DNA of 64,000 bases, taken from NCBI GenBank assembly GCA_026770705.1, contig JANJGN010000011.1, forward strand, positions 106,516,001 to 106,580,000, in the 5' to 3' direction. How positions within the stretch are numbered: position 1 is the first letter of the stretch; each line of letters begins with the position of its first letter. Below, piece after piece: positions 1 through 64,000 of this stretch. The stretch comes from Isurus oxyrinchus. Lineage: Eukaryota. The notes under the pieces are model-generated. The model saw nothing but the letters and a program-made list of their open reading frames with translations. It did no database searches and was not told the origin of the DNA. The position numbers and the translations under genes are program-made.

Positions 1-40
1 GTTTTTACTGTTTTTTCTATTGGTGCCGAGTTGCCTCATT

Positions 41-655
41 GGCCAGAATTTTATGAAGAGGCAGTGTGGTCCTGCCCCTGGCTGAAAAGTCAGGGGGGAG
101 CCCACCCCCACATGGCTGGGAAGCACCAGCCTGATTGAATAGTCATCAGACTTCCGCCTCATACGGGAGGAGGGCCCAACTCTGAGACCTGCCCACCAGT
201 CAAGTTGCTGACAGCTTTCCATTACCAGCAGAGCATGTGGGAGTGGCGGCTACTACTGCGACTGCTGCCAATCCCTAAAGACAGTCGTCATTGGAGCTGG
301 GTTAAAATGTGTGTGTGGGTGGTGATGGGGTTTGCTGGTGGTGAGGTGGGAAGGTGAGGTGGTAACAAACAGAAGTGGGGAGCACTGTGCTCCGTTGGGC
401 ACAGAGTGCTTGAACAGAAGGGAACAAGTGCCACATGACATGGGCAGCCTAGCCGCTGGTAAAATATCAGTGGCAGCAGGAGGAGGCCATTAAGTGGCCA
501 CTAATTGACCATTTAAGGACTCCAATTCCATACCTTGCCCGTCACGACAGGTAGGTAACAGGCACATGCTACCACCAAGGCACCTGATTTTATGTAAATC
601 CCCCACCTGCCAGCCCACTCCCAGGGTGGGTGGATGGGGCTGTAAAATTCTGGCC
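41..655. mobile_element. Harbinger-type MITE
   Basis: TIR ggccagaatttta (41-53) / taaaattctggcc (643-655); TSD ATT at 38-40 and 656-658. Confidence 0.8.
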
Positions 656-1474
656 ATTATTTCAACTCTTTGGGAGAGGTTATGAAATAAAGGAAGCTTT
701 ACAAGCATAAATGCATGAATCAGTCATTCGATTTTATGAATAAGTGCAACAGACACTTATTTCCTTGCACAATAAAAGGCACACTGGTCTTGATAGTGTT
801 ACACATTCCATCACCCAATTGTATACAATCATACAGATGTGATTGTCAGTTTACAGGTTGCCATCTAGCAAATGATATCTGTCGTATTTGCAGGAGAGGC
901 ACTAGTGCAGTTGAAACTTCTATCTGGAGTCAATGTGAGGAGCTTGGAACTCAATGTAGTGCATGACTAAGGCTGGCTTTAAAGTCCTTGGAAAAACAAG
1001 TCAGGACAACCATCAGGAAGAAATTCTGAGATGGCATGGTGGTGCAATTAAAGATCAAGAGCCAATTTCATGACTTGAATCCAGAAGAAACTTGTTTTTG
1101 CTCTGATTATCATTTGTTAATAAGGATTTGAATTAAAAAAAAACCTTTCACAAAGGTCTGTTTAATGCAAGCAACAGATAACGTGCAAGTAATTTGAAAG
1201 GAGAAAAATGGGAACAATCAAAATGTTAACACTAATCAATTGCTTAACACAGTCTAATGCAGACACAACATTTCCATCTATGATTTTGAGGAAATTATTC
1301 ATCTAGGCACCACAAGATAATAACTATGTTGAAGTCCAATTGATATTTATCCAAGCTGCACTCCATTCCTTTCAACCTTGTATAAAACATACAGCATTTA
1401 GACTGTATGTTATGGCTGATGCAGTTGATAAAGGAGAGTTATTTTAAAAATCCCACAGGTAAACTTTAAACAAC

Positions 1475-2181
1475 TGTCATAACCAATAATTTTAAGTGTT
1501 ATATTTGAAATGCGACTCTAAATTCAGGAAACAGGCACTAGCTCTTGAGGTTTTACATTAAACTAAATGAAACATTTTATTAATTTATACAGGTTAAGAT
1601 ATATGTACACATGGCTACAAATTACTACTATCACAACTTCTAACAGGTTCCCAAGTTAATCTCTGTTAAGGCAACAGCAACCCCATAAACTTAACCAAAA
1701 GCCAGGCAAAGCATTTTCACCTTACAAATTCAAAATGTGGTTATTTTCACTGTGGAGCCAGTTGGAGGCTTGCAGCTGCCTTTTGATCTTACATTGCCTC
1801 TGACTGCACACTGAAAACTACTGAAGTTATACCTAACCACCACTGATTGAATTCAAATTCTCATCGTATCAACAACCTCTTTGAACTTCACCTTTAAATA
1901 ACGAAAGCCCTTTCATAGTACCTTCTCATTATTGGCCTGCTGCTCTACTTAGTAATATAAACATATTGCTTGCTAATTGCCAGAAAGGTATCAATTTTCA
2001 CTCCACTTCTTGAATGCTCTATTCAAAAAAATGCAAATGCACGCTATCTCCCATATCAAAACTAGTACCCATTAAAGCACCCAGAGTTTAATCCAATTAA
2101 GACGCACCCACAGAGTAAACCTCTATTTTAAAAGAAAAATATTTTCCAAAATATTATATATGTTAATGGCGCTTCATGACA
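1475..2181. mobile_element. solo LTR candidate
   Basis: Begins TGTCAT and ends ATGACA (6-bp terminal inverted repeat, TG...CA rule); AT-rich interior; no clean TSD. Confidence 0.4.
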
Positions 2182-2899
2182 CTATACAAATAATCTATTC
2201 GATTCAAATTCAGTCACCAGGAATGCTTGAATCAATTGGATTTACAGCTGATTTGTGATGACCTGCTTTTGGGTTTTCTTCACTGGAACTTGCAAACTAG
2301 ATCTACTTGAATGAAAGTCATCAGTGAAGATGCTAAAAAGGAATGAATGGGTGCATATTGTACCTGCAGAAGTGAATGAATTTTGATGCAGGTGGCAGGT
2401 TTAAAAATACTGAAATTGTAAGTGCATCAGAAGCTGCAATTCCTACATTTAACTGCAGTGTGTTAGCCTGTGTGCGAGAAACCCCTTGGGAGAGACAGGT
2501 TGTTAATTTCAATATAGTTAATGGCTTGCTGAGAGTGATGTTAAAATGAATTTTGTGATTTAACTGTGGGTGCACGTGTTTCCCATGCTTCCTGGAGCTT
2601 GCCAGTGAAAATAAGTTGAGAACTGAGCAGCAAGTGAGGGGGCTGGAGGAGTAACAGGCAGAAATTCCCATGAGAACTGGAATCTCACTGTCATTTTCTT
2701 GCCTAATTATGTGAAAAGATTTTGCCCACAGTACTTGTTCTGAGGGGGTTACTTGCACTACTGTATGGCTTACATGCACTAGTTTGGAGGTGACTTTCAC
2801 TACTTCAGATATTACTTGTACTGCCTTGGTGTTGTGGATCTAATAGAACAGCGTGGGCGCCAGTTATGCTCTTCTAGCTTAAGCCTCAGATGAGGATCG

Positions 2900-3970
2900 A
2901 GATATCTGGCAGCATCAATAACACAACAACAGCAGCAACAACAATCTTCTTGTTATTGGCCTGCCACTCTGCTTGAGGGAGAGGATGAGCAGAGAGATGC
3001 AGATATCTGCAAAACAGGGTATGCAGGCAGAGCATTAGCTTCCTGTTCATGTCTGAACACTAGTGTATCAGGTGGCTCAGGGTCTCCTGTCACCTGATGG
3101 CAGACATTTGCAGCCTTCTGGCAAAAAAATTGTTGTAAGTGGACCTAGTGGCCACACTTTACTACTAGTTGTCAAAGTTACCTCCAACCTCAAATTCATT
3201 GGCTCCTTCCAGGGATCAAACAGCAACAATTGCAGAACGTCGCAGGCCCAGAAGTGCATGACACAGGTAACTGACGCCATGTTTGCCAGAGCTGACAATT
3301 ATGTACACTTTGTCACCGATGATGCCTGTCAGAATGAGCGGGTACTCAATTTGTGCCTCTGATTAGCTTCCAAAGAGTGCAGGTCACCATTGACAGTACA
3401 CATGTGGTAATCAAGACACACACCCCCAGTCCACCCAGAAGTGTTTGTGAACTGCACAGGCTTCCATTTCATCAATGTAGAACTGGCATACAACCTGAAG
3501 AAGATGATTATGCAAGCGTGCTTAAGATTCCCAGGGAGCTACCTACGCCAGTTCACCCTCCCTGACCCCTGCGTACCTTGAAGCAGACTTACCGGCTGGC
3601 TATTCAAAGTGGATACCAACCGAGAACATGACAACCATGAGGAAAGCAGCCATTGAAACTCAAGAGCGCTAAAAAGCTATGAAAGTTATATGACTACCAA
3701 ATGTGTCATTGAACAAGCAATCAGCATGCTGAAGATGTGCTTCAGGTGTATCCACAGATATGGAAGTGCCCTTCAGTGCAGACCAGACAGGGTCTCCAGA
3801 ATGGTGGTGGTGAGCTGCATTCTGCACAACATTGTACAGCAGTGAAGTTTGGACTTGCAAGAGGAGCAACATGCAGAACAGAGAACCTCTTTGGAACAGG
3901 AGGAGGAATGTGATGCAGTCAATACACCAGCAGCAACTTACATTTGCTCCCCAGGATACCCTCATAATAG
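2900..3970 (+). pseudogene. PIF/Harbinger DDE transposase fossil (HARBI1-like family)
   Basis: Frameshifted peptides VVKVTSNLKFIGSFQG..QVTDAMFARADNYVHF, RVQVTIDSTHVVIK, FVNCTGFHFINVEL..RFPGS, VIEQAISMLKMCFRC..CILHN. Confidence 0.85.
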
Positions 3971-4669
3971 TGAGGTTCAATTCCACCATTTCACCCATCT
4001 GACAGTCATCTGATGCTAAATCTACTCCCCCCCAACAAAAAGCAGTCTTGCAATCAATCAAGCATTCCTTTCAGTCACCCATTGTTTGGTGTTAAGCCTT
4101 GTCTTATAATTCATGACAAATAAAATGGGTATTTGCCAGGAAGCAGCCAAATATGGGCATGATGGGAAATCAGTGTAAATAAATAATATGTATGTGGCTC
4201 AAAAATGAAACAGAAACATAACTATCTAACATTATGTGACACACCAATGTGCACATACTCCTCAGCAACTACAAATCTTGACTCTTCCTCTTCCTAGATT
4301 TCTAAATGGTGCAATCCCTGTGACCTCAGCAGGAATAGAGGCAGATTACTCAGATTCCTGCTCTGACTGCAGAGATGCTCTTGTCTGATATTCTCCAGGT
4401 TTTGGTACCTGTGAGGGCCCTAATAAAGCCTGCTCCACCTGCAGGATATTGGGATACAAGGCAGCTGTGTTGTATTGATTGGTGAGGAGAGGTGGGGGAG
4501 GGCAGTGACTGAGAAGCGGAAACACTTTGATCTGCGTTCTCACTTCCATGCCCCCTTTCATTATTATCACTCTCATGGCCCGCCCATGCTTTGCTGTTAG
4601 TAATGAGCTAGAAAACACTTGACTACAGATTCGTGGGGTGACAAACGACAAACGCTAGGGTTTCATCTA

Positions 4670-6224
4670 TTTAAGGTGACATTCATACCATAAAGTAAAT
4701 TGTGAGGAGGATGTAAAGAGTTTACAATGGGATATAGATAGGTTCAGTGATCGGGCAAAAAATTGGAAAATGGAGTACAATGTGGGAAAATGTGAACTCA
4801 TCCACCTTAGCAGGTAGAATTGAAAAGCAGTGTATTATTTAAAGGGAGAAAGATTGGAAAACTCGACAGGGATCAGGGTGTCCTGGTACATAAATCGCAA
4901 GTAGTTAGTCTGCAGGTACAGCAAGGATTAGGAAGGCAAATGGAATGTTGTTGTTTATTGCAAAGGGAATGGAATGTAAAAGTAGGGAAGTTTTGTTGCA
5001 GCAGTATAGGGCCTTGGTGAGACCACATCTGGAATACTATGTACAGTTTTGGTCTCCTTAATTGCTACTGGAAAAAATAGCATCAGAAGCAGTTCAGAGA
5101 AAATTCACTTGGCTAACTCCTGGGATGAGGGACTTATAAGGAAAGGTTGGAAAAGTTGGGCTTATAACAATTGGAGTTTAGAAAAATGAAAGGTGACCTT
5201 ATTGAAACATATAGGCCAGAATTTTCCCGTCGGCGATTTGGGGGTGGTGCCCGCTCGCCTACGGGAAAATGACGCGAGATGACCCCCGACGTCATCCTGG
5301 TCCCTTTAGCTTTCAGGAAGGCGGGCGGACAGTGAAATCAGTTGTCCGCCTGCCGACCTGTCAATGGCCAATTGAGGCCATTGACAGGGTAATTAAAGTA
5401 ATTAAAGACCCTGCCCCGTCCAACCTTAAGGCTGGCGGGCAGGCCCAGAGCCCCAGTGGGCTTCTGATAATATATGAAACCTCATCCACTGGCGGGATAA
5501 GGTTTCATGTTTCTTTTTAAAAACTTTAATAAATGTAATGTGATATTTATTAACATGTCCCATCTCGTGTGACATTGTCACATGAGGGGGACATGTTAAT
5601 AATATTTCTATTTTTCTATTTTTTAAGTTTTGTACAGTCAGTAATCTCCCTGAGACAGGACTTTGCCTCAGGGAGCAGTGCGTGAAAGAGCGCACTTTGA
5701 CAGTTGGGGATTCCCTCCCCGTCCTGCACAGAAAGCGCATAGCGCTTCCTGTTGGGCAGCCTGCTGGGTGGGCCTTAATTGGCCCACCCACCCAAAAACG
5801 GCAGCGGGCCCCGTTTCAGCTGCGGGGGTTGGCTGTCCGTCCGCTGCCGAGCAGGTGGGGCTCGCACGCCCACCAAGGGCAAAATTCTGCCCATAAGATC
5901 CTGAGGGGATTTAGCAGGGTGCAGCCCCTTCTGGGAGAGACTAGAAATAGGGGACACAGATCAAAAATAAGGGGTCTCCCATTTAAAATGGAGATAAGGA
6001 GAAACAATTTCTCTCAGAGGGTTGTTGGTCTGTGGAATTCTCTTCCCCAGAAAGCAATGGAGACAGGGTCATTGAATATTTTTAAGGCTGAGTTAGATAG
6101 ATTCTTGATTGAAAAGGGAGTCAAGAGCATAGGAAAGTAGAGTTGAGGCCACAATCAGACCAACCATGATCAGGCTCAAGGGGCTGAATGGTCTTCTCCT
6201 GCTCCTGATTTACATGTTCATATG
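4670..6224 (+). mobile_element. CR1 (HER1-type) LINE 3' fragment interrupted by a MITE
   Basis: RT C-terminal peptides LVRPHLEY and RGHRSKI..FSQRVVGLWNSLPQ; tail ggctgaatggtcttctcctgctcctg. Confidence 0.85.
5214..5892. mobile_element. Harbinger-type MITE nested in CR1
   Basis: TIR ggccagaatttt / aaaattctgccc; TSD ATA; removing it restores CR1 gaaacatATAagatcctgagg. Confidence 0.9.
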
Positions 6225-7143
6225 GAAAAGCAATTGATGAATGCCTGAAATCACTCGTTTTATTGCAATGTTTAATGCTTCAGGCAAGCGACAACTGTTT
6301 CCATAGGCCATGTTGTCTGTGACATTAAGCCACTTATGCTGGAGCCAGACTCCTCTAATCTTTCTGAAAGTATGCATTATGCAGCTGGAAACCCTGCCAG
6401 TCCATCACACATTCTTAGCTGCTGCTCCAGAAGTATCCCCTTCATCAATGGCACCATGGTTCTGCATCTACATTCTGCTGAGCAGAGCTTGGAGCACCCT
6501 GTGTCCTCCAACATGGACCCCAAACTGTTTTCCCTATCTTCATCATTTGGTCTTGCTCATTTGTATTGTACAAGTTACCAGATGAAAACCGAACCATCTT
6601 CCTTACTGGTCCTGCCATTGTGTGAGTATCTGAGTTGGTGCTGGTGATGACGCACCCTCAGAGTACGTCACCTCCTCTGAGTAGCTGTCATTGTTGTTCT
6701 CCTGTCAGACTCTTGATTGCCCTGTGAGAGATTGAAGACAGAAATTCGAATTTTCAAGGTAAAGAAATTTTAGTTGATCATTCTGCACATGATCATGTTT
6801 CACTGGATGCTGACAATCAATGCAACATGAGTAAGTGTTATGTCATGTGGCTGTGTGATATATAATTCTGTCACCAGGTAGCTGGGAGATCCTCAGATCC
6901 TTATTTCCAATGGCTGAACACAACTAAACTCTACTGTCTCCTCCTCTGCAGATGTTAATTGCGAGATTACTGGAGGGCTACCTATGATTCTCTGCCTCTC
7001 CCTGGTATTCTATGCTCTCTTCTCCTGCAAGGAGGAAGAGCAAACCTATGTGAGAGAGTAATGCAGTGTATTGAAGAGATGGATGGACAACATTTATTGA
7101 GGATGACTACCCATGAGAGTAGCTCCATACTCCTGCTGCTCTT

Positions 7144-9564
7144 TGTTGTATAAGGGTCTGGTATATACAGGGTTAATGTGGGACTGAATACAGTACCGCC
7201 CACACAGTGATGTAGGAAGGCACATGACATAGACTAGGTAGTGTGGTGTTGGCCAGAGATGTGTTAAGACCTAGAGATGGAGGTAGCTCCATGCCTGTAC
7301 TCTTTACTGTATACCTGTATATAGTTACAAATAATGAATAAAGATTTGCCATTAACATACAGAAGACTATGAAGACTTCTTAACCAGAAATGTTCTGTAA
7401 CCAACACCATCCAGACATGGTGCCAGCTCCGGATAAAACAACCCTCATCCTGACAGAAATGCTGAAGGAAAAGGGCATCTTCAGCAGTTTCTGAATTGAA
7501 AAAAATCACCCAACTGAAGCGACAGATGCTGAGAAAATTTGCCAGAAAAAGCTTCAGGTTGAAGGGCCTGGAAGCTAAAGGTAGAAGTTCTACGGCAGCA
7601 GAAGACTCCATATAATCTCTTTTGGAAGTCCAGCTTCAGCACACAGAGTTCATAGCCTGCAAGGGAGAGTAAATCCTTTTATCTTCCAGGCTGCAGCCAG
7701 TCCTGAGGAGCTAATTCAGTCAGAAGCACCATTTGAATGAAACCTGTCATCAGTTCCAATCCCTGACTCCAAGCCTCAAAACGTAGTCTCTAAGTTGAAC
7801 AAAAAACAAATTAATAATTAGCTCACTCAACTTTCTGGAACCTTGTGAGTGCCCAAGTCCTTCAACAGCAAGCCTGTGGTTTATTTAAATGCCTAGCTGC
7901 TCGCTATGCTGCATCACTGATGACATCAAGTTGGCAGACAGGCAACCCACACAGCCATTGTTGAAAATTCTTCTTCCCAAAGCACGCCCTGCCATTTTAT
8001 GAAGCCCAACAAAACCAGCAAGTGTGGGAAATCCATTGTTCTGCAGTGAATGGTGATGTCATCTTGAAAGCCTGTAAGTTTTTAAAGCTGTACCCACACT
8101 TTCAAAATATTCAACATGGATCAGAATTCCACACTTCCAACTCCACTTACCCAAGGCCCAGACCAGTCACAGAATTGTCGTCTACGGAGGAAATGATTTT
8201 TAAGATATAGCATTGCTTCAGGTTTAAATAAAGAAATCAGAAGTGGAACTAGTAAACACACTTCTTTACTCAATAGGGCAAACTGCAGACAACATGATTG
8301 CATGACAGAATATAGATGAGTCATCTGCCAAATTTGAGGAGTTTTTAAAATCCTTTGACATTTATTGCAACTTGAAATCCAACAAAATATTGGAAAGTGC
8401 TAAATTCAATCAGAGAATTCAACTGCCTGGGGAGCCTGTTGATTCCTTCATAAATGATCTATACAGGATGACAGAGAGGTGTGACAGAGAGAGTTAAAGT
8501 CTGAGTTCACCCGAGGCAGAATCATGGTGGGCATTACAGACAATAACTCTCTGAACTCCTACAAGCTAAAGATGAGCTTACTCTAGACAAGGCAATCTAG
8601 CTTGTTAGATTGTCAGAGCTATGTGAACAACACAGGACAATCCTAAGGGGCAGAAGCCAATCTTCAGTCCAGGTTATCAGGTCACAAAGACCTAGGGGCA
8701 ACCCTGAACTGCTCAGCAGAGTGACCTTGCCAGTGCTGTGCGGCAAAGCACCCTCACAGGAGAGAACAGTGTCCAGCGAGTACAGCCCAATGCTTCCAGT
8801 GCAACAGACAGGGACACTTTGGCAAACTGGGCAAGTCTAAACCCCAGCAGAACACAGATAGCCCAAAGGTAATCCACAAAGTCGAGATGGAAAACCCAGG
8901 AGACACACAGCCATGTTTCTTGGGTGAGATCAAACTCTGTGGTTCTTCATTTTGGAATGCTGGCCTCTAAGTAAATGGTCATCTAACAAATTTTAAATTA
9001 GACTCAGGTGCCCATGTGACAGTCCTGTCCGACAAGGAACCATGGCTCAAAGGCCTAATGCCGATGAGACTATCTTGGGACCTCCGGTGGAAGTGGTACC
9101 AGAGAACGATCAGCAGTTTGAGAAGCTTCTATCTCCAACTACGATGATGGTACTGCTGAACGATACATCAACCACTGTGCACACACTGCTTCTTCCAGCC
9201 ACAACCTCAGGGAATGCAGCAGCCTAGTAGCAGCCTCTCAACTTCGACACAGAAATGCAACAGTGTAAGACTTGAAGTGAAGGAATGAAATTTTATATCC
9301 ATGGGATAAAGATTTGGTGAGAGGTGTAGTATAGGGTCTGGTATATGCAGGGTTAATGTGGGACTGAGCACACAAGTACCCACACAATGATGTAACAAGA
9401 CACATGACCTATACCAGTGACATGTTCAGGTCTAGAGATAGCTCCATGCCTGCACCTTTTATTGTATTTAGGTACAAGTAGTTTATAAATACTTGCTGTT
9501 AACATACAGCAGACTATCAAGACATCTTTAACAGACATGTTCTGTAACCAATACCATTCCAACA
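7144..9564 (+). mobile_element. Internally deleted Gypsy LTR retrotransposon
   Basis: LTRs 7144-7417 and 9325-9564 (TG...CA, shared agggtctggtatat.cagggttaatgtgggactga); PBS-like TGGTGCCAG at 7418; purine-rich tract before the 3' LTR; TSD CTCTT/CTCAT. Confidence 0.85.
8116..9050 (+). pseudogene. Gypsy gag-protease fossil
   Basis: AKFNQRIQLPGEPVDSFINDLY, ELTLDKAI, zinc knuckle CPASTAQCFQCNRQGHF, protease FKLDSGAHVTVLS; stops and frameshifts; RT/RNaseH not seen. Confidence 0.8.
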
Positions 9565-9749
9565 CTCATCCCCTGATTAACCTTCAGCCATGCCTTCTTG
9601 CTTTCAATAGGATGCTTCTTCCTCTCATCAGTAAGGAATAGTATCTCCTTGTGGGCCTTGCCATCCTAAGTATCATACACAGGATCATATCACTAAAGCG
9701 AGTCACAGGCTTGGAGTGTTGGACTCTATTCTGACAGTTCTTCTTTTGT

Positions 9750-11100
9750 TTTTCCACCTCCAAAATCCATCAACTTCACCTTTGCAGGTGTTGCTATGGG
9801 TACCTGTGTAACCTACATACCCAGTTATGCCGAATGTTTTGTGAGATATATGGAACATTTATTATTCCAAGGCAACTCAGGCCTCCTCACTTATCTCTTT
9901 TTCCAGTACATTGATGACTGTATCAGTACCGCCTCCTGCACTTGCCATGAACTGGAAAATTTAATTGACTTTATTTCCAATATCTACCCTTCTCTCTCCA
10001 TCACGGGTCCATCTCCGACTCTTCCCTTCCTCGATTTCTCTGTCTCAATTTCTGGAGATTTGGAGGTTTGTAATGATCATCAATAGATAACTTACCTACT
10101 CTTACCATTGTCGCAACTACATTTTCTCACACTCTGCTTCCTGTAAGGACTCCATTCCATTCTCCCAGTTTCTCTGTCTCTGTCACATCTGTTCCATTGA
10201 TGCAATCTGCTTCATTTTTAAAAATGTATTCATGGGATGTGGGCATCACTGGCCAGGCCAGCATTTATTACCTATCCCTAATGGCCCTTGAGAAGGTGAT
10301 GGTGAACTGCCTTCTTAAACTTCTGCAGTCCATGTGGTGTGCATACACCCTCAGTGCTGTTCGGGAGGGAGTTCCAGGATTTTGATCCAGCGACAGTGAA
10401 GATATAGTTCCAAGTTAGGATGGTATGTGGCTTGGAGGGAAACTTCCAAGTGGTAGCATTCCCATGCATCTGCTGCCCTTGCACATCCAACACGTCTTCC
10501 CTTTTGCTCAACCGAGGATTCCCGTCCAGTATGGTGGACAGGGTCCTCCAACGTGTCCAATCCATTTCATGCATCTTTGCTCTCATCCCTCCCAGAACCA
10601 CTAAACACACCTTCCTTTTCCCTCCCCTTTGAGCATTCCGTAGGTACTGGTCCCTCCACAACACCCTAGTCCATTCCTCAGTCACCACTAACGCCCTCCT
10701 CCCTTCCCTATGGCACCTTTTGGTGCAAGCACTTGCCCTTTCACCGGTTCCCTTCCCCCTCATTTAAAGCCCCAGACACTTCTTCGAATTGAAACAATGA
10801 TTTACTTGTACTTCTTCCAGTTTAGTTTACTGCATTCGCTGCTCATGAAGTGGTCTCCTCTACAGTGGGTAGATTTGATGACCGCTTTGTGGAACTCCTC
10901 CATTCAGTACAAAAGCACTACCCCGAGCTTCTGGTTGCTTGTCATTTTAATTCTCCATCTTGCTCCCACTCTGAGCTTTCTGTCCATGGCCTGCTACAGT
11001 GTTCCAATGAAGCTGAATGCAAGCTTGAGGAACAGCACTTTATCTTTAGACTCAGCACTCTGCAGCCTTCTGGACTCAACATTGAATTCAACAACTTTAG
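9750..11100 (+). mobile_element. Penelope-like element fragment (RT plus GIY-YIG endonuclease)
   Basis: GVAMGT, FFQYIDDC, LPFLDFSVSISG; C-terminus VACHFNSPSCSHS..KLEEQHFIFRLSTLQPSGLNIEFNNFR. Confidence 0.85.
10215..10485 (-). mobile_element. CR1-like LINE 3' end inserted in the Penelope fragment
   Basis: Ends ..GSKSWNSLPNS..KKAVHHHLLKGH; same family as 43150-45873. Confidence 0.8.
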
Positions 11101-11103
11101 ATC

Positions 11104-14100
11104 CAGCAGGTCTGGCAGCATCTGTGGAGAGAGAAACAAAGTAAATGGTTCGAGTCTGTATGACTCTTCTTCAGAGCTAAAGAGAAGTAGAAATGTGATG
11201 GATATTATGCTGTTTAAGAGAGAGTGGAGCAGGTGGAGCAAAATAGGTCAGGGATAGGTGAGAGCTTAGGAGAGACTGACAAAGATGTCATGCACACAAG
11301 TCAAAGGGAGTGTTAATGGTCATGGTAAAGGTTAAGGAAGGTGATGACAGTGGCATAAAGGTAAGATAGCAGATGTGTTAATACCAGAACAAGGGTCAGC
11401 GCTCTGTGAAAGAACAACATCGAAAAAAGTGACAGATGGCCCCTGTGGGTGGGGGCGTGGGGTGGGTTGGGGGGGGTGGGGCGGGGGAGGTGGTGGTGGT
11501 GGTGGGCGCGTGGTACAATAAAAGGGAAAAGATAAAAGAAAAGGATAAAAAATAAAAATAAATAAAAATAAATTAAGTAAATAAAGTAATAAATAAATAA
11601 ATATTTTTTTTTTAAATTGGATTTAAAAAGCGATAAAGATGGAGGAGACAGTTCATGGTCTGAAGTTGTTGAACTCAATGTTAAGACCGGAAGGCTGTAA
11701 AGCTCCCATTTGGAAGATGAGGTGCTGTTCCTCCAGTTTGCGTTGAGCTTCACTGGAACATTGCAGCAGGCCAAGGACAGACATGTGGGCATGAGAGCAG
11801 GGTGGTGTGTTGAAATGGCAAGTGATAGGAAGGTCTGGGTCATGCTTGCGGACTGAGCAAAGGTCTTCCACAAAGCTATCACCAAGTCTGTGTTTAGTCT
11901 CTCCAGTGTAGAGGAGAAGTTGAAATCCCCCACTATTACATAATAGGGTAGTAATAGTGGGGGATTTCAACTTCCCCAACATTAACTGGGTTAGTCATAG
12001 TGTGATAGGTTTAGAGGGAGCAGAATTCTTAAAATGCATCCAAGAGAGCTTTTAAGCAAGTACATAGAAGGTCCTACAAGACAGGGGGCGGTCCTGGACT
12101 TAATTTTAGGGAATGAAGCCGAGCAAGTGGTGGAGGAATCCGCAGGGGAGTATTTTTCAGATAGTGATCACAACTCCATTAGATTCAAGGTTGTTATGGA
12201 AAAGGACAAGGATGGGCCAGAAATCAGAGTTCTAATTTGAGGCAAGGCTGATTTTAATAAGATCAGATAGATTTGGCCAGTGTGGACTGGGAGCAGCTAC
12301 TTTTAGGTAAATCTACATCAGAGCAGTGGGACTCATTCAAGAAGGAAACAGGAAGAGTACTGGGCCAACATATTCCAGTAAAGATAAAGAGTGGGACCAA
12401 CAAATCCAGGGAACCCTAGATGTCGAGGGATATACAGGATTGGATAAAAAGAAAAAGGGAGGCTTAAGGCAGATACCGAGGGCTCAAAACAGCAGAAACC
12501 TTAGAAGAGTATAGAATATGTAGGGGGGAACTTAAAAAGGAAATTAGGAGAGCAAAAGGGGGGCATGAAAAGACATTGGCAGGTAAAATGAAGGAAAATC
12601 CAATGTTATTTTACAAATATTTTAAGAGTAAGAGGATAACTAGGGAAAGAGTAGGGCCTATTAAGGACCACATGGTAATTTGTGTGTGGAACTGGAAGAC
12701 GTAGGTAGGGTTCTAAATGAATACTTTGTGTCAGTGTTCACAAGTGAGAGGGACAATGTAGGTGTGGAAATCAGGCAGAAGGACTGTGATATAATTAAAG
12801 AAATTAGCATAGAAAGGGAGGAGGTTCGAAGTGGTCTGGCAGGCTTAAAAGTAGATAATTCTCCAGACCTGGATAAAATGTATCCCAGGCTGTTGAGTGA
12901 GACAAGGAAGGAGATAGCAGGGGCACTGGGCAATAAGTTTCAATACATCTCTGGCCACAGGAGAGGTGCCAGATGACTGGGAGACAACCAATGTGGTACT
13001 ATTATTCAAGAAGGGAGGAAGGGATAAACCAAGGAACTACAGGCCAGTCAGTCTTACCTTAGTGGTGGAGAAACTATTGGAAGCAAGTCTGAGGGACAGA
13101 ATTAATCTACACTTGGAGAGCCAGGGATTAATCAAGGGCAGTCAGCATGGTTTTGTTAAGGGGAGGTCAAGTCTGACCAATTTGATTGAATTTTTCGAAG
13201 AGGTGACCAGGTGTGTAGATGAGGGCAATGTATTTGATGACGTCTACTTGGACTTCAGCAAGGCTTTTGATAAGGTCCCACATGGGATATTGATAACAAA
13301 GGTAAGAGCCCATGGGATCCAAAGCAATTTGGCAAATTGGATCCAGAATTGGCTGAGTGGCAGGAAGCAGAGGGTGATGGTCGAGGGGTGCTTTTGTGGC
13401 TGGACGTCTGTGCCCAGTGGGGTTCCACAGGAATCAGTGTTGGGTACCTTGCTGTTTGTGGTATATATATTAATGATTTAGACTTGAATGAGGAGGGTTG
13501 GTCAGTAAGGTTGTGGATGACACGACAGTTGGTGGGGGTGGTAAATAGTGAGGAGGATAGCCTGAGGTTACAGGACGATATAAACAGGCTGGTCAGATGG
13601 GCTGATCTGTGGCAAATGGAATTTAATCCACATAAGTATGAGGTGATGCACTTGGGCAAGACAAACAACGCATGGGAATACATGACAAATGGTAAGACTC
13701 TGGGAAGTACCAAGGATCAGAGAGACCTTGGTGTGCATGTCCACCAGTCCCTTAAGGTAGTGCAACAGGTAGATAAGGTGGTTAAGAAGACATATGGGAT
13801 ACTTGCCTTTATTAGCCGAGGCATGGAATATAAGAGCAGGAAGGTTATGCTGGAACTGTATAAAACGTTGGTTAGGCCACAGCTAGAGTATTCCGTGCAG
13901 TTCTGGAATCCGCATTATAGGAAGGATGTGATTGCACAAGAGAGAGTGCAGAGGAGATTTACCAGGATGTTGCCTGGGCTGGAGAGTTTTAGTTATGAGG
14001 AGAGATTGGATAACTGGGATTATTTTCCTTGGAGCTGAGGAGATTGAGGGGGACATGACTGAGGTGTATAAAATTATGAGGGGCATAGATAGGGTAGACA

Positions 14101-15320
14101 GGAAGGAACTTTTCCCCTTGGTAGAGAGATCAATAACCAGGGGGCATAGATGTAAGGTAAGGGGCAGGAGGTTTAGAGGGGATGTGATGAAGAATTTTTT
14201 CACCCAGAGGTTGGTGGGAACTCACTGCCTGAAAGGGTGGGAGAGGCAGAAACCTCATAACATTTAAGAAGTATTTGGGTGTGCACTTGCGATGACATGG
14301 CATACAAGGCTATGGGCCTAGCACTGGAAAATGGGATTAGAATAATTAGGTATTTGTTTGACTGGCACAGAACTCGATAGGCCGAAGGGCCTTTTTCTGT
14401 GCTGTAGACCTCTATGACTCTATGGCTCTATGAGACCGCATTGGGAGCAGCAAATACAGTGGACTAAATTGAAGGAGGTGCATGTGAAGCACCACCTCAC
14501 CTGAAAGGAGTGTTTGGGGCCTTGGACAGTGTGGAGGGAGGAGATCAAGGGGCAAGCGTTGTTCCTTCTGCAATTGCATAGGCAGGTGTCGTGGGAAGGG
14601 GGTGAGGAATTGGGGTTGATGGAGGAGTGGACCAGGGTGTCACAGAGGGAGTGGTCCCTACAGAATGCTGACAGGGGAGGTGAGGGGAAGATGTGTTTGA
14701 TATGGCATCATGCTGGATTTGGCAGAAGTGGAGAAGGATGATACTTTGAATGTGGACGCTGGTTGGGTGAAAAGCGAGGACAGAGGTACCCTATCTGGGA
14801 GGGAGGGGGAATGGGTGAGGGCAGAGTTGCGGGAGATGGGCCGGACACAGTTGAGAGCCCTGTCAACCAGAGTGGGGGGATCTCTCAGTTAAGGAAAAAG
14901 GAAGACATGTCAGAAGTGTCATTTTGGAAGGTAGCATCATCAGGGCAGATGCGACGGAGGCAGGGGAACTGGAAGAATGGTGTCCTTACAGGAAGCAGGC
15001 CGTAAGGAACTATAATCAAGGTAGCTGTGGAAGTCTGTGGGCCTGTAATGAATATTGGTAGATAGCCTATCACCAGAAATGGAGACAGAGAGGTCAAGGA
15101 AGGAATGGGAAGTGTCAGAGATGGATCCACCCTCTCCAACCCCTCTTAAACAGTATAATATCCATCACATTCCTACTTCTCTTTAGCTCTGAAGAACTCA
15201 TATGGACTCAAAACATTAATTCTCTTTCTCTCTCACAGATGCTGCCAGACCTGCTGAATTTTTCCAGCATTTTCTGTTTTTATTTCAGATTTCAAGCATC
15301 CGCAGTATTTTGCTTTTAAC
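11104..15320 (-). mobile_element. Penelope-like element with inverted terminal pseudo-LTR, split by a CR1 insertion
   Basis: ORF remnants 15138-14432 and 11915-11653 (LLYTGETKHRLGDSF..LNIEFNNFRP) join across the CR1; 11104-11225 is an inverted copy of about 15140-15260. Confidence 0.85.
11918..14431 (+). mobile_element. 5'-truncated CR1 LINE (ORF2 from APE end through RT), frameshifted
   Basis: GDFNFPNINW, PTRQGAVLDLIL, NYRPVSLT, QHGFVKGRS, YLDFSKAFDKVPH, LVRPQLEYSVQFW; (ctctatga)n tail; GAGA duplicated at both junctions. Confidence 0.92.
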
Positions 15321-15476
15321 TTTAGATCCATCTTGTTCTATGTGTTTTTCTTCCCCTCCTATTTTGTTTTGCTGGGTCGGTCTTCATCTTGTTTCTTTCT
15401 TTGCCACTTGATATTGCAAAGATTGTTTTAATGTAGCCATTCACACTTTGTTTGGACCAACCCTTGTTTCTTTATT

Positions 15477-16043
15477 GGGCAGAATTTTCTGCCTGTTGGG
15501 TGGGTGGGCCCGACCAAATCTCCGGAAGGCAGGGAGCCAATCCCCACCAGCGAAGCAGGCTGCACCGCCATTTTACATGGGTGGGCCAATTAAGGCCCAC
15601 CCAGCGGATGTCCAGCGGGAAGCGCTATGCACTCCCTGTGCAGGCAGGGGGGATTCCTAAAAGCGAGAGTGTGCTCTTTCACGAATACGCATAAAAGACT
15701 GCACATCTCCCTGAGGCTACGTGCAGCCTCAGGGAGATTGACTGGACTTTGAAAAATATTAAAAATAGAAAAATAAATTCCTTACATGACCCCCTCATGT
15801 GACAATGTCACATGAATTGGGACATGTTCATACTTTACAGAATAACTTTATTAAAAATTTTTAAAACCCTGCATGAAACCTCATCCAGCCACTGGATGAG
15901 GTTTCGTGTTTTCTCTATTTGCTGCCGGGGCTTCTAGCCTGTCTGCCAACCTTAAGGCGGGCTGCACTGCCATTTTACGTGGGTGGGCCAATTTCAGCGA
16001 GCGGGCCCCGTGCCCCCCACTCGCCGATGGTAAAATTCTGCCC
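15477..16043. mobile_element. Harbinger-type MITE
   Basis: TIR gggcagaatttt / aaaattctgccc; TSD ATT. Confidence 0.9.
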
Positions 16044-16183
16044 ATTATATTCATTGTCACTCTCTTTGGATGTTGCATCATGAAATCTTTTGTTACTTAA
16101 TCCATCCTGGCCCCCACCCTATCACAGTCCTTTTCCTTTCTGACTCTCCCCCATTCTACTGGCTAACAATCCTATCTTTCCTC

Positions 16184-16220
16184 AGTTCTGATGAAAGGTC
16201 ATCGACCTGAAACGTTAACT
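16184..16220 (+). ncRNA. minimal type I hammerhead ribozyme motif in a Penelope 3' repeat
   Basis: AGTT-CTGATGA-A-AGGTC-atc-GACCT-GAAA-CG-TT-AACT: intact core, 5-bp stem II, 4-bp stem I, palindromic ACGT stem III, GUU triplet. Confidence 0.75.
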
Positions 16221-16339
16221 CTATTCTATCCACAGATGCTGCCTAACTTGCTGTTTTTTCCCAGTTGTTTTGGACTTATTTCAGTCTGAATGATCTATGT
16301 TCCATAATACATCATCAACATTTTACTTTGAGAATTAAA

Positions 16340-16672
16340 TCTCCTGACCTCTCTGTCCAGTTGAATTCTTGAGTACAGTCTTGAGGGAGTGCTGCATTGT
16401 TGGGGGTTCCATCTTTTGGATGAGACAGGTCGATGCAAAAGATCCCATGGCACTGTTTGAGGAAAAGAAGGGGAGTTCTCTCCAGTGTCCTAACCAACAT
16501 TTGTCCCTCAACCAATATCAAAACCAAATGATTTGGTCATTTATTTGCTTACTGTTTGTAGGAATTTGCTGTCAGCCCATACTCCTAGGTAGGATTCTCA
16601 TCTCTCAGTCAGAAAGTTATGAATTTCAGTTCCAATCCAGAGATTTAAGCACAAAATTAACCCTGATACTCC
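16340..16672 (+). mobile_element. Deu-domain SINE (SacSINE1/AmnSINE1-like) fragments
   Basis: gagggagtgctgcattgt..aaaagatcccatggcact..gttctctccagtgtcct..tccctcaaccaa, followed by a head-like segment tcagtcagaaagttatg..tccagagatttaagcacaaaa. Confidence 0.7.
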
Positions 16673-17374
16673 AAAGGGTGCAGGAATTTTGCTTGTTTTT
16701 CAGTATTATTTTCAAGTTGTTGTTAACTTGTTTAAAATGGCCAGTGTTGAAAGAAGACCAGCAAGATAATACGCCCCATTAACCCTGCATTCATTTCCTA
16801 AACTGAAGAAATCAAACCAAATGCAACAAGTTTCAAGATGAGGTAAGATTAATTGCATCTTGGAAAAAAATCTCACACTAGATGTGTTAAAATTGAATAA
16901 AATTTTGAATTCTCATCATTTTCAAATTCTCAAAGTTCAAGGATCTTATGGAGTGCTTCTGGAAACCCTCACCACACTGCCAAAATTAGCACACATGAAG
17001 TTGGCAGCTCTCCCGTGTCATGGGGGCCACTCGTCTGTTGGCAATTTGCTGTTAGGCTCCAAGCATTGACCCTAATTAGGTTGTTAAATGTTTAAATTGG
17101 CTGTCCACCTCCATTTGGCATTCAAATCCCCTTTGTATGTGGTCCCACCTCTGAGTGGGGTGATTGTCTGGGGGGGCGGTGGGGGTGGTGGTGGTAGGAG
17201 GGGGGTGGGGTATCCCTGCTAATTTCCTGGCTGCCCTGCCTCCCGGCCCACCACCCGGAACTAGGAAGATCCTGCCCATTCCTTCCTCTTGTGCTAGGTT
17301 TTGTAAGTCACCTGTATTTCACTTGATGGGTTTGAAAGTTGTCTGAACCCTACAATCAGGTTTCGAGCTTGTAA

Positions 17375-17528
17375 TTATTTATTTATTTATTTATTTTGAA
17401 AAATATACTTTATTCATAAAATATCTGGCAGAACATTCCAAACCATTTCAAAATCACCATCACATAAGTACAATCAGATTCAACTTTTACACATGTATCA
17501 CAAGATGCATCAATACAATCAATTTTCA
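17375..17528 (-). mobile_element. 5'-truncated L1/Tx1-type 3' end
   Basis: Minus strand ends aataaagtatatttttcaa(aata)n; 17-bp TSD aggtttc[g/a]agcttgtaa at 17358-17374 and 17529-17545. Confidence 0.7.
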
Positions 17529-19116
17529 AGGTTTCAAGCTTGTAAGTTCCGAAGAATTTTTTATTCGCCATTATTGCAAACACAGCAGCAGAGTCCAGCA
17601 TGCCATACATCTTTTGTTGTCATTTCATAGTTACTATCAGTGATAACTTACAGCAATAAAAAAGTGCAAAAAACCTTTCAGTTCCCATCAGGTATTACAG
17701 TATACTGTCACAATTGAGGCATAACATGTATAATTTTGACTTTGAGCTGCAATGTTAAACAGTCAATATTGATTTAGAAACCCATTATACATCTATCTCA
17801 ATTTGCATTTCTATTGAAGTCTGGGAATGACCATTAGGAGAGCCGCATAATGAACAGCTGAATTGATAGCTCCCATTTTACATTATCACCCAGAGTTACA
17901 ATTATTTCCAATGTAATCACAAAATCCTCTTTCTTCACACAATATTTCTTCACCTCACAAATCAGAGTTTGTTTTTAAAAACAATAAAAAGTGAATAAAA
18001 TAAAGTGACTGTGTAGAACATAAACAAAACGGATGAAAAAAATACCAAATTGAAGAACACAAATAGGACATCCAGGGTAGAATCTTCAGGCCCTGCCCAA
18101 GTTGGGAATGGGGCCAGAAAATACCAGTGCCAGCTAGTGTGCCAGTTTCCCGACACCCATCCAGAGCCAGCCATCTTTGGGGAAGTGGATAAGGGAGTTC
18201 AGCAAGGCTTCCCACTCCCATGAGATGAGTAGTCAATCAGGCTCATTAAGACCCTTGTTAAGGGCACTGGCAGAAGGCCGATTGGGATTTACCAGCCTGA
18301 CGCAACACCTGGTGGAGTGGAGGGGGGAGAGGGGCAGGGGTGTCACTGGGGTGTCAGCACTTTAGGAAGGCATACAATCCCTCCTGGCCTACCTGGATGC
18401 AGGAGTAGCCAAAGGCTGTCCTGTTTAGGGATTGCCCTCTCTATTGTGGTGGCATGACTGTGTTTTCTGTTTTTTATTTAAATTAGTAAGAAAGTTGGCA
18501 ATTGGGACCCTTTCATGTTGAAGCACCCTTTCATACCTACCCCTTGCTATAGTGGTTGCTCCTCTCAAGCTGGAAGGCCTCTGATTGCTTCAAGAGCCCA
18601 CCCACCATCCTTAATTGGAAAAAGGGAATCAGTCTTCATGCCATTTAGAGGGGCACCTCTGTAAAAATCCAAGGTCAGGATTGTTTCTCCCTGTGGATCG
18701 ATTCAGAAACCTGTAAACAGTCTCGGCTCATGTTTCCCACCCCCAAGCAGAAAATTCATTCCCCCTACTGATGCAAGTTTCAAAAGAAAAGCACTCAAAT
18801 AATAAAATTTTAACTTGTCTTCAAATCATGATGCACAGATTCAATCAATTAGAGCTTAACAAAAGAGCATGTCAGCAGTAATCAGCTCAAGTTTAGCAAC
18901 ACTTCCTAGAAACATCCAGGGTCTGTGGTCAGGTACTAATTATTCTGCGGCAGCTCCACGTTAAAGAAAAGGTTTTACTTTCTGGAAATCAAAATAGCAG
19001 TTATTTTTTGTTTTTTCTGGTGCTGCCACATTATAAATGGAATATGGTTTATGTAATAGTGGATAACTGAAGTTTCTGGGATTTGGATTCCTCCCTTCCT
19101 CTTCCAAAAACATGAT

Positions 19117-19721
19117 GGGCAGGAATTCCCCACGGTGGGAGTGAGCACAAACCTGATCGGTGCACCCAATCGGGTACGCGCTGCCATTTCATGTGGGCAG
19201 GCCAATTAAGGCCTGCCCAGCGTGATGCACAACCGGAAGTGCTGAGCGCTCCCTGTGCAGGCAGGGGGGATTCCCTGAGCCGGGGTCTGCGATCTTTCGT
19301 GCATGCCTCAGGGAGATTAGCTTAAGTTTTGAAAAATGTAATAAAGGTAAAAAAAAATTTAAGGACATGTCCCCTCATGTGAAACTGTCACATGAGCTGG
19401 GACAGGTCCATTAATTTTTTCAAAAAATTTGATGTAATTAATAAACCCTTCACGAAACCTCATCCCATCCGTGGATGAGGTTTCATGAAAAATGTGAAGG
19501 CTACCTGAGCTCTTCGCTTGCCTGCCAACCTTAAGGTTGGACCGGCAGCATTCTTAACAGCTTTAATTACTTTGTTAATGGTCTTAATAGGCCTTTGACA
19601 GCTCTGCGGGCACACAGCCGATAACGCGTGGTGATGTCGGGACACCCACCCGACATTTTATGTCATTTTATGCGTTGGAGAGTGGGCCCCGCCCCTGCAC
19701 GCCAACAGGAAAATTCTTCCC
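19117..19721. mobile_element. Harbinger-type MITE
   Basis: TIR gggcaggaattcc / ggaaaattcttccc; TSD GAT; same internal hairpins as 15477-16043. Confidence 0.85.
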
Positions 19722-19929
19722 GATCTGACCAGAGGGGAATAACAAACTGTGCATATTATTAGCTTTACATGACAAAAAATCCCAAGGCACTATTTACAGG
19801 GATCTCTCTCACTTCAGCTACCATGCCCTCAGAGGGCATTGGCAACCATGGACCTCCATGTTAATCTTACTCTGGAGGCATGGTTCATCTTCATTGGTGG
19901 TACTTCCAGTTTGTGAGGCTTCTTAGAAA

Positions 19930-20235
19930 GATCATTCTTTGTTTACATCCATCTCTCTCACCATCGATCCTCTCCATCCTCTAAATTATGATTTCTTATT
20001 ATGTGCCCAATAAATTCCAGCTGTCTCGTCCTGATGTTGGTCAGCAGAGCTTTTTTGGTCTCAGATTTTACTAGCATCTCTTCACTGGTCGTGTGACTTG
20101 TCCAAGATACTTTCATTATTGCTTCAGAAACCACAACTTTGCAGCCCCAATTCTTCTCTTCACTGATCATCCAACACTCACTTCCGTATGTCAAAATTGG
20201 TGTGATGTAGCATTCCAGGATTCCCAGCATAGGAA
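19930..20235 (-). mobile_element. RTE-clade LINE fragment
   Basis: PILTYGSECW..KVSWTSHTTSEEML..NIRTRQLEFIGHIIR. Confidence 0.75.
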
Positions 20236-20735
20236 CCATAAAAAGTTATGGTGCAGAAAGAGGCCATTCAGCCCATCCTGTCTGCGCTGGCCAAAAAAAG
20301 ACAAAAATAAACTAGTTATTCATTTTTAATTCCATCTTCCAGCACTTGGCCCATATACTTGCAGGTTACTGCACTTCCGGTGCAGATCGAGGTACTTTTT
20401 AAACGAGTTGAGCATTTCAGCCTTAACCACCAATTTAGCCAGTGAATTCCAGATGAGCACCACTCTCTGGGTGAAAAAGCTTTTCCTCATGTCCCCTCTA
20501 ATCCTTCTACCAATCACCTTAAATTTATGCCTCCTGGTAATTCACACCTCCACTAGGGGAAACAGGTCCTTCCTGGTTCCTGTTTTTAGTGTCTACCCTA
20601 TCTCAGCCCCTCATAATTTTGTACATCTCAATTAGGTAACCCCCTCAGCTCCCTCTGTTCTAAGGAAGAAAACCCTAGCTATCCAAACTTTCCTCATAGC
20701 TGCAATTTTCAAGGCCTGGCAACGTTTTTGTAAAT
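20236..20735 (-). mobile_element. CR1 3' fragment
   Basis: RRIRGDMRKSFFTQRVVLIWNSL; tail ggccattcagccc on the plus strand. Confidence 0.8.
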
Positions 20736-20739
20736 TAAT

Positions 20740-21085
20740 TAGGGAAGGGACCAAAAATGTACTCCAAGAGGTTTGGGGAGAGAATGCCACAGTGCTGTGC
20801 ATGGTGGCTGATGGCTGCTGGTGTGGTAGAAGCATAGCAAATCAGAGTTGAAATGGTAGTGCGTACATGTTGGGAAATAGGCCTGGAGAGGATTGCATAG
20901 GTGAAACGAAGCAGTACAGCAGGGGTTTTAAGAATGAAGGATTAGAGCAAATCTGTGCGGACAGCAGTGGGTTAGAATAAAGGTCACAGGGTTCTTGATG
21001 TATTAGAAAGGTGTAGAGTGAAACTAGCAAGCACAGCACTGGAGCAGTCATGCAATAGGTTAGCTGAATGTATGTATGGGGTATA
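20740..21085 (-). mobile_element. old L2-like RT fragment
   Basis: LHDCSSAVLASF resembles the L2 RLDYCNALLAGL motif; strongly decayed. Confidence 0.4.
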
Positions 21086-21091
21086 ATAACA

Positions 21092-22492
21092 AGGCAGAAT
21101 TTTATGGTTCCCCGGTGATGGATTTATCCAGGGGGGAGGCGTGTGGCTGTAAAATTCCTCAGGTGACCTTCTTGCCACCTCCGACTAGTCTGCAGAGTCA
21201 TGGAGGGGGAGGGTGGTGGGCAAGGCTTAGAACAGCCCACCTGCCCAAGCAGTCAATTATTGGCCACTTAAGGGTTGCCTCTAGCCTCGCCGCAATTTTT
21301 CGTCCAGCAAGAGGAGGTCACAGATGGAATGGAAGTTTAAGGGGAGGATTTTTCCCCTTGTAAGGCAGGAGCGGCGGGCAGGCCTGGGAACGGTCCCGAA
21401 TGGTCCATCACCCACAATTGGACCCCAACCACGATTTCACGCTGGCTGGCCAATTAATGGCCAATAATGGCCAGCCAACATGAATGGAAATGCGGAAATG
21501 CTCAGTGCTGCTGTGGTGGGGTGGAGAGAGGAGGGCGAGACCAGAAGTCTGAACAGGCGCAGGGGAGCACTTACTGAAAGCTCCCTGAAGGCAGAGAGCT
21601 GCCTCAGTAAGCTGAAAATTTCTAACATTCAAAATAAAGCTTTTAAAATTAAGGTCAACATGTTTCCTCAACATGTTTCCTCATGAGCAGGGACATGTTA
21701 AAAATTAGATTTAATACTTTTTATTTTATTTTTAATTAACATCGGAAGCCTCATCCTGCCCGTGGATGAGGTTTCCTCAAAAATCCAAAGGCTGCTTGGC
21801 CTTTTTGCCTGGACACCAACTGTAAGGTTGGACAGCTAGGGAAAAATTCAGTTTAATTAATTATTAATAAGCTTAATAGCTTTCTTAATTGTTGCTGGGT
21901 GCATTGCTGACTCCTGCATGTGCCTGCTGGTTGAAATGTCATGTGATGACATCAGGACACTTGCCCAATGTCATCACACACTACTTCACCCTCGTGCCCG
22001 TCAGATGCATGCCTGCATGCTGAGCTGAAAACCCAGCCCTAACACATCAACCTGCTTAGGCATTGGGTGGGAAAGGCAGGGGCAGGGGCACCTCCATCAC
22101 TGCCCCCCTTTCCAAATCGGGCATCCCCTCATAAAGGTCTGCCTTCCACCCTCCACACGCCCCACCCCGTACTCCCTCCATGTCTGGCCTTGCAATCATG
22201 ACCCCAAGCCCCCTGTTCCCATCACACCTTGACCTACCCTCCCAACCCCAACATGAGACCCAGCACCTATCTGGTCCTAGGGCCTCTGGCTGTCCGGCAG
22301 TGGATATCGCTCAAGATGGCGCTGCTTGGATGACAGAGACCCCAGCCAATCAGATTGGCAGGCAGCTCTCTGAGGTGGGACTTCTTTGGAGTGTTAAATG
22401 GCTGCAAGGCTGCCGTGATTGGCAGGGATGCATTCCCCACCAACTCTTCCAGTGGCGAAGCGGAAAACCTCGCCATTCGGAAAATCCTGCCC
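21092..22492. mobile_element. Harbinger-type MITE containing a second MITE
   Basis: Outer TIR aggcagaatttt / aaaatcctgccc; inner element 21341-22039 with TSD TAA and the family hairpins. Confidence 0.7.
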
Positions 22493-22699
22493 ATTTTGTA
22501 TTATTGGGATATAAAATACCTCATTCATTATGAAGGAGGGTATCTCAGTAACTCATTGTTCAGACCTGGTGTTTCAAAATGCATGGCAAAATATCTAACA
22601 AACAAATGTGAAATGCACAAGGTAATTTTTGAATGGTAAGGAAAATCATTGCATTCAAGCAGGATTGACATGGAAACTTCAAATGTCCTGACTTCAACT

Positions 22700-23328
22700 G
22701 TTAGGCCTGACGGGCCTGGAAGCAGATGGGAAATCATCCCCTGACCACGATTTCATGCAGGTTGGCCAATTAACGGGCAGCCAGTGTGAAATGTGCTGGA
22801 GAAAGGCTCAGCATTGCCAGTGGGGGCAGGAAGAGGGCGGGCGCCAGTGCCACCACAGGTACTGGTGAGCACTTCTACTGAGCTCCCTGAAGGCAGACAG
22901 ATGCCTCAGGGAGCTGCAGACCTTCATAGGGTAAACAAAACAACAAAAACGCTGCAAAATATGTCCATGCAGCACAATCAAGGACCTGAAAACAGACCTC
23001 ATAAAACAAATAGCCCACAGATCTTTTTTTTTATTTTAAATCCGAATGGAGATTTCATCCTGCCCTTGGATAAGGTTTCATCAAAAATGTAAAGCCTGCC
23101 TGGCCGATTGGCTCACAGCCAATTGTAAGGTTGGATGGGCCACGAAAAATCACTTATAATTGGGCCGTTAATGAGCTTAATTGCCTGCTTAATTCTCGGC
23201 AGGTGTTCTTCCAACTTTTGCACGCGCCCGCCAAGCGAAATATTGCGCGGGTGCGCAATGAAGTCGGAACTCTCAACTGATGTCATCTGGCGTGAGTTTA
23301 CGCCTGTTCGGGACGTAAAATTCTGGCC
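22700..23328. mobile_element. Harbinger-type MITE, left end not found
   Basis: Internally similar to 21341-22039; right TIR aaaattctggcc. Confidence 0.7.
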
Positions 23329-23780
23329 TTAAAGCTTCTTGGAAATAGTCTTCTGTTTCAGATGAGATATTTCACTATCTCTACTGGTAGGACAACCCTC
23401 TGGGGGGATTCTTGCATGAATTAATGGATCCATAAATGTCTTATGGGAAACTTTACAGTCAGTCTTCTAAAAAATATTCTGCGCAAAACTACTGCAGGTA
23501 GTTTTTACTGTTGGAAATCTGAAGTAAAACTAGAAAATGCTGGAAATATTCAACAACCTGGAAACATCTGTCAAAAGAGAAACAGCTCAGTGCATCAGCT
23601 GATGATGTAAAACACTGGGCAGAGTCATGAACTTCATCCCTGCTGGAGAGGCGGGGTCATTTTCAGGTCGGGTCCTTGACTGACTGATTTGCATGTCAAT
23701 TGGTTGCAGTGCAATAATCATCCTACTTCTTGGTTTCCCAACCAATCAGGGAGGGCAGGTAGGATAAAGCAACAATTAAA

Positions 23781-24718
23781 GATAAAAGCAAAATACAGCA
23801 GATGCTAGAAACCTGAAACAAAAGCAGAAAATGCTGGAAAAACTCAGCAGGTCTAACAGCGTCTGTGGAGAGAAAAACAAGAGGCCTGAGTTTTACCTTT
23901 GGCATGTGGGCGAGCGTCCAACACTCCAGAATGTAATATGACACACGAAGACGTCAGGCGTGCGTCCCGTCATTGTACACTTGCACGATATTTTGTTCAG
24001 CGGGCACACGCTGGAGTCAGCTGCACGTCCACCAATAATTGAAAGGCCTATTAAGGCCATTAAGGACCTTATTAACTTGAAAGTTACTCTGCCTATCCAA
24101 CCTAACGGTTGGCGGGCAGGTGAAAAGGCCAAGCAGTCTTTACATTTTTAGGAAACCTCATCCATGCGCGGAATAAGGTTTCCTAAAGCTAATACTAATT
24201 AAATAAAACCTTTATCTTGACATCAAAAACATGTCCCATCTCACGTGGCACAGTCACATGAGGGGACATATTTTATTCAATTTTTACTGTATTTATTAAT
24301 TTTTTTTCAAAAGCGCTTCAATATCCTTGAGGCAGCTCTGTGCCTCAGGGAGACTGAAGTGCTTTTTCATGCACATGCACAAACTGTGTGCCAGGCCCGT
24401 TCTCCCTCCTCCCCCACCCACAAAGGCAATGCTCCACGCTGCCGCTCACATTCCATGCTGGATGGGCCTTAATTGGCTGGCCCATGTGAAATTGCGGTGC
24501 GGAGCTGATTGCGGTCGGCGGTCGGCTCCCCAACTGTTCCCTCCGAGCACGCTCGACCGAAGGCAAAATTCAGGCCAGAGTTAATGTTTCGAGTCGGTAT
24601 GACTGTTCTTCATCTGAAGAAGAGTCATGCGGACTTGGAGCATTAACTCTTTTTTTTCTTTCCACAGATGCTGTTTGAGCTGCTGAGTTTTTTTCTGCAT
24701 TTTCTGTTCTTGTTTCAG
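23781..24718. mobile_element. fold-back Penelope pseudo-LTR element with two back-to-back degenerate hammerhead motifs
   Basis: Left arm aaaagcaaaatac..gtctgtggagag is inverted relative to ttccacagatgctg..ttttctgttcttgtttcag; hammerhead remnants at 24577-24650. Confidence 0.7.
23883..24576. mobile_element. Harbinger-type MITE
   Basis: TIR ggcctgagtttt / aaaattcaggcc; TSD AGA. Confidence 0.88.
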
Positions 24719-27700
24719 CAATGAAATGTCTCTAATTAAAGGGGCCCTAGCGGGACTCACAACAACAGCAATGATTGTTGCATGCAATCCAGTGGGAAGG
24801 AGCAAAAACCATCAGTATAGATGGAGGACATGGAAAGGCTACTCGGCTTGAGATGACGATAGATGCTGGCAAGGCATGGAGCAAAGTCCCTGTCCCTGAG
24901 GATGTCAGGAGGATTGCCAGCCAGCCCTACCAAACGGGCCTGGTTTTATGTTGTAGAAGCTATCAGGATAAATGTATACAATAGCCTGAACACTCTGGCT
25001 GCCAGTTTATTGATTGATTGATCAGTTTATTGAACTGCCAATGATCATTTAGGGGCTAAATGTTCTTTTACTCTTGACTAGCAGGGAAGTCCAGGAGGAC
25101 TCTGAGAGGGAAGATGGCAAAATTGCTGATGGCAGTGAGGGTTATTCTCAAGGCATCTCCATTCATGGCTCTTGCCCCCTACCCCTGAAAGAATAGCACA
25201 TGATGCCTCCTGCCCCAATGACAGAATCTGCCCCTGCGCAGATTCAGATTGTGTAGCTTTTGCTGGGACTCTCACTAGCTCCAAACACAGAGCATGTTCC
25301 CATGTGTATTTCACAGTAGAGCTGGGGAAAGAGCAACTTACCTTCAGCTCTACTGGAGTCACATAGGAGTGACAGAAAGCGTATGAAGATAAGGTCTTTG
25401 CTGCACAAAGGTAATCATTTGGGAGATGATTATGGTGTTACGCTTCCAATGTTCTCTTTCTTTGAGCAAAAGAATGAGTTTATGTGAACTACCCATTGTC
25501 ATGACCTCTACTTTGTTGGATCAACTGTTGACCCTGGTCAGTTTTACTCCACTGAATGGCATGAGCTGCCTCAATGAGAAAGTACACTGTGAGTATGATG
25601 GTTGGCAGTGTGTATTTAAGGTAGAGGTTTAGTGGTGGTGTTGGGTTATGGTCTTGCACAAGAGACTTGATGGGAAATCTGCAATGCTGCAAACACACTG
25701 CCTGGATGAAGCACTTGCAGGCTTCTTGGGCAAGCCGGTCTGTGGGTGCAGGCACCAACAGCACATCAGGATGCTCCTTCTCCTTCTTTTCCTCCAAAGC
25801 TGCCAGGTGCTCTCCACCTTCCTCTTGCACTAGGTCCAGTCCTCTCTATAAAGTCACATTTTTCAGGGCACAGCAGACCACAACAATCCTTGAGACCCAT
25901 GCTGTGACATGTTGAAGGGCTTTTCCAGACTTGTCAAGGCAGCAGAACCTCATTTTGAGCAAGCCAGTGGCTTGTTCTGCTATTACCTTGTTGGCAACAT
26001 AGGTCTTGTTGTACCTGTCCTGTGCCTCTGAAGACTGGGTCCTTCAATGGGTTCATCTGCCAGGCCTTGAGTGGGGCCTTGTCCTCCAAGAATCAAGCAC
26101 TGTGCCTTTCTGGTGGATAGAAGAGCTGCAGAACCTGAGACTGCTGAAGTATGAAAGAGTTATAGAACCTACCTGGGTGCTTGGTGCACATTTGCATTAT
26201 CTCTGGCAGTGGTCACATATCAGCTGCACATTAAGGAAGCCCTTCTGATTTATAAATATGCCTGACTGTTCTAATGATGCCTTCATTGCCAAATGGGTGG
26301 AGTCTATAACCCCCTGGACCTGTATAATTCCCATTCAGAAAGCAAAGCCGAATGCCCTCTGGATTTGATTGGGCTCAGCCTAATCTCAAAGTTTTATAAA
26401 TCTAATCACACAAACAAAGCAATGTCAGCAGGCTGATGCAGTAATGGGCTGCAGATTGCTAGATCCTAAAGATATCACCAGCAGATCCCTTGAAGGACCC
26501 AGATGCAAAGAAATTAAAGGCTGTGGTCACTTTGATGGCCACGGGCAATGAGTGACCATATGGACCTTTTAGGTGGAGGTCTTCTTCCAGCAGGCTGCAG
26601 ATGTGGGTGCCTGCCTGTCATGACAGCTTGAGCTTTCTGCACTATTGGTATTCAGAGAGGTCAGGGAAGATGACCCTTGGCCTGTAGATCACCTGCTGGG
26701 GAATTGCCTCCTTCAAGATGCAGCTATGTATTCATCCCCTTTGTTCTATCCAGCTTCATGTGGCTGTCGAGAAGGTAGCTGCTGCTGTTGGAGTTACTGC
26801 TCCTGTTGCTGTGGCTGCTTAGCTGGAGCACATTGCACTTCATCCTCAGAGGCCCAATCAACCTCCAAGTATGTGGACATGTCACAGGGAAGTCTCACAG
26901 TCAATAAGGTGACTCTTACTGGAATCCAAGATGCTTGATAGAAGTTCCACAAAGTTGCAGTTCCCAATGAGATTAGTGAATGTAGGCTGAAAAAAAAGTG
27001 TCTGTCATTGTAAGTCTTTCATTGCAGCTGACCACAGGTTTGCTGGTTTCATCCTTTATGCTGCTTCTATTAGGCCAGTTTCATTGTACAATGAGTTCCT
27101 GCTGTGCACTCACCTTCTCCAACCTGGCAAATGACAGACATAGCTTTGAACCTACTGCTGTTTGGGGAAGAAGGAGGCCAGTGTTTAAAAAGGCTCTTAA
27201 TTTGTCTTTTTAATTGTCCCAATTGCTCTCCTGTCAGACCTAATTGTCCTCTCAACTCAGAATCCACCCAGGAGAAAATCAGAAGAGGGAGGAATGATTT
27301 CAGAGTTCGGACCCAACATTAATTTCTGGGGATTTACCAGTTCATATGCAACAGAACCTGCCTCCATTTGCCTGGGAAATTCTGTCCATTAACTCTGTTT
27401 TTCTCTCTACAGATGGTGCCAGACTTGCTGAGTAGTTGCAGCATTTTCTGTTTTTATTTTTTTTAGTTCTATGGGTGAAAGAAACTATCTTTGTCAAGGA
27501 GATTGTTTATTCTAAACTTCATTACAAAACAATACCATGGGCAAAAATTTACTTTAAGAAAATATATATTCACTAAATACAGGTACCATGGAATGAAAAT
27601 GAGCTGAAGAGAAACTTAAACCCAGAATCACCTATCTCCTCTGAGCTTACATGGAGCTGCTACACTTCATCCATTGCTAAATCTGCCTTCAAGAAAGGCA

Positions 27701-28804
27701 AACATGTCCTTTCTAGTCAGCAATCTCAAATCTGTAGGATACCCCAGTCAGTCCATGGTTTGATACTGCTCTTTTCTCTGAGAAGGCTCTTCTGCTCAGG
27801 ATGCAAGACAAAGTTTGTCAGCTGATAGGTGATCTTTCTTCCATCTTCAGCTTCCAACTTCTCTCACACCACTGCAAAACTTCTTTTCCTCTTCACTTTG
27901 TTCATCCAAATATGGAGAAAACTTTGTAAACTTCTTTCTACCAATTGATGCCCATGCTGCAAGTAAGACATTGTTGAAATCAAAGACCCACCACACTGTC
28001 TCCTGTTTTTTTTGTCAGAACTGTAGAAATCCTTCCCTTCCTAAGGTACAGATCAACACTTGACTGAATGGTAAAACAGGTTTGAGTTAAATTTTTCCTA
28101 TATCCCCTCACATTCTTTCTCAATTCAACCTTTCAGCTATTTGAATCCAAGTTTAACTTTGCACATCCAATGTTTTCTCATTTATCTCACCTCTTTTTAA
28201 CCTTGTAAAGTGGGTGTTGACACTTTAGCTTGATGTTTCAATCTAAAAATAAATCTTCTGTGCAAATATCAATATACAATAAGCTCTGAATTGAAGTGAA
28301 AAGTCATACTGATTTTAAACATATTCTTTTGAGTTTACTTGCAAATTTGGAAGCTTTGCAATTCAGCTTACCTAACATGTAAGGTGCAAATGAACCCGAA
28401 AGGAATGTGACTTTATGAAACTGACTATTCAGAATTCTTCCAAACATTCTAAAATACATATTTTAAAAAAAATGTTATTACATTTAAAATCTGCATTCAA
28501 CATAGCTGATAGCTAGTTTTCGAATGGAAGCCAAGTGAACAGTATCACTGGCCTCCTACACTGCTGTTGTAAGCAGTGGACTCCCTCTTAACTCAAAGAA
28601 CCACCTATCTACATACAATCAGAATATCTGTGCACACTTCCTACATCACACTTAATCGTAGGTGAATATATGAAATTAGTTTGCTCTAGACACGTTTCCT
28701 GCATCTGGCACATATGTTAATTCCTTTAACCTCACTACGTCATCAACCAGCAGCACATTAGAACATTTTGCCAAGAAAAGTCAAGTTTGTTTACCTATTA
28801 ATTC

Positions 28805-29210
28805 ACAGAATCACAGAATTTTAATGGCACAGGAGGAGGCCATTCAGCCCATTGTGTCTGCACTGGCTCTCCAAATGAGCATTATAACCTAGTGCCATTG
28901 CCCTGCCTTTCCCCGTACTCCTGCACATTGTTTCTATTCAAATTGAATGCCCTCTTGAATACCTCGAATGAACCTGCCTCCACCACACTTCCAGGCAGTG
29001 CATTCTAGACCCAAGAGACTCGTGTGAAAAGTTTTTTCTCACGTCATGTTTGCTTCTTTTGCAAATCACTTTAAATCTGTGCATTCTTGATCCTTCTATG
29101 AGCAGGAACAGCTTCTCCCTATCTACTTCAGCCCCCTCATGATTTTGAACATCTCTATCAAATCTCCTCTTACCCTTCTTCTCTCCAAGGAGAACAGTCC
29201 CAACCTCTTA
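28805..29210 (-). mobile_element. CR1 3' fragment
   Basis: (cacagaat)n tail, ggaggccattcagcccat, cctccaccacact..ggcagtgcattc. Confidence 0.75.
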
Positions 29211-29514
29211 CTATATTTAAGCAGTACTTTATAAATTTCAACATCAAAATTAGTCTTTTAGAGGTACTTCATCCACAGCTACAGCTCTCTCCTCATCAAC
29301 CTCTACTCCTCTGGTCCCCATACACATACACAGCTCCTCACTTCACCACTATCTCCACTGTCTCCCAATGGCTCCACCTTCTTACCCATTCTTCTGTCTC
29401 TGCAATTCCTTTCTGCTCTATCCATGCTCTCCAAAACTCATTCTTACTTAGTTCACTCTTCACTTTGCATATTCCAGCACTGCACTTCCCTCTCTCTACC
29501 ATCTTTACTCCTAT

Positions 29515-30406
29515 TGTTGTGATTATCTAGTTCATGGCCAGAATTTTGATGTCAGCGTGCAGGGACTGGCCTGGCAGGCTAACACATAAAATGATGCGCG
29601 GTGACATCGGGCATGCGTCCTGACATCATCGCGCGTCATTTAGATATCACATTAGGCGGGTGTGTGCTGGAGGCGAGCGGCAATCTGCCCGCCCGCTCCC
29701 ACTCCCCACCAGCCTGCCCGACATACAGAAAATTCTCCTCCATGATTCATATGTTTAAGAATATAACTTTTAGCTTTAGGAATATAACTTTTAGTTTGGG
29801 AATTGGAACTTTTCAGTGTAAGTTAAATGGTAAAAAAAAACTAAGTCTATGAGCAATCAAAAAGCTGGGGCCATGTTGACTTAAGAGATGGGAACTAGAA
29901 AGATAAGATCATAAAGAGCAGAGAGCTTGGTCTTAGCTTCATAATGCTGCCAGTAGGTCTCAGAAGCACTGTCCTGTCTTTGTTAGAACTAGAAGTCATT
30001 CATATAGTTTCCCAGAAAACTTTAGAATTAAAAGTTAGTTACATTGCATTTCTGCCTGTGAACATGCTGAAGAAATGGTAATTCAGGTTGGAGCCTTGCT
30101 GAGAAGAGCTTTTTTATTTAAATGATCTCTGTGTGTTTGCTGACAGAAGTAGGCAGTTCACTTTGGGGAACAGGCAGAGGCAGTGGGGTGTGGGTGAAGG
30201 AGGGGGAAGTAAAAAATATAACTGGGTTTATGGCATAAGTCTTTATAAGTACAGTGTTAAATTTCTGGTGTTAGCTTAGTTAAATTTCTCTTTATATACA
30301 ATAAAGTTTGTTTTACAATAAAAAACACAAAATCTTGTGGCGTAGTTCTGTCAGTTAATTACCGGGTGTTCGGATTTTGATAACAATTCCTAACAGGATT
30401 GTAACA
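29515..30406 (+). mobile_element. solo LTR candidate containing a mini-MITE
   Basis: TGTTGTGAT...ATTGTAACA termini; AATAAA at about 30300; weak TSD. Confidence 0.45.
29536..29740. mobile_element. 205-bp internally deleted Harbinger-type MITE
   Basis: ggccagaatttt / aaaattctcctc; TSD CAT. Confidence 0.75.
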
Positions 30407-31399
30407 TTTATTAGGTCTTCATTGCTCCTCTTCACTCCATAGCATGTCAGCAATACTATGTACTGGGATTCTTCTCAGCACTCATTACCAAAATTCTCAC
30501 TAATTAAATCTTAACTGAGGTGATCGGGGCAGTAAGAACCTGCAATGGAGTTTTGCAGGATGCAGGGTTAACTGATCTCTTTTAGTAAGGGTCTTACAAC
30601 TTGTCATATCCATGAGTTAAGAAGGGGGTAACCAGTTACAATCCCTCTTCCTTACTATCCTTCAACTTGCTGGAAGTAATGCTCACCAAAGCCCAGTAGG
30701 TGTCTGGAGATGGGCTCCTGGTGGCAGGCCAGGCAGACCAGTGAGGTTTCCTTTATCTCCCCACCTCCAAAGCAGTGAATGCTAGAGGATCACAGCTGTG
30801 GCCGCAGGTCATCCTCTGGAGCGGTTCTCCCTCCACATTAATGGCATGGCAGCTGTGGCCATACTTACTTTTAACCATTTAAGATATCTTCAGAGGACGC
30901 CTCCATCTTGAGGCGTCCTCATGGTCCATCACCTACATCAGCATTGTCCACCTCTCCCAGTGAGGCTGCCCACCAAACACAGTCCCGGCTGCTCCAACTG
31001 GGCCCCCCACCTGCAGAGTCTACCTGCAGCTCCTAATTAGACAGGGGTTCCTAGGGGGCCTGTTAATTAGCTTCCTCTGGAAAGCTCGCAGAGGTGGGCA
31101 GCCCGGATACTCCATCATTGGTAAGGCAAAGGGAAAGAGTGATGCACAGAGAGCTAATAGCATTAGAGGGTATGTAGAGCTGGAGGAGCTGTAGGACTGG
31201 AGCAAGGCCATGGAAGAATTTTCTTATTAAAATAAGGAAATTAAGTTGAATACATTGGAAGACAGGGATCAATGCAGGTTGCTCAGTAAAGTGTCACCAA
31301 GGGCAGAAGAGAACATTCCCATTTCTTTGTTTTATAGAATGTGAAGATTTCAGTGAGATATATCGTAATAATGTTTAAAACTCAAAACAAATAAAAAAG

Positions 31400-31680
31400 G
31401 AGCTTGTTTTATATATCTACTTTCATGATCTCAGGTTGAATCAGAATACTTTAGTGCCATTAAGTAGTTTTGAATTGCTGTCACCGTTGTAATGTCGGGA
31501 AACACAGCTGCAAATTTATGTGCAACAAAGTTCCACCATTAGCAAAGTGAGAATAACCAAATTATTTGTTTCAGTGATATTGGTTGAGGGTTAATATTAA
31601 CCAAGACACTGAGAACATCCCTGTTTTTTTTTCAAATAGTGCATTGGAATCCTTTACATCCAGCTTGAGAGAGGAAACTG
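31400..31680 (-). mobile_element. Deu-domain SINE
   Basis: Reverse complement of the Deu core (ggttgagggttaatatt..tcaaatagtgc..tttacatcc) with an L2-like tail. Confidence 0.65.
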
Positions 31681-31834
31681 AACTTTAAATTAATTCCCCA
31701 ACAAGCAGGCCTTATCCAATGACCCTCCTGGTTATGGACTGGATTTTACCATCCTTATGGTAAGAAAATGGATTGTATTTTCTCCTCCCTTCTCGCTGTC
31801 TGAGGTGCATGGACACCGAGTTCCAGCTTTCTCT

Positions 31835-32600
31835 TTTTTATTCATTCAAGGGATGCGTGCATCTCTGGCTAGGCCAGCATTTATTGCCCATTCTTAATTG
31901 CCCTTGAGAAGGTGGTGGTGAGCTGCCTTCTTGAACCGCTGCAGTTCATGTGGTGCAGGTACACCCAGAGTGCTATTAAGGAGGGAGTTCCAGGATTTTG
32001 ACCTAGCGATAGTGAAGGAACAGCGATATATTTCCAAATCAAGATGATGAGTGGCTTGGAGAGAAATTTCCAGGTGGTAGTGTTCCCATGTGTCTGCTAT
32101 CCTTGTCCTTCTGGATGGAAACACTTGTGTGTTTGGAAGTTGCTGTCTAAGGAGGCTTGGGAGTTCCTGCAGTGCATCTTGTAAATGGTACACACTGCTG
32201 CCACTGTGCATTGGTGCTGGAGAGACTGAATGTTTGTGGATGAGGTGCCAATCAAGTGGGCTACTTTGTCCTGAATGGTGTCAAATTTCTTGAGTGTTGT
32301 TGGAACTACATTCATCCAGGCAATTGGAGAGTATTCCATTACACTCCTGATTTGTGCCTTGTAGATGGTAGACAGGCTATGGGGAGCCAGGAAGTGAGTT
32401 ACTCATTGCAAGATTCCTAGCCTCTGATCTGCTCTTCCAGCCACATTATTCATATGGTTAGTCCATTTCAGTTCCTGGTCCAGGATGTTGATAGCAGGTG
32501 AAACAGCGATGGTAATGCCAGTGAATCTCAAGGGGTGATGCTTAGATTCTCTCTTGTTGGAGATGGTTATTGCCTGGCTTGTGAGGTGTGAATGCTACTA
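31835..32600 (-). mobile_element. CR1-like LINE 3' part
   Basis: MEYSPIAWM..TTLKKFDTIQDK; ..KKAAHHHLLKGN. Confidence 0.85.
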
Positions 32601-32809
32601 GCAGTAATGACTAAGAGAGGTCTGAAGCAGGTTCATAAGGACTCAAAATGTTAACTTTGTTTTTTTTTTCTCTCTCCACAGATGCTGTCAGGCCTGCTGA
32701 GGTTTTCCAGCATTTTCTGTTTTTGATCCTGGAAGATTGGCTGATTGTCCTCTCTTCCTATCATTCAGGGAATAGAAGACTGAGGAAAAAGAAAGTTACA
32801 TAGACACAC

Positions 32810-33205
32810 ACATAGAACTGGTGTGGACCATGCAGTTGCTTCAACCTTTTCCACCATTCAATTAGGATATGGCTGATCGATTCCTCAACTCAATTTACCT
32901 GCCTTTATTCAATATTCTTTGAAAGCTTTAACTGTCAATAATCTAACAATCCTGGTACTGAAAATTTAAGTTGACCAAATTTCCAGAGTTTTTTGGAATA
33001 GCAACTTTCAAATTTCTGCTGCCTTTGGCATGAAGTGCTTCCTCATTTTACTCCTGAATCCAGGCTCTAATTTTTAAGTTATGTTTCCTTATTCTTGATG
33101 CCACGCCAGAGAAAATAATCTCTGTATCCAGCCTTTTGAATCCTTTTATCATTTTAAACACCTTAATTAGACCATTCATAATCTTCTGTCCTTGAAGGAA
33201 TAAAC
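32810..33205 (-). mobile_element. old CR1 3' fragment
   Basis: ccaccattcaattaggatatggctgatc, aagtgcttcctcattttactcctgaa. Confidence 0.55.
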
Positions 33206-34697
33206 ACAAAGTCTTCCCAGCCTATGCAGAGATATCAGCCTCCAATTCCTTTTTAATTGTTGAGATATGAAAATATGAAATCTCTCATACTCGTTGGCCT
33301 TTAAATCTGTCAGTCAGCCTTATGGAGATGAAATACACAGGAAGCCATCTGTGGAGCCACCTGTGATTCCTGACATTCTTGAATATGCAGACTTACAGCT
33401 CATGGGTGACTTAATGGGACTAATAAACTTGAGTAATTAATGGGACTTGGAGGCTGAAGTTTCCCCTAGTTAGCTTTAATTTAGAAGTCCGTTTGAAATG
33501 AATAATCTAGCAGTGAGGTCACATATCCTCAATAGGTGACGGTGATAATCAGTTTAAGCATGAGCACAGTTTAAAAGCATCACAAATCAAACCCTCCAAT
33601 GAAGAATTAACACTTGTGATTACAGTGAGCATGCCAACTTTTAATGATTATCAGAATGAAAAAGACAACTCTGACCAAAAATGTTCCATAAAATTATCCC
33701 TTTAGAACACTAAGGATTGTGGAAACTTCAATAGTTGGTTAGTTTTGTAACATCATTCGAATATATGCAAATGAGTACCCTGGCACATACTGTGATTTAT
33801 AATTTGAAGCATTCATAGTACAGCATAATTTTTAGATAATCGGTATAATAGACTAAAATTTAGTTCAATTTTATGTGTATTATTTCTGACTGTTCTGAAT
33901 AAATCTGTATTGGAATTGATTTCAATGTAATTACTTTGCATGCAGACAAATGCAAACATAGTTCCTGCTGTGCTATTCAGTGAAGGGCAGCTTTTTTGAA
34001 TTAAAGGATTCCAATGCACTATTTGAAGAAAAAACAGGGATGTTCTCAGTGTCTTGGTCAATATTAACCCTCAACCCCCCCAACCCCCCTACCGCCCCAC
34101 CATAAATTAGCTTGCTGGCCGTTACCCAGTGGGATCTCTAGGCCTCATTTTGGCAGTCTGCAGCAGCCTTAAGTCTAAATTAGGCCAGGCCTTTATATGA
34201 CACCAGCCTCTTCACAGCTGGGACAGGCCAACAGGTGTACTCAGCCAATGGATAACATGGGCCCTTCTAATTTTTAAAGTAGTGGGAACCTCCCTACTTT
34301 GGCTGAATAACGAATGCAAGAGGCAGCTTCCACATGCAAGAGTTAGAAATCTAACCTTATTCTAGAAGTGATTGGGATTAGTCACAGTTACCAAATCTTT
34401 GGGTTGCTGGAGTGTACATGAGAAATGTTCGAGGATACGCATTGCATACTCTAAATAAATAGGATAACAAACCATGAATGGTTCATTGTAAAAAGTATAT
34501 ATATTAACAAGTTGAAGCAACAGCTAAAATGCCAACAAGCGTTTTTTCAATAATTTAAACCGTGGGGAAGGTAAAATTCTACCGTGGCATGAGTGGAAAA
34601 TGGATATCAGTTGATTGGCCACCTGAGATACCCTCACCCAATTTTTATTTCCATTGATTTTCACCCCAGCAATTATCTGAAACCAGAATACAATAGG

Positions 34698-34878
34698 CAG
34701 GGTTAATGTTTCAAGTCCAATATGATTCATCTTCAGAACACCTGGTTCTGAAGAGGAGTCATGTTGGACTCGAAACATTAACTCTGTTTCTCCACAGATG
34801 CTGTCAGATGTGCTGAGTTTTTCCAGTATTTTTCTGTTTTTATTTTGGATTTCCAGCATCGGCAGTATTTTGCTTTAT
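34698..34878. mobile_element. Penelope pseudo-LTR with back-to-back hammerhead motifs
   Basis: 34702-34739 is an inverted copy of 34745-34782; plus-strand motif GGTT-CTGAAGA-G-GAGTC-atgttg-GACTC-GAAA-CATT-AACT. Confidence 0.72.
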
Positions 34879-36190
34879 TAATGTCGGGAGGGGTTTAATT
34901 GAGAGTCGTTATTGATTGGGTGATATGGACAAGTGTCAAACCCATCCAATGTTAGTAGTTTGAAGCCCAAGCTATTTTAAATCCCATGCTTAGTATGAAT
35001 CCCAGCTGGCAAATGCCAGCCTGAATTGGCAGAAGGAGGCAAAAGGCAATCAAAATATGGGCCCTGGAGGCTGCCCATTGACAACAATGTAAGTTATGCC
35101 ACAGTTGGCATATGGTTGTGGGTGGGAAAAGTAGTCCATGGCAGCAGAATCCAAAAATGCCCTTGCTGGACCTGGAAGAGCACAGCTCCTCTTCTTGGGT
35201 CTGCTAAGTGAAGTTATTGTCTTACCTTAGAGAGCACTTCCTCCTCTTCCTCAAATGATGGCTAACTGATTGCTTTTGGGTGCAAATGATGTCAAACAAT
35301 TTCAATATTTTCTGGCAGAGAGCACCTCCTCTTCTTCGTCTTCAGATTTTACTGAAGCTGCATGCTCACTCTTAGCACCCGACTTGATAGAATGTTAAAA
35401 TCAGGATTTTAATGACATTTATAGAACTGCCAATTAGTATGTTTTAATGAAGGTGCCTGCTTGAGTCAGGTAGGCACATTGGCTGCCTAAAGAAAGGGCT
35501 TGGTTAGGATGGTGGTGTATGGGAATCAAGTGGGAACAGAGCAGCAAGTCTTTACAGAGCTATTTTAACTGTAAACGTTACCAGGCGGAGTGGTTTAACA
35601 TTCCCCACAAAGTACCTTTCCCAGAGTCTAATGATGACCTCTTTACATCAGCACAGGCCTCTGCACCCAAAACATTCTATCACAATGCAGCGACCCGGAA
35701 ATACAATTGAACTGAAGGGCGTATATCTGCCACTCAGGTGTAGCCTTTGAAGCGAGAGGGTCAGGCTCTCTGAAGAATCCTTCTCCTAATCAAAGCCTTT
35801 CTTGTCCAAATGTAACACAGAGAAAACAACCACCTTCTGTGAACAAAATAACTGCTGACTGGACAGTCATAAGCAACATAAGCATTGCTAAATTTTGACA
35901 AACTATCCACAGTAACATTCAAACCAAGTTTGATGTTAGAGTTTCTCTGTGTGCCATCCCAGCGTGCAGCAACTCCTCTTCCAATATAAAAGCCTGCTGT
36001 GTTACATTACAGATCAAGATAAAAGGAGTTGTTTCAGAAAAAATGCTGCATTTAAAACAACACTCCAAAAAGATGGACTAGTGATAATTCCATTTAAAAA
36101 GATTTGTCGTTTGAATAACGGATTAATCCATTCACCTTTAAAGAAAATGTAATCACTAACTGACAGCTTACAAGACAATGGTAAAAAGGA

Positions 36191-36402
36191 AACAAAAACA
36201 GAATTACCTGGAAAAACTCAGCAGGTCTGGCAGCATCAGCGGAGAAGAAAAGAGTTGACGTTTCGAGTCCTCATGACCCTTCAACAGAACAACAACAACT
36301 CTTTTCTTCTCCGCCGATGCTGCCAGACACCTGCTGAGTTTTTCCAGGTAATTCTGTTTTTGTTTTGGATTTCCAGCATCCGCAATTTTTTTGCTTTTAT
36401 CT
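36191..36402. mobile_element. 212-bp fold-back Penelope-derived mini-element with hammerhead motif
   Basis: Perfect 14-bp TSD aatggtaaaaagga (36177-36190, 36403-36416); about 67-bp inverted arms; minus-strand hammerhead at 36252-36292. Confidence 0.85.
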
Positions 36403-37394
36403 AATGGTAAAAAGGACTTGAACAACTTACTACAGGAATCTCCAACTTTGTTCCCCTGCAGCACCCCATCCGCCCCACCACAAGGTGAAGGAAATGAAAG
36501 TTGAATTTTAAATTAAGCAACAGACCCAATTCAATCCCTTACAAATCAACTTCCTGCAGCTGGAGAGAATTTCATGGCCACATGGGGCATCTACACTTGA
36601 AATGCTAATCCATTTATTTTTGGCCCTCTGCCTTAACTAAATGTCAGAAATAAGCCAGATTAAGTGTAATCTTGATGGCCTTTAATGTAAAGATTAAAAG
36701 GGTTCCATCTGCAGCCAATATCCTGCTTAGGTTACATTAGCCCAACAGATAAGCCTTTGAAAGTAATAAATGTGCAACTTTAGACACAGTAAGACAGCTA
36801 TTAAGTGCAGATATACAAAAACAAGGAAAACCACATTATGGTTATATTCAAACACTGCTCACTGGAAAAGCAATGTTCATGTCCAATATTTTCTCATTCT
36901 GATGAACAGTGATTGACCCAAAATATCAACACTGTTCCTCTCTCCACAAATGCTATCTGACTTGCAGAGTGTTTCCAGCTTTTTCTGTTTTTGCTTCTGT
37001 AAATGTTGCCTTTCACTATTCTGTTGTACATTTTGCTTCCCACCAAACAGCATGGCTGGTAATTTATTAGAAGGCCTGTTTGCGGGCACAGCTACTTAAA
37101 GCCATCAAAGGACCAACCATGAATCATGTTGCCAGAAAAGATTAAATAGGCTGAATGTAGAGAAATATTTCCAAAAAGCCTCAGGTCAGACTGCAGAACT
37201 GGTGCAAGAAGTATTTAAATACAATCCTTTAGAATCCTAACCAGAGAAAATAAAATGAAAAAAGAAACATAACAATCTAATATAGATCATGCCACAAATG
37301 GAAACAGAATTTTAGCATTTAAAACCAGATAAAAATCATGGAAGTAACTTTGCTAGCAGGTTGATAATTACTCCCAGTGTTTTTGAAACATCAC

Positions 37395-38896
37395 ATGCTG
37401 GATTTGCCCCTTGGGGACAGGAAACAGGAGCTGGGACTGCTTCTGAGTCAGCAACCTACGCCTGGAAGAAGGGGGGAAGCTGACCGAAGTTTAGATTTTC
37501 ATGGGGTTAAACCCTTGGACACAGGTTTCCTGTCCAATTATAACTGATGGAGGCAGGAATGGAGGTGCGTCAAATGAAGTGGGGGACTCATTCAGACACC
37601 CACAGCAGCCATCATTGAGGCTACTATTGTCCTGGAGGAGAGAATTTGTGCCAAAGACTTCGATTGTACCACAGCGGGGGCAAGATGTCATGGGGGAGTC
37701 GGAGGCCTGACACTGTGAGGGAGAAAGGGGAGGCCTTCTTCCAGGAGAGTGCCAATTGAGGAAGCCACCTCATCATCCAGCAGGGGCACCTCTCTTGTTC
37801 AGCACCATCTCCCTTTGCTTCCAATTCCTCCTCCTCTCTTACCTCCTGCTCCTCCACTGATGTGCTGTCCTCTTCCAGGGCTTCCATATCCTCAAGGTCC
37901 ACACCACTCTGAAGGGTGCTGTTATGGAGAGTGCAGCAGACCACCACAACAGCTGTGACCCTTGCACGATGACACTGCAGGCACCGTCTGACTGGTACAA
38001 GTACCGGTGTACAGTCCTAGTGCCCTTTGAGCCTGCGATGCCCCATCAGTTATGAATCTAGTCTTGGTGAAGAGGGCATCTGTCACCTGGGTGATGGACT
38101 GGTCACCTGTGAGATGCCTCAAAGGTCCACATTGACAAGGTCATACTTGTCTGTGACTATCTGTGTGGACAGTCAGTCTTCTTTGGCACTGGTTCTCAAT
38201 CTTGTCCAGGTGGCTTCACATCTGCCTGTAGATCCTGTGCTCAGTATGCTCCTTCGGTGCCGTTCATTCTTCTCCCCTAGCGTCCTGATGCTTGGCATTC
38301 TGGCCTTCCTGTACAGGCTGCTGTTCCTCATCACCCGTGGCCTTGATTTCTGAGGGTGCAGCTCCCATTTTCAACTTCACCCTTCCTAGTGCTCAGGTGA
38401 AGTCAGAAGTTGCCTTGCTCATTGCTCTAATGCCCGCTGATGCCAGGCAGGTGACGAGCCTCTGAAATGGCAAAGTTCTTAATGCTGCCTTCTCTCCTGA
38501 TCTGTGATGCGCTGTTGCAACTTTAACTTCAAAGAGGTAAGCCCTTTAACAAATGATAAACATTGACACTTATCTTTAGAAACTTATTGGCCTCCATCAC
38601 CCACTCCTGCTAAGTCCTTTTCTGCCTTCAGCTGGTCTGGGGTAGGCAGCTCCAAAACACTGGCTGCCTCCAGGAAAATCCAAAAGCTTAACAGACAGGC
38701 TTTTAACAAGCCCCAATTGCACTGATTAGGAGCACGGACGAGATTACAGGCCCATGCTCAAATGCCTCCCACAACCTTTGAGAAGAATAGTCATGTTGCA
38801 AACGGAGGTGGGTTGTCAGCACACTCCACGTCACTGCCATTTTCCCCAGCTGTCCACTTTCGTTCTGAGCCAATTCTGGCCCCAGAAATCCAGCCC
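37395..38896 (-). mobile_element. internally deleted Harbinger element (transposase fragments)
   Basis: SITQVTDALFTK joined to VVVCCTLHNSTLQSG plus acidic tail; right TIR gaaatccagccc. Confidence 0.7.
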
Positions 38897-38899
38897 TAT

Positions 38900-39262
38900 A
38901 TCTCAGAGTTTCCAGGGTACTGACGGAGTTCTATCTGTTGAAGGTGCCATCTTTCAGATGAATAATTAAACCACAACGTTGTCTTCCATTAAGGTGGATG
39001 TAACAGATCTCATAGCAATATTCTGAAGAGGAGCATGGGCTCCTGCTATTTAGCAAATACTTAACCCTTAAACAGCATCACTAAAACTGATAATTTTGTT
39101 ATGATCACATTACTATTTGTGGAAGCCTGCTGTGCGCAAATTGGTTGGCACATTTCTTACAATAGTGACTACAGTTCAGAAAGTACTTTATTAGATGTAA
39201 CGTGTCTGGAGCATCTCATGGTCATGAAAGTTGCTATATAAATGCAATTCTTCTCCTTTCTT
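38900..39262 (+). mobile_element. Deu-domain SINE
   Basis: gtactgacggagt..ggtgccatctttcagatgaa..ggtggatgtaacagatctc..tgctatataaatgcaa tail. Confidence 0.7.
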
Positions 39263-40579
39263 TTAATATATATATTTTTTGTTGTCCATTGTTAATGTGA
39301 ATGTATCAATAATCTGAGGACATAAGATAACACCATAGTATGGTCTCATAAGAAGGGGACAACAGCAATTTTTTGGTATTCATTTTTGTAAAAATGACTA
39401 ACTTCCCAATTTTTGTTTTCTCCAACATGTCTGAAATGTAACTGAGTTATCATTCTACAGGTCTTGCAGTTCTCCCGAACCTCAACCAAGCAACCATTCC
39501 CACTGTGCAATCACACATTGAGCTGTTTAATCACGGGATGGAGGGGTATCATAGCTGGTTTCGATCCTGTGTTTGGCTTACACGTGTATTTTCCAGCATG
39601 AGTCATTGATTATGATCACCGAATGGAAGTGTGCCTGAATTTTCCATTTCTATTTCATGATTACCAACACTAACTGTAGTATCCTCGATGAATTTGCACA
39701 AACCGAGTGTCAAATCAATGGTCCTTCCAGGTTTGTATGCTGCAGAGTCAACTGACAATTTTTAAAAACACTTGGGTCGGAACCAACAGAAAGGAATCCA
39801 AAATAAAGGATAGATGACAGTAGCATTGTTTTAAAACCTGGCCAAATAATGCAAATACATTAGATTTGATCCGCTGTTTGAACTCTGACTTTAACAGATG
39901 ATCAAATATATTTTGGTTTATGCAGTGGTAAAAAAAAAAATAATGTAATTTGGAAAAGGCTGTATTAAATTATAACAAATAATTACCAAAATAAAAATAA
40001 ACGTTTAAGGAAGAGATGCCTCTTTGTAATAGTGAATGGTCCAGGCCCTTGTGGCTGCTGAGTATTATATAGTAAGCAGCCCACTATATAATGATTCTTT
40101 GTTTATCTTTGGCAACAGAATGTGTAAAAGCATAGAGGGAAAGCTTCATTTGTGTAGCGCGTCTTTCTTCAATGATAACAATGGAGATCACATGTGGGCT
40201 GTGTAGGTAGTGGCCCATAGCGCTGCCTGGTCCCGGGAAATCAACACAAGTTTGCTTTAAGTGGTGCTTTACAAGCAAATATAGCCCTAAAGTTTTGTGA
40301 CTTTTTTAGTCTAAAATACCTCAAAATAGAAATTATTTGGTGTCAAAAAACAGCACAACAATATAACCTGCTAGAATGTAGGCTAATTGATAGAGATTGA
40401 TTGCTATGATTAATCAACAATTCCATTATCATTGTATCATGTGACTACCAGGAAAGTGGAAGGTAAATGTCATTGCACACAGTTATGATATTACACATTT
40501 TTAGAAAAACGGTGCTGAAGGTCACATTTTAAAAAAAAACTCTTGAACTGAGTTTAAAAACTGTTCTCAGCAGCTAGTA

Positions 40580-42670
40580 TGGATGCAGTGGGAGGACTTG
40601 TGAAGCCTGTCAATGAGGCTGCAAGACATTACGCATTATTCAATGGGTATTTTCATATTAAAAGTGACAAAAATGCCTTCACATGTGCAACCACTTGTGA
40701 TCAGAATTTCTTAAATTTTCTAGGCCTACCACTTCTCCTAGGTGTTGCCCTGACATCCGCAGCAAGAGTGGAGACAGTGTGTGCAATGGTTGGCCCTGTT
40801 GCTTCTGATGACTTCGACATCTGTCCTCTGGGGAGCTGAGGTCTTGAGGGTCCTGACGTGCTTCGGCTGCTCTCCCTGCGGTGACACAGGACGAAGAGGT
40901 CACAGGCAAAGGGGACACAAAGGGAGAGGCCAGCTTCTGAGATTCCTGAGTGGATTACCCAGGGGTGTCCAGCACCTGTTCTACCTCACTTCAGGTGCCC
41001 AGGGGCCTCAGCCTGACTCCTTGAAGGGAAGGAACACAGGAGGGATGTCGAGGTGCCCCGTTCTCCTCTCACGTTGCCACTGCATGAACTCACCCATGGC
41101 TACTGCAATGTAGTGCAGGTCTGTGCACATCTCCATGTTATACTGGGCCAGCGCCTCCATTGCGTCTGTCATCCTTCCCATGGAGACCTCCATAGGCGCA
41201 CATATGGGCACCACTTCATGAGAGAGCAGGCGGACGCACTCATCTGACTCACATGCCACTCTTGTTGAGGGCTTCCAACTGCTCTGTGTGATGTTTCCCC
41301 ACCTTCTGCTGACTCTCCAGGATGAGTTGGAAGGCCAAATCCAGAGGCTTATCATCTGACTCAGATCTCACGGATGCCTCTTCCCCAGCAATGCTGCAAG
41401 TGCCAGGGAGCTCAGCTGAACCTGCCTCCTCCTGCTGCAGACATGTGTCCATGTGGTGAGCATCAGATTGTGAACCTGAGCCTGCTCTAGATCCAGGTCC
41501 CACTAAATTGGGTGTATCTGTGATGGTGAAGGGCGTTGGTAAGCACTATGACGGGTCTTCCAGGCTGCTTATTTCCAGCTTTTCAATGGAAGAAGTGTCC
41601 ACTTGGTTGGAGGTGCGGCCCTAGATGGAGTTGAGGGATTATCTGGCTGAGGATGTCGTTCACTTGGCAGAACTCCCTGTGAACCAAAGTAGAGATAAGT
41701 TGTGCATGGCAGCAGAGTCAAAAGCAGAAGAGAGAGCAGTTTTCATTGAACATTTGCAGTGAGAGAGGGATGATGTGGTGTAGGATCCTCACTAGGGTGT
41801 TCTCTGGTGACCTCACCATCGCCGCAGACATGCCACATCCTCATCAGTCAGTGCGATGGCACGCTCCTCAATGTGAATAGGGTCCTAATGTGGGCCACTC
41901 CACCTCCGGTCTGGGACCTCTCTCTGCTGTTGTGAGCCAGCTTCTCCTGTATGAAAACAGAGAGAGTGTGAGGAGGACACATGGCACTTTGTGGACAGGA
42001 TGAGGATGCAAGCTCCAGAGGATATGAGCCTGATGGAGATGCGAGGGTGTGTGTGAGAGTTGGTGGTGTTATCCCTTGAGGTGTGAGATCCCTGTGGACA
42101 TGTGATGGGTTTGTAAGTGTAAGAGTTATGAGTGATGAGGTGTTTGATTTACCCTGGTGGAACGGATGAGAGCCTTCATCCTCTTCCTGCACTGGATGGC
42201 TGACCAACTCTGTGCCCCGGTGGCTGACTACCACTGTCATTGCCTCCCCAGGCTGAATAGGTGACTCTGGTGGACCTCCTGCAGCCAGAGTGAGTAGAGG
42301 ACATTGCAGCAGCCTTCCAATGTGTCCAGCAGGCACCTTAGGGAGGCATCACTAAATCTGGGGGCTGCCGTATTCTTTGCTTTTGGAGCCATCTGTCGCC
42401 TGGACCAGTCTTGGTCTGTAGGCAGGATGTAAGCTGCGCTCTGGTGCACTTTAAATATGGCGCCCGGAGCGAGGAAGCGCTGAGGCATGGCAGCGTGGGC
42501 AAATCCGAGCCGGCCCACCAGCGATCCAGCATGTTACCTGTGAACACATTATTAATGAGATGGGATCCATTGGGCATGGGACGATACAGCATCAAAACCC
42601 ACCAGTGGGTAAAATGACTTTTTTCCTGCCTGCTAATGCACTTTGTGCATATCTGGGACAATTCACCCCA
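40580..42670 (-). mobile_element. Harbinger fragment carrying a three-exon Myb/SANT gene fossil
   Basis: Exon 1 MAPKAKNTAAPRFSDASLRCLLD (from about 42390), exon 2 EKLAHNSRERSQTGGG after an acceptor ag, exon 3 low-complexity to about 40740. Confidence 0.75.
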
Positions 42671-42958
42671 CAGAAAAGCATCTAAAAACAATTGCTAGTC
42701 TGCTGTAAAGTAACTACGCAAGGAATCTTCTCTCCTCCCTGTAAATCCTGATTTACCTACCAAGCTCATGTGTTAAAGCAACCTCCAGCAATTCTACCAT
42801 TAAAGCCATTGCAGTTACAGAGACAATTCTACAACCTCAAAACCTTCACTTCAGACATTGTAACACCTCAACTTCATAACATATCAGGCCTGCATCAAGT
42901 ATGGACTCATCCTGATTTACATTTATAAGTATATTTTATCATTTTTAACAAATCTTTT

Positions 42959-43040
<82 letters not shown>
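42959..43040. repeat. (TG)n microsatellite, about 40 units
   Basis: Read directly from the sequence. Confidence 0.98.
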
Positions 43041-43045
<5 letters not shown>

Positions 43046-43149
43046 TAGCAACTTTATCTTTTCTTAGGTAATTTCCAGAGGAACAGAGTGAAATCAAATA
43101 ACCTTGCCTTTTTTTAAAGTAAAAAGACTTTGCAGCTGGGTTTTCTTGA

Positions 43150-45873
43150 ATTGACACCATCATCACCAACCCTGGGTATGTCTTGTCCCATCGGGCAGGA
43201 CAGGCCCAGTAGAGGTGGCGGCACAGTGGTATACAGTTGGGAGGGTGTTGCCCTGGGAGTCCTCAACATTGATTCCAGACCCCATGAAGTTTCATGACAT
43301 CAGGTCAAACATGGACAAGGAAACCTCCTGTTGGTTACCACATACCGCCCTCCCTCAGCTGATGAATCAGTGTTCCTCCATGTTGAACACCACTTGGAGG
43401 AATCATAGAGAGTGGGAAGGGCGCAGAATGTACTCTGGGTGGGGGACTTCAGTGGTTTGGTAACACCACGACTGACCGAGCTGGTCAAGTCTTAAAGAAC
43501 ATAGTTGCTAGACCAGATCTGTGGCAGGTGGTGAGGGAACCAACAAGAAGGAAAAACATACTTGACCTCATCCTCACCAACCTGCCCGCCATAGATGCAT
43601 CTGCCCATGATAGTATCGGTAGGAGTGACCACTGCACAGTTGTTTGGGAGACAAAGTCCCACCTTCGCATTGAGGATACCCTCTATCGTGTTGTATGGAA
43701 TTACCACAGGGCTGAATGGGATAGATTTTGCACTGGTCCAACAACTCAAGACTGGGCATCCATGAGGTGTTGTGGGCCACCAGCAGCAGCAGAAATGTAC
43801 TTGAACAAAATCTGTAACCTCATGGCTCGGCATATCCCCCACTCTACCATTACCATCAAGCCAGGGGATCAACCTTGGTTCAATGAAAAGTGCGGGAGGA
43901 CATGCCAGGAACAGCACCAGGCATACCTAACAATGAGGGGTCAACCTGGTGAAGCTATAAAACAGAACTACCTGCATGCCAAACAGCATAAACAGCAAGT
44001 GATAGACAGGGCTAAGCGATCCCACAGCCAACGGATCAGATCTAAGCTCTGCAGTCCTGCCACATCCAGTCATGAACAGTGGTGGACAATAAAACAACTG
44101 GAGGAGGAAGCTCCATAAATAGCCCCATCCTCAATAATGGGGGAGCCCAGCACATCAGAGCAAAATACAAAGCTGAAGCATATGTTACAATCTTCAGTCA
44201 GAAGTCCAAAGTGGATGATCAATCTCGGCCTCCTCTGGAGGTCCCCAGCATCACAGATGTTAGTCTTCAGCCAATTAGATTCACTCCACGTGATATCAGG
44301 AAATGGCTGAAGGTACTGGATACTGCAAGGCCTATGGGCCTGACAGTATTCCAGTGATAGTACTGAAGACTTGTGATCTGGAAGTTGCTGCGCCCATAGC
44401 CAAGCTGTTCCAGTACAGCTATAACACTGGCATCTACCCAGCTATGTAGAAAATTATTTAGGTATGTCCTGTACATAAAAAGCAGGACAAATCCAACCCG
44501 GCCAATTACCGCCCCATCAGTCTACTCTCCTTCAACAGTAAAGTAATGGAAGGAGTCATCAACAGTGCTATTAAGCGGCACTTGCTAAGCAATAACCTGC
44601 TCATTGATGCTCAGTTTGGGTTCTGCCAGGTCCACTCAGCTTCTGACCTCTTACAGCCTTAGTTCAAACATAGACAAAAGATCTCAACTCCCGAGGTGAG
44701 GTAAGAGTGACTGCCCTTGACATCAAGGCAGCATTTGACTTTGCTTGGCATCAAGGAACCCTAGCAAAACTTGAGTCAACAGGAATCAGAGGGAAAACTC
44801 GCCAATGGTTGGATTCGTACCTAGCACAATGGAAAATGGTTGTAGTTGTTGGAGGTCAGTCATCTCAGCTTCAGGACATCACTGCAGGATTTCCTCAGGG
44901 TATTATCTCAGCCCAACCCATCTTCAGCTGCTTCATCAATGACCTTCTTTCAATCATAACGTCAGAAGTGGGGATGTTCGCTGATGATTGCACAATGTTC
45001 AGCACCTTTCACAATTCCTCAGATACAGAAGCTGTCCGTGTCCAAATGCAGCAAGACCTGGACAATATCTAGGCATGTGCTGACAAGTAGCAAGTAACAT
45101 TCGTGCCGCACAAGTGTCAGGCAATGACCATGTCTAACAAGAGAGAATCCAACCATTGCTCCTTGATGTTCAATGGCATTACCATCACTGAATTCCCCAC
45201 TATCAACATCCTGGGGATTACCATTGACCAGAAACTGAACTGAACTTGTCATATAAATACTGTGGCTACAAGAGCAGGTCGAGACAAGGAATCCTGCGAC
45301 GAATCGCTCACCTCCTGACTCCCCAAAGCCTGTCCGCCACCTAAAAGGCACAAGTCAGGAGTGTGATGGAATACTCCCCACTTGCCTAAATGAGTGCAGC
45401 TCCCACAACGCTCAAGAAGCTTGACACCGTCCAGGACAAAGCAGCCTGCTTCATTGGCATTACATCCACAAACATTCACTCCCTTCACCACCCACGCACA
45501 GTAGCAGCAGTGGGTACCATCTACAAGATGCACTGCAGGACTTCACCAAGGCACCTTAGACAGCACTTTCCATACCCACAACCACTACGATCGAGAATGA
45601 CTGGGGCAGCAGGTAGATGGCTACACCACCACCTGGAAGTTCCCCTCCAAGTCACTCACCATCCTGACTTGGAAATATATCGCTGTTTCTTCACTGTCGC
45701 TGGGTCAAAATCCTGGAATTTCCTTTCTAACAACATTGTGGGTGTACCTACACCACATGGACTGCAGCAGTTCAAGAAGGCTGCTCACCACCACCTTCTC
45801 AAGGGAAACTAGGGATGGGCAATAAATGCTGTCCCAGCCAGTAAAGCCCACATCCATGAGTTAATAAAATAAA
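43150..45873 (+). mobile_element. 5'-truncated CR1-like (CR1/L2 group) LINE, ORF2 with stops
   Basis: APE PTRRKNILDLILTN..GRSDH; RT NYRPISLL, ALDIKAAFD, VGMFADDC; end KKAAHHHLLKGN and A-rich tail. Confidence 0.9.
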
Positions 45874-46246
45874 TTGAATTTCTCAATCCACGGGTAAGAA
45901 AATACACGCACATGCACAAATTCATTGTTCGCAGGCTACTTAGAGAAACACCTTCAAAGCGTCTGTGACATGAAATAGATGGACCTGGGGCTTTTGTTGT
46001 CTAACAACTCTTATATTCCTATGTACAATGTAGAGCCTAAAACATTAGTTAGATTAGCAAAGTGCTGGAATGGCAAATGCATTAACAATTCTGTACACCA
46101 ACTCATTATTTCAATTTTACTTGCACAGAATTCTATTAGGATCAAATAAGTTGCCAAATTAATTAACTTGTAATATACAGCAGCTTTCATGTCATTGTGT
46201 ATTAAATGTAATAAAATGTGCTGTTGCAACAACTATCCACTTAATT

Positions 46247-46380
46247 CTGTTCTGCTGAAGAGCCATAAGGCCTCGAAACGTTAACTGTGCTCCTCTCCAC
46301 AGATGCTGTCAGACCTGCTGAGTCTTTCCAGGTATTTTTGTTTTTGTTTTGGATTTCCAGTATCTGCAGTTTTTTGCTTT
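46247..46380 (+). mobile_element. 134-bp Penelope pseudo-LTR/hammerhead mini-insertion
   Basis: TSD tatcca[c/a]ttaatt (46234-46246, 46381-46393); ctgctga-a-gagcc..gcctc-gaaacgttaac followed by the family tail. Confidence 0.75.
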
Positions 46381-48129
46381 TATCCAATTAATTAGCCTAA
46401 CCCATTTTTTAACAGTGCTTTTTGAAAACTGTTTGTTTCACATTTTAGGAGTTCATTAATTTCATCTCTAATAGCGTAGTGGATTTTGTGCATTCATTAA
46501 GGAAGCCTATAATGGGAAGTGGACTTCAATATTTCACATTGAAGAGGCTACATCATCGTTCTATCAAATAATGAGCATCTTGAGTGGTACTGGGAGCCTG
46601 TCACTCCCCACAGAGTAATATTTGAATTTACAGATTCAATTTAGTACGAATTCATCACCTTCAGGAAAGAAAGGACAATGGGAAAAAATCAAAGGACAAA
46701 CTGAGAGAAAAATGTCTAATGTGTCACTGTGCCCATATTGTGATACAAAACAAGTAAGCACAAAAAAAAACAATGTGGAAATATAAATCACCTGTTACTT
46801 TCTTCACAAAAAGTGCCTGACCTGCTGAGTGTTTGCAGCATTTTCTGTTTTAATTTCGGATCTCTAGCATCCACAGTAGTTTTTTCTAGTCTTCTGAAGC
46901 TTGAGCTAAAAAAGTGTCATATATTTGGACAAATCTAACATGTTTTAATGTTAGTGGATTAATTTGGTTATATATAGAACAAGAGCCATTTTAAATGAAT
47001 GGTTAGAGATGTCATATGAGACAGGTACAGGAAACGAACGAGAAAACAAAATTAGGCACTATATGCTTTTGTTTTTCTTAAGTTCTGTACTGATAAATGA
47101 TTATTCCTTTTGGAAGAATGTCAAGATATTAAAAAAAAGCTTTGGGAGTGTAAGCTATTTCCGTGCTTTAACACTTTTTTACTTAAGACCTTGGGGTTGG
47201 GATCGAGTCAGGCCTGCTATCTCAGTTTGGAGGTGGCCATGAAGGTGGGCAAGTGCTGAGTTAGCTGTTTGGAAGGCCCTTCTTGGTTCTCTGAGTCCTA
47301 TGCTCAGTTTTATAAAAGGCTGTTAGGCTCTCTTGCCCTCATGCCTCACCCGACCCCCCCCCCCCACCTCCCATACACCTTTATAATCCCCCCCATCCAA
47401 CTCCTATGCCCTCTCATTTCCCCCATGCCACCTCCATAGCCACTCATTCAGTATCCACTATGGGCAGACTTCAGAAAACATTTGAAGATGACCACTTCTA
47501 TTCCTATGTTTCTATATGTAGAAGGCTCTCACTCATTCACATTTGAAATCAGAAAAAAAACCTAATTTATGAAATTCATTCAATAATTTTTAATCCCCTC
47601 GTTATCTGTTTATAAAAGAAAACTTCTATTCAGTAACTGCACTGTGGGAGTGCTTCGAGTTGGTTCCCAATTCCATATTCCTATGTCCCCTTTCGCCATC
47701 ATTCCTTTCCCAGGCCAGTGACACGTCACTTCTCTTTCTCTGTGGAAGCACAGCTTGGAGTCAAGCAGTGGTGCCTTGTAAGATCATGGCTACACTATCT
47801 CTTTTCCAGATTAAGGCAGCAGAAATCTTGGCATCCATAATTTTTATGGCCATTGTGAGGACATTTAGTGAATGATCAGTGTGCCATAATTGAAATTCCA
47901 CAATGAAAGGCATCTTCTCAATAGCTTGTGCCATCAATCCACAAACGCTTGTACTAGATTCTAGATTTCTCCATCCTGTACAACTAGTGTGCCTGATGGA
48001 TCAGCCAGTTGCTGCAGACTTTCTATCATTCTCATCGCTGCTTGGAGAGGATTGCACCCTCCAATGCAGATCCATCTCTCTCATGCTCAATTGTGATTCA
48101 GAAGGTGAAGTCCCTTCTAATCTGTTTTT

Positions 48130-48430
48130 TAAAATTCATTCACAGGATATGGGCATCACTGGCTCGGCCAGCATTTATTGTCCATCCCTAACTTTTTAAG
48201 AGAACCTGTGTGGGGCTGGAATCACTGTAGGCCAGACCATGTAAAGATAACAGATTTCCTTCCCTAAAGGATATTAGTGAAGCAGGTAGGTCACTATTAA
48301 TTCCAGCTTTTAATTGGATTCAAATTCTACCATCTGCCATGGTGGGACTTGAACCTGGGCCCTCAGGACATTACTCTGAGTCTCTATAATTACTAGCTCA
48401 ATGACAATACCATTATGCCACCATCTCTTC
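48130..48430 (-). mobile_element. SINE or short LINE-tail element sharing the 3' tail of the CR1-like LINE
   Basis: gatatgggcatcactggctcggccagcatttattgtccatcccta tail; B-box-like ggttcaagtcc on the minus strand. Confidence 0.55.
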
Positions 48431-49241
48431 CCCACTGAAATGCTCAAATGGGTCCTGTCTTTGTGCATCCTCGAATAGAATCAGTCCCTCTAAGGAAACA
48501 TTTTTTGCAAAAGGCAGCAGCTGCTATTCTTCACTTGATAGCTTTGAAGGAGAGAAGAAAGGGATATGATATTGTCAAGGGAATGTAAAAATGTTGAAAT
48601 TCACATGATAAAGGTGATCATATTTCATTTGGTGCTGGAAACAATTCAACTTGACTTAGTCTGGTATGAGATGATTAAATTAATGAGCATGCATGGGATA
48701 ATCAAGGGCTGTCCGTGTGAATTTGTTAAAGGTAAACTATATTTGATAACTTTAGTGGGCTATGTCCTTCTGATGCAAAAGGTACTAATGAGCCTCCAAG
48801 GTGATGTCTTAAACTGAAGTGTTAGCCTAGCACACGTTTAGTGCAAGACACCATCTTAGTAACGGTTGTGCTAGGAACAGCGAACTGGAGGATTATTCAG
48901 GGCAGATTGACCATTAAGTTGCCTGTTCATGCTCATTGAAGAGGCTGCATGACATTTTGGTGCCTAGCACATTAACCATCCCTCTTACTAAATAGTGGCT
49001 AGCTGATTGGGAGTAAATGAGTTGTTGCAGAGGATTTTGAGCTCTACATCACCTTTGCATGCTGCTGAAGGTTTGAAGAGGACTTTTGAAACATATTGAG
49101 AAACTTCTTGGAACACTTTGTCAAGACTTTACCAACAACATAGCAACATTTATTCTGGAAATTCACTGAGGCTTTCACCTAAAAAGAATAGTACTGTGCT
49201 ACTTTACGAAATCAATGCAGTCTCACTCCTGGGGAAAACAA

Positions 49242-50435
49242 GGGCAGGACTTTTGCCCCAATATGAGGCAGGGAACAAGGATGGGTGGGCTTGGGATTTT
49301 GAACCCGTGTGCCTGTATACTGGCATCATCTGGCCCCAGGTCCATTTTAGGGAAGGCCAGATCGCGGGCAAAATAGTTACTCACCCGTGGCTGAAAGACC
49401 AGGGGAGGGGCCAGGAATTCTGAGGCGAGTGACTCACTTCCTGACTCCCCAAAGCCTGTCCACCATCTACAAGGCACAAGTCAGGAGTGTGATGGAATAC
49501 TCTCCATTTGCCTGGATGAGTGCAGCTCCAATAATACACAAGGGGCTCGATACCATCCAGGACAAAGCAGCCTGCTCGATTAATACCTCATCCTTCAACA
49601 TCCACTCACTCCACCACTTACGCACAGTGGCAGCAGTGTGTACCTCTACAAGCTTCACTGCAGCAACTCACCAAGGCTTCTTTGACAGGACCTTCCAAAT
49701 CAGAAACCTCTACCACTGTGAAGAACAAGGGCAGCAGATGCATGGGAACACCACACACCATCCTGATTTGGAACTATATCACCATTCCTTCACTGTAGGT
49801 GAGTCAAAAACATGGAACTCTGTACTTAACAGCATTGTGGGTGTACCTACACCACATGGACTACTTGCAATTCAAGAAGGCAACTTACTACCACCTTCCC
49901 AAGACCAATTAAGGATCAGCAATAAAAATGCTGGCCTAGCCAGTGGCGACCATATCCCATGAAAGAATAAAAGTGCTGGGTAGCAAGTAAAGATCATTAA
50001 AAGGCCAATTCAGGTCACAGATCGGAGGCTGAAATGAATTATCCAGTCAGCGTGTCCTCCCTCAGCAGCATCAACAGCATTGCAGATACCTGCAGGTGGC
50101 AGGTCTGGTGACCAGTGTTCCAGGATGCTTTTGAGGGGCCCCTCCTTGGCTGCAGCTATGGCTGTATCTGTGGCTGCAGGCTGCCCTGAGGGTCTGGCAG
50201 CTGTGGCCATTTTTTACTTCAAATGTGTTGAGAGGACACCTTGAAATGGAAGCACCCTCTCTCTCCCTTAACTGCAATGGCAAGCTGCAATCTTTCTGTG
50301 CCAGAGGGCCTCTAGCCACGAATTGGCCAATTCATGCAAAATTGATTTTGGATGACCACTCCTGACACAGTGTGGTGTTGTACCCACCATTAGACACCAA
50401 TGAGAGAGTTCCAACCCAAATGCAAAATTCTGCCC
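49242..50435. mobile_element. Harbinger-type MITE with a CR1-like LINE 3' fragment (about 49415-49972, plus strand) inside
   Basis: TIR gggcaggacttt / aaaattctgccc; TSD CAA; LINE peptide YKAQVRSVMEYSPFAWM. Confidence 0.8.
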
Positions 50436-51949
50436 CAAAATAGCCTTTCTGCATTATTCTTCCATTTTTACATTTTATGTCTGCCATTGGCCTACCACAG
50501 GTTGATTGTATCCATGAACAATGTAGATTCTGACATCAGGACCAATGGCCAATGACTAAGAGGGCAGGATTTTCATGAAGTTTGACTCTTCGGAGTTTTA
50601 AAAATGGTGGGTGGGACCTGGATGTGGAAGCCCCTTTTGCAACAGGTCCAATTTTAGCTAGCAGGTGGAAGGGGTGAGGTGTGACTCACACAGAAGGGAA
50701 AACTGAACCCAGCAGGGCTATTTGAACATAGTGCTGAGTTCAAACAGACCCCACTTTGGCTGTTGCAAGGGCGTTTAGTTGCAGTGCGGGAGTTACAAAT
50801 TGACGAAGTAAATGTAAATTCCCTTGAAGGGTAGATAAGATTTGTATAACTGCCATGATCTGAGGTTTTTAAAAAAATGTCCTGCTCTTTAAAATAAAAA
50901 AAAATGCTGCAGCTGTCAGAGAGAGTTAAAAAAAACCTCTGCTGGACTGCTTTAATTGATAGGTGTAGTTTAGAAAACGAAATTAGTATGTGGTTGATCA
51001 GTTTCAATAGAGCTCTTTGTTGACATTTCCCCAAGGTATATCATTATGTTATTTGGAATGTTTTGCTGAGTTTCAGATGCCACAATTATCTCATTGACAG
51101 CTTAAAGAATCTATTAAAGGATTAGTTGTCTTTGATGTGGGGTCTGAAATAAAGTTTGTTTTACCACTTGAGGAGATAGAAAACTTTGAATGGTTTTTAT
51201 GAATGGGAGCTTTTTGCATTATCATATGTGTAGAAGGGAGAGCTGTATTAGATTGTTGGAAGTTTATATTCTTTTCCATCTCCACATGAGTCCTGAGGTC
51301 TGTCCATTGTGGATACTCGGTGAGTAGCTATGGAGGGTAGGAGGGGATGGGTGGTGGCATAGGCTGGCATATGAAGGGTATGAGGGGCCATGGAGAGATG
51401 AAGGGGTATGAAGTGTGAGAGGTGGTGGACCTAATAACTTCTAAAACAACTGGACAAAATTCCAGGGAACCAAGGCAGGCCTTCTAACCAGTCCACCTCG
51501 GCACTATCCCATTCCCGTGATCCCCTACTCTCTAGTTCTGAGGTCAATGGGCACTAATCTAGCCAACATCTGCACCCCACCACCACTTCTGGAGCAGAAT
51601 TTGCATGTTTCAGCATACATTTTACTGAGTCAGGTCCACTGAGCATTCCCAATTTGAGCAGTCTGCCTCAGTATCCAAACTCTGGTCCTGAGACTCCAAT
51701 GTAGATGAACCATGACTGAGTGGATAATTTACACTGGAGAATACTAACCATTACATTTCAGAAGCATCACTATTATATAAATGAAGCCTTCAACCAATAT
51801 CAATCTGCAACAGAAACATTGCAGATCTTAGTTGTTACTTAATACCCTACTCATAATTCATCCATTTATGTATTTTTAGATGAATGGTGCAGTATTTAAT
51901 TACTTTTGTCTGCATTTAAGATACAATTTGTTTCAGCAAATGTGTCAGT

Positions 51950-52600
51950 CCCTGCCAGTTGGCTCTGCCATACAATGTTTGATTGCTCCTTGAGATGTTT
52001 TCCTGCTGAATAATGTAATAAGATGGTTCTGATCATCATCTCTCAGAGACTGGGGGACTTTCAAGCATCTGTCATTTGTATGCCACTTTCTCCTGCAAGA
52101 AAGACTGTGCAGTGTGTCAGTGTTATGCAATGTTTGGGTGACACAGTTATCATGGTTGAATAACTGGAGTGTGCAAGTTGAGATGTGGATGTAAAACTTA
52201 TAACAATGTGTCTGAGAGTGGGGGAATGATTAATGTTAGGAACAAGTCTTGATTGATAGACAGTTTTTGGTCAGTAAATGGTGGAAGTGCAGTGAACTGA
52301 AGTTAGTGGTGCAGTTGGTAAGATATGGCATTTGAAGATGCGTTCACTGACCTTAATGTGACATCTTCAAACTTCTAATGACACTGCAGTTACGTCCTTG
52401 AGGCTACATTCCTGGCATTGATGTCCACAGATATCTGCTCCCATTGCTTTCTCATCATGTGCCTGGAGGGCCTCCTGGACTTCTGCAGATATAGGAAGCC
52501 TCTCCTCCTCTCTAGGTCCTGCACCAAGACCATCAATGCAGGACCGGAAACCTTTGGCACATGTTCTCTCCAATGGTCAGCCATTGTTCTTTGTTGCCCA
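51950..52600 (-). pseudogene. Harbinger Myb/SANT gene fossil
   Basis: LMVLVQDLERRRGFLY..RRPSRHMMRKQWEQISVDINARNVASRT. Confidence 0.7.
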
Positions 52601-53439
52601 GCACTATTCAAATGAGGTAAGTAGCTCTAGCAGCCACAATGAACCTTTCCTTTAAGAGGCACAGGCTAGCATTAGGTAGTGTGAGCAAGGAATGATAGTA
52701 AACCCCCTGCTGATATGTACAGCCAATGAACGTCGTTGTTATCACTGGCTGCATACAGAAATCATGATCATAATATCAAAGTAAGGGTTAATCATGAACC
52801 AAGATCCCAGCACCAATTTTTGGGAGGTGTTCAATTTAGTCTACCACATTATTAAATGATTTCTATCACAACAATTCTTTCCCAGAAACAATGGCAGTTA
52901 ACATCTTATGAAGTTCCACCAGAATACTATTTTTGATTTCTACATTAATTCCAGTTAAATATACTAGAATCCTGCAATGTTGCAGAGGAACTATCAATCT
53001 TGTCTCTTAGCACTTAGGAGGAAAGCAACAGCACAGTAATTGCCAGTAAAATAAATACAACTGTGATACAGCATTTTCACGCTGGGGACACAGAATTATG
53101 AATATTTATAACCTTTTTCTGAAGAAAACATAGCTGTCATATCTTTGGCTTTGTATACTCAACATTTTCTCAGGTTTGGCATCACTGAATATTTCTGTAA
53201 GGACCTCGCATATCCTCTGACTTTCTTTCTGTCCAATATCTCAATAAAAGGAAGTAAGAGCCAGGTATGTAACAGAAAACTATTCTTTACAATAGCTACA
53301 GGAATGGGTTACATGCTGTCACGTGATTCTCTTTCTAAAGCATACTGCAAAATCTGTTCCCAGCCATCGATACATCCCCCTTACTGAGTTTAAGCCTGAG
53401 CCAGACAATTCACATTTGTAGTGGAAAAAACAGACCTTT

Positions 53440-55678
53440 TGACATAATTTTGATCTTAACTTTTACCAGCATGCCGGGAAATTAAGAAAGTGCTGAAGAA
53501 GGGATTTTTTTTGTCAATCTTTTAAAATTAAACATGCTGAACTTATAAGCAAGCAGAGAGACACAATACAAATGCTATCAAGGGAAATGCCAGAGATAAT
53601 ACAGCAAACCAGAATCTCCAGAGCTTTAAGTTATGAAGATGAGATCTTGAATCGGGTTGAGATAAGCCACTAAGTTTTCCAGTAACACCCAAACATCTTT
53701 TTTTGGAAAATTGCCCAAAATGAGCTTCACGTAATGAAAAATTACTGGAAAAAGAAAGATGGATAACTTTCTGGTGGATTCAAATCATGGTTTAAACAAA
53801 GGCCTGTTAGAATCACATCTCTTTAAACAGGATTTTTCTTTTTAAAATATGAAACGATGTTGCAGCATTTGGACATTTGGAGGCTGCCCAAGAACTTTTT
53901 TTTAAAAGGGTCATAAGTTCATCTTGGAACTGTAAACAAACAGGCCTCTTCCAAGCAATCACCTAAGCTACTTGAGAAGGATTTGTTTGTTTATTTTGAA
54001 CTGCAAAGCACTTTAATTAATGAAAAGGTGTAGGACAAATAGGCAATTACATTGCAGAGGCAAACCTTAAGTTTGAACCTGTGGTTTTGCTTTCAGTCTT
54101 GTTGGGGAAAGGCTCAGAATAGAAAGCTACCCTGACCAGCTCTCTCCCCCTCTCTGCTTTGTGAAACCGTGTGATTCTCAACATGTAGCCAAATAATCCT
54201 CATCTGAGTGTAGTTTGCATAATTTTGGACTTGCTAGCTGAGACAGGAACAATTTGTCCAGCTACACTCTCCTCCACACTGAAGCATCGTTGGTGAATTC
54301 CCCGACATTTACTGGGAACAGCAGCACGTCTTAACATGAGGGAACTTCAGACCAACAGCACCAAACCTCTGTGAATTTTAATTTTTTCCACTTTCTAAGG
54401 AAGTTTTTTTTTCATCTGTCTGACTCTGCACAGACTAACCGTGTGCCTTCTGTTTGTGTATGTGTGCCTGTGGGCAGGAATTTGCTGTCGGCGAGTGGGG
54501 CAGGGCCCGCTCGCCGATACATAAAATAATGCGCGGTGACGTCGGGGGAATTCCCAACGTCACTGCACAGGATTTAAATTTTCAGGAAGGCAGGATTTAC
54601 ATGAGAACAAATTTGAAACAATTACAGGAAAATTAAAATGATTACAGAAAATGATTACAGATGCAACAGATTTAGAAAATTAAAGATAACAAAAGCACAA
54701 CAGTTGACTTGTTACTTTTCTTCAAGCAAGTGAATGTTTCACTGATAACTAGCATCAAAATGCTCAAATACATCATTTTACTTCCGACAAATTAATTGCG
54801 TTGCTAATATCTGGCTCGATTATGCTATTAACTCTGGTCATACAATCACCTGAAGCAAAAGCAGCTGTGTGCCCGCTGACCTGTCAATGGCCAACTGAGG
54901 CAATTGACAGGATCAATTAAGCAATTGAAGGACCTGCCTGTCCAACCTTAAGGTTGGCGGGCATGCTAGGAGCTCTGGTGGCAACCAGAAAAAACATGAA
55001 ACCTCATCCACAGGCGGGATGAGGCTTCATGTAGGCTTTAAAATTTTTTTAATAAAGATTGTGAAAAGATTATGGACATTGTCACATGAGGGGACATGTA
55101 AGGGAAAATTTTCTACTTTTATCTTTTTTACATGTAGAGCCAATCTCCCTGAGGCTGCACTTAGCCTCAGGGAGATGAGTGCACACTTTCGTGCACACGC
55201 ACAAAAATGCGCACTCTCGATTTTAGGCATTCCCCCCGCCCACACAGGGAGTACATAGCTGCGGACGTCACATTGGGTGGGCCTTAATTGGCCTGCCCAC
55301 GTAAAATGACACTGCGCCTCCGTTTGGGGGTGCCAATCAGAAGTGCGCCCGCCCATCAACTTCCCCCTGGACGGGGGGAAATTTCTGCCCCGTATGTGCG
55401 TTGGGGAAGTTTAAAAGGATTAGTTAGTTGTATTTCCAGTTTACAATCGTGTGTTGGCCAGTTCTTGAAACTTGTTTAAAAATTTTGTTTTATAATAAAT
55501 CAATCATTCTGGTTTTATTGAAAGAAGCCTGGTCAGGGTCTCTTTTCTTCTGAGTACTAGATGTATAGGTAAACAATTGGCCATTTTAGTGAGAAAATTA
55601 AACATCTAAATTAATGGTACGTTTTGTGGAGTAGTGGGGCTTTATGACCTGTGCACTCCTCCCATCCCGGTCCTAAAA
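53440..55678 (+). mobile_element. solo LTR candidate hosting a MITE
   Basis: LTR-like composition, AATAAA at about 55495, end gtggagtagtgggg..gtgcactcctcccatcccggtcctaaaa; boundaries uncertain. Confidence 0.35.
54472..55390. mobile_element. Harbinger-type MITE with a 262-bp foreign insert
   Basis: TIR gggcaggaattt / aaatttctgccc; TSD TGT/CGT; colinear with 5214-5892 except for the insert. Confidence 0.85.
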
Positions 55679-56179
55679 GGCCACAGAATATAATTGGGTA
55701 CTGCGCTTTTAAAAAAAAGTTTCATAGTATGGTACAGCTTGTATATATAATAAACTAACCCCATTCTTTGAAAAAAAATGTATGAGAGGTTGAAGACATC
55801 AAAGACCTACACTGTATTTGAAGGAAGAAATTCCTGCAAATTGTCAGAAGGAGGTCTCAAAGAGAAAGATAGAGCCTTACTGATCATCAGCAGAAGAGTC
55901 TATAACCACAGGAGCCACTTCAGGTGATTGTATGACCAGAGTTAATAGCATAATCGAGCCAGATATTAGCAACGCAATTAATTTGTCGGAAGTAAAATGA
56001 TGTATTTGAGCATTTTGATGCTAGTTATCAGTGAAACATTCACTTGCTTGAAGAAAAGTAACAAGTCAACTGTTGTGCTTTTGTTATCTTTAATTTTCTA
56101 AATCTGTTGCATCTGTAATCATTTTCTGTAATCATTTTAATTTTCCTGTAATTGTTTCAAATTTGTTCTCATGTAAATC
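54594..56179. repeat. perfect 262-bp inverted repeat (54594-54855 vs 55918-56179)
   Basis: gatttacatgagaac...tcacctgaag is the reverse complement of cttcaggtga...gttctcatgtaaatc; no mismatch seen by eye. Confidence 0.95.
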
Positions 56180-56329
56180 TGTAATTGTGGGTACAAATAA
56201 ACTAACACCATTAAGCATAACATTTTTTTGAGTGAGTCATTAATTTGTTCTCTTGTAATCAAAAGAACTGTGAGTTAAGTAAGGGTGTTTTATGAAAGTT
56301 AAGAAGTACAACACAATCTCCTTGTCCTA

Positions 56330-58395
56330 TTTGACCTTGCACTTCTGACCTCATATCCTTTCCACCAAATATATTACCCATCTCCACCTGTACCTAATAC
56401 TATCTATTGCTGAAATCTTCATGTATTCCTTCATTCTCTCCTGACATGACTGTTCCAATGTCCTGCTGGATGACCTGAGATCTTCCACTTTCCTTAAACT
56501 TAAACTCATCCAAAACTCTGCTGCCCATAAACTAAATCATACCAAATTCTGTTCATTCATCACTGCTGTATTCACCGACCTATACCGATTCCTGGTTCAG
56601 CAACATGTTTAAAAATTCTCATCCTTGGTTTCAAATAGCTCCATGGCCTCACCCCATCCCATCTTTATAACCTCCTTCAGCTCGACAACCCTCCAAGACC
56701 TCAGCCTTATTTTTTATTTGTTGATGGGATGTGGGTCTTACTGTCAAGATCAGCATTTATTGCCCATCCTTAACTGCCCTTGAGAAAGTGGTGGTGAGCT
56801 GCCTTCCTGAACCACTGTAGTCGTCTGGTGCAAGTACATCCACAGTGTTGTTAGGTAGGGAGTTCCGGGGTTTTGACCCAGTGACAATTAAGGAATGGTG
56901 ATATAGTTCCAAATCAGCTTGTTGTGTGATTTGGAAGGGACCTTGCAGAGTAGTGGTGTTCCCATGCACCTATTGCCCTTGTCCTTCCAAGTGGTAGAGG
57001 TGCCAATTAAGCTTTGTTCTGGATGGTGTCAAGCTCCTTGAGTGTTGTTGGAGCTGCCCTCATCCAGGCAAATGGGGAACATTCCATTATACTCTCGATT
57101 TATGCCTTGTGGATAGTGGACTAAGTTTTGGGATGAGGAGGTGATTTATTTGGCTCAGAAATTCAAGCCTCTGACCTGCCCCTTGTAGCCACAGTATTTA
57201 TGTTGCTTGTCCAGTAAACTTTCTGGTTAATGGGGACCCCCAGGATGCGGATGGTGGGAGATTCAGTGACGGTAATGCCATTGAATATCCAGGGAGGTTA
57301 TTAGATTTACTTTTGTTGGAAGTCATCATTCCCTGGTACATGCACGGTGCAAGTGTTACCTAGCAAGTATTAGCCCAAGCCTGAATGCTGGCCAACATGC
57401 AAACATGGATTACTTCATTATCTGTACTATATAAATGCAAGTTGTTGTTCAGCCAGCATTCTCACTTCTGACCTTATGATGAAGGGAAGGTCATTGATGT
57501 CGCAGTTGAAGATGTTTGGGCCTAGGACACTACCTGGGGAACTTCTGCATCAATGTCCTGGAATGAGATGGTTGACCTCCAACAATCGCAATCATCCTCC
57601 TTTTTGCTAGGTATGATTCCAACCAATGGAGAGTTTTACCCGATTCTCATTGATTTCAATTTTTCTAGGGCTGCTTGATGCCACACTCAGTCAAGTGCCA
57701 CCTTGATACCAAGGGCAACACTCTCACCTCACCTCTGGAATTCACTCCTAGCCCATGTTTGGGGGCCAAGGTTGTAATGAGGACTGGAGCTGAGGGGTCC
57801 TGACAGAACTGGTGAACAGTTTATTGGTGGGTACATACATTAATAGCACTGTCAAGGATAGCTTCGATTGCTTGGTTGATAATTGAGAGTAGACTATGGC
57901 ATGGCAATTGTCCAGATTGGATTTGTCCTGTTTTTTACGAACAAGGTGTATCTGGACAATTTCCCGAGATGTTGAGTAGATATCAGTATTGTAGCTGTAC
58001 CAAGGCAGCTCGGCTAGTGCTGGAGCACAAGTATTTATCACTAAAGTTGGGTGTTGTTGGGACCCGCTGCCTTTGCTGCATCCAGTGCATTCAACCATTT
58101 CTTGATACCAAATGGACTGAATTAAATGAGCTGAATGCTGACATCTCCAATAGTAGTAGCTTCAGGAGGAGGTTGAGGTGGATCATGCACTTGGCACTTC
58201 TGATTGATGATGGTCGCAAATACTTCAGCCTTATCTTTTGCGCTCATGTTCTGGGCTTCACCATCATCTATCTGATCTGATCTAATATCTCCTTATGTGG
58301 TTCAGTGTCACATTTTGTTTGAAATGGCACTCCTGTGATTGTCTTGGGACATTCTCCTACTTTAAAGGCACTATATAAATGCAAGTTGTTATTGC
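56330..58395 (+). mobile_element. L2 LINE 3' fragment split by a CR1-like LINE
   Basis: ctcatccaaaactctgctgccc, attctcatccttggtttcaaa..ctccatggcctcacccc; tail aaaggcactatataaatgcaagttgtt. Confidence 0.7.
56710..58265 (-). mobile_element. decayed CR1-like LINE
   Basis: Same family as 43150-45873 (tail cagcatttattgcccatcct; KQDKSNLDNC). Confidence 0.8.
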
Positions 58396-59329
58396 AATAT
58401 CAGCAAAGCTGAGACATAGGTCTAGATTTTCACTCACAAGGCAGGTATGCAGAGTGGGAAATTTCCCCACTCCACGAACCTACCTCAGGGTAAACTGCCT
58501 GAACGGCCAGAGTTTTGCTCTTGGGGGAGGGGGGAGTAAGTGAAGGGTGGAATCAGGCCTCCCGACCCTTGAAGCAGTATGGATGTGGAGGTGGGCCCTT
58601 CATGCGTAACACGTCTTGGGCAGGGTAGAAAAGGAGGCCCTATAAGATGTTCCCGCTGTGAGGCAGGAAGTTGGTGCAAGTGCTGCTGCTGCTCAGAAAA
58701 GACGTCAATGAAGAGTCAGGTGAGCACTAACTGTGATTGATTGCTGACACTGGAAGAGATGACCCATCATGGGCTTTCTATAGGAAAATGTAGTCATTAC
58801 TGCTGCTGAGTCACATTGGAATGAAGGATCCCAATCTATAAGTTCAGGCTGGAAAAGCATCATAAGACACAGCCATGGAAATGGCAGCATCTTGGCATCA
58901 TCAGCTGCTCGTGATATTCTGTGCTATAATGCCTCAGGATTTGAATGATAGGCACCACATTTGCCAGGAACTTTTGCCCTTCTCACTTACCCTCTCTCCA
59001 TCCATCGCTCAGGGTGCAGCCATGCAATTGAATCTTGACCAGACCCTCAAAGCTGCATGCTGTCAAGGCAGAACAGTGTGACTCAGAGGAAGCAGGCCAG
59101 CAGGGTAGTTTGTAATTGGGAGCACAACATGTCCTCTAGGAGTAGCAGGATCAAAATCCAGGCTACCCTGTATTTATCCAGCCCTATTTTGCTTCCCCCA
59201 CCCCACCCCTCCAACATTAGGCATTGATGAGATAGACAACATGGTTCATGTATGTGAGCAGACATAAGTGGGTGAGGCCATTGGAAGCTAGAAGCCTTAC
59301 TTGCCCACTTTTTCATTTGTCATGCTCGG

Positions 59330-61150
59330 ATGTCACAAAGTAGGCCAAGCGGGGAAGTAGTGGGAGGGGCTGCAAACTGTTTCAGTGACCAGGATCTGCA
59401 GATCCTGCTCGAGGCGGTCCAGAATGCTGCACATTATAACCCAGTTGCTGTTGGAACTGCCCACTGCAATCAAGAGGTATGGCAAGGGATAGCCTTCAGC
59501 ATGAGTGCAGCAGGGGACTATGCACAATCTTGGATTCAATGCAGGAAGAGGTTCCAGGGTCTTCTGCGCTCTGGCAATTTGAGTTGTTTGACAGAAGCAC
59601 AGTGAGGTTGAAGTGAAAGCTGCACCTATGGTGAGAGGTCAGGCATATACTTGTCCGACAGCATGGAGGTTTGTATGTCCTGTGGGTGCACACATTGCAG
59701 GTGTGAATGAACACTGCAATGCACTGCCAGATTCAAGAGATTTGTCCCTGGTGACACTATATATTAGGCTAACTTTACCCTGTATTGTATCTGCAGGACA
59801 AGAGGGCCTATAATGACAGGGAGATGGCCCGGATTGGTGGTGGGCCAGTGAGGCCACGGGCAATCAGGAATACGGAGAAGACAGCCATGGAGTTAGCCTG
59901 AGTGCCTGCCCAGCTGGTTACTGAGGTTAGAGAATTGCCTGTAGCAGATGCTAAAGCCAGTGGTAGAAGCACTTTGGAACATGATGGTAATGGTAGAGGT
60001 GATCCTATAGTTCACTGAGCAGACGAGAATGTCAATATCAGAGGGAAAGCGAAGGTTGGGTTGCATGATAACAATTGTAGTTTGAGGCTAAAGGCAAGGG
60101 CATGTATCAGAGTGTGCTTTCACAATGTAAAGGGTTACACCTCAGCTCCCAGCATCACTCACTCACAATGCCCTCTCTTACTCTTTGGACACCTCATCTC
60201 TCGGGCATCGGTGGAGGAAGAGGTGTCCAAGGAGTCGGTATCACATCTGACTAGCCCACTCTCTGCCAACTCAAATACTAGCACACAGAGGGATATAGCA
60301 CACGTTTAGAGTCAGGGCATGTGGTGAAGGACACCGCACCCATTTGCAGAAGGAGGTGTCTGTGTCAATGGCATCTGTACACAGTCCCCCTTGGAGAAGG
60401 AAGGACAGTCACGATGATGCTCCAGTAGACATAGAGATAGGGCCTCAGGAGTCACCTTATGAGCAGCAGCAGCAGATGTGTGGATCTGCCTGAGGCAATG
60501 AGAGCTCACCCACTGCATGTGGAGGAATCCATGGTGGTGATGAGCTTTACCTTGTCTCAGGGGCTTGACCACATGAGCTCCAATCATAAGAGAATGGCCA
60601 ATCTCATGGAGAGACATGTGCAGCATCACTTAGAGTAGATGTAAGAGCTCTATAAAGCCCTGCAAAGGGTACAAAACTCACTCAGTAGCCTGGAGAAGTC
60701 CGCTCAGAGTATGAACGCTGACATTCATGGACTACATGAGGAACTGCATTCTCTTAACAGGATGGTTTTACTGTTGGCACAGCAGTTGCTGGAATAGATG
60801 ACTGCTGTGCATCATCAACCCCACCAGAAGACGAACCTAAGGCTGTGGAAGTTAGTGAGGAGAGTGAAGGTTCTGAAAGTATTTCAGCACCCTCATCTTC
60901 TTTTAACTCCCCAGCTCCTCTGCCAGATCCCTCAACTGCTCGACTTGTCCCACTGAAAATGGCTGTCCCTGCAGAAATTCAGAGGCCACTGTCTGAGGTA
61001 GATCCTCAATGACTCCCTACATGACAAGGCTGGTCACCATGCCCCTCAAAACCACATAGCATGAGAGTTGGGCAACCTGCCTCCACCTCCTCTGAAGCAG
61101 GCTACACTATGTAGAAGCATTCACAAGTGCAGGGTGCTGTGTCACCTTGG
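59330..61150 (+). pseudogene. Harbinger Myb/SANT gene fossil
   Basis: Exon 1 FSDQDLQILLEAV..VWQGIA..SWIQCRKRFQGLLRS; exon 2 after tgcag DKRAYNDREMARIGGG; exon 3 coiled-coil/low-complexity. Confidence 0.8.
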
Positions 61151-62269
61151 TCACTGGGTTCACTGTGGTTTCATTTCATATCCCTTTGTATATATCACAA
61201 TTAAGCACATTGTAAATACAAATTGCTATTGCCAATGATGTTTTGGCCTGCTTTCATACACTAATAGTGTCAATACGAATGTTTACAGAATGAATGAGGT
61301 CCTTAACAGTGGCCCTGAAGGTTGCATGCTGAAGTCCATCTCTCACTGATGCCATTAGGAGCAAGAGTGTGCCCATGCATGGTTGGCAGTGGAAGGTTGT
61401 TTCCTTTGCCAGACCATCAGATAAGGTGGTAGTGCACCAAGATTTATGGATTGAGATGCTCCTTGCAGCATTTCTTGTCCATCAATGATTTTCTTTAAGT
61501 GAGAATCAATGACAAGACTGAATATCAAATCCAGTTTATCAGGTGCACTTCAAGTATGATTGCTGTGTCGAAGGCAGCCATTCACACGTGATTGTTACAC
61601 AGTGACTTACATAGATTTTCCACATGTCAAAATGCCATGTATGCTCTAGGGAAACAAGCTTGTGTGGTTTCTCTACTATATTTGAAGCCTTTGTCTTTGA
61701 AGTGGTAAAGGCTGTGGGTTCACAGGGAGCCATGGTGTTTGGCAGCATTGCATGTTGTAGATGTCACACACTCCTGAGACTGGATATGGGTGGATTATGT
61801 GCAAGCTAACTGAAGGAGTTAAAGCACATGTATGGCATCATCCTGCACAATATGCAGTCGCTGCAGTATTGTTAGCACATGCAATCATATCTGAAGATTG
61901 TGGATCTAAAGTCATGCTTCCTCCTGGCATTCTAGGCATAGTGGGCATAGTTTAACAAGGCACAAAGTGACGTTTTCTCCAGCTCATTTACAACCTCTGG
62001 CATAAACTGGTATGTGCGCAGACCAGGTTGTGAAAGGCTTCTGAAGATGTATTTGTGAACTATGTTGAGGCCAAGAGTTATGATGATCATAATTTCAGCC
62101 ATGTTGATGGCACTAACTTTCTGTAGGTGTAGTTGATTTATTACGTGCAAGCTGCTCACCAGGGACCAGTAGATGTAATGGTGACATTTCAAGAGCCTAG
62201 GAGAATTTATTCTGAAGTAGCAGGCTTCTGACAATGACCCTGTCCTGTAAAGAATCAGTCATGGTTACA

Positions 62270-63350
62270 TTGGTCTGCCCCTCAGGTGATCTCCCACTGC
62301 TACCCTCTTCCTCCTCTGTGTCAGGACCATGTCCTCCTCAGATGTCATAACTACTGGCTGTAGATCTCTCTGCTGCGCCATATTGTGTGCAGCACATGAC
62401 TACTATTCTTGTAGAGGAATACTGAGGAACTCCTCCAGAACAGTGAAGGCAGCTAAAGTGCATCTTCAAGATGCCAAAAGCCTGTTCTATTGTATTGCGT
62501 GTCAGCATGTGGCTGTTGTTGTGCTACCTTTCGGCCTTTGTGTGCGGCCGTCTCAGGGGAGTCATCAACCATCTCCTTAATGGGTACCCCTCATCCAACA
62601 GAAGCCAACCACGGACATGCATTGGTGTCTGAAGGAGCTGAGGCAGTTGGGAGTTCTTCAGTATAAAAGAATTGTGGCAGCTTCCAGGATACCATGCACA
62701 CGCTTGCAGGAAAAGCTTGATGTGGTCACACACCACCTGCACATTCAAGAACTGGAAGGATTTCCTGTTTATGAAGGTCTTTAGTTGATGACTTGGTTCC
62801 TTTACTGTGGTTTGGTTGTAGCTGATAGCCCCCTATACTTAAGGGGAGCCTGCTAATTCCGCAAACCCCCTGTCCCTCTGCGTATGCGAGGCCACATCCA
62901 TTGGGAAGTTTATGTTCTCCCCACCTGAACAAAGAGGGCATCTGTAACTGTCTTGCTGCAGCTTTATACAGCTGATTGTGAAATGCTGGAGAGGTCTGCA
63001 GCTCACCCCCAGAAAGACCAATCAGCATAAAAATTTCGAGCCATTCTGACTTTCAGAGTCACTGGCAGGGCATGTATATTGGCAGGCCGTGGTGCCAAGT
63101 GAATGGTACATATCTCAGTAACCAATTCCCAGGTTAATCTGAGTCTTCTTCTGCACTGGTTTTCTGTTATATCCAGATATGACCTCAGCAGTAGGTATAC
63201 CCTTATATCAGGATGAACCTTTGTTGTCCTTCTCCTTGTCTTCCTCCTGCCTGGTGTACACTGCCTCCAATCCCTGGCCTTGTTCCTTCCCTCTGGCTGC
63301 ACATTGCCTCTGCTCACGTGCTTCTATGATGCAAATATGCAAAGGTGTCA
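62270..63350 (-). pseudogene. Harbinger DDE transposase fossil
   Basis: SYLDITENQCRRRLRL..ALPVTLKV, NVQVVCDH..YPGSCHNSFIL, GWLLLDEGYPLRRWLMTP, IEQAFGILK; element probably starts at TIR-like ggtctagatttt (58419) and runs past the window end. Confidence 0.88.
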
Positions 63351-64000
63351 TCCCCATTTTACAGCTTCTTTGCCATGATGTACACTTTTCCCCTTAACTG
63401 GCACACTCTCCTTTTTCCCAATTATCTCCCATCGTTTCCCTCACTTCCATTAAGTCTTAGTCAATCTCATCACAGTGAATTGTTCCACATCTACAATATG
63501 AACAAAGGCAGTTCCTATATGAAAATGATGGCTAGACAGTACACATGTAACCCTTCCATCTCAGGCAGACATTATGTGACCTCACAAGAATTATTTAAGA
63601 TTAGTGATTATCTTGATGCTGTCACACTGAAGTCTATAGCTTGTGAATGTTATAAATATTTGTCACGACGAATGTTGGAGTCTTTTCACCCAAGTGTACT
63701 TTGTAATCGCATTTATTTTATGACTAAGGTTTTGAGAAAAGTAGTATTCATTGTTGAGCACTATAGCTTTTCATGCCTCCCTGCCATGTTTTTCATCTCT
63801 GCATTTAAGGCTGAACATTATTCCTTTATTAGTTTCCACTCTCCCCTGATGTTGGTTTCCCTCGGTGACATTCAAATTGTCTGCCAGACAGGAATGAATG
63901 TGTGCTATCAGAGGTGCGTGCTCATCCTGATGAACCTCTGAGGATCTTACTTTGCCCCTGAACAGTTGCCAAGCGGACTTCAGGAAATCCCTCTGTGAAG

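Follow-up and report, generated by a model that had tools for sequence, protein, structure and literature searches.

How does a complete self-cleaving ribozyme motif come to stand in the wreck of a mobile element in a shark genome, and could it still cut RNA? The question is raised by nucleotides 16184-16220 on the plus strand of the window, the whole 64,000-nucleotide stretch of Isurus oxyrinchus DNA that was analysed, where all core and stem letters of a minimal type I hammerhead ribozyme (min-HHR) are read as intact. The motif is very probably an ordinary min-HHR of a very abundant Penelope-like family, lodged in the 3' pseudo-LTR of a copy that is old and broken, likely to have been kept by chance and likely to be inactive.

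Positions within the motif follow standard hammerhead numbering (U16.1, U17 etc.). The letters AGTT CTGATGA A AGGTC ATC GACCT GAAA CG T T AACT are exactly those written in the initial annotation, and the extra A after A9, the loopless ACGU and the GUU that it pointed out are all present, each being either the published consensus or a common variant among the sequences of Fig. S3 in PMC4209133, where the consensus of the core is CUGANGAH. In the copy under study the 10.1-11.1 pair of stem II is A-U instead of the usual G-C, the hammerhead NUH triplet is GUU, and AACGUU (16211-16216) forms a six-base palindrome. A search of both strands of the window with a hammerhead descriptor yielded two matches, of which 16184-16220 is the only strong one, the other, at 35345(-), having a stem II of merely 2 bp. 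The identity proposed initially, a Penelope-type minimal type I hammerhead, is upheld by this fit to the published min-HHR consensus (PMC4209133).

Does the motif belong to the 3' repeat of such an element? Upstream of it on the plus strand lies a Penelope-like host element with a reverse transcriptase (RT) from about 9770 and a GIY-YIG endonuclease up to about 11100, which contains stops and frameshifts, is 5'-truncated, has been split by three insertions, one of them containing a fourth (Table 1), and is dead.

Table 1. Parts of the hammerhead motif, its host element and the insertions within it (window coordinates).
Feature	Position	Strand	Remark
Host ORF remnant: RT core (GVAMGT, YIDD), 5'-truncated	9691-10204	+	relatives map back here
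3' end fragment of a LINE or LINE-tailed SINE in host ORF	10215-10485	-	matches 45604-45859, 31844-32105, 56721-56990
Host ORF remnant: RT thumb, linker, GIY-YIG; stops and frameshifts	10490-11105	+	protein relatives
Second, nested Penelope-like element	11106-15317	-	flanked by 13-bp target duplication 11093-11105/15318-15330
Nested element: own decayed hammerhead	11178-11140	-	
Nested element: RT thumb, linker, GIY-YIG remnant	15128-14433, 11916-11659	-	
LINE (RVT_1 match) within endonuclease region of nested element	11918-14433	+	
Nested element: inverted arm	15126-15317	+	decayed hammerhead at 15185-15221
Host 3' untranslated part, first piece	about 15331-15476	+	assigned by position between two insertions
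MITE-like insertion	15477-16043		ends in inverted repeats of 12 bp and is flanked by ATT; no strand
Host 3' untranslated part/pseudo-LTR, second piece	about 16044-16183	+	aligns with same part of nested element
Stem I, 5' strand AGUU	16184-16187	+	pairs with AACU 16217-16220; 4 bp, no further extension
Core CUGAUGA (C3-A9) and unpaired A between 9 and 10.1	16188-16194, 16195	+	from sequence, consensus CUGANGAH
Stem II AGGUC/GACCU	16196-16200/16204-16208	+	5 bp; 3-nt loop AUC
GAAA, loopless palindrome ACGU, U17	16209-16212, 16212-16215, 16216	+	predicted cut between 16216 and 16217
Branch-point-like TTAAC (16215-16219), pyrimidine tract, CAG/ATG (16233-16238)	16215-16238	+	putative splice role
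Rest of pseudo-LTR	16221-16285	+	stops at the shorter of the family's two preferred 3' ends

Remnants of RT and then GIY-YIG, in the right order and on one strand, are the hallmark of EN+ Penelope-like elements, and further EN+ traits are seen in the 5' truncation of the host, in the inverted arms of the nested element and of three mini-insertions, and in the two 3' ends. The nested Penelope-like element (11093-15330), whose 13-bp duplication occurs just twice in the window, inserted at the last codons of the host and was later hit by the LINE at 11918-14433, which we take to be CR1-like; at the 5' end of the LINE insertion lies a strong hairpin (11917-11973) with microRNA-like Rfam matches below threshold. 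The first untranslated piece of the host is not significantly alike to the untranslated part of the nested element (248 of 300 shuffles score as high), and the second aligns to it at a level reached by 1 of 300 shuffles and is also covered by contigs of the family. The assignment of the first piece also draws on 11 contigs of run X8, in which the sequence at a loose end before 16058 looks by eye like that to the left of the MITE. More copies of the MITE are found near 5337-5900, 19179-19622 and 54858-55308. With the nested element and the MITE set aside, the motif lies about 280 nt behind the end of the ORF. As the RT-GIY-YIG remnant is followed on the same strand by untranslated pieces that resume up to the motif, its assignment to a Penelope 3' repeat (pseudo-LTR) was correct.

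Pfam searches with 31 and 268 reading frames of the window, between them covering all 279 frames of one listing, revealed no host exon and matched transposon families alone. Remnants with DDE_Tnp_4 and Myb/SANT-like domains, as in Harbinger-type transposons, lie at 3657-3842(+), 25849-26043(-), 62341-62832(-), 52393-52626(-) and 59276-59602(+), and are possible parents of the MITE with its 3-bp duplications. The window also contains a 262-bp inverted repeat of 100% identity (54594-54855/55918-56179, about 1.06 kb apart), which is either a DNA transposon of very recent origin or a feature of the assembly, and a 75-bp inverted repeat of 97% identity (31582-31656/34002-34076, 2.3 kb apart).

To which clade does the host element belong? 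A 109-residue piece (9757-10083) matches 290 proteins at E≤0.001, and the five long relatives that were checked, which map back to 9772-10204 and 10408-11092 on the plus strand, all end in a C-terminal GIY-YIG domain, with Pfam RVT_1 in four of the five. Half of the relatives looked up (5/10) are gene models of Rhincodon typus, and CR1-like and Penelope-like repeats are reported to abound in the whale shark (bioRxiv 10.1101/443036), so that a shark is the likely host organism. A word-index protein search with the endonuclease end as query gave no match. All five long relatives have a CX2-5CxxC linker between RT and endonuclease, described as a mark of Neptune and Nematis (PMC8557442), that is decayed in both window remnants and partly deleted in the host copy. 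The host element may thus belong to a Neptune-type clade.

How do the other copies of the family in the window look? A profile of the window copies matches at 16 places, of which 11 (including 16184-16220) have the motif and five the tail only, and all eight other loci that had been named initially hold related motifs, those at 24577-24650 and 34700-34785 holding two head-to-head motif arms each. Just one of the 11 motifs is intact and the other ten are broken. The CG of stem III is altered in 8/11, always to CA, TG or TA, which is typical of CpG decay; it is retained in 36287(-), where A6 is changed, and in 46252(+), where A6 is changed or stem II is broken and where GAAACGTT and AAC are retained. 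In the nearest copy on the same strand (15189) G12 and the palindrome are gone, and stem II is partly lost. Stem II is paired to 85% over the 11 copies and stem I to 64%. Two pairs of stem II are changed on both sides, both between the 16184-16220 copy and the GAGTC type, as the structure would predict, but the count of such changes is not above shuffles (241/500 as high; 117/500 for the score), the 11 copies being few, decayed and partly derived from one event.

The ends of the copies tell something about how they were made. Seven of the 11 motif copies start no more than 4 nt from the core and span the cut site, and long copies end at either of two 3' places about 35 nt apart, corresponding to the known optional tail. 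Tail-only copies were considered as cleavage products and give no such signal, as one of the five starts at the cut site, two start upstream of it and two are ambiguous. At three places (24576-24720, 34699-34876 and 36180-36410) the end of the element has inserted as a fold-back mini-copy; the inverted arm of both the first and the second ends 7 nt past the cut site, and in the third, which has a 14-bp target duplication, the second arm begins at the cut site.

Outside the window the family is abundant. In DNA run X1, 6,098 contigs lie on 15980-16400 (421 bases) with the peak on the motif, whereby 74% of the run was read, only contigs 80% alike were counted and depth is not copy number. C16213T and G16214A each make up 26% of the depth and G16209A, which affects G12, 2.6%; that about a quarter of the depth is without each of the CpG letters of stem III is what neutral decay would give. 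Loop 2 has a common ACA variant. A C at position 17 never reaches 5%, which indicates that GUU is the state of the family. The table of differences to which these figures belong has no rows for 16184-16201 and 16229-16300, likely near alignment ends. The family is useful in its own right, as the start and end points of reverse transcription with respect to the ribozyme can be read from its thousands of copies.

Could the hammerhead have a role in the element other than cleavage as such? Directly at the cut site, which is two bases before a branch-point-like A, the motif runs into what could be the 3' end of an intron (Table 1). Among 13 tails ACAG followed by ATG is present in 9/13 and AG in 10/13, with 12-16 pyrimidines in 17, a context found for 71 of the 8,831 AGs of the window, and the pyrimidine tract is weakened in the 16184-16220 copy. 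In the long tail at 15239-15316 the frame starting at CAG/ATG remains open throughout, and the ATG within the hammerhead core opens a frame of 32 codons (16191-16289) that is in frame with the CAG/ATG behind the cut. The AG of stem I (16184-16185) has a plausible context as splice acceptor but is confounded with stem I pairing. The loose ends of X1 contigs before 16184, 16185 and 16186 (285, 334 and 321 contigs) show low agreement, and 460 loose ends before 16183 resemble the untranslated part of the element. Copies that start at the edge of the core and span the cut would be made from uncut RNA, consistent with the result for the Anolis element. Precedents exist in that the intron of D. virilis Penelope is described to end at helix I (PMC4209133) and that the pseudo-LTR of a rotifer element is described to hold the first ORF codons (PMC3846280). 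It could thus be imagined that the hammerhead is situated inside a 5' intron of the element, so that cutting and splicing would be mutually exclusive, the ribozyme would act as a switch between mRNA and template RNA, and the mini-copies would be run-offs of uncut template. We consider this unlikely, because all copies derive from one ancestor, spliced RNA is not seen, the tail peptide finds no relatives in a word-index protein search, and the pyrimidine tract is absent in unrelated min-HHR families from metagenome loci. If true, the overlap with the branch point would give both the ribozyme and the retention of introns in Penelope-like elements a concrete role. Judged by titles and the beginnings of abstracts, we found no paper on Penelope hammerheads of sharks or on a cut site that overlaps a branch point; Luense et al. 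2017 or supplementary file 1 of PMC4209133 may include shark motifs.

To return to the preferred reading of a min-HHR relic, could this copy still cleave? Of the initial claim that it could do so after GUU if transcribed, the unbroken core stands, but a rival hairpin, the energies of the dimer, the decay of 10/11 copies and the weak activity of published min-HHRs speak against the rest: cleavage is possible in principle and, as far as folding models can tell, unlikely at this locus. With native flanks of 46-111 nt the model predicts stem II at 8-28% and stem I at less than 6%, and a rival hairpin over 16182-16210 that would bury the core. Because the motif is without loop 3, stem III cannot close in one strand. 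In a live element two copies of the motif would pair ACGU to ACGU and so build stem III, each core would take GUU and stem I of the other strand, and the cut would occur after U17, likely slowly and likely aided by the element's own protein. By analogy this dimer chemistry may be ascribed to the motif of the family, and the literature on the class supports the earlier statement that such motifs are thought to cleave as dimers (PMC4209133). For the window copy the active dimer is predicted at -10.9 kcal/mol versus -25.8 for the two-strand ensemble, a gap of about 15 kcal/mol, and a dimer with A14-U17 paired, a pairing that arises as U17 extends the palindrome to AACGUU, is 2.4 kcal/mol better than the active form, all of these energies leaving out protein help and tertiary contacts. 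No intact partner motif was found among the 11 motif copies of the window. Published min-HHRs are described as inactive as monomers and of low activity as dimers (PMC4209133; PMC6765202), and GUU is listed as a valid triplet, with GUC and GUA named as the fastest (PMC3138052). The motif of the Anolis element is reported to cleave only with the element's protein, and cleavage to be unneeded for insertion in vitro (PMC11167929).

Could the hammerhead of a dead element then cut in trans? It might still process read-through or intronic RNA together with transcripts of the family or with the help of a live element's protein, as the Anolis motif cleaves upon addition of its protein (PMC11167929); core, stems and palindrome are all intact, and a partner need not be identical, the letters of stem I and stem III being common to other copies such as 46252(+). 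We hold such activity to be improbable in view of the low predicted occupancy of both stems, the unfavourable energy of the active dimer and the broken state of copy 15189, and considering that even the active Anolis element yielded no reads with an end at the cut site (PMC11167929). Among the sequencing runs listed as containing the stretch none is given as RNA. Three runs that may be RNA have contigs over the repeated motif and none over the unique flanks 16145-16159 or 16280-16354; as contigs cannot show ends, strand or absence, we give this no weight in either direction.

Why is the motif intact if it is not in use? The two arms of the nested element, identical at the start, are now 87.6% alike, and the host is older than these arms, since the nested element inserted into it. 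A rough model gives a survival of 1-4% per copy and at least one intact motif among 11 in 12-35% of cases at 8-12% divergence, and one intact in 11 copies falls to 4.5-0.8% at 15-20% divergence. The 16184-16220 copy has no broken position in 37 nt and has kept three CpG-site letters; the tail just behind it shows 5/25 differences from the window majority, which implies that this copy may sit near the upper divergence range. According to the model chance survival suffices for one intact copy among 11, and the copy would accordingly be neutral. Selection might instead have kept the motif for a role in the processing of host RNA, or younger copies might have restored it by gene conversion, which would fit a perfect motif beside so divergent a tail in a copy older than the nested insertion. 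The lower rate of differences in cores than in tails across copies (6/110 versus 44/300, Fisher p 0.01) goes in the same direction but cannot carry weight, as the cores served both to choose and to align the copies and the tails mix subfamilies. Both variants appear very unlikely, as the best of 11 copies was picked, chance covers the observation at plausible divergence, no host gene was detected in the window and near-perfect copies are not rare, 136 X1 contigs being at least 99% alike to some part of 15980-16400.

Two other identities of the motif have little in their favour. Non-LTR retrozymes, non-coding tandem repeats that make circular RNA, contain the same type I hammerhead; their origin is placed in Penelope pseudo-LTRs, and one chondrichthyan is reported to have them (bioRxiv 10.64898/2026.07.22.740005), a type, a likely origin and a host group that agree with those found here. 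The anatomy of the locus contradicts such an identity and leaves it hardly any probability: the motif is a solo copy behind an RT-GIY-YIG ORF remnant to which it is joined, and comparison of the window with itself shows no head-to-tail unit around it. Regarding a mere chance resemblance to a short motif, no Rfam hammerhead model reaches 16184-16220, the sole Rfam hammerhead row in the window being HH9 at 57273-57347 with a chance-level 18.4 bits versus a cut-off of 52, and the folding stability of the monomer is unremarkable (z -1.08, -0.33 and -0.09 for three lengths), in keeping with a motif whose stem III is absent from the monomer. Chance is refuted by 300 dinucleotide shuffles of the window (0/300 strict matches; loose matches 0.14 on average), by the ten sister motifs, by the usual position of the class's ribozyme and by the fit to the published consensus (PMC4209133).

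How does the motif compare with known systems? Cervera and De la Pena (2014) described min-HHRs as without loop 3, with a palindromic 15.2-16.2, an unpaired base 9/10.1 and a short stem I, located in Penelope-like repeats (fish Xena, Poseidon and Neptune, and families of coelacanth and Xenopus) and also occurring solo in copies that number in the thousands, with about 4,000 in coelacanth and 9,000 in Xenopus (PMC4209133). The window motif shares with this class, as far as the described members go, the CUGANGA core, one unpaired base before a 5-bp stem II, a 4-bp stem I without loop 1, the loopless palindromic stem III, GUU, a U-rich flank and the position in a repeat behind the ORF, with most copies being solo. 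Its C-G-U-U ending is common among the rows of Fig. S3, and its A-U at 10.1-11.1, a pair that is G-C in more than 80% of the members, is also present in rows of Latimeria (2) and D. willistoni (PMC4209133). Unlike the described set, the copy sits in a dead element and belongs to a cartilaginous fish, none of which is among the Fig. S3 rows examined (PMC4209133).

A metagenome scan with the motif plus the family tail as query gave no matches, and one with the bare motif found at least 121 stretches and one in viral contigs, with 129 matches in these 122 loci. Among the 129 listed matches 93 form a stem II of at least 4 bp after one extra base and none does so without it; among the 122 listed loci none resembles the window tail or untranslated part, and none has a Penelope ORF match within 600 bases. 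These loci indicate that the class is widespread and are silent on the family of the window. Four of them (L001, L013, L040 and L053) contain a head-to-head pair of minimal hammerheads from an unrelated family that ends in GUC, a large family in which stem II varies.

Among elements studied in greater depth, Poseidon of Anolis carolinensis (PAc; Frangieh et al., 2024) resembles the window family in the hammerhead at the junction of repeat and ORF, in a preference for two 3' ends that lie some tens of bases from each other and in copies that span the cut site (PMC11167929). It belongs to the Penelope/Poseidon clade and is active, whereas the relatives of the window family carry the Neptune/Nematis linker and the host copy is broken; the ORF of PAc begins in stem II (PMC11167929). 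Neptune-clade EN+ elements (Craig et al., 2021) have, like the window family, a single ORF of RT and C-terminal GIY-YIG, with the Cys-rich linker found here in the relatives, 5' truncation, an inverted 5' arm and an optional tail of 30-40 bp, and in that account the function of the hammerhead in EN+ elements is called unclear (PMC8557442). Set beside these systems, the intact motif adds one more genome to the class described in 2014, and the copy itself is a relic.

Follow-up and report, generated by a model that had tools for sequence, protein, structure and literature searches.

Does the 212-bp fold-back insert described here, which carries a hammerhead motif between two inverted arms, represent a discrete mobile unit with ends set by ribozyme cleavage, as an earlier note on this DNA had proposed, or an insertion of a Penelope-like element (PLE) of the usual kind? 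The insert lies in a stretch of 64 kb that was analysed as a whole (hereafter, the window), and the coordinates of its parts and of the related loci are collected in Table 1. The insert is a PLE insertion and not a retrozyme, and it is a real feature of an already known kind. It consists of two 5'-truncated PLE ends (pLTRs) joined head to head, and very probably arose in one ordinary, dead-on-arrival insertion event. The argument starts from what can be read directly, namely the anatomy of the insert, its one-sided 37-bp tail, its link to copies coding for the reverse transcriptase (RT) and the GIY-YIG endonuclease, and the variety of junctions among its sister copies.

The two copies of the target-site duplication (TSD) are AT-rich and identical at all 14 positions, and this 14-mer is present at those two positions alone within the 64-kb window (chance about 1e-8 per given place). 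Between them lie 212 bp (36191-36402), in which neither a coding sequence nor a tandem copy between the arms was found. A single substitution and a single 2-nt indel distinguish the inverted arms (36190-36262 and 36291-36365). Relative to the sense of the hammerhead, the left arm is an antisense and the right arm a sense copy of the pLTR, and therefore the two form a head-to-head pair. The PLE tail is present on the right arm only, which is thereby 37 bp longer at its 3' end. The description in the earlier note, of a perfect 14-bp TSD around a 212-bp insert with near-perfect inverted arms, was confirmed in these respects, the TSD being a unique pair in the window. Its caution that the aac repeat makes the junction ambiguous was also justified, as the plus arm starts with AAC TCT (36297) inside the (AAC)4 run. 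Peaks of loose 3' ends of contigs were located at both termini (36190/36191, 36366, 36391 and 36402). No joint of an empty site was present among the listed contig joints; contigs drop rare variants, so this has no bearing on polymorphism. An origin as a MITE or DNA transposon was rejected, as both arms consist of PLE sequence and, at the right end, the inverted repeat is not terminal.

Table 1. Parts of the insert and related loci in the window; junctions are numbered with the cut base as +1
Feature	Position	Strand	Description
Left TSD	36177-36190	+	14 bp, AT-rich; its final A doubles as the last base of the inverted arm
Inverted tail-less pLTR copy	36191-36290	-	In sense orientation begins with the G of GTTCTG (36290), which opens stem I and marks the hammerhead 5' edge; ends at the inner terminus (36190/36191)
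Minimal type I hammerhead motif	36254-36290	-	A6U core; uncleaved in this copy; predicted not to fold as a monomer
Head-to-head junction (AAC)4	36288-36299	+	One AAC closes the inverted arm, one opens the direct arm, 6-9 nt surplus; AAC/GTT is hammerhead stem I
Direct pLTR copy	36297-36365	+	Starts at the base homologous to the predicted cut; 2-nt insertion not in the other arm
PLE tail	36366-36402	+	37 bp, one arm only
Right TSD	36403-36416	+	14/14 match to the left TSD
Head-to-head locus (212-bp insert)	36177-36416		-33 joined to +1
Head-to-head locus	34698-34876		-33 joined to -33 across a 5-nt spacer
Head-to-head locus	24576-24716		About -30 joined to -31
Related head-to-head locus	14429-15321	.	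Inverted arm with RT thumb, cysteine linker and start of GIY-YIG (minus, 15125 to 14429) plus direct hammerhead-plus-tail arm (15126-15321); RT-coding inverted arm joined to a direct arm starting near -91
Related PLE copy	11104-11974	-	GIY-YIG C-terminus, 3' UTR, then hammerhead and partial tail (to 11940), in one orientation; connects the motif to a coding PLE
Related solo pLTR	46234-46393 including TSD; copy 46247-46380	+	134 bp, 12/13 TSD, full tail, no inverted arm

To place the insert in its family, a profile of the end sequence was compared with the window. Nineteen matches were obtained at E values up to 1, of which 16 with E <1e-6 were kept and three weak ones (E 0.7-1.0) were left out; the reversed window, used as a control, gave 0 matches. 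The 16 arms of the family are distributed over 13 loci, and clear TSDs were found at two of these 13, at the insert (14/14) and at the solo copy (12/13). Pieces of RT were detected near the related PLE copy, at 9787-10246. Because Pfam analysis of four degenerate frames of the window gave 0 families, the PLE identity was taken from homologues. When the RT piece was used as a query, 4 of 60 candidate proteins matched, and the three that were scanned (P0001, P0003 and P0004) showed matches to both RVT_1 and GIY-YIG, the latter with scores slightly below the Pfam cutoff. The CxxxxCxxC linker of these homologues aligns to the copies in the window, with a degenerate equivalent at ~14560-14590. A linker of this type is tied to Neptune and Nematis in the description of PMC8557442, and by that description the coding neighbours of the insert point to the Neptune clade. 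The hammerhead-plus-tail end of the insert matches the end of elements that encode RT and GIY-YIG (the copy at 11104-11940 and the homologues). The claimed Penelope origin of the arms is therefore borne out, as the end sequence is shared with RT/GIY-YIG coding copies in the window, and the proposed mobilisation in trans by the PLE RT/GIY-YIG is supported, since the insert itself codes for nothing.

Several further details of these neighbours were observed. Within 9787-11974, a degenerate plus-strand PLE RT/EN abuts the tail of the minus-strand copy, tail to tail, at ~11102, and the 5' end of this minus-strand copy forms a 59-bp hairpin (11916-11974). The locus at 14429-15321 has an 8-bp palindrome at its junction, and its inverted arm terminates against another, LINE-like fragment. 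The solo pLTR starts ~3 nt upstream of the 5' edge of the hammerhead, and A6 of its core is changed to C.

On the minus strand, the hammerhead motif of the insert reads GTT CTGTTGA A GGGTC ATGAG GACTC GAAAC GTC/AAC, with a GUC triplet. Stem I has 3 bp, stem II has 5 bp with one G-U pair, and stem III is a loopless palindrome. In the core, CUGUUGA, A6 is changed to U, and the predicted cut (slash) is located between 36257 and 36256. The letters agree with the minus-strand motif, GUC triplet and A6 to U change that had been claimed. The left arm keeps this hammerhead uncleaved, still joined to its downstream sequence. Rfam at the gathering threshold gave 0 hammerhead matches in the 64-kb window. 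Structure prediction folded the minus-strand RNA of the insert into a long hairpin of -135 kcal/mol, in which the stem I pairs have a probability of 0.0 and those of stem II ~0.19, with C17 paired. A hammerhead-competent monomer fold would cost 12.1 kcal/mol when forced, and the folds of short pieces agree. Minimal hammerheads of PLEs are reported to be inactive as monomers and weakly active as dimers in vitro (PMC4209133), and A6C to reduce the Mg-dependent cleavage of a different hammerhead by orders of magnitude, A6U being outside that test (PMC7151607). The hammerhead of the insert is predicted to be catalytically inactive, and no further movement as a unit is predicted. The same altered core letters were found in one joint of organism B, whose contigs are described below. 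An exact-motif scan of viral contigs gave 0 matches, and a single match in a metagenome contig, which had no flanking similarity, was dropped as chance.

The insert was compared with known systems. It resembles the complex insertions of EN+ PLEs (PMC8557442; PMC3846280) in its inverted head-to-head pLTRs, one-sided 37-bp tail, TSD, AT-rich target and minimal pLTR hammerhead, but it is the shortest form, with no ORF or tandem copy between the arms, and its 14-bp TSD is longer than the 8-10 bp of the rotifer examples in PMC3846280. The neighbouring coding copies share with Neptune-clade PLEs, via their homologues, the RT, the C-terminal GIY-YIG and the CxxxxCxxC linker, while the insert itself has no coding sequence. 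With the PLE minimal hammerheads of Cervera and de la Pena 2014 (PMC4209133) it shares the type I topology, the lack of loop 3, the palindromic stem III and the extra base between A9 and G10.1; it differs from them in A6U and in a stem I that is buried in a long hairpin favouring another fold. In that report, such hammerheads are mostly single or in opposite-strand pairs, and are related to truncated PLEs. Metazoan non-LTR retrozymes, as described in PMC7229834 and 10.64898/2026.07.22.740005, are likewise non-coding, PLE-related and hammerhead-bearing, with a TSD of >4 bp. However, they consist of units repeated head to tail, each with its own hammerhead, and are processed to circular RNA, whereas the insert is an inverted pair with one minimal mutated motif.

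The question of a discrete unit was approached through the junctions. No two of the four head-to-head loci in the window share a junction, and the junction of the insert has no second locus within the window (1/13 loci). Contigs of four sequencing runs, two from one organism A sample and two from organism B, were placed at 88% likeness; 33,805-74,555 contigs were placed per run, nearly all of them on the element. Six RNA-labelled rows among the runs with matches, which had a share of only 0.05, were left out. Junctions were taken from the best 15 of 380 joints and the best 12 of 350 joints with insert (27 of ~730), one row in the tail being left out, and the other 26 represent 25 junction types. 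An arm at the 5' edge of the hammerhead is present in 13 of these 25 listed types and an arm at the cut base in 4, and the junction pair of the insert appears in 0 of the 25, a sample that is biased by the edges of the reference. At position 36295, T, the natural base, makes up 92-99% of the placed depth, against the A of the AAC run in the insert. The claimed discrete mobile unit is not supported by four loci with four junctions and by 0/25 among the listed contig types. Nor are ribozyme-defined ends, as the left arm is uncleaved, the 3' ends are at tail or tail-less sites and not at GUH, and the commonest 5' start (7/16) retains the whole ribozyme. A few other head-to-head junction types with joints in 36214-36305 (for example 36235 joined to 36305) reach depths of ~15-30 single-copy equivalents in both organisms; these multi-copy types are either junction hot spots or re-amplified fold-back forms.

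The 5' starts of the 16 arms were read by eye from the alignments. Seven start within ~4 nt of the hammerhead 5' edge, five between about -3 and +5 of the cut, and the remaining four run on into natural upstream sequence. A clean +1 start was found in the direct arm of the 212-bp insert alone; among the other four near-cut arms none is clearly at +1, and one retains 4 nt upstream of the cut. This clustering has a P of ~0.001-0.003 (9 loci, one start each, the insert being represented by its left arm, with positions read by eye and window widths chosen afterwards), which counts against plain random truncation. The contig peak at 36290 and the joints entering 36296-36305 sit at reference edges and are biased, and they were not used as proof of clustering. 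The earlier note had held that junctions scattered at random relative to the cleavage site would mark these copies as ordinary PLE insertions. The starts are not random, but in the main cluster the ribozyme is complete and uncleaved, contrary to what ends set by cleavage would look like. This cluster could reflect a transcript start, a splice boundary or a stop at RNA structure, and some 5' ends may be due in part to cleavage. A pyrimidine tract and AG lie directly before stem I in two of the three copies printed with natural upstream sequence (15162-15186 and 16158-16183). The upstream sequence of the 16183 type also resembles an initiator motif. The pyrimidine tract and AG are like a splice acceptor, as in the D. 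virilis case, where an intron end maps to helix I (PMC4209133). A second pyrimidine tract with CAG was also observed; it precedes an ATG just past the cut site, the frame of which is open through the tail in 3 of the 6 copies translated. In a literature search that was not aimed at this point alone and covered sources other than subscription papers, we found no study in which the 5' junctions of PLEs had been mapped relative to landmarks of the hammerhead.

The preferred reading, an ordinary PLE insertion, can be drawn as a mechanism by analogy with an anole PLE studied in vitro, whose protein cuts and extends both strands of AT-rich DNA, with two RT start sites bounding the tail (PMC11167929). 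The GIY-YIG endonuclease would introduce staggered nicks into an AT-rich site, one per strand and 14 bp apart. From the end on the top strand, reverse transcription would be primed at the inner start site, yielding the tail-less arm and running through the uncleaved hammerhead to its 5' edge, and the bottom-strand end would prime at the outer start site and yield the tailed arm. The heads of the two cDNAs may then have been joined via the 3-nt AAC/GTT complementarity of ribozyme stem I, and 6-9 nt of AAC may have been gained by slippage, during or after the insertion. As they share sequence, the arms must come from two pLTR templates or from two passes. The outcome has precedents in the published accounts: an inverted 5'-truncated copy with a 30-40 bp tail at one end is a PLE signature (PMC8557442; the tail also in PMC11167929), PMC3846280 describes PLE copies that meet head to head and have TSDs of 8-10 bp, and PMC4209133 reports pairs of hammerheads on opposite strands, separated by 100-700 bp.

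A refinement compatible with this insertion would let the ribozyme guide the junctions: the tailed arm would be copied from cleaved RNA, the tail-less arm from RNA that was left uncleaved and ended at the 5' edge, and the two cDNAs would be sealed through pairing of stem I. It is possible, though we place it on the unlikely side, and its component that the tailed arm was copied from cleaved RNA is, taken separately, rather unlikely. The start of the direct arm at the cut base, the clustering of the 16 arm starts, the share of 5'-edge arms among the listed junction types, and the tract and AG before stem I with its parallel in the D. virilis intron end (PMC4209133) are all in its favour. However, the inverted cDNA ends in AAC and the direct one in GTT, the two strands of stem I, so that joining by microhomology lands at the cut with or without RNA cleavage, and a junction at the cut site is no proof of cleavage. 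The near-cut arms other than that of the insert lack a clear +1 start, and the contig peaks at 36290 and 36297 are at biased reference edges. In addition, A6 is altered here, a change related to the crippling A6C of PMC7151607, and for the anole PLE cleavage is reported to be dispensable in vitro, with no RNA-seq reads beginning or ending at the cut (PMC11167929). A single primer offers the same junction without RNA cleavage. One cDNA reaching the hammerhead 5' edge would fold on stem I, prime itself and copy itself into the second arm, whose start would be set at the cut base by the fold. Self-priming has been proposed for palindromic PLE junctions (PMC3846280), and the short hairpins at 11916-11974, 24577-24650 and 34698-34786 fit it. 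On the other hand, the inverted arm is without the 37-bp tail that the direct arm has; the direct arm is therefore not a copy of it throughout, the tail must come from another template, and we consider this route quite unlikely.

The two remaining readings concern what the insert is as a whole. As a discrete, non-autonomous retrozyme or SINE-like family, its RNA would be set by hammerhead cleavage and moved in trans as a 212-nt fold-back unit. The insert is indeed non-coding, bounded by a TSD and provided with a hammerhead, non-LTR retrozymes are described as non-autonomous PLE derivatives, including one from a chondrichthyan (10.64898/2026.07.22.740005), and some other junction types have multi-copy contig depth. 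Against this, no tandem arrangement is present, and the motif occurs in 0 of the 11 tandem repeats of the window. Cutting between two type I hammerheads would release a unit running from cut to core, whereas here the core lies mid-element and uncleaved; the junction lacks a second locus in the window and is absent from the 25 listed contig types; and the ribozyme is predicted to misfold. Such a family is not supported and is very unlikely. The identification as a retrozyme was rejected for the lack of head-to-tail units, of a motif-bearing array, of cleavage-set ends and of a canonical hammerhead predicted to fold as a monomer, considering the absence of an Rfam match, A6U, the loopless stem III and the cost of 12.1 kcal/mol. 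An origin after insertion is highly improbable as well. By that account, either deletion or recombination removed the central part of a once longer inverted-repeat PLE insertion, or the hairpin was produced by the assembly. In its favour, head-to-head loci of greater length do occur (14429-15321), repair could have left the AAC run as a scar, and no contig crosses the interior of the hairpin. However, contigs of two organisms support both outer junctions, each arm has its own variant, which is not expected of a collapsed assembly, and the breakpoints are at hammerhead landmarks common to other arms.

The age of the insertion was estimated from the same contigs. In both organism B runs, the contig of the left flank crosses the TSD and reaches 24-26 nt into the arm, and that of the right flank begins 30 nt inside the tail. 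The listed differences between organism B and the window are confined to the flanks, with 8 substitutions over 745 bp plus a single insertion (~1% flank divergence). The contig overlaps of organism B fall just short of the 31-letter bridging rule, the contigs of organism A break at the same places, and the hairpin interior is spanned by no contig in either organism. Because both junctions occur in organism B, the insertion is most likely older than the divergence of A and B. One variant per arm was found relative to most of the depth placed there (36238; 36328-36330), ~1.5% per site. The earlier note had suggested looking for the insert in related species and had taken the clean TSD as a sign of recent insertion. 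Both outer junctions are present in organism B contigs, with the interior unspanned, and at such an age ~65-86% of 14-bp TSDs would still be perfect (~65% at ~1.5% per site). From these two results the equation of a perfect TSD with a recent event was rejected, and the insertion is probably not very recent.

The locus itself is an ordinary, old retrotransposon scar, and its value lies in the data around it. The in vivo role of PLE hammerheads is called unclear in PMC8557442, and cleavage was dispensable in vitro in PMC11167929. A broader idea, which we consider unlikely, is that PLE 5' ends are written by the hammerhead. The RT would stop at the ribozyme 5' edge, be it an RNA start, a splice acceptor or a structural stop, or at the cut site; stem I (GUU/AAC) would splint two oppositely primed cDNAs; and the locus would preserve a past event in which a cleaved and an uncleaved RNA were copied into a single target, AAC being reiterated in a telomerase-like manner. 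If this were true, the locus would be in vivo evidence for PLE hammerhead cleavage. The family is of high copy number (tens of thousands of contigs per run), with 5' ends clustered on ribozyme landmarks, and a genome-wide census of junctions could test if cleaved RNA is ever the template.

Other repeats were also observed in the window. An inverted repeat at 54594-54855 and 55918-56179 has arms of 262 bp that are 100% identical and ~1.06 kb apart, with no obvious TSD in the 15-bp flanks; it is either a young inversion or duplication, or an assembly artefact. Another, at 31582-31656 and 34002-34076, has 75-bp arms that are 97% identical and 2.3 kb apart. Degenerate LINE-type RT/endonuclease fragments were recognised from the list of ORFs and by self-comparison at 12918-14426, 43387-45869, 49351-49972 and 56710-58280, and by their motifs we take these to be CR1/L2-like.
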